A stretch of DNA of 63,988 nucleotides, counting the filler, from Reclinomonas americana ATCC 50394 (lineage: Eukaryota), in NCBI GenBank assembly GCA_048213135.1. It is 15 parts of 15 records of this genome, joined end to end, with 100 filler letters (N's around TTAATTAATTAA, not from the genome) between each part and the next. Parts side by side here need not be neighbours in the genome. Positions count along the whole stretch, not along the records: positions 33,648 to 36,212 come from AFZH01016955.1; positions 36,313 to 42,350 come from AFZH01016956.1; 13 more parts are not named here. The stretch is one strand, 5' to 3'. The notes under the pieces are model-generated. The model did not search any database. It saw only the letters and a program-made list of their open reading frames with translations, and was not told the origin of the DNA. The first letter of the stretch is position 1; the number at the start of each line of letters is the position of its first letter. Shown here piece after piece: positions 1 through 63,988 of this stretch. A program made the translations under genes and the position numbers.

Positions 1-10461: not shown

Positions 10462-13400
10462 AGTGTTGGCCGAGAACGTGACACCTTGTGACGTCGCCAC
10501 CGCCACATGTTGCAACAGGAGAGCACCGCCAGAGAGCGTGGCTCTGTTGCCAAAAATCTGGGACGACTGCAGCAGAAGTGTGCTGTGTTCCATTGCTAGT
10601 AATGCTCCACCGTCACCGCGCGTGGCCACATTCGCCGAGATGATAACCGACGACAGGCTGTGGCTGCTGGACTCGGTGCTGAACAGACCACCGCCAAACT
10701 CAGCCTGGTTATTCGACATTACTGTTCCCTGAGACCACACGGTCTGTGATGTACCCGCGGCGTACATGCAGCCACCAAAGCCGGTCGCCATGTTCGCCGA
10801 GCACACAGCATTCGAGAGCGTCGCCTGTGCTGACTGCGACAGCCAAACGGCCCCGCCATCCACGGCCGTATTGGACACCAGCTGAGAGCCGGCAGTGATG
10901 TTCAGCGATACATTGAGTCCAGCCAGGGCCACCGCCCCACCCTGTTTCTCGGCCACATTGTGCGACATGGTGCAATTGCTTACAAGCACTGTCACAGTGC
11001 CAGTCGCCAGCGTCACCGCCAGTGCCCCAGCTTGATTCTGTGCGACATTGCCGACAAGTGACGTCTCCGCGATGACGACATTCACAGCCGTGGTCGACAG
11101 GACACTGATGGCGCCGCCATCAGCAGCCTTGTTGCCACTAAGAATGCAACCTTGCACGGAAATCGTGATCGTCGATGCATCGATCGTACCACCACCGTCA
11201 ATCGCTATGCCACCTCCGCTCGTGTCGGCTCGGTTGGAGCTAATCGTACACGCAAGAGCCTGCGACGACTCTCCAGCCAGAAACATAGCGCCTCCAAAGC
11301 TCGCAGAATTGTTGGTGAAGATAGAGCCTTCCACGACTGAAAATCGACCCACCGTCACCGCTCCTCCGCCGACAGACGATCCGTAGACCGAGTTGGAGGT
11401 GAAGTTGGAATTCCATGCAAACGAGCCTCCGCCGAGCAACAGAGCACCACCACCGCAGCCACTGCCCGTGAATGTCGTAGGTACATCAAGGACGAGAGTG
11501 TTGGCCTCGAATTGACAACCTTGCGCTTCGGTAGGTCCAGCAAACAGGACTGCGCCACCGCCGTTGGAGCTTCCGCTTGAGAATGCCACGACTGTGGGCG
11601 ACGAAGCAAACGCCCCACCCACTCCAGGCTGGTACGCTGCATTCCCACGAAAGATGCAGCCAAACACTCCGGCACCGTTCACCATGTTGATATTGAGAAG
11701 CAGAGCACCACCACCTGCGTGTCAGAGTGCACGTGAGGCATCAGTTTTGAGAGACACTCCGAGGAGCAATAATGCGAACCGTTCGTGGAGGACCCTGTAG
11801 CGAGACCCGCGTTGTTGTTTGTGTATTGCGCGAGTTGACTGGTTGAGTTGCTGATAAGGCCTCCAATGCCATCGCCATCACTCAGATTCGACTCGAACGT
11901 GCACTGTTGCAACAAGATGAGTGGCGGTTGATCGGTGCTTGTCCTAGGCCATGTATCGGTGACTGAGACGAGCGCAGCACCGCCACTGCAAATGGAAGTA
12001 CGTAGACGTTATCAACTGAATGGCGATCAGAGCGAAGAAACTGCAGAGTTAGCACTTACTTGTAACCACCCAGCGACGCGGCTATCGGAGCGATTCCTCC
12101 GACACCGTTGTGAGTCGACATGTTCTCGGAAAAGAGTGTGCGGGAGATGATACTCTGAAGAGGACTGCACGGGTTGCAACATAGAGTGAAAATATGAGAG
12201 ACAATTGGACTGCAGCATCGGAGAAACGGCGCGAAACTTGGTCTGTGGAAGGAGACGTGTCAAGCTGAGAAGGAGAGCAGATCCGCCATTCAGAGATCCC
12301 GACGCGAGCGCTGAATTCGTTGCCGTTCCACCATTTCCATTGTATGCACTGAAGAGATCGTTCGCACGTACTGTACATGAGCAGGGATGATACAGATCGC
12401 AATTAAGATGGCAGACGCAACGATGTGTTATTGTGAAACACACAGCTGGTGATCTGCAAGCACGATCAAATAATGAGCGGAGACGTCACTCCGAGGATTC
12501 TGGCGCAGACGACCAGCACCGTAAGTTGTTGCGATCCAGCACTCAGAAGGAGACCACCTCCGCCATTGAAGGAGGCTCCCGCATCACTTCTGGTTCCGTT
12601 CGAGAAGTTGTTCCCGCCACTACCGCATTGCCGCACAATGTTGCCAACAAAAGTGCTGTTCAAAAACTGCGAAAAGGTTAAGCGCGTCATGGAGTTGATC
12701 ATGAGGAGGGCGCACACACCTGAGCATTCAACGTAATGAATGGCACGTCTACCAGCATACCGCCACCGCCGTTGTTGCCCACACCACCCGGTGTGCTGCT
12801 GTCCGAAATGCAACCGTTGCCACCAGAAGCATTGGAGACCGACGCATTGGAGTCGAAAGTTGTGTTAGTCACCTGGTCAAGGGTGGAAATTCAGCTCACT
12901 CCACTTGGAACATGAATGCTGCTGTGAATTACCTGCAACGACAGCGGAAACCCGTCAGAAGAGAAATAGGCCTGCAGAGACACAGCGGCCTGGAGAAGCA
13001 CAGCGCCACCACCAGAGCGCGAGCCCCCCAGGCATTCTGTTCCTCTTGACAAGCCCATGGCTGCGTTTCGATCACCCCACTTCAACACTAGTTCTCCATC
13101 CACAAGCGTGCAGACAAGGCTCTCACCATTGTTGGCAGCCACATTCCGCGTAAACATGGAGCCGTTGACTGTTAAACTCGGACCTTGAAGATGCAGGGCG
13201 CCGCCTGCACACAAGCAACTCATGAATCGCTTCCACCATCATTTGCGACTGCTGAACAGCGCACAAACCACCACACTGAGTTCCGCCGCTGGAAGGACTG
13301 AGAGCCCCGCCTTGACAGTTGTTTGCGGCGGTGTTATCATCGAAGGTGGTGTCGTCGACCTGCCACACACCATTGGTTTCAAATGGCAAACAGCAATACT

Positions 13401-16400
13401 TCAACCACATGCACAACCACCCACACGCATGCACATATACTGAGGCTGAGACGCACAGAAAGAGTAGCAGGAGGGAGAGAGGGAGAAGGAAGAATGAGAG
13501 TCTCTTTCACACACACCACTCACCACCCCACACGCTTAGAGAGAGAGAGAGATAGTGGAAGGCGACTGAACTGAGTTGGCAAGGCAGGAGAAGAGGGCCA
13601 CAGGGGAGAGAGGGAAAGAGGAGAGAAATAGAGATTGATAGAAGAAGGCAAGAGAGGGAAAGAGTTGAGAGACAGGGAGAGAAGGAAATGAGGAGCGAGA
13701 GAGGGAGAGAGGGAGAGAGGAAAAAGGAGAGAGAAGGACAGAGGAGAGAGAAGAAAAGGCAAGGCAAGAAAGACAGAGGAGAGAGAGAGAGAGAGAGAAA
13801 CGGGAGACGGAGGCGAGGAAGCGAGTGGGAGAAACATTGAAGGACATGCATGAGTGAATGCGACACAGTGGAGAGCAAGAGAGCAACACAAACTTGAAGA
13901 GAGAAATTGGCACAGAGCGTGTTGAGAAAGGGATTGGTGGACGGAGTGCAGATAGTGTGTGTGCTGAAGAGAATGAGAGACATACCGGAGAATAGGGAGC
14001 AGGTGAATCATTGCAACGGCGAGAGAATAGAGACGTGTTGCGATCCCTTCCTCTTCTAACATACATTATCACTCACGCACCTCGACGTTGAGTACTCCCA
14101 CTTGCGCAGAAGCAAAGAGCGCTCCACCTGCGCGTAAACATCACGTATGTCAGTGTTGAATAACTGCATTGGAAAGGGCCCTCTCCCCACGCGTACCACC
14201 ACACATGCCACCGACTTGAATGGAGGGTGTTCCGTTGCAGTTGAATGTGGCGAGATTGGAGGAGAACGACGACCCAGAAACAGTCAAGGCGCCTGGGGCT
14301 GTCATTCCGGGCATGTTGTTCGGGTTGATGAACAAAGCAAGCGCACCGCCACCAATAGACGTGCCTGCTTGGTTAACACACTTCGTAACTAAATTGTTGG
14401 CAAACGCAGTGGATTGCACAGACACAGTGACGTCAGTGCTGCACTGGCTGCCAACGGACACCAAGATTGCACCACCTCCCAGCGATCCTTGGGCCAGCAG
14501 CACATTCGCAACCTGATTGCCGGTGAAGAAGCTTGTCTCCACCGTGAGCGTAAACGGACCACTGGGTCCACCGGTATCGCTGCTCACCGACAACGCGCCA
14601 CCACCAGAGTACGGCAGTGTGTGCGATCCAGTCGTGAGCGGTGACACGGAATTGTTAATAAATGTGCACCCAACAAAGCTGAGTACGGACAGTGGCGGTG
14701 GCAACGGCAAGGCCAACGACGGTGAGAGCTCGAGCATGAACCCGCCACCGGCCACGCCACTCGAGTTGTCGGTGAAATTGGAGTTGGTGACCGCAAGCGA
14801 CGACATCACGGAGACTGAAGCCGACAGCCCGCCACCGCCACCATAGGATGCCGTGTTGTTAAAGAAGGTAGATCCCTGCACCGACAGCGAGACTGTGGAG
14901 GACGTCGCTGCCACTCGACAGGCACGGAACGTGTTGTTGCTAAAGGTAGAGTCGACAATGGACACGACCAGACTCTGCGTGCCAGCCACTTGCGAGGCAA
15001 TACCAGCACCCGCACTGGCGAGCAGGCTGGTGCTGGTGGTGGGTGTGAGCTGCGCGATGGCATTGCCTGTGAAACTACAGCCTGTAAGCTGCAGAAGCGA
15101 GGGGCAGCCGGCACAGCCGCCGGTGCTGGTAGACAGCACGGTGACGGCAATGCCCGCCGAGGTCGCAGCCGGTGATGATGGTGCACTCAGCGGAACGGTA
15201 TACCAGTTGTTGGTAAAGGTGCTGTTGCTGGCAGCGACGGTGACGTAGCCGGCGGTGACACTCACGACTCCAAACGAATTGGCAGTGGCAGTCAGATTGT
15301 GCGCGGAGACTGTCACTTCTCCATTCACGGACGACACGAGAATGCATGTGCCACTGTTGGACTGCAGGAGCACGTTTTCGAGCGTCACTGAACTCGGCTC
15401 CACTCCACTCGCGGCAATCATGAGGGCCGACGCGGATGCCGATGACGGTGACGTGGCGACGGAGTTGCTAGTGAATGAGCTTCGCAACAGCACACCAGTC
15501 GCTGAACCCACCGTGAACGCCAATGTGGCAGTAAGGGAGGTGTTGGCCGCAAATGTCGAATCCGTCACGTTAAAGGCACAGCTGGTGGGGCCACTCACCT
15601 CCACGCCAAAGAGTCCATTGCTGCTGAAAGAACTCCCCGCTACTGTCACGTACACGGACACGGATTGCGTAGATGCAGGTACGGGAGTTGTCAACGCCAC
15701 GGCACCGCCGGCAAACTGAGTAAAGTGCGAGCCACTGATAACCAGAGTGACGGCAGTGTTCGCTGACGACTCAGGGCCCAACACGTTGACAGTGATTCCC
15801 GCACTGGTTGTCGTACTGGCGCTGCCTTGCAGCGATGAACCCGTCACAGACACGAGTACAGCCGGTGCAAGCTGGGATGCCTGGATATTGATGCAGGCTG
15901 CATTGAGGCAACTCATACTCGCACTCTGCGTAAGGGAAAGTCCTCCCAGTGTGGCGCCCACCAGCAATACTCCGTCCGCCACAAGCCCACCGACCACACT
16001 GTTGACCGTGTTGCCGTTCAATTGCAGTGCGTTGAGGTTGATGCTCACCACCGTCTGCGTACTGGCGGCCCAGACCACCAGCGGCGCGCCATAGAAACTG
16101 TCACCAGTGCCACCAGCAGATGGCAGAACCAACTGATTCGACGAGAATACCGTGCCGGACACTTGTACACTGGTCGCCGATACACCTGCGGCCAGCTGCA
16201 CCTGCAGTGCAGAGGCGGCGGAACTCAGCACAGACGCGAAGTTGGAGCTGAAGGTGCAGTTGGTCAGCGACACTGTGGAGACGGCACCGCTGATGGCAAC
16301 AGGAGCCGCCAGTCCGCCGCTTGTGGCTGGCGTGGTGGCTCCATTGGATTGAACTTGACAAGAGTCGAACGATACGGAAGACTCCGCGAGAGGGGACAGC

Positions 16401-19400
16401 GACAGAAGCACAGCGCCGAGAGGGTGAGATGACCATGTGCTGTTGGCACATGAGACGGTGCTCGGTTGTGTGCTGTTGCTCGATACTGACAGTCGCAGGC
16501 CCGCCGCCACTGTTGGCGTCGAGCTGGTGTTGTTGAAAAACGTGTTGCCGGTGATGGTGGCGGAGACCACGTCCATCGATTCAACGGCAACTCCAGCTAC
16601 GTCAAATATGCCAAGGTTACCCACAGCCGTACAATTATACATCGTCAGATCAGTCACCGTGCTCGCCGAGAGTGCCGCCACAAAGCCGCCGCCACTGCTC
16701 TCAAAGCGAGAGGATAGCAGCGAGATCGAGGCGGTCATGGCTGCGTTGGTGGAGAGTCGCAGAGAAGAACCGCCTTGGTTGCTCGTAAAGGTGGAGCGCA
16801 GAACCGTCACTTGACACGGAGTCGACACGCTTGCAGTGGGTGCTGACGCAGCTGCGTGCTGTGTCTGCCGCGATAATGAGTTGTGGAACAGCAAGCTGGA
16901 AACGGAGGGGAGGGATGATGGAAGTGGTGTCGTCGGTGATGGAAACGGCTCGGCACTTGAACTAGATGTGGGCGACGTGAAAAAGATGCCGTATGAGCCA
17001 TTCTCACCAGCGATGGGTAAGAATGCTATGTTGATGATGACATACGCTCGTGTGTTGGGCTCAACTCGAAAGCAGTACTGATACTGGGACCCAGAGTAAG
17101 GCATCGGAGTAGGTGCAACACCTGCCGTATTCAGCTGAAGCTCCATCTGGAGATAACCAGTAAACGGAGGACGCAGAACTGGTGGTGTAGAAGATACTTG
17201 AAGACCAGGAACAGGCTTGCCAGTCGTAGTGTCACTGTGTGCGCGCAATCGATGAGAACAAGCGCACAGAGGGGGACATAGAGAGTGAGAGAAAGAGAGA
17301 GAGACCTATACAGGGAGAGGACAGGGGGTGGAGAGGTTGAGCATGGGGGAGGGTACGTGAGGGAGAGGGTTAGGGTGAGCAAGAGAGGAGAGCAGAAGGG
17401 AAAGGGACGAGAGAGAGAGAGAGATAGATATCATAGACTCACCATATGGTAAATCCTTGTGGATCGGTATGCACGTCAATAAGGCCAAAACCATAAATGG
17501 TCACTTGTTGCATCTGCGCCGAGACTGGAAATGGGATTGCGAAATAGTACGATGGGTTATAACAATTAGGGCCGCAATAAGGCAGCACCAACCAGGGAAG
17601 TGATATTGATCCCACGTACTGGAATGAAGTTGACGACGGCCACTGCACACAGACGCTGAAGAATCCAAAATAGACTTCAGCCGGAATATGTCCAAAGTTG
17701 AGGAGCAGTAAGCTACCTGGCCCAGCCGTAATACTCGAAATGGGCCACACGGTACCTCCAGAGCACGATGTTGTTTGTTGCAAAGAGTACCCCACCACCG
17801 TAAACGTACTCAGTGGAATCTGTGAAGCCGCTGGAAAGTTCCCACCCACCAAAGTGATGGAACCCTGGCTCGTCGAGATTGATGCAGGCCACATTCCCGT
17901 CACCGTTGGTACACCGACGTTGCCAAAGTTAATTCCACCACCAGTGTTTCCCGAAAACACAGAGTCCACCACGCTCGTGGATGTGAAGGCTACTGAGCCA
18001 GAGGCCGTCGCGAGCACCGCAATGGCGCCACTGCCTCCGACAGCAGAACCAGTCGCTGAATTACCCGTAAATGTGGATCGCAAAACTGACAGCGAGGCCG
18101 GCAGGGTGGCCGTGGTCTGCGTGGTGAAGCCGACAAAGAATCCACCTGCACCGGGGAATGAATTCGCCGTGCCAGTGAGAATGTTGGAGGTGACTGTGGT
18201 GTCCGTCACACTAACAGCAAACGCTCCCGGTGCTGCCGGCGTATTCTGCACCAGCATCAAGATGCCGGCAGCGGCACAGGTCACTGCTGCACAGGAACTG
18301 GAGTTGTTCGTAAATGTGCTCTGTTGCACATACAAGCCATCCGCCTGTGCGGCCGTCACAGAAAACACCGGGCCACCCTGGTTACCAGAAGCCGTGACAC
18401 TGGTAAACGTAATGGTCTGTGGAGGCAAAGTCGCACCCGTGGCAGACAGCGTGAGAGCAATGACAGGTCCGTTCGTCTGGTTGGAGGAAACGGTAGTGCT
18501 CTGGAACAACACCGTGACGGCGGCGGTGCTCGTTGACGACACCGTGAGCAGTGGGTAGTTGTTCCCGTGTCCTCGCTGTGCAAAGCCACTGATGGTCACA
18601 GACGCAAACTCGACCGGCACGATGGCGGGTGCGCCGGAAGCGCCAACAATGGACACAGAGCCGGCACCAACAGCGGCGGCCACTGGAGGAAATGTGTTGG
18701 TGGCGGGATCTGCGCTCAAACTGAATACGACCTGCTGCACGGTGACGCCCTGCGACGCTTGCACGACGAGCGGAAGCCAGTTGTCTGTGGCGGCGCCGGT
18801 GGTGCCGGCCGTCGTGGTGACCACACTGAACGAAATCCCGCGTACCGTCACCACGCCGGCACCACTCACGGAGATACACGCGGCTTGCGTGGTGCTTTGC
18901 AGCGTCATGCTGAGCACAACCGCGCTGGTGGAGGTGCCAGCTGCAGATTCGATCGACACGTTGTTCTCGCTGGCTGAATACGTAGAGGGAGGAGGGAGGG
19001 AGGACAAAGGGAGAGAGAGGGAGAGGGAGGGAGAGGGAGGGAGAGAGAAAGTGAGTGAGTGAGCGAGAGAGAGGCATTGACAAACGCAGTATTAGGAAGC
19101 TCATCGATCAGCCACTCTGTGTGTGTGTGTGCGTGCATTCACGACGAAACTCATGATCAGGCTCCACCCCTCCGCGACGGTGAACGCTGATGACTGCAGG
19201 CTGATAAGAATGTCTGTGGTGGCGCTGGCGGCCACACACTGTTGCACTGCTGCTGGTGCATTCGCCCACGAACAAAACGAAGCCGTATCGCTTAGCTGTT
19301 CGCCGCATGGCAGTGTTGCGATGCCCGGAGAGCCAACATACACTGCCAGCAGGCATACACGCACGAACAGGCATTAGCAGAACGTGTGTGTGTGCGTGCG

Positions 19401-19526
19401 CGTGTGTGCGTGTGTCAATGTCTCACCAGTGCACACCGACGCATTCGCGACACCGATGCTCCAGCCGCAAATGCAGAACAAGAGTAAAAACGCAGAGAGG
19501 TTGCAGGCGGCACTGCGGAAGCGCAT
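10462..19526 (-). CDS. Giant secreted or surface Pmp-like (polymorphic membrane protein-like) beta-helix protein, more than 2400 aa, multi-exon
   Basis: A signal peptide MRFRSAACNLSAFLLLFCICGWSIGVANA starts at the ATG at 19526. Large exons lie within ORFs 17439-19007, 14150-17248 and 10375-11685, and about 8 small exons between 11700 and 14130 splice in frame. There are many FxxN and GGA[ILV] motifs and the composition is S/T/A/G/V-rich. Confidence 0.85.
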
Positions 19527-19942
19527 CTCCTCTCGCACAAAGACAATCACACACGGCGGGACATACACAGAAAATCGGGTGACAGGATATTGTGCGAACG
19601 CAGTGATCGATGCTGTATCGTCCGCCACCAATGTGTGTTTCTCAGCCATCCGCCCCCGTCTCAACACTCCGCGACTTTCGGTGATGTCTGGTCAAGGATT
19701 CCGCACCCGTGACCTTTTCTGCTGATGCTCTTGAGGTGAATATGGGAACTCACACACACACACTTTCTCTCTCTATTGCACACACTCACACTCTTGCATA
19801 CACTCACATTCTTGCACACAGTCACTCACACTTGCACACACACACACACACTCTCTCTCTCCTCGCACACACTCACATTCTTGCACAGTTCACACTTGCA
19901 CACACAAATACACACACTCGCTCACACACACACACACACTCA

Positions 19943-19946
<4 letters not shown>

Positions 19947-20014
<68 letters not shown>
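19947..20014. repeat. (CA)n microsatellite next to a gap, representative of many
   Basis: A pure CA run. Similar runs are (GT)n at 26986-27115 and 62785-62865, (GAGT)n at 31765-31850, and (GA)n at 43367-43404 and 62590-62650. Confidence 0.95.
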
Positions 20015-21302
20015 NNNNNNNNNNNNNNNNNNNNNNNNNNNNNNNNNNNNNNNNNNNNTTAATTAATTAANNNNNNNNNNNNNNNNNNNNNNNNNNNNNN
20101 NNNNNNNNNNNNNNGGGGAGGGAGAAGGGAAGGGGAAGGGAAGGGGAAGGGCGGAGAAGGGGAGGGAGAAGGGAAGGGGAAGGGAAGGGGAAGGGAAGGG
20201 GAAGGGAAGGGGAAGGGATTGGGAAGGGCGGAGAAGGGGAGGGAAAAGGGAATGGGAAGGGCGGAAAAGGGGAGGGAAAAGGGGAAGGACGGAGAAGGGA
20301 AGGGAGAAGGGTAAGGAGAAGTGGAAGGGAAGGGGACGGGAGAAGGGAAGAAGGGGAAGCAAAGGAGAGAGGCTCAGAACTTAAAAAGTGACTGTCAAGG
20401 TGAGAGATAGCAGAGTGGACGAGGCGAGAGGAGAGCAAATATATCGAGAGAGGGTGAGTGGGAAGATGGAGGAAAGAGAAGTGCCAGAGAATGACAAGAG
20501 CCCGAGATACAGCTACACAGAGAGCGAGGGGAGAGAGAAAGGGAGAGAAAGAGTGGGACAAGAAGCAAGCAACGATAACAGGCAGAAAGAGGGAAGTGCA
20601 GAGTCCCAGAGAGAGCAAGGAACAGAGGCGGAGAGTGAGTGCGACAAAGAAGGCATGAGCGATAAGAGAGAGAGAGAGAGAGAAGGAGAGACAGAGAGAG
20701 CAGGAGACTAATTAGAGCAAGAGATAGAGGGTGAAAGAGAGCGCGACAGACGAAGGGCAACAAAAGGTATGAGCGACGGAGAGAGAGAGAGAGAGAGACA
20801 AAAGGAGACATAAAGAGAGCACAGGAGACTGATTAGAGCAAGAAATAGAAGGTGAAAGAGAGCGCGATAGACGAAGGGCAACAAAAACGGATGAGCAAGC
20901 ACGAGAGAAAGAGACACTGAGAATAAAAGCGAGATAGGGGCATTGCGAGTGAGAGAGAGAGGGAGAGAGGGAAAGAGGGAGAGAGGGAGAGAACAAGCGC
21001 GAGAGAAAAAGGCGGGGAATGAGCGAGATAGAAGCAGTGAGATTGAGTGAGACAGAAACTAAGAATGAACGAGAAGAGCCAGCAAGTCATGATCAGAAAG
21101 AAACAGAAGGACAGCGTTGGAGTTCGACAAAGAGCGATAAGAAACGAGAGATAAAGCAGGAGACACGAGCTTACTCTCCTCCCTCGCACTGTCGGGCAAG
21201 CTAATGCACCCCTACTCTCCCCTTCTCCCTCTCCTTCCCCTCTCCCCTTCTCCCTCTCCCCTTCTCCCTCTCCTTCCCCTTCTCCTTCCCCTTTCAACTC
21301 AC

Positions 21303-22977
21303 CTCCCGCTGACGCCAGCGACGCTCTGCGCGTTGGAGCCTCCGGCGTGGCCGCCACAAACGCGACCGAGTTCTTGCGCCCAGGAGCCGGCACAGCGATC
21401 GGCGTGCTGGGAGCGAGTGACACGCGACGGCGCGCACTGGGCAGGGCCGAGGAGGCGGCCGACGACGGGCCACCGGCCGCACCCGACGGCGACTCGAGCA
21501 CCGCACTGAGGTCCAACTCACAGTCCAGGTCGCAAAACGACGACGGCGGGGCGTACGGCGTCTTTCTGCGGCGTGGAGAGACGGCCATGGACGAGGAGGA
21601 GGAGGATGAGGAGGTTTGCAGCTCACACAGCCACGTGGGGCGTGTGGTGGGTGGGGGTGGGGCGGGGGCGGAGGCACCACCGGCGGCGGCGCCGAGCGAG
21701 GATTCGGAGAAGACCATTAGGGAGGGGATGAGGAGGGGGAGGACTCTGTGGTACAGGGGGAAAGGGTGAGCGGCAGGGAAGGGGAGGGGAGGGAAAGGGG
21801 AAGGGGAAGTGGTTGGTAAGGGGAAGGGCAGAAGGAGGCAGAGGAGAAGGAGGAAGAGCACAAGGAGGCAGAGCAGAAGGAGGCAGAGCAGAAGGAGGCA
21901 GAGCAGAAGGAGGAAGAGCAGGAAGAGGAAGAGCAGAACGAGGCAAAGCAGAAGGAGGGAGAGCAGAAGGCGGAGGAGCAGTGTAGAAGGAGGAAGAGCA
22001 GGAGGAGAAGGCCAAAGACTGGCCAAGGAGGAGGCAACAACGCAAAGAGGGAAGCAGAAGTCGGAGAAGCAGGAGGAAGAGCAGAAGGAGGAGAGCAGAA
22101 GGAGGCAGAGCAGAAGGAGGAAGAGAAGAAGGAGGAAGAGCAGAAGGAGGGAGAGCAGAAGGAGGGAGAGCAGGAGGAGGAGAGCAGAAGGAGGGAGAGC
22201 AGAAGGAGGCAGAGCACAAGGAGGCAGAGCAGGATAGGCAGAGCAGAAGGAGGAAAGCAGAAGGAGGCAGAGCAGAAGGAGGAAAGCAGAAGGAGGGAGA
22301 GCAGAAGGAGGAAGAGCAGAAGGAGGAGGAGCAGGAGTAGGCAGAGCAGGAGTAGGCAGAGCAGAAGGAGGAAAGCAGAAGGAGGGAGAGCAGAAGGAGG
22401 AAGAGCAGAAGGAGGAGGAGCAGGAGTAGGCAGAGCAGGAGTAGGCAGAGCAGAAGGAGGAAGAGCAGGAGGTGGCAGAGCACAAGGAGGCAGAGCACAA
22501 GGAGGCAGAGCACAAGGAGGCATAGCAGAAGGAGGCAGAGCAGAAGGAGGCAGAGCACAAGGAGGCAGAGCACAAGGAGGCAGAGCAGAAGGAGGCAGAG
22601 CAGAAGGAGGAAGAGCACAAGGAAGAAGAGCACAAGGAGGAAGAGCACAAGGAGGAAGAGCAGAAGGAGGAAGAGCAGAAGGAGGGAGGCAGAAGGAGGG
22701 AGGCAATAGGAGGCAGAGCAGAAGGAGGGAGAGGAGAAGGCAGAGCAAGACAGACAACAACACGAGTGAGAAGAGAGCGCACTTTTGATCTCAAACAACA
22801 ACGCCACGCGAGAAACAGGAACAAAGAGCGAAAGACGTGGAGAATCACTTCTTTCCACCAAGACACAGTGAGAGTGTGCGTGTGTGTGTGACAAGGAAAG
22901 GGAGTTGTGTGAGAGTGAGAGACGCACTTGGCCGCGTGAAACAGAGGAGCCTCATCATCATCGTCCCACTCAGTCAT
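21303..22977 (-). CDS. Unknown Ser/Pro/Ala-rich protein, 5' exons only
   Basis: Exon 22977-22928 (MTEWDDDDEAPLFHAA AA|gtgcgt) splices in phase to the GC-rich exon 21745-21303 (KVLPLLIPSLMVFSES...RRASLASAG|gtgagt). No downstream exon was identified. Confidence 0.55.
21826..22750. repeat. 15-bp minisatellite (GGAGGCAGAGCAGAA and variants) filling an intron
   Basis: About 0.9 kb of tandem 15-mers. Because the unit is a multiple of 3, it produces spurious CSASF, PPSAL and LLLLC ORFs in three frames. Confidence 0.9.
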
Positions 22978-23986
22978 CGGATATCGAAAACAACACAGCA
23001 CTCTCTTTGCTCTCACACTCACACACACAGAGAGAGATGAATGATAATCATACATAACGGCAACGTTCTATCATCTTCTCTCTCTCTCTCAACTCAGAGT
23101 GTGCGCGCGCGCGAGAGGAAAATAACAAACAACGCCATATCGGACAAGCGTGCCAGCAACTCTTACCTTGTTGCTCACAAGTTCCTCAATAAACAGAGAA
23201 AGAGAGAGAGAGAGTGGAGGAGAGAAGGAGGTGGCGGGAGCGCCGAAATGCTTGATGGAAATGGATCAGCCGTTCTTCTCTTGTGCAGTTTGGGGTGATG
23301 ATTGCGTTTGCTCGCGATAAAGTTGAAAAACGCAAACCGTCGGTCGGTCGGGAAAAAGATATCGGACAGTCGTGGGCGAGGGAGGAGAGGCTGTGGTGGT
23401 GGTGCGTGGTGTAGATGAATAGGAGTGGAGTGGCGAATGTCACTGTCTCTGTGTTGGCCGAAAACCGCAAGAACGTAATGCGAGAGAAATGATCGAATTT
23501 GAAGTGGCGAAGAGACGGGCATTTTGTGGGTGCCAGTGCTGGGAAAGGTATTGTTGCAGTGGTTCCGGCGTTGTTCACTGGCGAGACTGCATTCTGCGAT
23601 CGAATATGAAAAACCGAATACTGTTTCGCACGAATTTGGAACTGTATCGCGTTGGATAAATCGGTGTTCGCCACCGACTGCAACAGAATTCGAAGGGGCT
23701 ACTTTTCTTGAAGACAATTTGCTTGTTCATGCACGAATTCTGCCCCGTTTTCTCGCTGGTCAACGTGCTTCTGATACCACATGCATCGTCGGCATTGCTA
23801 GGCTATTTTTTGCACATATTTTTCTGATCGACAGTNNNNNNNNNNNNNNNNNNNNNNNNNNNNNNNNNNNNNNNNNNNNTTAATTAATTAANNNNNNNNN
23901 NNNNNNNNNNNNNNNNNNNNNNNNNNNNNNNNNNNTGTACCAGTGAAGTTTCGACTCACTTGTCCCACACACTCATTTTCTCAATC

Positions 23987-32496
<8,510 letters not shown>

Positions 32497-33760
32497 GTTG
32501 GGTGAGTGGAGGAGATGAGAGAAATGGAGGGAGGGAGAGAGAGAGAGAAACGGGCGTAGAAGTCTACATATTACGTTTGTTTGTCTAGTCACACTGTTTT
32601 GATTGCGTGCCTATTTGCACGTGTTCCGTTTCTCTTCCTCAGCCCCACTCTTCGTTGTGCAATCGAAGCACTCACTCACCTAGTTGCAAACATGCGTATT
32701 TTCTCGCTTGTGTCCGTACGCGCTGCAATCCAAGTGTTTATTCTCCTGCGACACACTCATTCTTTCCACGCACACACGTCAACAACCTGACATCTGTATT
32801 TTTTTCTTGCGGCGCTGCATGTTCTGCCACCTGCACGCGCTGCAACCCGAGCACAATCTTTTTCTCTGACGACTCAACACGCCTTCGATCCCTTTCTCAC
32901 TCTCATGTTATGCAGCACATGCACGCATTCCTTGTTTCTCGTTCAGCTTCCTGCACCTGCTTTTCAAGTCTTACTTGTGGCTCTTGATTCTCGCTTCTGC
33001 TAGCATGCGCTGCTCACTCACCCGCAATACTTGCATGACACTTGCTTTCACGATCTTGTGCGTGCAACACATGTGTGATTCTCGCTTCTTTGTGCACATG
33101 TCTTGCATCCAGGCACCTGCTCTTTCGCCTGCAGCACCAGCACACACACACGCACACACACACATGCACACACACGCACACACACACACGCACACACACA
33201 CACACACGCACACACAGACACACGCACACACACACATACACACACACGCACACACACGCACACGCAAGCACACACGCACACACCCATAATGCACACAATA
33301 CACACACATACATACATTCACACACACGTAGGCTACGCGCTTCTTCCACACAAGCGTTGCTCTCACTTCGCAAACTCGCTTAGTCCTCGTGTCATTTCTA
33401 CTCCTCGCCCTTTGCCCCTCTTTCTACTCCACGCCCTTTGCCCCTCTTTCTACTCCTCGCCCTTTGCCCCTCTTTCTACTCCCCGCCCTTTGCCCCTCTC
33501 GTCCCCTTCCCCCTCTCCTCACCCTTCCCCCTCTCCTCACCCTTCCCNNNNNNNNNNNNNNNNNNNNNNNNNNNNNNNNNNNNNNNNNNNNTTAATTAAT
33601 TAANNNNNNNNNNNNNNNNNNNNNNNNNNNNNNNNNNNNNNNNNNNNCTCCCTCCCTCCTCTCTCTCTCTCTCTCACTCTCTCCCTCACCTCCCTCTCTC
33701 TCTTCTCCCTCTCTCACTTCTCTCTCTTTCTGCATTCCTGACTCTTGCATCTCTATGCAG

Positions 33761-36145
33761 TCAATGGTCCAACCAGTACAAGTTCAACAGCACAGGCGCC
33801 TTCACAGCACTGTCGCAGGTGAGTGCTTGTTGTGTTCGGATTTGCATGCACAACTCTTTCTTCTCTTGTTCTCCTTGTCAGCATGATCTCCAGTGTTTTC
33901 AAGTCCCTCCGCTCATGCTCTGGTGTTCATTTTCCTCTATTCTCCTTGTGTTCTGGGGTTGGAACGCTGTCTTTCTGCGAGTGTTGTGCTGTTGTTAAAG
34001 GGGTACTCGTGGAGAAGAGTTGGAGAAGTAATTATGTGTTTGTATATTGTTGGTGTGCCAAGGTCATTGTCGGCAAGGGATTTGTGGGCGTTTATCGCAT
34101 TATTGGAATGTGGTGAATGAAGTGTTTTGTTGTTGATCGTGTTCTTTCTCTCCTCTGTGTTTCCGAGGTTCGTGCCATGTGCGATCTCCTGTGGCGTGTT
34201 TCCTCCTTTTCCCCTCTCATTCTCGGCCTGTGTTGCTGTCTCCTTGATTCCGTTGTTCGTCATTTCTGGTCTCCCGTGCGACTATTTCGTTTCCCCTTCT
34301 CTCTGTCTTCCTCGCTCCCTTTCCTTTCTTCCCTCCGCCTCTCTGAAATCAAAAAACAATCTTCCGTATCCATTCAATCTCTTCCCCTCCCCTTATCCCC
34401 TCCCTCCCCCTTTCCCACCCTTTCAGATGCAAGTGGAAACCAGCGCCAACTCTGTCGTCTTCACCCTCTGCTGGTTCCAGCGCTCCGTCGACACCCCCGG
34501 ACCCATCTACCGCCGCAACTCCACCACCCCCACCGACGACGAATTGACCGCCATTGTGCGCCAGGCGCAGTCGCTGGGTCTGCGTGTCATGATCCGCCCG
34601 CTGGTCGATCCCGACTGGGCGTTCCCCGACACGAAAGGGTGAGCTTGGTGGAGACGAATGTGGTTCCAGCCTTTGCTCACCCATGCGCAGCACCGCCCGC
34701 TGGGCCATTGGCCGCCTCTTCTCCGAGAGTCAGTGGGACGCCTGGTTCGCCTCCTACAGCGATTTCATCTGGCACTACGCCGCCCTCGCGCAGGAGTTGC
34801 ATGTTGATCAGTTTTGCGTTGGTGGGGAGCTGCTGATTGCGGCCTGGCATGAGAATCGGTGGCGAAGTGTTGCGTGCGCACGTGCCAGGGAGTATATGAG
34901 GTCGGGGAGACTTATTGTAGAAGCAGGTGATCAGCGGCGTCCGTGCACGGTACTCGGGGCCAATCACATACACGGATATTTACGGCAATGAGTTCTTCAT
35001 TGGGTTTTGGGATGGTGCGTGGTGGCTTGCGCGTGGGATTTACTGTGGTGTGGCATGCGCTGACTTGCATTTGGTTGTATGTGTGTTTGTGATCTGCCTG
35101 GCTGCTCGTGGTACTGGCGTTTGTGCTGATATTTCTCTCCTGTTCTCTCTCTCTCTCTCTCTTTGTTTCTCTTTCGCTCTCTCACTCTTTCTCTCTTTCT
35201 CTCTTCCTCTCTCTATTGTGTGTGCACCGCTACTGTTCCCCACGTGGTGAACGTTATTTCATTTGTGTGACTGTGATATCGTACAATCTCTTCGTCGTTT
35301 TCTTCTCTTGCTCGCGCTGTCTCTCTGTCTATTGTGTGTGTGTAACGCATGTTCGTCTTGCGATGGACATGACACCGTGCTGTTTCGATATCTGTGTACT
35401 CTATTCGGCGTTCTCTCCTCTCTCTTTTTCTTCGTGATTCTACATTTTATGTTGCCTCTGCGCTGCATCCGTCTCTTCTGTCATCTCGTCTCTCTCCCCA
35501 TTCCTTCGTCGCGTTTCTCTTGTATTATCGCCGCGTTCCTCTGTTGCAACATGTTCGCCAGCCCTCGACTACATTGGTTCGTTTCATTCTCATGCTCCAC
35601 TTCTGTGTTTGCATTCACACCTGCATCGCAGGAATCGACGCTTATTACGGTCTCGACGCCACCAACCCCACTCCCGACGTGGACGACCTGGTGAACGCCT
35701 GGCAGCCCATCATGCAGTCGCTCAGTGCGCTGTCGGAGAAGTACAAGGTGCGGCGGATGGGCATGTGTTTCCTGATACCACGAGCTGACTGGATTGCCCA
35801 GAAACCCGTCATCTTTGGCGAGATTGGCTACTGCTCGGTAAGCGCGAGAGGTCTTGTGTCACGCAAGCGGACTGCTAACTGATGTGATGTTTCTTACCAT
35901 TTCTCCCTCCCTCTCGCTCTTCTCTCTCTCTCTCTCTCTCTCCATCTCTCCATCTCTCCATTTCTCTCCATCTTTCTCTCCATCTCCCTCTCCATTTCTC
36001 TCCATCTCCCTCTCCATCTCGCTCTCCATCTCTCCATCTTTCTTTCTCCCTGTCTCCCTCTCTGTCTCTGTTTCCCTCTCTGTCTTTGTCTCTCCATCTC
36101 TCCATCTCTCCATCTCTCCATCTCTCCATCTTTCTCTCCATCTTG

Positions 36146-36212
<67 letters not shown>

Positions 36213-36764
36213 NNNNNNNNNNNNNNNNNNNNNNNNNNNNNNNNNNNNNNNNNNNNTTAATTAATTAANNNNNNNNNNNNNNNNNNNNNNNNNNNNNNNN
36301 NNNNNNNNNNNNTCTCTTGTCTCTCCGTGTCTCTCTCTTTGTCTCACGGTGTCTCTCTCTTTGTCTTTCTCTTCCTCGGATCTTCCTCTCTTTTCTCAGT
36401 CTCTCTTTCTTTCTCTGTGTCTCTTTCTGTCTCTCTCGTTGTCTGTCTCTTCGTTGGATCTTCCTCTCTTTCCCATCTCGCTCTCTCTCTCTCTTGTGTC
36501 TCTTTCTGTCTCTCTCTTTTCTCTCTCTTCCTTGGATCTTCCTCTCCTTTCTTGGTCTTTCTTGTCTCTCTCTTTCTCTCCAATAATGGCTTTCTCTTCT
36601 CCACACTCACTCAATCACCTTCTCCGTCACAGACGTGGTTCCAGGGCGTGTACTTTTGGGCATGGCTCACTGACCCCGCCGACGGCGGTCCAACGAACAC
36701 AAATTACTCGCTGCACGGGAAGCCGGGAGTGGAGGCGATTATCAAGAGGAATTTTGAGGGTTGA
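33761..36764 (+). CDS. GH113-like glycoside hydrolase (beta-mannanase-type TIM barrel), paralog A; the first exon and one internal exon were not found and may lie in the adjacent gaps
   Basis: Exons are 33761-33818, 34427-34638, 34691-34868, 34927-35014, 35562-35576, about 35631-35747, about 35802-35837 and 36633-36764. Motifs: TPTDDEL..AQSLGLRVMIRP, WFASY, CVGGEL, YSGPITY, FWDALDYIGIDAYY, KPVIFGEIGY, WFQGVYFWAW and GKP. Confidence 0.85.
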
Positions 36765-36989
36765 GTGAATGGTGAATGATGGTTGTCTTAATGGGGTTGC
36801 GTGGCCTCACACCAAGTGCTTGGAGAAATACCGACGTCGACAGTCACGCAAGTGACTGTTTTCATTGTCGCAGCAACAAAGTAAAATTGTGACATAAAGG
36901 GAGGTGGTGAGTGCACTGCTGCAACAGGCAGGTGCACCATGAGGCTTGATCACTGTGAAGTGCATTGTTGCAGGACATTTGAGTGACTG

Positions 36990-37137
36990 ATGTGGAGACG
37001 AACAGGCCTCGCACTTCTCTGTTTGCAGGCGCTGTGTCTCACATGTGCACTGTTGATGGTGCAAGCGAGTCCACAGAAGCAGAATGGATTCAACTTTTTG
37101 AATGGGTGAGGAAGAGTGAGGGAAGGAGAGAGAGTGA

Positions 37138-37176
<39 letters not shown>

Positions 37177-40100
37177 TAGATAAGAGTGCGTGTTGTGGGA
37201 ATGAGTGAAGGAGTGGGGACCTCGAGATGCGTAACGGGCGACCAGAGAGGCAGCCATGCAGAGAGGCAGAGGCGGAGAAATGGACTTCTGAAGGTGATAT
37301 CAACGAGAGAGTGAGAGAGAGAAGAGATGGGAGAGAGGATCCGAGAGGCAGCAATGCAGACAACCAGAGGGAGGCAGAGGCGGAGAAATGGACGAGTGAG
37401 ACTGATAGACAGAGAGAGAGAGAGAGAGGTAGAGGTGCAGAGAAGCTGAGAGCCACCACCTCAGTGAGAGAAGAGAAGCGCAGAGAACGAGAGAGACATC
37501 TCGAGAGCCGTGACTGAGAATGTAACAAGGCACAGACAGTCCAAGAGCCTCAAAGAGTGAATGGATGATGAGAAGATATCAATCAAACGAGGGAAGATCA
37601 GGATGCAGTCAGTCAAACTCAGCCATAACTATTCAAGAACACTGAGAGGCAAGTCTGCTCATTTACTCCATTCCCCCTCTCCCCTCTCCTGCGACAGTGA
37701 ATGGTCCAATGCCTTCAAGTACGACAGCGCTGGAGCCTCCGACTCGCTCTCTCAAGTTCCATCCAATCCACTCCACTCCACTCCTTCTTCTTCTGCTCTC
37801 CGCTCACTCACTCCCAACCACAGTTACACTCCCAGACGCAGGCCAACTGGATCACACTGACCTACTGCTGGTTCCAGCGCTCCATTGACCTCCCAGGACC
37901 CATCTATGCGCGCAACCAGACCACGCCCACTGACGAGCAGCTGACGGCGATTGTCAAGCGAGCGCACGCACTCGGCGTGCGTGTCATGCTGCGACCGCTA
38001 GTCGACCCCGACTGGTCGTTTCCCGACACGCAAAAGTGCGTGCATCATCCCACACACATTTCGCCCCGTCTCCTCCTTGCTGCGTGCTGGCGTTCTATTC
38101 AGTATTCTCACTCTGGCCGTGCTCTGTCACTCACCTGCTCTCTTCCATCATGCGTGGCTTGGGTTGTTTCGCGTTTCCCGTGCTCTTTCTGCACTCCCTT
38201 CTCGTCCTCTCGTTGTCATGCGATTTCTTCATTTTTCATTGTTCAGACCCCACTTCACTCCTTCCCTTCATAGTATCCCACAGTGTTCCCATCCACCTCC
38301 GCATCCGTCGCCTTCAAGCAGATTCCCCCCATTGCCGTCCTCATTCCCTCCTTCCCTTTTGCCTGCCAGCCTGTCCTCCTTTTCTCTTCTCACCAACCCT
38401 CGCCGTCTTTTTCCATCCTTCCACCACACTCCACTTCCATTGTCTTCTCCTCCCCTCCCTTGTACCGTTCATTCTGCCCCGCTCTTTCCTCATATCCTCG
38501 CGCACCCACCAACCTGTCCTCCTTTTCTCAACTCACCACCTCCTCGCCGTCTCCCTCCATCCTTCCTCCCGCAATCCTCTTTCCATCTTCTTCTCCTCCC
38601 CTCCCTTGTTCCTTTCATTCTGCCTCACGCTTCCTCAATTCTCGCGCACCCACCTAACTGTCCTCCTAATCCTCCACGCCGTCTCCTTCCATCCTGCCTC
38701 CCGCAATCTTCTTTCCGTCTTCTCCTCCTCCTTCCCATTTGCCCTTTCTTCGGCCCCGCTCTTTCAACATATCCTCGCGCACCCACCAGCCAGTCCTCCT
38801 TTTCTCCTCTCACCACCTTCACACTGTCTCCTTCCATCTTTCCGTCTTCTCCTCCTCCCCTCCACTGTGCCCTTCATACTTTCCCGCTCTTTCCTCATAT
38901 CCTCGCGCACCCACCAACCTGTCCTCCGTTTCTCTTCTCGCCACCTCCTCGCCGTCTCCTTCCATCCTTCCACCACACTCCACTTTTCATTGTCTTCTCC
39001 TCCCCTCCCTTGTACCGTTCATTCAACTCCACGCTTCCTCAATTCTCGCGCACCAGCAAGCATTTCCTCCCTGTCCTCCTCTCACCACCTCCTCGCCGTC
39101 TCCTTCATCCTTCCTCCCGCAATCCTCTTTCCATTGTCTTCTCCTCCCCTCCCGTGTGCCCTTTCTTCTGCCCCACTGTTTCCTCAATTCCTGGAGCACT
39201 CACCTAACTGTCCTCCCCTCACCACCTCCTCGCCGTCTCCTTCCATCCTTCCTCCCGCAATCCTCTTTCCGTCTTCTCCTCCTCCCCTCCCGTGTTCCTT
39301 TCATTCTGCCCCACGCTCTCCTCATTTCTCGCGCACCCACCTAACTGTCCTCCTAATCCTCCTCTCGCCACCTCCACGCCGTCTCCTTCCATCCTGCCTC
39401 CCGCAATCCTCTTTCCATCTTCTTCTCCTCCCCTCCCCTGTGCCCTTCATTCTGCCCCGCTCTTTCCTCTTATCTTCGCGCACCCACCTAATCCTCCTCT
39501 CGCCGCCTCCACGCCATCACCGTTCTTCCGTTCTCCGTCTTCCTCCCATCTCCCGTCGCCGTTTCAAGTCTAATCCTCCTTCCCCTCTTCTTCTCTTCCC
39601 TCGCAACAGCACCTGGCGCGGCATGATTGGCCGGAACTTCTCCCCCGACGACTGGAACACCTGGTTCGCCTCGTATCAGGCCTTTATCTGGCGATACGCG
39701 TCGCTGGCGGCCGCGGTGGGTGCCGATCAGTTTTGCGTGGGTGGCGAGTTGGTGATTGCGGCGCTGCAGGAGCAGCATTGGCGGGCAGTTGAGTAGGGGG
39801 TGCGGAGGAGGGGATAGGGCAAGGGGAGGGAGGGAGGGAGGGATAAGGAGAGAAGAGAGAACGAGAGAGAGGGAGAAATCAGAGAGGAAAGCAGGAGGAG
39901 TATGAGATGGATGAAGGAAAGAGACAGGCGGACGGGAGAGAGACAAGGAAGGAAGAGGGTGAGGGAAGGAAGAGGGAAAGAAGAGAAATGGAGAAATAGT
40001 GGGAGTAAATGATGTTAGTGGGCGAGGTCGATTGGGAAGAGAAGAGTGGAGAAGAGTGAAGAGAGGGTAAGATAAAAGAGGCGAGAGGAGAGACGGAATA

Positions 40101-41960
40101 CTGAGAGACAAGGGTGGGTGAGAAAAAAAGGAGGGTGAATGAGTGCGAGGATGAGTGAGAGACGGCTGGATGGAAGAGAGAGAATGATCTCTGCAGATTG
40201 GGACAAGATGAGATTCAACTCAAGAGAACCATTCTCTTCTTTTCCTGACGTTCATTCCACTGTCGATCACAGGTAATTGCTGGTGTGCGAGAGCGATATC
40301 ACGGTCCCATCACTTACAATGCGAATCATGGAAACGAGGAGAATGTGGCGTTCTGGGACGGTGCGATCACAGTTTTTTTGCGCATCATCATCAGTATCGC
40401 CTCTCACAAATTGTTGTGTTGCCCTTTATTTGTCGGCAGCCGTTGACCTGATCGGTACGCTCATGTTCGTGAGGAAGCTGTTGGCACACCTGTTTTGACA
40501 CGTTCAGCGCTCCACAGGCATCGATGCGTATTACCCACTGGCGCCCGACAACTTGAACCCGACGGTAACGGACTTGGTGCAGGCGTGGCAGCCGATTGTG
40601 AATGAGCTGCAGGGCATGTCGGCCAAGTACAATGTTGCGTTGCTTGTGTGATGCCTCTGGTGAGATTGCTGGCTCACTGCGTCGTTGCAGCGCACTGTTA
40701 TTTTTGGCGAGATTGGCTACTGTTCGGTGAGTGGTGCGGGGGGAATGGGGAGAGGGGGACGGATTGTTGACGAGGAAGAGAGATGAGAGGGAGGGAGAGA
40801 GCGAGAGAGCGAGAGAACGGAGGCAGATGGAGGAAGAGAGACATGTGGAGACGAACAGTGGAGAGCGAACGAGATCGTCGACGTTTCAATGAATGCAGCA
40901 AGAGAATGAGTGCCTTACGGGAGACAGGCAGAGTGAGGAACAAGAGAATCGTCAGTGAGAAACACAGTGAGTAATGAGTGAGGGGCACAAGGCAGTTCGC
41001 GAGCTGAAGCGGAGACGAACGCGAATGGCATTTGTATTAAGGAGTGCATGTGAACAGTCACTAACGGTGAGAGCACAAGCGCTGAGAAACGAAGAAGACA
41101 GTGAAGACGTTTAAAGTGTGAGACGAACAGAAGGATTGAGGGCATGGAAAAGGCGCATGAACTGCAATTCGGCCAGTCACTGACGGGTGAGAATAGATGC
41201 GTGGAGGACAGATGGAGACACTGAAGGTGTAGAAAGCAGAGATAACAAGAGAGAAGCGCGTAAGATTGGCGGAAGGCAATGAACCAGTCAGTAAGAGATG
41301 GTAGCAGATCCGTTGAGGAACGAAGGCGACTGCAAAGATATAAAGCAGAGACACAGAGAGCAATGAGAGGTTAGAGAGCAGGCACAAGGAACTGCGACGC
41401 GACCGAGCAGTGAGAACAGATCGTGGAATGACAATGGCAACCGCGGGAGCGAAGACAGAGACTGAATAGAAGAATTGGGAGCCAGGAGAGACGAGGAGTA
41501 AATCGTGTCATTGCGTGGCGACAGGCTGATTCTCTCACCTCTGCGCAGTCGGCGCAAACGAATGTCGACCCTGCGCACTGCACGGACAACAAGACTCTCG
41601 ATCCTGCCGCACAGGAGGTGGCCTACCGAGCATTCTTCGAGGCGGTGTACTCGCAGGTGAGGAGCTGTAGCACGTGTGTTGGCGAGAGTGCACGTCCGAT
41701 CTGTGAGAGCAACAATAAGCAGAATCTGAGCTCTGTTGTGCCATGTCTCGATACCCGTGTCTGCCTCTCTCATGCGACCCCCCCTCCCGCAGCCATGGTT
41801 CACCGGCGTGTACTTTTGGGCGTGGCTCACCGATCCGCAGGATGGTGGCGCCACCGACGGCGGCTTCACCGTGCACAACAAACCCGGAGTGGAGCAAATC
41901 ATTCGTGGATTCTTCACCGGCCAGACGCAGGTTGCGCTGATTCGCAGTGAAGCAGTGTAA
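36990..41960 (+). CDS. GH113-like glycoside hydrolase, paralog B; complete 10-exon model with a signal peptide
   Basis: Exons are 36990-37105 (MWRRTGLALLCLQALCLTCALLMVQA..QNGFNF), 37698-37755, 37824-38035, 39610-39787, 40273-40360, 40440-40454, about 40518-40633, 40691-40726, about 41549-41657 and 41793-41960, all in frame. The putative catalytic Glu residues are in GGEL and FGEIGY. Confidence 0.88.
38360..39500. repeat. Intronic CT-rich degenerate minisatellite
   Basis: The motifs tcgcgcacccacc and cctcgccgtctccttccatcc...cccgcaatcctctttcc recur inside a 1574-nt intron. Confidence 0.8.
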
Positions 41961-42450
41961 GACTGACTTTGTTGTGCCTTTTCCCGGAGATTGGGTGCAA
42001 GTGCGTCAAGTTCGTGCACTGCACCACGCATTGTGCGGTGATAATCGCAGTTCTCGACTTGTTCGAAGCTCCGAGAGCTAACAAAACCTGCCACTGCCGC
42101 ATGCCTTGGGTGTTTGTTTTGACGGTGTCAAGGGGCATGGACGCAAGATACAAGGGCCTTTTGAGGAGAACTGGCTTCTTGACGACTCTCGCAGTGAGTG
42201 GCTTGGACAGTGACAGGGCAGGAGAGGACAGATGGCACTGTTTATCAACTGAATGAGGCTGGTGATTCTCGGAGAGCACTGCTTTCATCGCGAGCTGTCA
42301 AGGGTCCTTGTGTTACGATCAAAGCGTGCAGGCCAGTGATAGTTACTGTTNNNNNNNNNNNNNNNNNNNNNNNNNNNNNNNNNNNNNNNNNNNNTTAATT
42401 AATTAANNNNNNNNNNNNNNNNNNNNNNNNNNNNNNNNNNNNNNNNNNNN

Positions 42451-43043
42451 GTATACTGAGGTTTCTGGAAGAGGAGAACGGAGCAGTCACAACCGTAATC
42501 CGATTGTATCTGTCCGTTCTTCTCTTGTTTGTATTCACAAAGAGCGTGTTGTGACTGCTGTTCCTCTGGAAGAAAATAGGGCATGACAGCCGGACGACGC
42601 ATGTGTTTACCTCCTTCCCGAGCTCTTGTCCTGTTCGTCTCAGTGCTCAACTTGCGTTCGCTCAAGAGGTTCTTGGACCAACCATGACCACTTAGTTGCA
42701 CTTTCAAGGGTCAAGGGCGATGCAGTTACCGTGCCCGGGTCCTTCTGCGCCAATCCAAGAAGCCAAATCAACGGCCAACAGGGTAGCCGCTAGATACTAT
42801 TACACCAAGACGACCAGGGCGCTCGCAGATGACCTCATTCACACCCCCTTCACGAGAAAACGAACAAACGTCGCATGTCCACGTGTCCCGCGCATCTTTC
42901 CATCTACGTAAACCCTCCGTCACATCGCGCGGAGTTGTTGCTCTGCAAGTGAGCAAGTCTCACACTAAAACAAACAAACAACAAAGGAGAGGAAGAACAG
43001 GCCACTCACTCCACGAGCAAAGTGAGTTGGCGATCACTGACAT
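42451..43043 (-). CDS. Possible small-exon gene of unknown function
   Basis: High-complexity sequence with plausible splice sites (for example tag|YLAATLLAVDLASWIGAEGPGH G|gtaact) and an ATG at 43043. There is no recognisable motif and no convincing full model. Confidence 0.25.
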
Positions 43044-43362
43044 GGCGCACATCTCTTTTCTCTCTCCCTCTCTCTCTCATTGCTCTCTCTCTCTCTTTGT
43101 GTGCAGAACAAAAGGATGTTGGCTCTGTTGGTCCGACGGACGACCGGTGAGCTCTTTATTTCTTGTGTTGTCGCATCTTTTTTCACGCTTTGTGATGAGT
43201 GAGTGTGAGAGTGTGAGTGTGAGTGAGTGAGTGAGTGTGTGAGAGAGAGAGAGAGAGTGACAAGCATTGTAATGTAAGAGAGTGCATGTGTGAGAGACAG
43301 CTCATTGTTGATGTCACTCAGTGAATGTTTGTGCATGAGAGAGAGAGAGCGCGAGGGCGAGG

Positions 43363-43407
<45 letters not shown>

Positions 43408-43612
43408 TGTGTGTGCGAGTGAGAGAGAGAGAGACGACACTAGTATATAGTAAGTAAGAAAGACGCGCACACTACTCTCTCACACTCTCTCTCTCTCTCT
43501 CTCTCGACTCACNNNNNNNNNNNNNNNNNNNNNNNNNNNNNNNNNNNNNNNNNNNNTTAATTAATTAANNNNNNNNNNNNNNNNNNNNNNNNNNNNNNNN
43601 NNNNNNNNNNNN

Positions 43613-43684
<72 letters not shown>

Positions 43685-44396
43685 AGAGAATGTGTGTGTG
43701 TGTGTGTAGAGTTTGGTTCTTTTCAGATTGTCACTTGTCTCGCTCTACTTCGATGTACTAATCAGCCCACTCTTCGCTCAGTCTCAGTTTGCTCCCTCTG
43801 CTCCAGCAGACGCATGTACCCCTCTGTCTGTTTCAATTGTCCTCCAAATTGTACCTTGATCTCTTTCTCATTCGCCTCTTTCTGACTGCATCCTTTCCTC
43901 TCATTCTCCTCCTTCACTTCTACCACTTCTGGATTGGGCAAAAGAGATACAATTAGAAGGAAAGGAGAGGAGAAGGGAAAAGAGAAGAGGGAAGCTGAAG
44001 GGGAAAGTGTTCTCCTTTCTCTCATTCTCTTCCCCCCATTCTCTTCGCCCTCGTCACTCCTTTCCCAGTTCTCCTCCTCATTCGTCTCTGTTTCGCTCCT
44101 TCCTCTCCCCACTTGGGTGGGGCAATAGAGATACGAAAGAAGGAAAGGAGAGGAGAAGACAGGAGAAAAGAAGGGGACGGAGAAGTGGGAAGCTGAACTG
44201 AGAAGAGTCCTCTTTTCTCTCATTTTCTTCCCTATGCACTAGCCCCTCGTCACTCCTTTCTCCAGTTCTCCTCCTCATTCGTCTCTCTCACTACTTCCTT
44301 TCCCCCTTCCCCTTCCCCTTTCCCTCCCTTCCCCTTCCCCTTCCCCTCTTCTCACCCTTCCCCTTTATTCCCCTCTCACCCCCTTTCCCTCTCCAG

Positions 44397-50088
<5,692 letters not shown>

Positions 50089-50604
50089 AGTTTGCGTGTG
50101 TGTGTGTGTGTGTGTGTGCAAAGTGTCTCGTATTGAAGAAGCTGAGAAAACGACAACGACAAACAAGTGTGGCGAGCAGACTGCGCGCTGCGTGTTGCTC
50201 CAGACATCGTGCAGTTGTTTGTGCTTGTGGCGCACAGGGCAGGCCTTGTTTTATCGCTTCTCTCTCTCTCTCTCTCTTCACCGTGTTGTGTTCATGCGTG
50301 CCGCTGCTGCATGTTCGTGAGGTTGTTTATTGCAGATCAACGGACAGCCGGTTGGACCGCCGGTGAGCACCTTCCTTGTGTCTCTCCCTCTCCCTCCCTC
50401 TCTCCTGACTAGTACCGTACATCCGCTTGGCCTACAGCAGCTTTCGTCTTTCCGCCTCTACGCCACCTCTCCGCAGTCTCACCCTTGTCTCTCCCCCTTT
50501 ACATNNNNNNNNNNNNNNNNNNNNNNNNNNNNNNNNNNNNNNNNNNNNTTAATTAATTAANNNNNNNNNNNNNNNNNNNNNNNNNNNNNNNNNNNNNNNN
50601 NNNN

Positions 50605-50650
<46 letters not shown>

Positions 50651-51025
50651 TGCCCAGGGTGCGCGTACTGGGTGAGAATCGGCTCATAGTCGATCCGATC
50701 GATCGATTTTCTCAATCGCAAACAATCGGTGAGCATAAGCCACGTCTCTCTCACTCTCTCTCTCCCTCTTCTCCCTCGTTGTGTTCGTGTATGTGTGTGT
50801 ATCTCTCTCTCTCTCTTCCACGTCATTCTTGTCACTTCTCCTCTTCTCCTCTCTCTCTCTCCACACATTCTTTCCTATTTCGCTGCATGTTGTGCATTGT
50901 AGTTTGCACTCTCACGTGCACCTCCTTCTCTCTCTCCCTCCCTCTTATCTTGCTGTCTGCCTCTCACAATCGTCTCATCCCCCAAATGTCTGTGTTCTTC
51001 TCTTCCTCGCACAGGGAGGGGCAAC

Positions 51026-51278
51026 ATGCCGCGCACCAAACATGTCCGCCACTCCACCGCTATTGTGTGCCTCCTCGTACTGTTGTCACTGACTGCGCTG
51101 TGCCGCACTGCAGCCGCTGCAGGTGAGTGCACTCAAACACACATTGTTAGCACACTCCGTGAACTCTGCGCGAACACCGGGGAGGAGGACATACTTGCTG
51201 TTGTTTCGCGCGCGCGTGCGCACTCTCACCTGGTCTTTGATATCATTCTCCGTTCGGCCATCTCGTGTGCACCTGTTG

Positions 51279-51315
<37 letters not shown>

Positions 51316-54300
51316 ACGCGGGCGCAGTTTTTTCAGTGATGTCCACGCTGTCCTCTTGATGTCGCACTGTGTCGGCTCATTTCCGTGATCACGCGAACGC
51401 GCGAAAAAAGACCGTTGAGAGACAACTCAATTCGCGCCCTTTTTTTTCTCTTTTCTTTTCCAGCTGTCTCTCCGGCCAACATCGCCATCAGAACCGGCAC
51501 CGCTGGCCAGATCGTTGACATCAATGTCGCTGGCTCGGCCATTGCCTGGTCGCCTGCCTCCACTGCCACTCTCTTCCTCGACCGCGCGTGCACTGGCGTG
51601 TCGCCGACCTCCGTAGTTAACTCCAGCACCATCTCTGCTGCCTCGCTCACCTTTAATGCGTCGGGTGATGTCAATGGTGGTGAGCGATACCTGTGCATCG
51701 ACGTGGACGGTGCGGGCGCGGCCGCGCGCAACGAGTTTGTGGCCACTGTGTTTGTCTGTTGCGTCTCCATCACTCTCCCTCGCCTGTGCCTCCTCCGACT
51801 GACTCCATCCTCCCCTTCACCCCCCCCCCCCCCCCCACCATCCACGCAGACACCCTTGGTTTGCAGAACAAGTCGCCGCAGCTGGTCAATGGTCTCGCCG
51901 ACTATCGCCTGACGGTGGCTGGTCAGCACTTTGCCAATCGTGAGCTGGGTACTGGCGGCTCGTTCGGCCTGTACTCGGCCGCCGATTGCAGCGGGTCGAC
52001 GACACCAAACTCGAGCGTCACTCTGCAGGCCAGCGATCCGGCTGGTCTCTACACTGTGTTCTCGGTGGCCACTGGCTCATCGTTCGCGCAGGGTGCGCTG
52101 GGTGTGACGGCCGCCGGCTCGTGCTCGCTGGCGTCGCCGGGCGTGTACTATCTGTGTGGCAAGTTGCGTTGATGTGCGGGAGAGAAAGGGCAACACTCAG
52201 TAGTTTGTAATCATGTGAGGTCCGCCGCCTCCAAAAGATGTGAAGAGAGAGGAGAAGAGTTGGGACGAGAAGATGAGGGAGGTTGAATGGAAGAGAAGAG
52301 AAAGAACCGGAAAGAAGAGAAGAGACGCTTGTGTGATTCGAGTCCTGCTCTGCCCTCTGCATTCCTGATGTGCCTGCTACTGTTCTTCTTTCTCTTCGTG
52401 TCTCTAACGTAATCACACGCTCACTCCACTCTCCTTCTCCTTCTCGCCCCTCTTCTCCCTCTCTTTTTTTCTTATCCCGATTCCTCTTCTCCTTCCTCTC
52501 CTCCTCTCCCTCTCCCTCCCTCTGCCTCCTTCCTCCATCTCTCTAACTCACTTTGCCCTTCCCCACCATCAGATTCCAGGCCGGCGGCACCACCGTGTAC
52601 CGCCTGCAACCCCTCCCGCTCATCGTGACTGCCGCCTCATCGACGCCTGCGATCTCCTTTGCCAATCCGCCCGTGCTCAAGTACGGCATCGCCAACTCGA
52701 TTGTGATTGGTTCCTCCACTGAGAACCTCACCGACTGCACGAGCTTCAAGCTGGTGCCGGCCGGCGTCGATTGCGCCACTCTGTCGGACTACTCGACGCT
52801 GACGGGCAGCGTAGGCGCGTCGTTTGTGCGCGGTGGTGCCGACACATGTGAGTTTGCGACTGGCTGCCGCGTGTTCCGCGCGACTATCACGCCGAACGGG
52901 TCGAGTGGCGGCGGTGCCTACAAGTTGTGTGTGGCGGCCAACAACGGACCGTACGTGTCGGCGGAGGAGTCGTTCACTGCCGGATTCATGGCGGCCGGTG
53001 GTCTGAGTGCGAGCAGCAGCGCGGCACCCACATCCTCGCTGTCGACCGCTGACGACATGGACAGCGGCCCTGCCACCCCCAAGCCGAGCATGTCAACACT
53101 GGCAGTGACGGCAACCACGATCCAGTTCACGTTTGCTCGCGAGTTCTACCGCCGCCCGCGCGTGTTGCTCGGCTTTGCCAGTGTCGGTCGTCAGGGCGCC
53201 GCTGGCCCAATTTCCACTCTTGCCAACGAGCCGGCTGACGGCACTTTCGCGTTCTGTGCGGAGCCCGTGGTGACTGTGGCGCAACTGTCGACTCGCTGTC
53301 ATGGCGTGTCGGCGGACGGCCAGCCGGGACCCACCATCACGCTGAGTTGCGTTCACTACGATAATGGACAAGGCATTGAAGTGAGTGACTCATCATCTTC
53401 CCTCCGCTTTGCTGCATGTACAGGCTACCTGGCGTACTACGTGCATCAGACGAATACTCTGTCGATGGATGGTCAGCGGTCGCTGACAAGCGCAGCGTGG
53501 ACGTCGGATGCGGTGAACAAGAACAGCTCAACTGTTGCGTGATTTTTGTGAGTCCTCGTCTCTCTTGCGCCTGCTCATCCAGCTTACTTCGTGTCATGCA
53601 CAGTTGGTGAGCGTGTCGTCCGCGTATCAGTTTGCATCGGTGCCAGCCGTTCCCGTGGCCGTGATCGGTGTAATGTCGATGCGCCAGTCGGCTGCCGGCA
53701 ATGATGGACGCGTTCGCGGCGACAACTTTTCGGTGACAAGCAGCTCGGTCTCGCGCTCGAGTTTCGTGCTCAAGGGCACGGTGAGCGGCGACTCACGCAT
53801 TGAAGCGGTGTCTGCGCGCTTTGCTGTGGCACCGACACGCGCCGACAGCACCAACAACAGCGGATTCGTCATGCTGTCGGGAGGTGCGTTCTCATCCTCC
53901 CCTTTGGTTGGAGCGATATCAGGTTGTCTCTGTGTCTGACCCCGTGCGTGTGGCGCAGAGACGACGCACACCAGCGCAGCGACGACACAGACCGCGAGTC
54001 TGGTGACAGCGTCGACCCCCAACGGCCTGTTGCGCGCCACCATCAGTGTGCAGCTTTTCCTGCGTGGGTGGAAGTCGTCGGCAGTGATTGTGCAGAACCG
54101 CATCGACAAGCAGTCGCTGCAGTTCACCACGAAGCGCCTCGGCAATGAGTACTATGTGACGGCGATCTCGTACGGCGCCAGCGGGGCGGACGCGTCCGAC
54201 ATTGAGTATGTGACGTGGGTGGCGATTGGTCGTGCGGCGCAAGGCGCACCGATCTCGTGCCCTGTCGGCTATAGCGGCTCCAACTGCGGCGTGTGCACGC

Positions 54301-57300
54301 TGCCCGACGGTACCACGACGTGCTCACTGAACCGACGTGCGGTGCTGAGCTGTGCCTACGGCACCACTCAGATTGTTGCTGAGTGTGCCGAGGGCCGCGA
54401 GTGCTTTGAGTCTTACGGCTCGGCGCAATGTGGATGCTCGGCGAACGGTGCTGTGTGCGTGAGTAGCGGCGATTGCTGCTCTGGCAGCTGTGATTCTGGT
54501 CTGTGTGTGCCAGCGTGCAGCCCGACCACGACGTGCTCTGGTCATGGAACGTGCAACGCCGATGGCACTTGCAGCTGCACTAGTCCATGGAATGGTGAGT
54601 GATGGTGTTGTCCTTCCTGTTGTTGTGAGCTCTGTGAATGCTAGTATTCCGTCGTGTTAACATAGGCCCCTCATGCTCAACCTGCTCCGCTAGTCCTGTG
54701 GTTGCTCTTGGGTACATTGGCAGCTGGAGATCGGTGGCCTCCAGCAGTGACGGCACTAAATTGGTGGCTGTGACGAATGGCAGTCAGATTTACACCTCCA
54801 CCGACGCTGGTGTGACGTGGATAGCTCGCGATTCCAATCGCTTTTGGTGGTCAGTGGCCTCCAGCGCCGATGGCACCAAACTGGTGGCCGTTGAAGATAC
54901 TCGCCGAATCTACACTTCCGCTGACTCTGGCGTGACTTGGACGGCTCGCGACTCCAGCCGCCAGTGGTTTGGAGTGGCCTCCAGTAGTGATGGCAGCAAA
55001 CTGGTGGCTGTGGTGCTTTTTGGGCAGATTTACACTTCTGCCGACTCTGGCGTGACGTGGACGCCTCGCGAGTCCGATCGCAACTGGAATTCAGTCACCT
55101 CCAGCAGTGACGGAACCAAGCTGGTGGCTGTGGCGATTGGTGATCAGATTTACACTTCTGCCGACTCGGGCGAAACATGGACAGCTCGTGAGACCAATCG
55201 CGCCTGGATTTCAGTGGCCTCCAGCAGTGACGGCAGCAAGCTCGTGGCTGTGGCGGTTGATGATCAGATTTACACTTCCACTGACTCGGGCGAGTCGTGG
55301 ACAGCTCGTGAATCCAGTCGTAACTGGACTGGAGTGACCGCCAGCAGTGATGGCGCGAAGCTGGTAGCTGTCGATGGTGGTGGTCAGATTTACACTTCCA
55401 CTGACTCTGGAGTGACGTGGACGCCTCGTGATTCCACTCGTGACTGGGTCTCAGTGACCTCCAACAGCGACAGCACCAAGTTGGTAGCGGTGGTGAACAA
55501 TGGGCAGATGTACACCTCCTCAGACTCTGGCGTGACGTGGACTGGGGTGACTTCCGCAGGACTACATGCGAAAAGTCTCTGGACTTCAGTGGACTCTAGC
55601 AGTGACGGTACCAAGCTGGTGGCTGTGGTGTTTGGTGGCCAAATCTACACCTCTGCTGACTCGGGTTTATCGTGGATTGCTCGTGAATCCGCGCGCCGCT
55701 GGCAGTCAGTGGCCTCCAGCAGTGACGGTGCTAAGCTGGTGGCTGTGGCGGATTTTAGACAGATCTGCACATCCGCTGACTCCGGTGCGACATGGACGCC
55801 TCGTGATTCCAGTCGCCGCTGGTTTTCAGTGGCGTCCAGCAGTGACGGCACCAAGTTGGTGGCTGTGGAGCAGAATGGCCGAATCTACACCTCTGCAGAC
55901 TCTGGTGAGACGTGGACGGCTCGTGGTTTCAGTCGCCACTGGCGTGGAGTGGCCTCCAGCAGCGATGGCACCAAGCTGGTGGCTGTGGTGATTGGTGGTC
56001 AGATTTACACCTCCACTGACTCGGGCGTGACATGGACGCCTCGTGATTCCACTCGTGACTGGTTATCTGTGGCCTCCAGCAGCGATGGCACCAAGCTGGT
56101 GGCTGTAGCAAGCTCTGATCAGATCTACACCTCCACTGATTCGGGTGTGACATGGACGGCTCGTGATTCCGCTCGCAGCTGGACTGCAGTGGCCTCCAGC
56201 AGTGACGGCACCAGGCTTGCGGCTGTTGCAGACAACGATCACATGTACATCTCCACTGACTCTGGCGCGACGTGGAAGCCTCGTGATTCCAGTCGCAATT
56301 GGCTGTCAGTGGCCTTGACGAGTGACGGCACCCAGATTGTGGCATCGGCAGATCAGGTGTATGTTTTCGCGTGCATTCCGAACTGCGTGGCGGCCACCAC
56401 GTGCTCTGGTCACGGAACGTGCAACACTGACGGCACTTGTCTGTGCACGGACGACTACACCAATGCGAGCTGCAACTGCAGTCCCACTGCGACGTGCTCC
56501 GGTCACGGTACATGCAAGACTGACGGCACGTGTCTGTGTGCGGGCGACTACACCAATGCCAGCTGCAACTGCAGTCCCACCGCCATGTGCTCTGGTCATG
56601 GAACATGCAACACCGATGGCACATGCCAGTGCACGGGCGACTACACCAATGCCAGTTGCAACTGCAGTCCCACCGCCACGTGCTCTGGTCATGGAACATG
56701 CAACACCGATGGCACATGCCAGTGCACTGGCGACTACACCAATTCCAGCTGCAACTGCAGTCCCACCGCCACGTGCTCTGGACACGGATCATGCAACACT
56801 GATGGCACATGCCAGTGCACGGGCGACTACACCAATGCGAGTTGCAACTGCAGTCCCACTGCCACGTGCTCTGGTCATGGAACATGCAACACCGATGGCA
56901 CATGCCAGTGCACGGGCGACTACACCAATGCCAGCTGCAACTGCAGTCCCACTGCTACGTGCTCTGGTCACGGAACGTGCAAGACCGATGGAACATGTCA
57001 GTGCACGGGCGACTACACCAATGCCAGCTGCAACTGCAGTCCGTCTGCCACGTGCGCTGGCCACGGTACATGCCAGAGTGACGGCACGTGTCTGTGCACG
57101 GGCGACTACACCAATGCCAACTGCAACTGCAGTCCCACTGCCACGTGCGCTGGCCACGGTACATGCCAGAGTGACGGCACGTGTCTGTGCACGGGCGACT
57201 ACACCAACGCCAGTTGCAACTGCAGTCCGCTGCGACGTGCTCTGGTCACGGAACGTGCAAGACTGACGGCACATGCCAGTGCACGGGCGNNNNNNNNNNN

Positions 57301-60300
57301 NNNNNNNNNNNNNNNNNNNNNNNNNNNNNNNNNTTAATTAATTAANNNNNNNNNNNNNNNNNNNNNNNNNNNNNNNNNNNNNNNNNNNNACCGCCACATG
57401 CTCTGGACACGGAACGTGCAAGACCGACGGCACATGCCAGTGCACGGGCGACTACACCAACGCCAATTGCAACTGCAGTCCCACCGCCACATGCTCTGGC
57501 CACGGAACGTGCAAGACCGACGGCACATGCCAGTGCACGGGCGACTACACCAACGCCAGTTGCAACTGCAGTCCCACCGCCACGTGCTCTGGTCATGGAA
57601 CATGCAACACCAATGGAACGTGTCTCTGCACTGGCGACTACACCAATGCCAACTGCAACTGCAGTCCCACTGCCATGTGCTCTGGTCATGGAATATGCCA
57701 GAGTGACGGCACTTGCCAGTGCACTGGCGACTACACCAATGCCAGCTGCAACTGCAGTCCCACTGCCTCGTGCTCTGGTCATGGAATGTGCAACACCGAT
57801 GGAACCTGCACTTGTACAAGTCCTTGGAGTGGTGAGTAATGCGACTGCTGTCGACCGTGAATTCGCTGCTACTCAATGCTGACTTGTTCCCGCGAACAGG
57901 GCCCGCGTGCGCAGCCTGCTCTGGCGATCCTGTTCTCTCCCTCGGATACATTGGCAACTGGGCATCATTGGCCTCCAGCAGTGATGGCACCAAACTGGTG
58001 GCTATAGAGAGTGGCAGTGGTCAGATCTACACCTCCACTGATAGCGGTGCGACGTGGACAGCACGTGAGTCCAGTCGCAGTTGGACTGCAGTGGCATCCA
58101 GCAGTGACGGCACCAAGTTGGTGGCTGTGGTGTATGATGGCCAAATCTACACCTCTGCCGACTCTGGCGTGACGTGGACGGCTCGCGAGTCCAGTCGCCG
58201 CTGGATTTCGGTGGCCTCCGGCAGTGACGGCAGCAATCTCGTCGCAGTTGCTCAGGCAGACAAGGTTTACACCTCCACAGACTCCGGCGCCACGTGGACG
58301 CCTCGCGAGTCCAATCGCAACTGGACTTCAGTGGCCTCCAGCAGCGATGGCACCAAGCTGGTGGCTGCAGTGCAAGGTGGCCGAATCTACACCTCCACTG
58401 ACTCGGGTGTGACATGGACGGCTCGCGATTCAGTCGTAACTGGTGGTCAGTGGCGTCCAGCAGTGACGGAGCCAAGTTGGTGGCTGCGGTGAGCGGTGGT
58501 CAGATTTACACCTCGACCGACTCTGGTGCAAATTGGACAGCTCGTGATTCCAATCGCAGGTGGTATTCAGTCACCTCCAGCAGTGACGGCAGCAAGCTCG
58601 TGGCTGTGGCGATTGGCGGTCAGATTTACACTTCCACTGACTCTGGCGTGACATGGACGCCTCGTGAATCCACTCGTGACTGGCTATCAGTAACCTCCAA
58701 CAGTGACGGCACCAAGTTGGTGGCTGGGGTGCGCAGCGGGCAGATGTATACCTCCACTGACTCTGGCGTGACGTGGACTGGGGTGACTTCCCAGGGACTC
58801 CATGGGAAGAATACCTGGCAGGCAGTGGCCTCCAACAGTGACGGCACCAAGCTTGTTGCAGCTGTGCAAGGGGGTCAGTTGTACACCTCCACTGACTCGG
58901 GTGTGATATGGACGGCTCGTGATTCCGCTCGTGAATGGACTGCAGTGTCCTCCAGCAGTGACGGCACGAAACTGGTGGCTGCAACACGCTTTGATCAGAT
59001 CTACACCTCCGCTGACTCTGGAGTGACATGGACTGCTCGCGAATTCAGTCGCAACTGGACTGGAGTGGCCTCCAGCAGTGACGGAACCAAGTTGGTGGCT
59101 GTAGCACGCATTGATCAGATCTACACATCCACTGACTCGGGCGTGACATGGACTGCTCGTGCTTCCAGTCGCGGTTGGCAATCAGTGGCCTCCAGCAGTG
59201 ACGGAACCAAGTTGGTGGCTGCAACACGCTTTGATCAGATCTACACATCTACTGACTCGGGTGTGACATGGACGGCTCGCGATTCCGCTCGTGACTGGAC
59301 TGCAGTGGCCTCCAGCAGCGATGGCACCAAGCTGGTGGCTGTGGTGAACGGTGGCCAGACCTACACCTCCACTGACTCGGGTGTGACATGGACGCCTCGT
59401 GAATCGAATCGCGCCTGGACTGCAGTGGCCTCCAGCAGTGACGGCATGAAGCTGTCGGCTGTGGTGAGCAATGGTCAACTGTACGTCTCTTCTGACTCTG
59501 GCATGACGTGGACGTCTCGTGATTCCAATCGCATCTGGCTGTCTGTGGCTTGCAGCAGTGACGGCATCAAGCTCGTGGCCGGTGCGGATCAGGTGTACGC
59601 TTTCTCGTGTATTCCTAGCTGCAGTCCCACCACCACCTGTTCGGGTCATGGAACGTGCAAGACAGACGGCACATGTCTGTGCGATACCGACTATTACGGT
59701 GCGTCGTGCAGCGTGAACTGTGTGGCGGGCACGACGTGCTCTGGTCACGGAACGTGCAAGTCTGACGGCACGTGTTTGTGCACTGGCGACTACACCAACG
59801 CCAGCTGCAACTGCAGTCCCACTGCCACCTGTTCGGGTCATGGAACATGCCAGAGTGACGGCACGTGTCTGTGCACTGGCGACTACACCAATGCCAGTTG
59901 CAACTGCAGTCCCTCCGCCACGTGCGCTGGCCACGGTACATGCCAGAGTGACGGCACGTGTCTGTGCACGGGCGACTACACCAATGCCAGTTGCAACTGC
60001 AGTCCCACTGCCACGTGCTCTGGTCACGGAACATGCCAGAGTGACGGCACTTGCCAGTGCACGGACGACTACACTAATGCGAGCTGCAACTGCAGCCCGA
60101 GCGCCACGTGTTCTGGTCATGGAACGTGCAACACCGATGGAACGTGCACTTGCGCAAGTCCTTGGAGTGGTGAGTAATGCGATTGCTATCGACCGTGAAT
60201 TCGCTGCTGTTCAATGCTGACTTGTTCTCGCGAACAGGGCCCGCGTGCTCAACTTGCTCTGCTAGTCCTATTGTTTCCCTTGGATACATTGGTAGCTGGA

Positions 60301-61955
60301 AATCCTTTGCCTCCAGCAGTGACGGCACCAAACTGGTGGCTATAGAGAGTGGCAGTGGTCAGATCTACACCTCCACTGATAGCGGTGCGACGTGGACAGC
60401 ACGTGAGTCCAGTCGCAGTTGGACTGCAGTGGCATCCAGCAGTGACGGCACCAAGTTGGTGGCTGTGGTGTATGATGGCCAAATCTACACCTCTGCCGAC
60501 TCTGGCGTGACGTGGACGGCTCGCGAGTCCAGTCGCCGCTGGATTTCGGTGGCCTCCGGCAGTGACGGCAGCAATCTCGTCGCAGTTGCTCAGGCGGACA
60601 AGGTTTACACCTCCACGGACTCTGGCGCCACGTGGACGCCTCGCGAGTCCAATCGCAACTGGACTTCAGTGGCCTCCAGCAGCGATGGCACCAAGCTGGT
60701 GGCTGCAGTGCAAGGTGGCCGAATCTACACCTCCACTGACTCGGGTGTGACATGGACAGCTCGTGAGACCAATCGCTTTTGGCAGTCAGTGGCCTCCAGC
60801 AGTGACGGCACCAAATTGGTGGCTGTAGACAATGGCAATGGTCAGATTTACACTTCGACCGACTCTGGTGCAAATTGGACAGCTCGTGATTCCGGTCGCA
60901 GTTGGAATTCAGTCACCTCCAGCAGTGACGGCAGCAAGCTCGTGGCTGTGGCGATTGGCGATCAGATTTACACTTCCGCTGACTCTGGTCTTACATGGAC
61001 GCCTCGTGAATCCACTCGTGACTGGCTATCAGTAACCTCCAACAGTGGCGGCACCAAGTTGGTGGCTGGGGTGCGCAGCGGGCAGATGTATACCTCCACT
61101 GACTCTGGCGTGACGTGGACTGGGGTGACTTCCGAAGCGCTACATGGGAAAAGTCCCTGGCAGGCAGTGGCCTCCAGCGGTGACGGTACCAAGCTAGTGG
61201 CAGCTGTGAATGGAGGTCAGTTGTACACCTCCACTGACTCGGGTGTGACGTGGACGGCTTGTGAATCCACGCGCAATTGGCAATCAGTGGCCTCCAGCAA
61301 CGATGGCACCAAGTTGGCGGCCGTCGCGCAAGGCGATCAGATCTACACCTCCACTGACTCTGGAGTGACATGGACTGCTCGCGAATTCGGTCGCCACTGG
61401 ACCGCAGCGGCCTGCAGCAGTGACGGAACCAAGCTGGTGGCTGTAGCAAGCTTTGAGCAGATCTACACATCCACTGACTCGGGCGTGACATGGACGGCTC
61501 GCGAATCCAGTCGCCTCTGGCAATCAGTGGCCTCCAGCAGTGACGGAACCAAGCTGGTGGCTGTAGCAAGCTTTGAGCAGATCTACACCTCCTCTGACTC
61601 TGGCATCAACTGGACGGCTCGCGATTCCGCTCGCAACTGGCAATCAGTGGCCTCCAGCAGCGATGGCGCCAAGCTTGTGGCTGTTGAGCAAGGTGGTCAG
61701 ATTTACACCTCCTCTGACTCTGGCATCAACTGGACGGCTCGTGATTCCGCTCGCAACTGGCGGTCAGTGGCCTCCAGCAGCGACGGCACGAAGCTTGCGG
61801 CTGTTGCAGATAGCGATCAACTGTACATCTCCACTGACTCTGGTGTGACGTGGACAGCTCGCGATTCCAGTCGCGTCTGGCTGTCTGTGGCCTGCAGCAG
61901 TGACGGCATCAAGCTCGTGGCTGCCGCGGACCAGGTGTATGTTTTCTCGTGTTGA
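51026..61955 (+). CDS. Giant secreted modular protein: signal peptide, unknown beta domains, three H-type-lectin-like domains, EGF, and three 14-repeat Asp-box/BNR propeller modules separated by EGF arrays; two apparent 1-nt frameshifts
   Basis: The signal peptide is MPRTKHVRHSTAIVCLLVLLSLTALCRTAAA. Approximate exons are 51026-51122, 51464-51757, 51850-52162, 52572-53533, 53604-53884, 53959-54594, 54666-57831 (spans a gap), 57900-60168 and 60238-61955. It carries SxDxGxTW Asp-boxes and CSGHGTC EGF units. Frameshifts are near 57229 and 58431. Confidence 0.82.
54715..56375 (+). repeat. Asp-box repeat module 1 (14 units of 120 bp, arranged 7+7); modules 2 and 3 lie at about 57950-59610 and 60290-61950
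   Basis: The 40-aa unit is TARxSxRxWxSVASSSDGTKLVAVxxxxQIYTSxDSGVTW. A longer linker (TGVTSxxLHxKx) follows unit 7 in every module. Confidence 0.93.
56385..57831 (+). repeat. EGF-like tandem array (93-bp unit, at least 15 copies, broken by a gap); a second array of 6 lies at about 59620-60168
   Basis: The 31-aa unit CSPTATCSGHGTCxxDGTCxCTGDYTNASCN has near-identical DNA between copies and an NAS N-glycosylation sequon in most units. Confidence 0.93.
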
Positions 61956-62581
61956 TTGAGGGAAAGGGATTGAGAGGGCTTGGAAGGGAAGTGAGTTTCT
62001 TCTTCATTCTCTGTCGCTCTCTCTTCTTGTTCTTGTGCCGCTGTCTTTGAAGGTCATCAGCACATGTACAGTTTTTTTGCAATGAAGTGCTGCTGAGATT
62101 CTCTGTCTCTCTCTCTCTCCTCTTGTGAAAGGAGAGGGCAGTGATTTTCCTCTTCTCTATCTCCCTCTTCACGTGCTTTCGCCTCTTCCTCGAAGGTTAC
62201 CAGCATGCTAAATGCGTCGAGCATTCGCGACAGGACAACTCAGTTACATTCTTCCGGTCAAGTCGTCATGTTGTGGTGCGGTCGAATCACGAGACGCCTT
62301 TGGTCGTCGTCCTCGTCAAAGAAGGCACCTGCTGCATCAGCTGCTGTTGCGTCTACTGCATCAGTGTGGAGAGGGAGGGAGGAGGTGGAAAAGGGAGAAG
62401 GGCGAAAAAAAGGGGAAAAGAGTGTGCGTGGAAGTGATCATGAAAAAAGAGTTAGCGAGGGATGGAGAGAGCGTAAGTGAGTGAGTGGGAGAGTGAGTGA
62501 GTGAGTGTGTGAGTGAGTGAGTGAGCGAGTGAGAGAGGGACTGAGTGAGTGAGTGAGAGAGAGAGAAGTGAGTGAGTGAGT

Positions 62582-62652
<71 letters not shown>

Positions 62653-62782
62653 GACGACGACNNNNNNNNNNNNNNNNNNNNNNNNNNNNNNNNNNNNNNN
62701 NNNNNTTAATTAATTAANNNNNNNNNNNNNNNNNNNNNNNNNNNNNNNNNNNNNNNNNNNNGTACGTAGTAGTAGGTTGTTG

Positions 62783-62864
<82 letters not shown>

Positions 62865-63803
62865 AAGTGTGTGTGAGTGTGTGTGTGTGTGTGTTCGCTC
62901 GTAAAGCTCCGAACATGTCGAGAACTGCGATCTGCATGCCCTTTGTGCGTGGATGTGGACACAGTGGATTCAACGTACTGTGTTCTCGATGTTGATCGCG
63001 CCACCGCAGCCACGTGCACACTTGAGAGTCTTCAAGTAATATTCGCGCGCGCGATTCGATCGTCGATCGCGATGTCGATATCTCGTTGCTGCTCCTCATC
63101 GTGTTGGAGACTTTTGTGTGCAGTGCTAGCTGGACCGTGCTGCTGATGCACTTGTGAGTGATGTACGAGCTCTTTCGGGGACATCTTCGGTCATGATCGT
63201 TTGGCAGCCGCGCGCGGACCCGCTCGGACGATTCTTTCCTTTTTTGCCGGCGTTTGAGTCTCCTCTTCGCTCTGTTCTCTTTGCCTGGATAGCTGTGCAT
63301 GCGTCTGGCGTGGTGTGCGTGGTGGGAGCAGCAGAGACACACATACAAACGCCCACACTTGCACATAGTACAAAAGGTACCGGTTCGAGCTCGAGAATCG
63401 GAAAAATGCCAACTCACTACATCCGCTGCGCTCGTGCAGGCGTGCGTGCCTGAGTGCGTGCGTGCTCGTGTGTGTGTGTGAGAGAGAGAGAGAGAGCGCG
63501 CGCGCGAGTGGGTTAGCATGTTACTGTGGGCTCAGCCCGCGAGTGTGTGTAGTGAGTGCAAAACCGCTGCAGGTGGTTTTGCATGCACGTCTTGCAGCTT
63601 TCTTCTTCCCCTCTTTTCTGTGTCTCATCGCAAGAACAAGAAGACACAAAGAATCTGCATTGTTGAGCCATACGGAGTTGCACGACACCAAATATGGGGT
63701 GTTTTACGTTGCCATAAATGGCTCGTTCATTTTTTCGGAACCAATGCATGATGGTTTTTTTCGCATTTCTTTCTTTTCCTTCCAGTGCAGGAGCACAGAC
63801 AAC

Positions 63804-63988
63804 ATGACCCGCACTCTCCTCCTTGGCCTCACAGTGGCCATTCTCCTCGTGGCCACCGGCCACACTGTCTCGGCACAGGGCGGCAACTGCGCTGCCGACC
63901 GCAGCCTCTGCAACCCGAACGGTTTCTGCAACTCCAGCAACGTGTGCGAGTGCAACTTCAACTGCTACAACTTTGGCGGCAACGACAA
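63804..63988 (+). CDS. N-terminus of a secreted EGF-like protein (runs off the window)
   Basis: The ATG at 63804 gives MTRTLLLGLTVAILLVATGHTVSA followed by QGGNCAADRSLCNPNGFCNSSNVCECNFNCYNFGGND. This is a signal peptide plus EGF cysteine spacing, with strong C-ending codon bias. Confidence 0.8.
   Translation, partial: MTRTLLLGLTVAILLVATGHTVSAQGGNCAADRSLCNPNGFCNSSNVCECNFNCYNFGGND

Follow-up and report, generated by a model that had tools for sequence, protein, structure and literature searches.

Intron donor class follows the last exon base in a 64-kb window of Reclinomonas americana, consistent with a one-base shift of the U1 register

A few dozen human 5' splice sites belong to the shifted-register kind, which differs from the ordinary kind in how the donor is aligned with U1 snRNA. 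As summarized in the section of PMC4856993 that treats these sites (after Roca and Krainer, 2009), their pairing with U1 is poor in the ordinary register and good one base over, the G at +1 replaces the G at −1, and the upstream GU is cut. The same section describes both shifted and bulge +2/+3 registers for human sites and gives a 'Shifted +1' test oligonucleotide, ACA/GUCAAGUAUA (a slash before an intron marks the cleavage site), whose layout is that of the shifted donors reported here; likewise, the human shifted layout CA/GU-N-AAGU matches the CA/GTTGAGT found in our sequence. Shifted sites are rare in humans, whereas this form accounts for 15 of our 50 modelled donors and for 15 of the 18 preceded by a base other than G; moreover, the downstream consensus is G(A/C)GT instead of the human AAGU, and the register is here proposed from sequence. 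The bulged-nucleotide and asymmetric-loop registers (Roca et al., 2012; Tan et al., 2016; both as presented in PMC4856993) also have an extra U at +2/+3 and a site one base longer, as in our donors, but in them G+1 stays on C8 of U1 and a G at −1 is an advantage, whereas our shifted donors have no G there. A further likeness is the dependence between −1G and +5G outlined in PMC8283771, where sites that lack the exon-end G are stricter on the intron side, as they are here, with G at +4 and +6 and T at +7 nearly constant after non-G; the usual compensation, however, leaves the positions in place, whereas in our donors a base is added under a near all-or-none rule. In tunicates, the donor rule has changed lineage-wide, reportedly with a contribution from altered snRNAs, according to the part of PMC13326754 devoted to them, but that change does away with the GT/AG dinucleotides, whereas all introns modelled here are GT-(C/T)AG. 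U12-type introns likewise provide a second sharp donor consensus within one genome, and are compared with our donors below. Motif and concept searches of the open-access literature found no description of a GTTG(A/C)GT donor class.

The DNA analysed (hereafter the window) is a stretch of 63,988 nucleotides, filler included, from R. americana ATCC 50394, and the sample consists of 50 modelled donors from six genes in this one 64-kb window. Junctions of 27 donors were supported by homology; the remaining 23, including 11 of the 15 shifted donors, were placed by reading-frame continuity alone, many of them picked by eye with the hypothesis already known. Three ambiguous junctions of a minus-strand repeat-protein gene were left out of the tally, and our own codon-usage exon-chaining predictor, which was weak and split known genes, served as a pointer only. 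The spliced models translate to unbroken frames. All 50 donors begin with GT, all 42 modelled acceptors are CAG (40) or TAG (2), and a pyrimidine-rich stretch precedes the acceptor, in keeping with membership of the major (U2-type) GT-AG class.

Within these models, an exon ending in G is followed by an intron starting GT(G/A)(A/C)G, and an exon ending in A, T or C almost always by one starting GTTG(A/C)GT. The latter, shifted class makes up ∼30% of the modelled introns (15/50), or about a third; its donors read GTTG(A/C)G and are preceded by T (eight), A (six) or C (one) and never by G, whereas G occupies −1 in 32 of the other 35 (Fisher p = 3.6e-10 for all 50 donors). The initial annotation had claimed, from a pair of glycoside hydrolase family 113 (GH113)-like genes, that the class of a donor goes with the final base of its exon, and this held when that pair was left out (−1G in 0/12 shifted versus 21/22 other donors; p = 2.4e-8) and when only homology-supported junctions were retained (0/4 versus 21/23; p = 8.5e-4). 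A test independent of any class definition gave the same picture, T being present at +3 in 16 of the 18 donors after non-G versus 2 of the 32 after G (p = 4.2e-9). Three of the 18 donors after non-G have the plain form. One exception to the rule, caa/GTAAGT (12053-12059, minus strand) in the repeat-protein gene, shows the ordinary register after A. Base composition does not explain the rule, since 16 of 61 non-donor GTTG(A/C)G sites, counted by hand, have G at −1. Within the shifted class, the −1 and +5 bases combine as T/C in eight donors, A/A in three, A/C in three and C/C in one; we do not claim that T at −1 and C at +5 vary together (p ∼0.055, by hand).

The shifted class reads G15 T15 T15 G15 C12/A3 G15 T14 at +1 to +7 (15 donors), and the ordinary class G32, G35, T35, G26, A20/C12, G30, T19 at −1 to +6 (35 donors). 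Aligned one base apart, the two heptamers differ solely at their second position, where G gives way to T; GTTGAGT at +1 to +7 is G/GTGAGT at −1 to +6 with one base changed. The heptamer GTTGMGT is not enriched in the window overall (25 matches versus 21.2 ± 4.9 in shuffles), and 14 of the 25 copies coincide with modelled donors, each placed precisely where a coding stretch ends. Exonic copies of the motif also occur, at 27909 and 53346. An excess of GTGMGT (197 versus 100) was set aside as swollen by (GTGA)n microsatellites. That these 14 copies of a non-enriched heptamer fall at exon ends speaks against the notion that the true junctions lie elsewhere and that the pattern stems from the choice among GTs, a notion invited by the 23 donors set by frame continuity only, many of them read with the hypothesis in mind. 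Furthermore, the four homology-supported shifted donors and the 23 other homology-supported ones obey the rule by themselves, and in-frame stops within two to five codons of 52163, 53534, 39788 and 40634 exclude later donors at these sites. We consider such an artefact barely credible.

Paralog A of the GH113-like pair (33761-36764, plus strand) is represented by eight exons, because assembly gaps 33548-33647 and 36213-36312 remove its 5' end and an internal exon, while paralog B (36990-41969, plus strand) comprises ten exons from start codon through stop. By profile and colinearity both genes are classified as GH113-like: four single exons score 30.2, 51.1, 32.1 and 49.7 bits with PF22612 (cut-off 27), solved endo-beta-1,4-mannanases match one exon at E = 2e-9, 1128 relatives were found at E <= 0.001, and after splicing both proteins run colinear with 12 relatives, with which the VGGEL and GEIGY stretches, presumably catalytic in role, also align. 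Each of 15 intronless metagenome genes gave a single tblastn alignment with paralog B, and no gap was present at the WRA/V or KYN/R junction among the nine alignments listed. At LSQ the intronless relatives are shorter by one residue, and at PDTQ/N they are without three to four residues of a variable loop, so that the latter junction is placed from the two paralogs and eukaryote-like relatives. None of the 15 metagenome loci has an intron, and pairs of orthologous introns were not found; a search with paralog A exon 2 among longer proteins gave no match. Some relatives are short, eukaryote-like protein fragments that seem to continue into intron sequence, elsewhere than at the positions compared here. 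Near the 3' end of each GH113 coding region, at 36760 and at 41931, a GTTG(A/C)G motif is preceded by G; splicing there, if real, would violate the rule, but nothing points to it.

The two paralogs can be compared at seven intron positions. The initial annotation had recognized that positions are shared, and the eight donors that it cited (33819, 34639, 34869, 35748, 37756, 38036, 39788 and 40634) have the sequences and coordinates that it gave; it covered four positions, however, and the three omitted all have G at −1 in both paralogs. These are FWD/A, with atg/GTGCGT in A (35015-35021) and acg/GTGCGA in B (40361-40367), the position after a 15-base micro-exon, with ttg/GTTCGT in A (35577-35583) and tcg/GTACGC in B (40455-40461), and GYCS, with tcg/GTAAGC in A (35838-35844) and tcg/GTGAGT in B (40727-40733), all on the plus strand, as are the donors that follow. 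GTTCGT was counted as ordinary register after G because its G and T sit at +5 and +6. The clearest difference is at KY[K/N], where at one codon boundary A carries the ordinary aag/GTGCGG (35748-35754) and B the shifted aat/GTTGCGT (40634-40640), the K/R seen in relatives at the next residue being obtained only with GT-AG boundaries. An intron lineage is therefore not bound to one class. At LSQ, the ordinary cag/GTGAGT of A (33819-33825) is matched in B by caa/GTTCCAT (37756-37762), the only in-frame GT at the site, which has T at +3 and falls outside the GTTG(A/C)GT consensus, and this pair is for that reason a weak example of a class switch. Both paralogs are shifted at WR[S/A], with agt/GTTGCGT in A (34869-34875), supported by colinearity with relatives, and gca/GTTGAGT in B (39788-39794), gap-free against the intronless relatives; since the following exon begins with GT in both, moving this junction by one or two bases would leave the mRNA the same. 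The counter-case already noted in the initial annotation stands: at PDTK/G, agg/GTGAGC in A (34639-34645) corresponds to aaa/GTGCGT in B (38036-38042), which keeps the ordinary register after A.

Taken alone, the GH113 pair is too small to carry the rule. Donor class and −1G are associated over its 16 donors (Fisher p = 0.018), and in a count of correlated change the class switches at two of the three positions that differ in −1G versus none of the other four (p ∼0.14, by hand). In tandem WD40 paralogs (84% identical), each copy has the ordinary register after G at its two 5' introns, and no switch was seen. A change of class at a shared intron position is seen cleanly at one site, KY[K/N], and the one-T insertion offered as its route is no more than plausible.

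The remaining shifted donors are spread over other genes. Five belong to a coiled-coil/CAP-Gly/EF-hand gene (23987-32501), namely gca/GTTGAGT (25563-25569), caa/GTTGAGT (26783-26789), gca/GTTGCGA (28733-28739), gat/GTTGCGT (30363-30369) and, directly past the CAP-Gly domain, aat/GTTGCGT (31473-31479), all on the plus strand. An FtsH4/YME1-like gene (44397-50088) has cgt/GTTGCGT (44771-44777, plus strand) and caa/GTTGCGT (49870-49876, plus strand), the latter opening a 54-base intron that, if read through, would add 18 residues missing from 12/12 FtsH4 relatives. An in-frame alternative to 44771, caa/GTGCGT at 44804, would give an intron of 31 bases. In a BNR/EGF gene (start near 51466), tct/GTTGCGT (51758-51764) is joined by caa/GTTGCGT (52163-52169) and act/GTTGCGT (53534-53540), all on the plus strand and the last two being those with an in-frame stop after them. 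On the minus strand, the repeat-protein gene contributes atc/GTTGCGT (12415-12421), the sole shifted donor with C at −1, and act/GTTGCGT (10455-10461), which ends the long exon 10462-11715.

Both donor classes have similar 3' ends and sizes. Shifted introns have a CAG acceptor in 13/13 cases and the other introns CAG in 27 and TAG in 2 of 29, the pyrimidine fraction at −15 to −4 is 0.66 in the former and 0.69 in the latter, and short (52-92 base) as well as long introns occur in both. These shared acceptors, pyrimidine contents and length ranges argue for one spliceosome common to both classes over a U12-like family. A separate intron family, descended from mobile 'introners' or belonging to a minor-spliceosome class, could be suspected from the introns at 24248 and 25563, which lie in one gene and have ∼20 bases in common just past the donor, and from the richness of the introns in tandem repeats. 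However, these same two introns differ in donor class, no conserved bases were found past +7 among the 15 shifted donors, and the two GH113 paralogs carry both classes at KY[K/N]. When the starts of four introns were aligned, low complexity made the result uninformative. The U12-type donor consensus is RTATCCTT, from which all 15 shifted donors depart in reading GTTG(A/C)G; unlike U12-type introns, moreover, the shifted ones have the acceptors and pyrimidine tracts of the ordinary class, and class changes between paralogous introns. We regard a separate family as very improbable.

As an explanation of the rule, to which we give about an even chance, we propose that these are ordinary major-spliceosome introns, and that U1 recognizes the shifted class one base out of register. 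One major spliceosome would handle both donor classes and U1 snRNA would bind both alike; in the shifted class the G facing C9 of U1 would be the first intron base instead of the last exon base, and cleavage would occur just before the sole GU available, one base upstream of what the U1 register predicts. Which class an intron position takes would then depend on the base that ends the exon, as seen in the GH113-like paralogs. The human U1 5' end is AUAC-psi-psi-ACCUG (PMC4856993, in its part on registers), and if the host U1 has the same end, pairing by hand predicts two to three pairs for GUUGAGU in the ordinary register and six pairs with one mismatch in the shifted one. Cleavage at the upstream GU is indicated by protein colinearity at 39788, 40634, 49870 and 34869, although a one-base move of the junction at 34869, 39788 or 49870 would give the same mRNA.

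The same downstream pairs would form if G+1 stayed on C8, one U of +2/+3 bulged out and pairing resumed at +4, and the part of PMC4856993 concerned with this register predicts 68 human sites, 54 after curation. With such a bulge, G at −1 should add a pair with C9 and be favoured or at least neutral, yet it is found in 0/15 shifted donors versus 16/61 non-donor copies, so that the configuration with G−1 and G+1 on C9 and C8 is absent from the class; nor does a bulge give any reason for an extra T only where −1G is missing. This alternative appears improbable to us.

The proposed shift of register has a difficulty of its own. With the human U1 end, shifted non-G/GUUGCGU forms as many pairs as plain non-G/GUGCGU and has one extra mismatch. 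Given these equal pair counts, stability alone gives no reason for the near-absence of the plain form after non-G, and the suggestion of the initial annotation that the extra T compensates for loss of −1G gains no support, the shifted pairing being no stronger than the plain one. In addition, the base at −1 of shifted donors is mostly T and would face U10 of U1, which pairs with A.

This unexplained benefit of the extra T leaves room for a dedicated variant U1 with A instead of C at position 8 and perhaps other changes, which would pair with GUUG(A/C)GU free of mismatches and act as one of two readers within one spliceosome. Such a perfect-match reader would suit the uniformity of the class (G at +4 and +6 in 15/15, T at +7 in 14/15), and expressed U1 variants are reported for humans in the relevant portions of PMC3561869 and PMC10870369. 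No Rfam match was obtained in the window, however, and the C/A ratio at the fifth position, 12:3 in shifted versus 12:20 in ordinary donors, is not significantly different and leans slightly, without being decisive, to a separate reader. Of the initial annotation's one spliceosome with two registers, then, the single spliceosome is favoured by the common acceptors, pyrimidine contents and lengths, whereas a second U1 changed at position 8 fits as well as a single U1; overall, we hold the variant to be unlikely.

Alternatively, the demand for an exon-end G or a spacer base might be set at a later step or by proteins, that is, by U5 loop 1 together with U6 (+4 to +6) or by U1-associated proteins. 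The human link between exon-end G and +5G is said, in the section of PMC8283771 dealing with it, to need more than U1 pairing for its explanation, and U1 pair counts fail to explain the rule in the window too. Against this, the shifted heptamer matches the −1 to +6 heptamer at 6/7 positions, as a U1 footprint predicts, and we judge such a rule decidedly improbable. In sum, the observation of the initial annotation is confirmed and its interpretation partly supported.

Taking the shifted U1 register further, we tentatively suggest, at somewhat less than an even chance, that the spliceosome of this organism needs a G opposite C9 so strictly that the exon-end base dictates the first bases of the intron, that about a third of introns are cut one base off the U1 register with the choice of cleavage site uncoupled from U1 binding, and that introns swap forms as exon-end codons drift. 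The question bears on how the cleavage site is fixed after U1 leaves and on why the exon-end G matters so much. Human shifted-register sites are too few for a population study, whereas ∼30% of introns shifted genome-wide would, if true, supply thousands of natural test cases together with paralog pairs that catch switches. R. americana would then offer a genome-wide experiment of nature in which the choice of the 5' cleavage site is separate from U1 binding, and, if the rule is general, annotation programs trained on ordinary donors would overlook or misplace a third of its introns.

The two GH113-like genes, paralog A (33761..36764, +) and paralog B (36990..41969, +), share eight colinear coding blocks when 33650-36900 and 36901-43500 are compared in translation. 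Four single exons scored 30.2 to 51.1 bits against Pfam GH113 (cut-off 27), and solved endo-beta-1,4-mannanases matched one exon with E = 2e-9. Eight exons were modelled for paralog A, which lacks its 5' end and one further exon because of gaps, and ten for paralog B. A profile built from the third exon of both copies retrieved 1128 relatives, and alignment of the spliced A and B proteins to 12 relatives revealed no indels at the junctions. A scan of metagenome contigs yielded 15 loci (L001-L015), at each of which spliced B gave one unbroken tblastn alignment, spanning for example its residues 16-361 at L002. These closest full-length relatives are intronless genes of 39 to 48% identity. The nine alignments inspected were gap-free at WRA/V, on both sides of the micro-exon and at KYN/R, GYCS/S and YSQ/P; in these nine, the metagenome relatives were one residue shorter at LSQ/L and lacked 3 to 4 residues of a variable loop beside PDTQ/N. 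The micro-exon, 15 bases long and common to A (35562-35576, +) and B (40440-40454, +), encodes (A)LDYI(G) and (A)VDLI(G), respectively, and is colinear with the intronless relatives. The GH113 copies of the window carry at least nine introns, which may have entered this gene family rather recently. Among the relatives, short fragments of eukaryote-like sequence seemingly have introns at other positions.

Intron position and phase agreed between A and B in all seven comparable cases, indicating that these introns are older than the duplication. The initial annotation, whose eight cited donors proved correct in both coordinate and bases, had reported such sharing; it is real, and extends to seven positions of which only four had been used. 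The donors, A before B, are cag/GTGAGT and caa/GTTCCAT at LSQ, agg/GTGAGC and aaa/GTGCGT at PDTK/G, agt/GTTGCGT and gca/GTTGAGT at WR[S/A], atg/GTGCGT and acg/GTGCGA at FWD/A, ttg/GTTCGT and tcg/GTACGC at the micro-exon end, aag/GTGCGG and aat/GTTGCGT at KY[K/N], and tcg/GTAAGC and tcg/GTGAGT at GYCS, with tgg/GTGAGG and cag/GTGAGG in B only. Most fall into an ordinary class, GT(G/A)(A/C)G usually after an exon-end G, and a shifted class, GTTG(A/C)G(T) after another base. GTTCGT of A, which follows G, was placed in the ordinary register by its G and T at +5 and +6, and GTTCCAT of B, the sole in-frame GT there, matches neither consensus. At WR[S/A] both copies have GT at the start of the following exon, and sliding the boundary by one or two bases would leave the mRNA unchanged; at KY[K/N] the K or R of the relatives is obtained only from GT-AG boundaries. 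Within this pair the class had been claimed to track the last exonic base: the 16 donors do show this association (p = 0.018), but correlated switching, seen at two of the three positions differing in -1G and at none of the four others, reached only p ~0.14 (hand calculation). The pair alone is thus thin evidence for a donor rule.

The heptamer GTTGMGT (M, A or C) is not enriched in the window (25 copies versus 21.2 +/- 4.9 in shuffles). When ranked by upstream coding score, however, the top copies marked where open frames end and were closely followed by stops, and other multi-exon genes were therefore modelled by reading the sequence, the joined exons being checked for uninterrupted frames. 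An FtsH4/YME1-like protease (44397-50088, +; 12 exons) kept its Pfam coordinates continuous over the junctions for AAA (1-34, 37-130), with Peptidase_M41 covered at 2-20, 23-45, 47-108 and 154-189, and the spliced protein was colinear with 12 relatives; retention of its 54-base intron at 49870 would add 18 residues absent from all 12. In a coiled-coil / CAP-Gly / EF-hand gene (23987-32501, +), the intron at 31311 splits CAP_GLY into positions 1-35 and 38-65. A gene running into BNR/EGF repeats (from ~51466, +) and a repeat-protein gene (13400-10462, minus strand) were also modelled.

Across the 50 modelled donors, 27 of them with homology support, the donor class tracked the exon-end base. GTTG(A/C)G was found at 15, preceded by T (8), A (6) or C (1) and never by G: 34869, 39788 and 40634 (+) in the GH113 pair, 44771 and 49870 (+) in the FtsH4/YME1-like gene, 25563, 26783, 28733, 30363 and 31473 (+) in the coiled-coil gene, 51758, 52163 and 53534 (+) in the BNR/EGF gene, and 12421 and 10461 (minus strand) in the repeat-protein gene. 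G preceded 32 of the remaining 35, the exceptions all following A (38036, GTGCGT; 12059, minus strand, GTAAGT; 37756, GTTCCAT). The association was highly significant (Fisher p = 3.6e-10), also with the GH113 pair left out (p = 2.4e-8) and for homology-supported junctions only, where -1G occurred at none of four shifted donors and 21 of 23 others (p = 8.5e-4). A class-free test gave T at +3 in 16 of 18 donors after non-G versus two of 32 after G (p = 4.2e-9). As G precedes 16 of 61 non-donor GTTG(A/C)G copies (hand count), its absence from shifted donors is not due to composition. The tally excluded three junctions of the minus-strand repeat-protein gene at which two or three GTs were compatible with the frame, one junction offering caa/GTTTCGC, the would-be shifted form of G/GTTCGC; the alternative donors 44804 (caa/GTGCGT), which would leave a 31-base intron, and 29232 (cca/GTGAGG), whose phase does not fit the following exon; and six more ordinary-register donors after G in WD40 and BNR tandem copies.

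Each GH113 coding region has a G-preceded GTTG(A/C)G motif next to its 3' end (36760-36766 in A, whose stop codon falls within the motif, and 41931-41937 in B, +), and these motifs would count against the rule if spliced to an unseen 3' exon; the sequence gives no sign of splicing there. GTTGCGT also follows A inside exons at 27909-27915 and 53346-53352 (+), apparently unused; use of the former would leave a 23-base exon. A perfect gaa/GTGAGT with CAG 43 bases on (53381-53423, +), inside a long open exon, is probably a decoy, since splicing there shifts the frame into a stop. Within the intron starting at 31473, an altered repeat of exon end and donor (aac/GTTGCGAG) lies at 31590-31606 (+).

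The analysis drew on 64 kb of sequence and protein relatives. The DNA is eukaryotic nuclear (~54% G+C), interrupted by fourteen 100-base assembly linkers, all within microsatellites or repeats, and no Rfam family matched within the 64-kb window. Long introns (e.g. 39795-40200, 45340-46100, 48800-49510, 30780-31060 and 38100-39600) tend to be purine-rich (GGAGGA-like) at the 5' end, to carry microsatellites or ~130-base tandem repeats, and to finish with long repeats rich in C/T; pairing between the two ends would be possible. Tandem duplicates comprise two WD40-repeat genes (981-4235 and 4336-7580, minus strand; 84% identity; single long exons of >1100 codons) and three BNR/Sortilin-like genes with teneurin-type EGF repeats (54516-57000, 57753-60147 and 60091-61951, +; ~77% identity).

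Positions +1 to +7 of the shifted class read G T T G (C/A) G T, each fixed position holding in 14 or 15 of 15 donors, and differ from -1 to +6 of the ordinary class, G G T G (A/C) G T, solely at the second position. In the ordinary register, C9 of U1 pairs with -1G and C8 with +1G. This numbering agrees with a figure legend of PMC4856993, and that paper gives the human U1 5' end as AUAC-psi-psi-ACCUG. Were U1 to bind the shifted class as it does the ordinary one, G+1 would pair with C9, U+2 would stand unpaired opposite C8, and U+3 to U+7 would pair as +2 to +6 do. The sole GU would then precede the register's cut point by one base, at the place where homology puts the junction for four shifted sites, and would be chosen at later steps, after U1 binding. 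We infer that U1, its 5' end being standard, reads both classes in this way. On that assumption the shifted donors are probably sites of the 'shifted register' that PMC4856993 describes after Roca and Krainer (2009); a test oligonucleotide in PMC4856993 has the same layout. The 'bulge +2/+3' register, also listed there, ranks lower, as it would gain from a -1G that none of the 15 shifted donors has. By pair count the shifted-register form is no better than plain non-G/GTGCGT, and yet the plain form is rare (three of 18), so more than simple pairing must enforce a G opposite C9. This role might fall to a variant U1 carrying A at position 8, to contacts made by U5 or U6, or to a protein associated with U1.

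Shifted and bulged registers are already known and rare in humans, with a few dozen shifted-register sites. For bulge +2/+3, 54 to 68 human sites are predicted (PMC4856993). Searches of open-access text by motif and concept yielded no description of a genome with such donors as a major class tied to the exon-end base, and an existing genome paper may mention them.

The two classes share their 3' ends: all 13 shifted introns have the acceptor CAG and all 29 others CAG or TAG, the pyrimidine fraction upstream of it is 0.66 and 0.69, respectively, and downstream exons open with a similar spread of bases. Each class has short introns (52-92 bases) as well as long ones (300-1574 bases). Past +7, no base is conserved among the shifted donors, which are unlike U12-type donors. 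Taken together, these sequence features point, as had been proposed, to one spliceosome for both classes rather than a separate intron family, the common 3' ends bearing out that part of the proposal and the two registers being its conjectural part. Two introns of the coiled-coil gene, 24248-24290 (ordinary, tcg/GTGGGT) and 25563-25605 (shifted, gca/GTTGAGT; both +), have ~20 bases in common right after the donor and may be related, differing by an indel there. At KY[K/N] the copies differ in both the -1 base (G versus T) and the class, which upholds the earlier suggestion that a single intron is able to change class; with equal exon lengths in A and B and no gap in the intronless relatives, the extra T lies within the intron. 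Insertion of one T that compensates for loss of -1G, the route suggested earlier, is plausible. On paper, loss of -1G and gain of T would be viable in either order, and aaa/GTGCGT of paralog B exemplifies the state in which G is lost and no T yet gained, which can thus exist.
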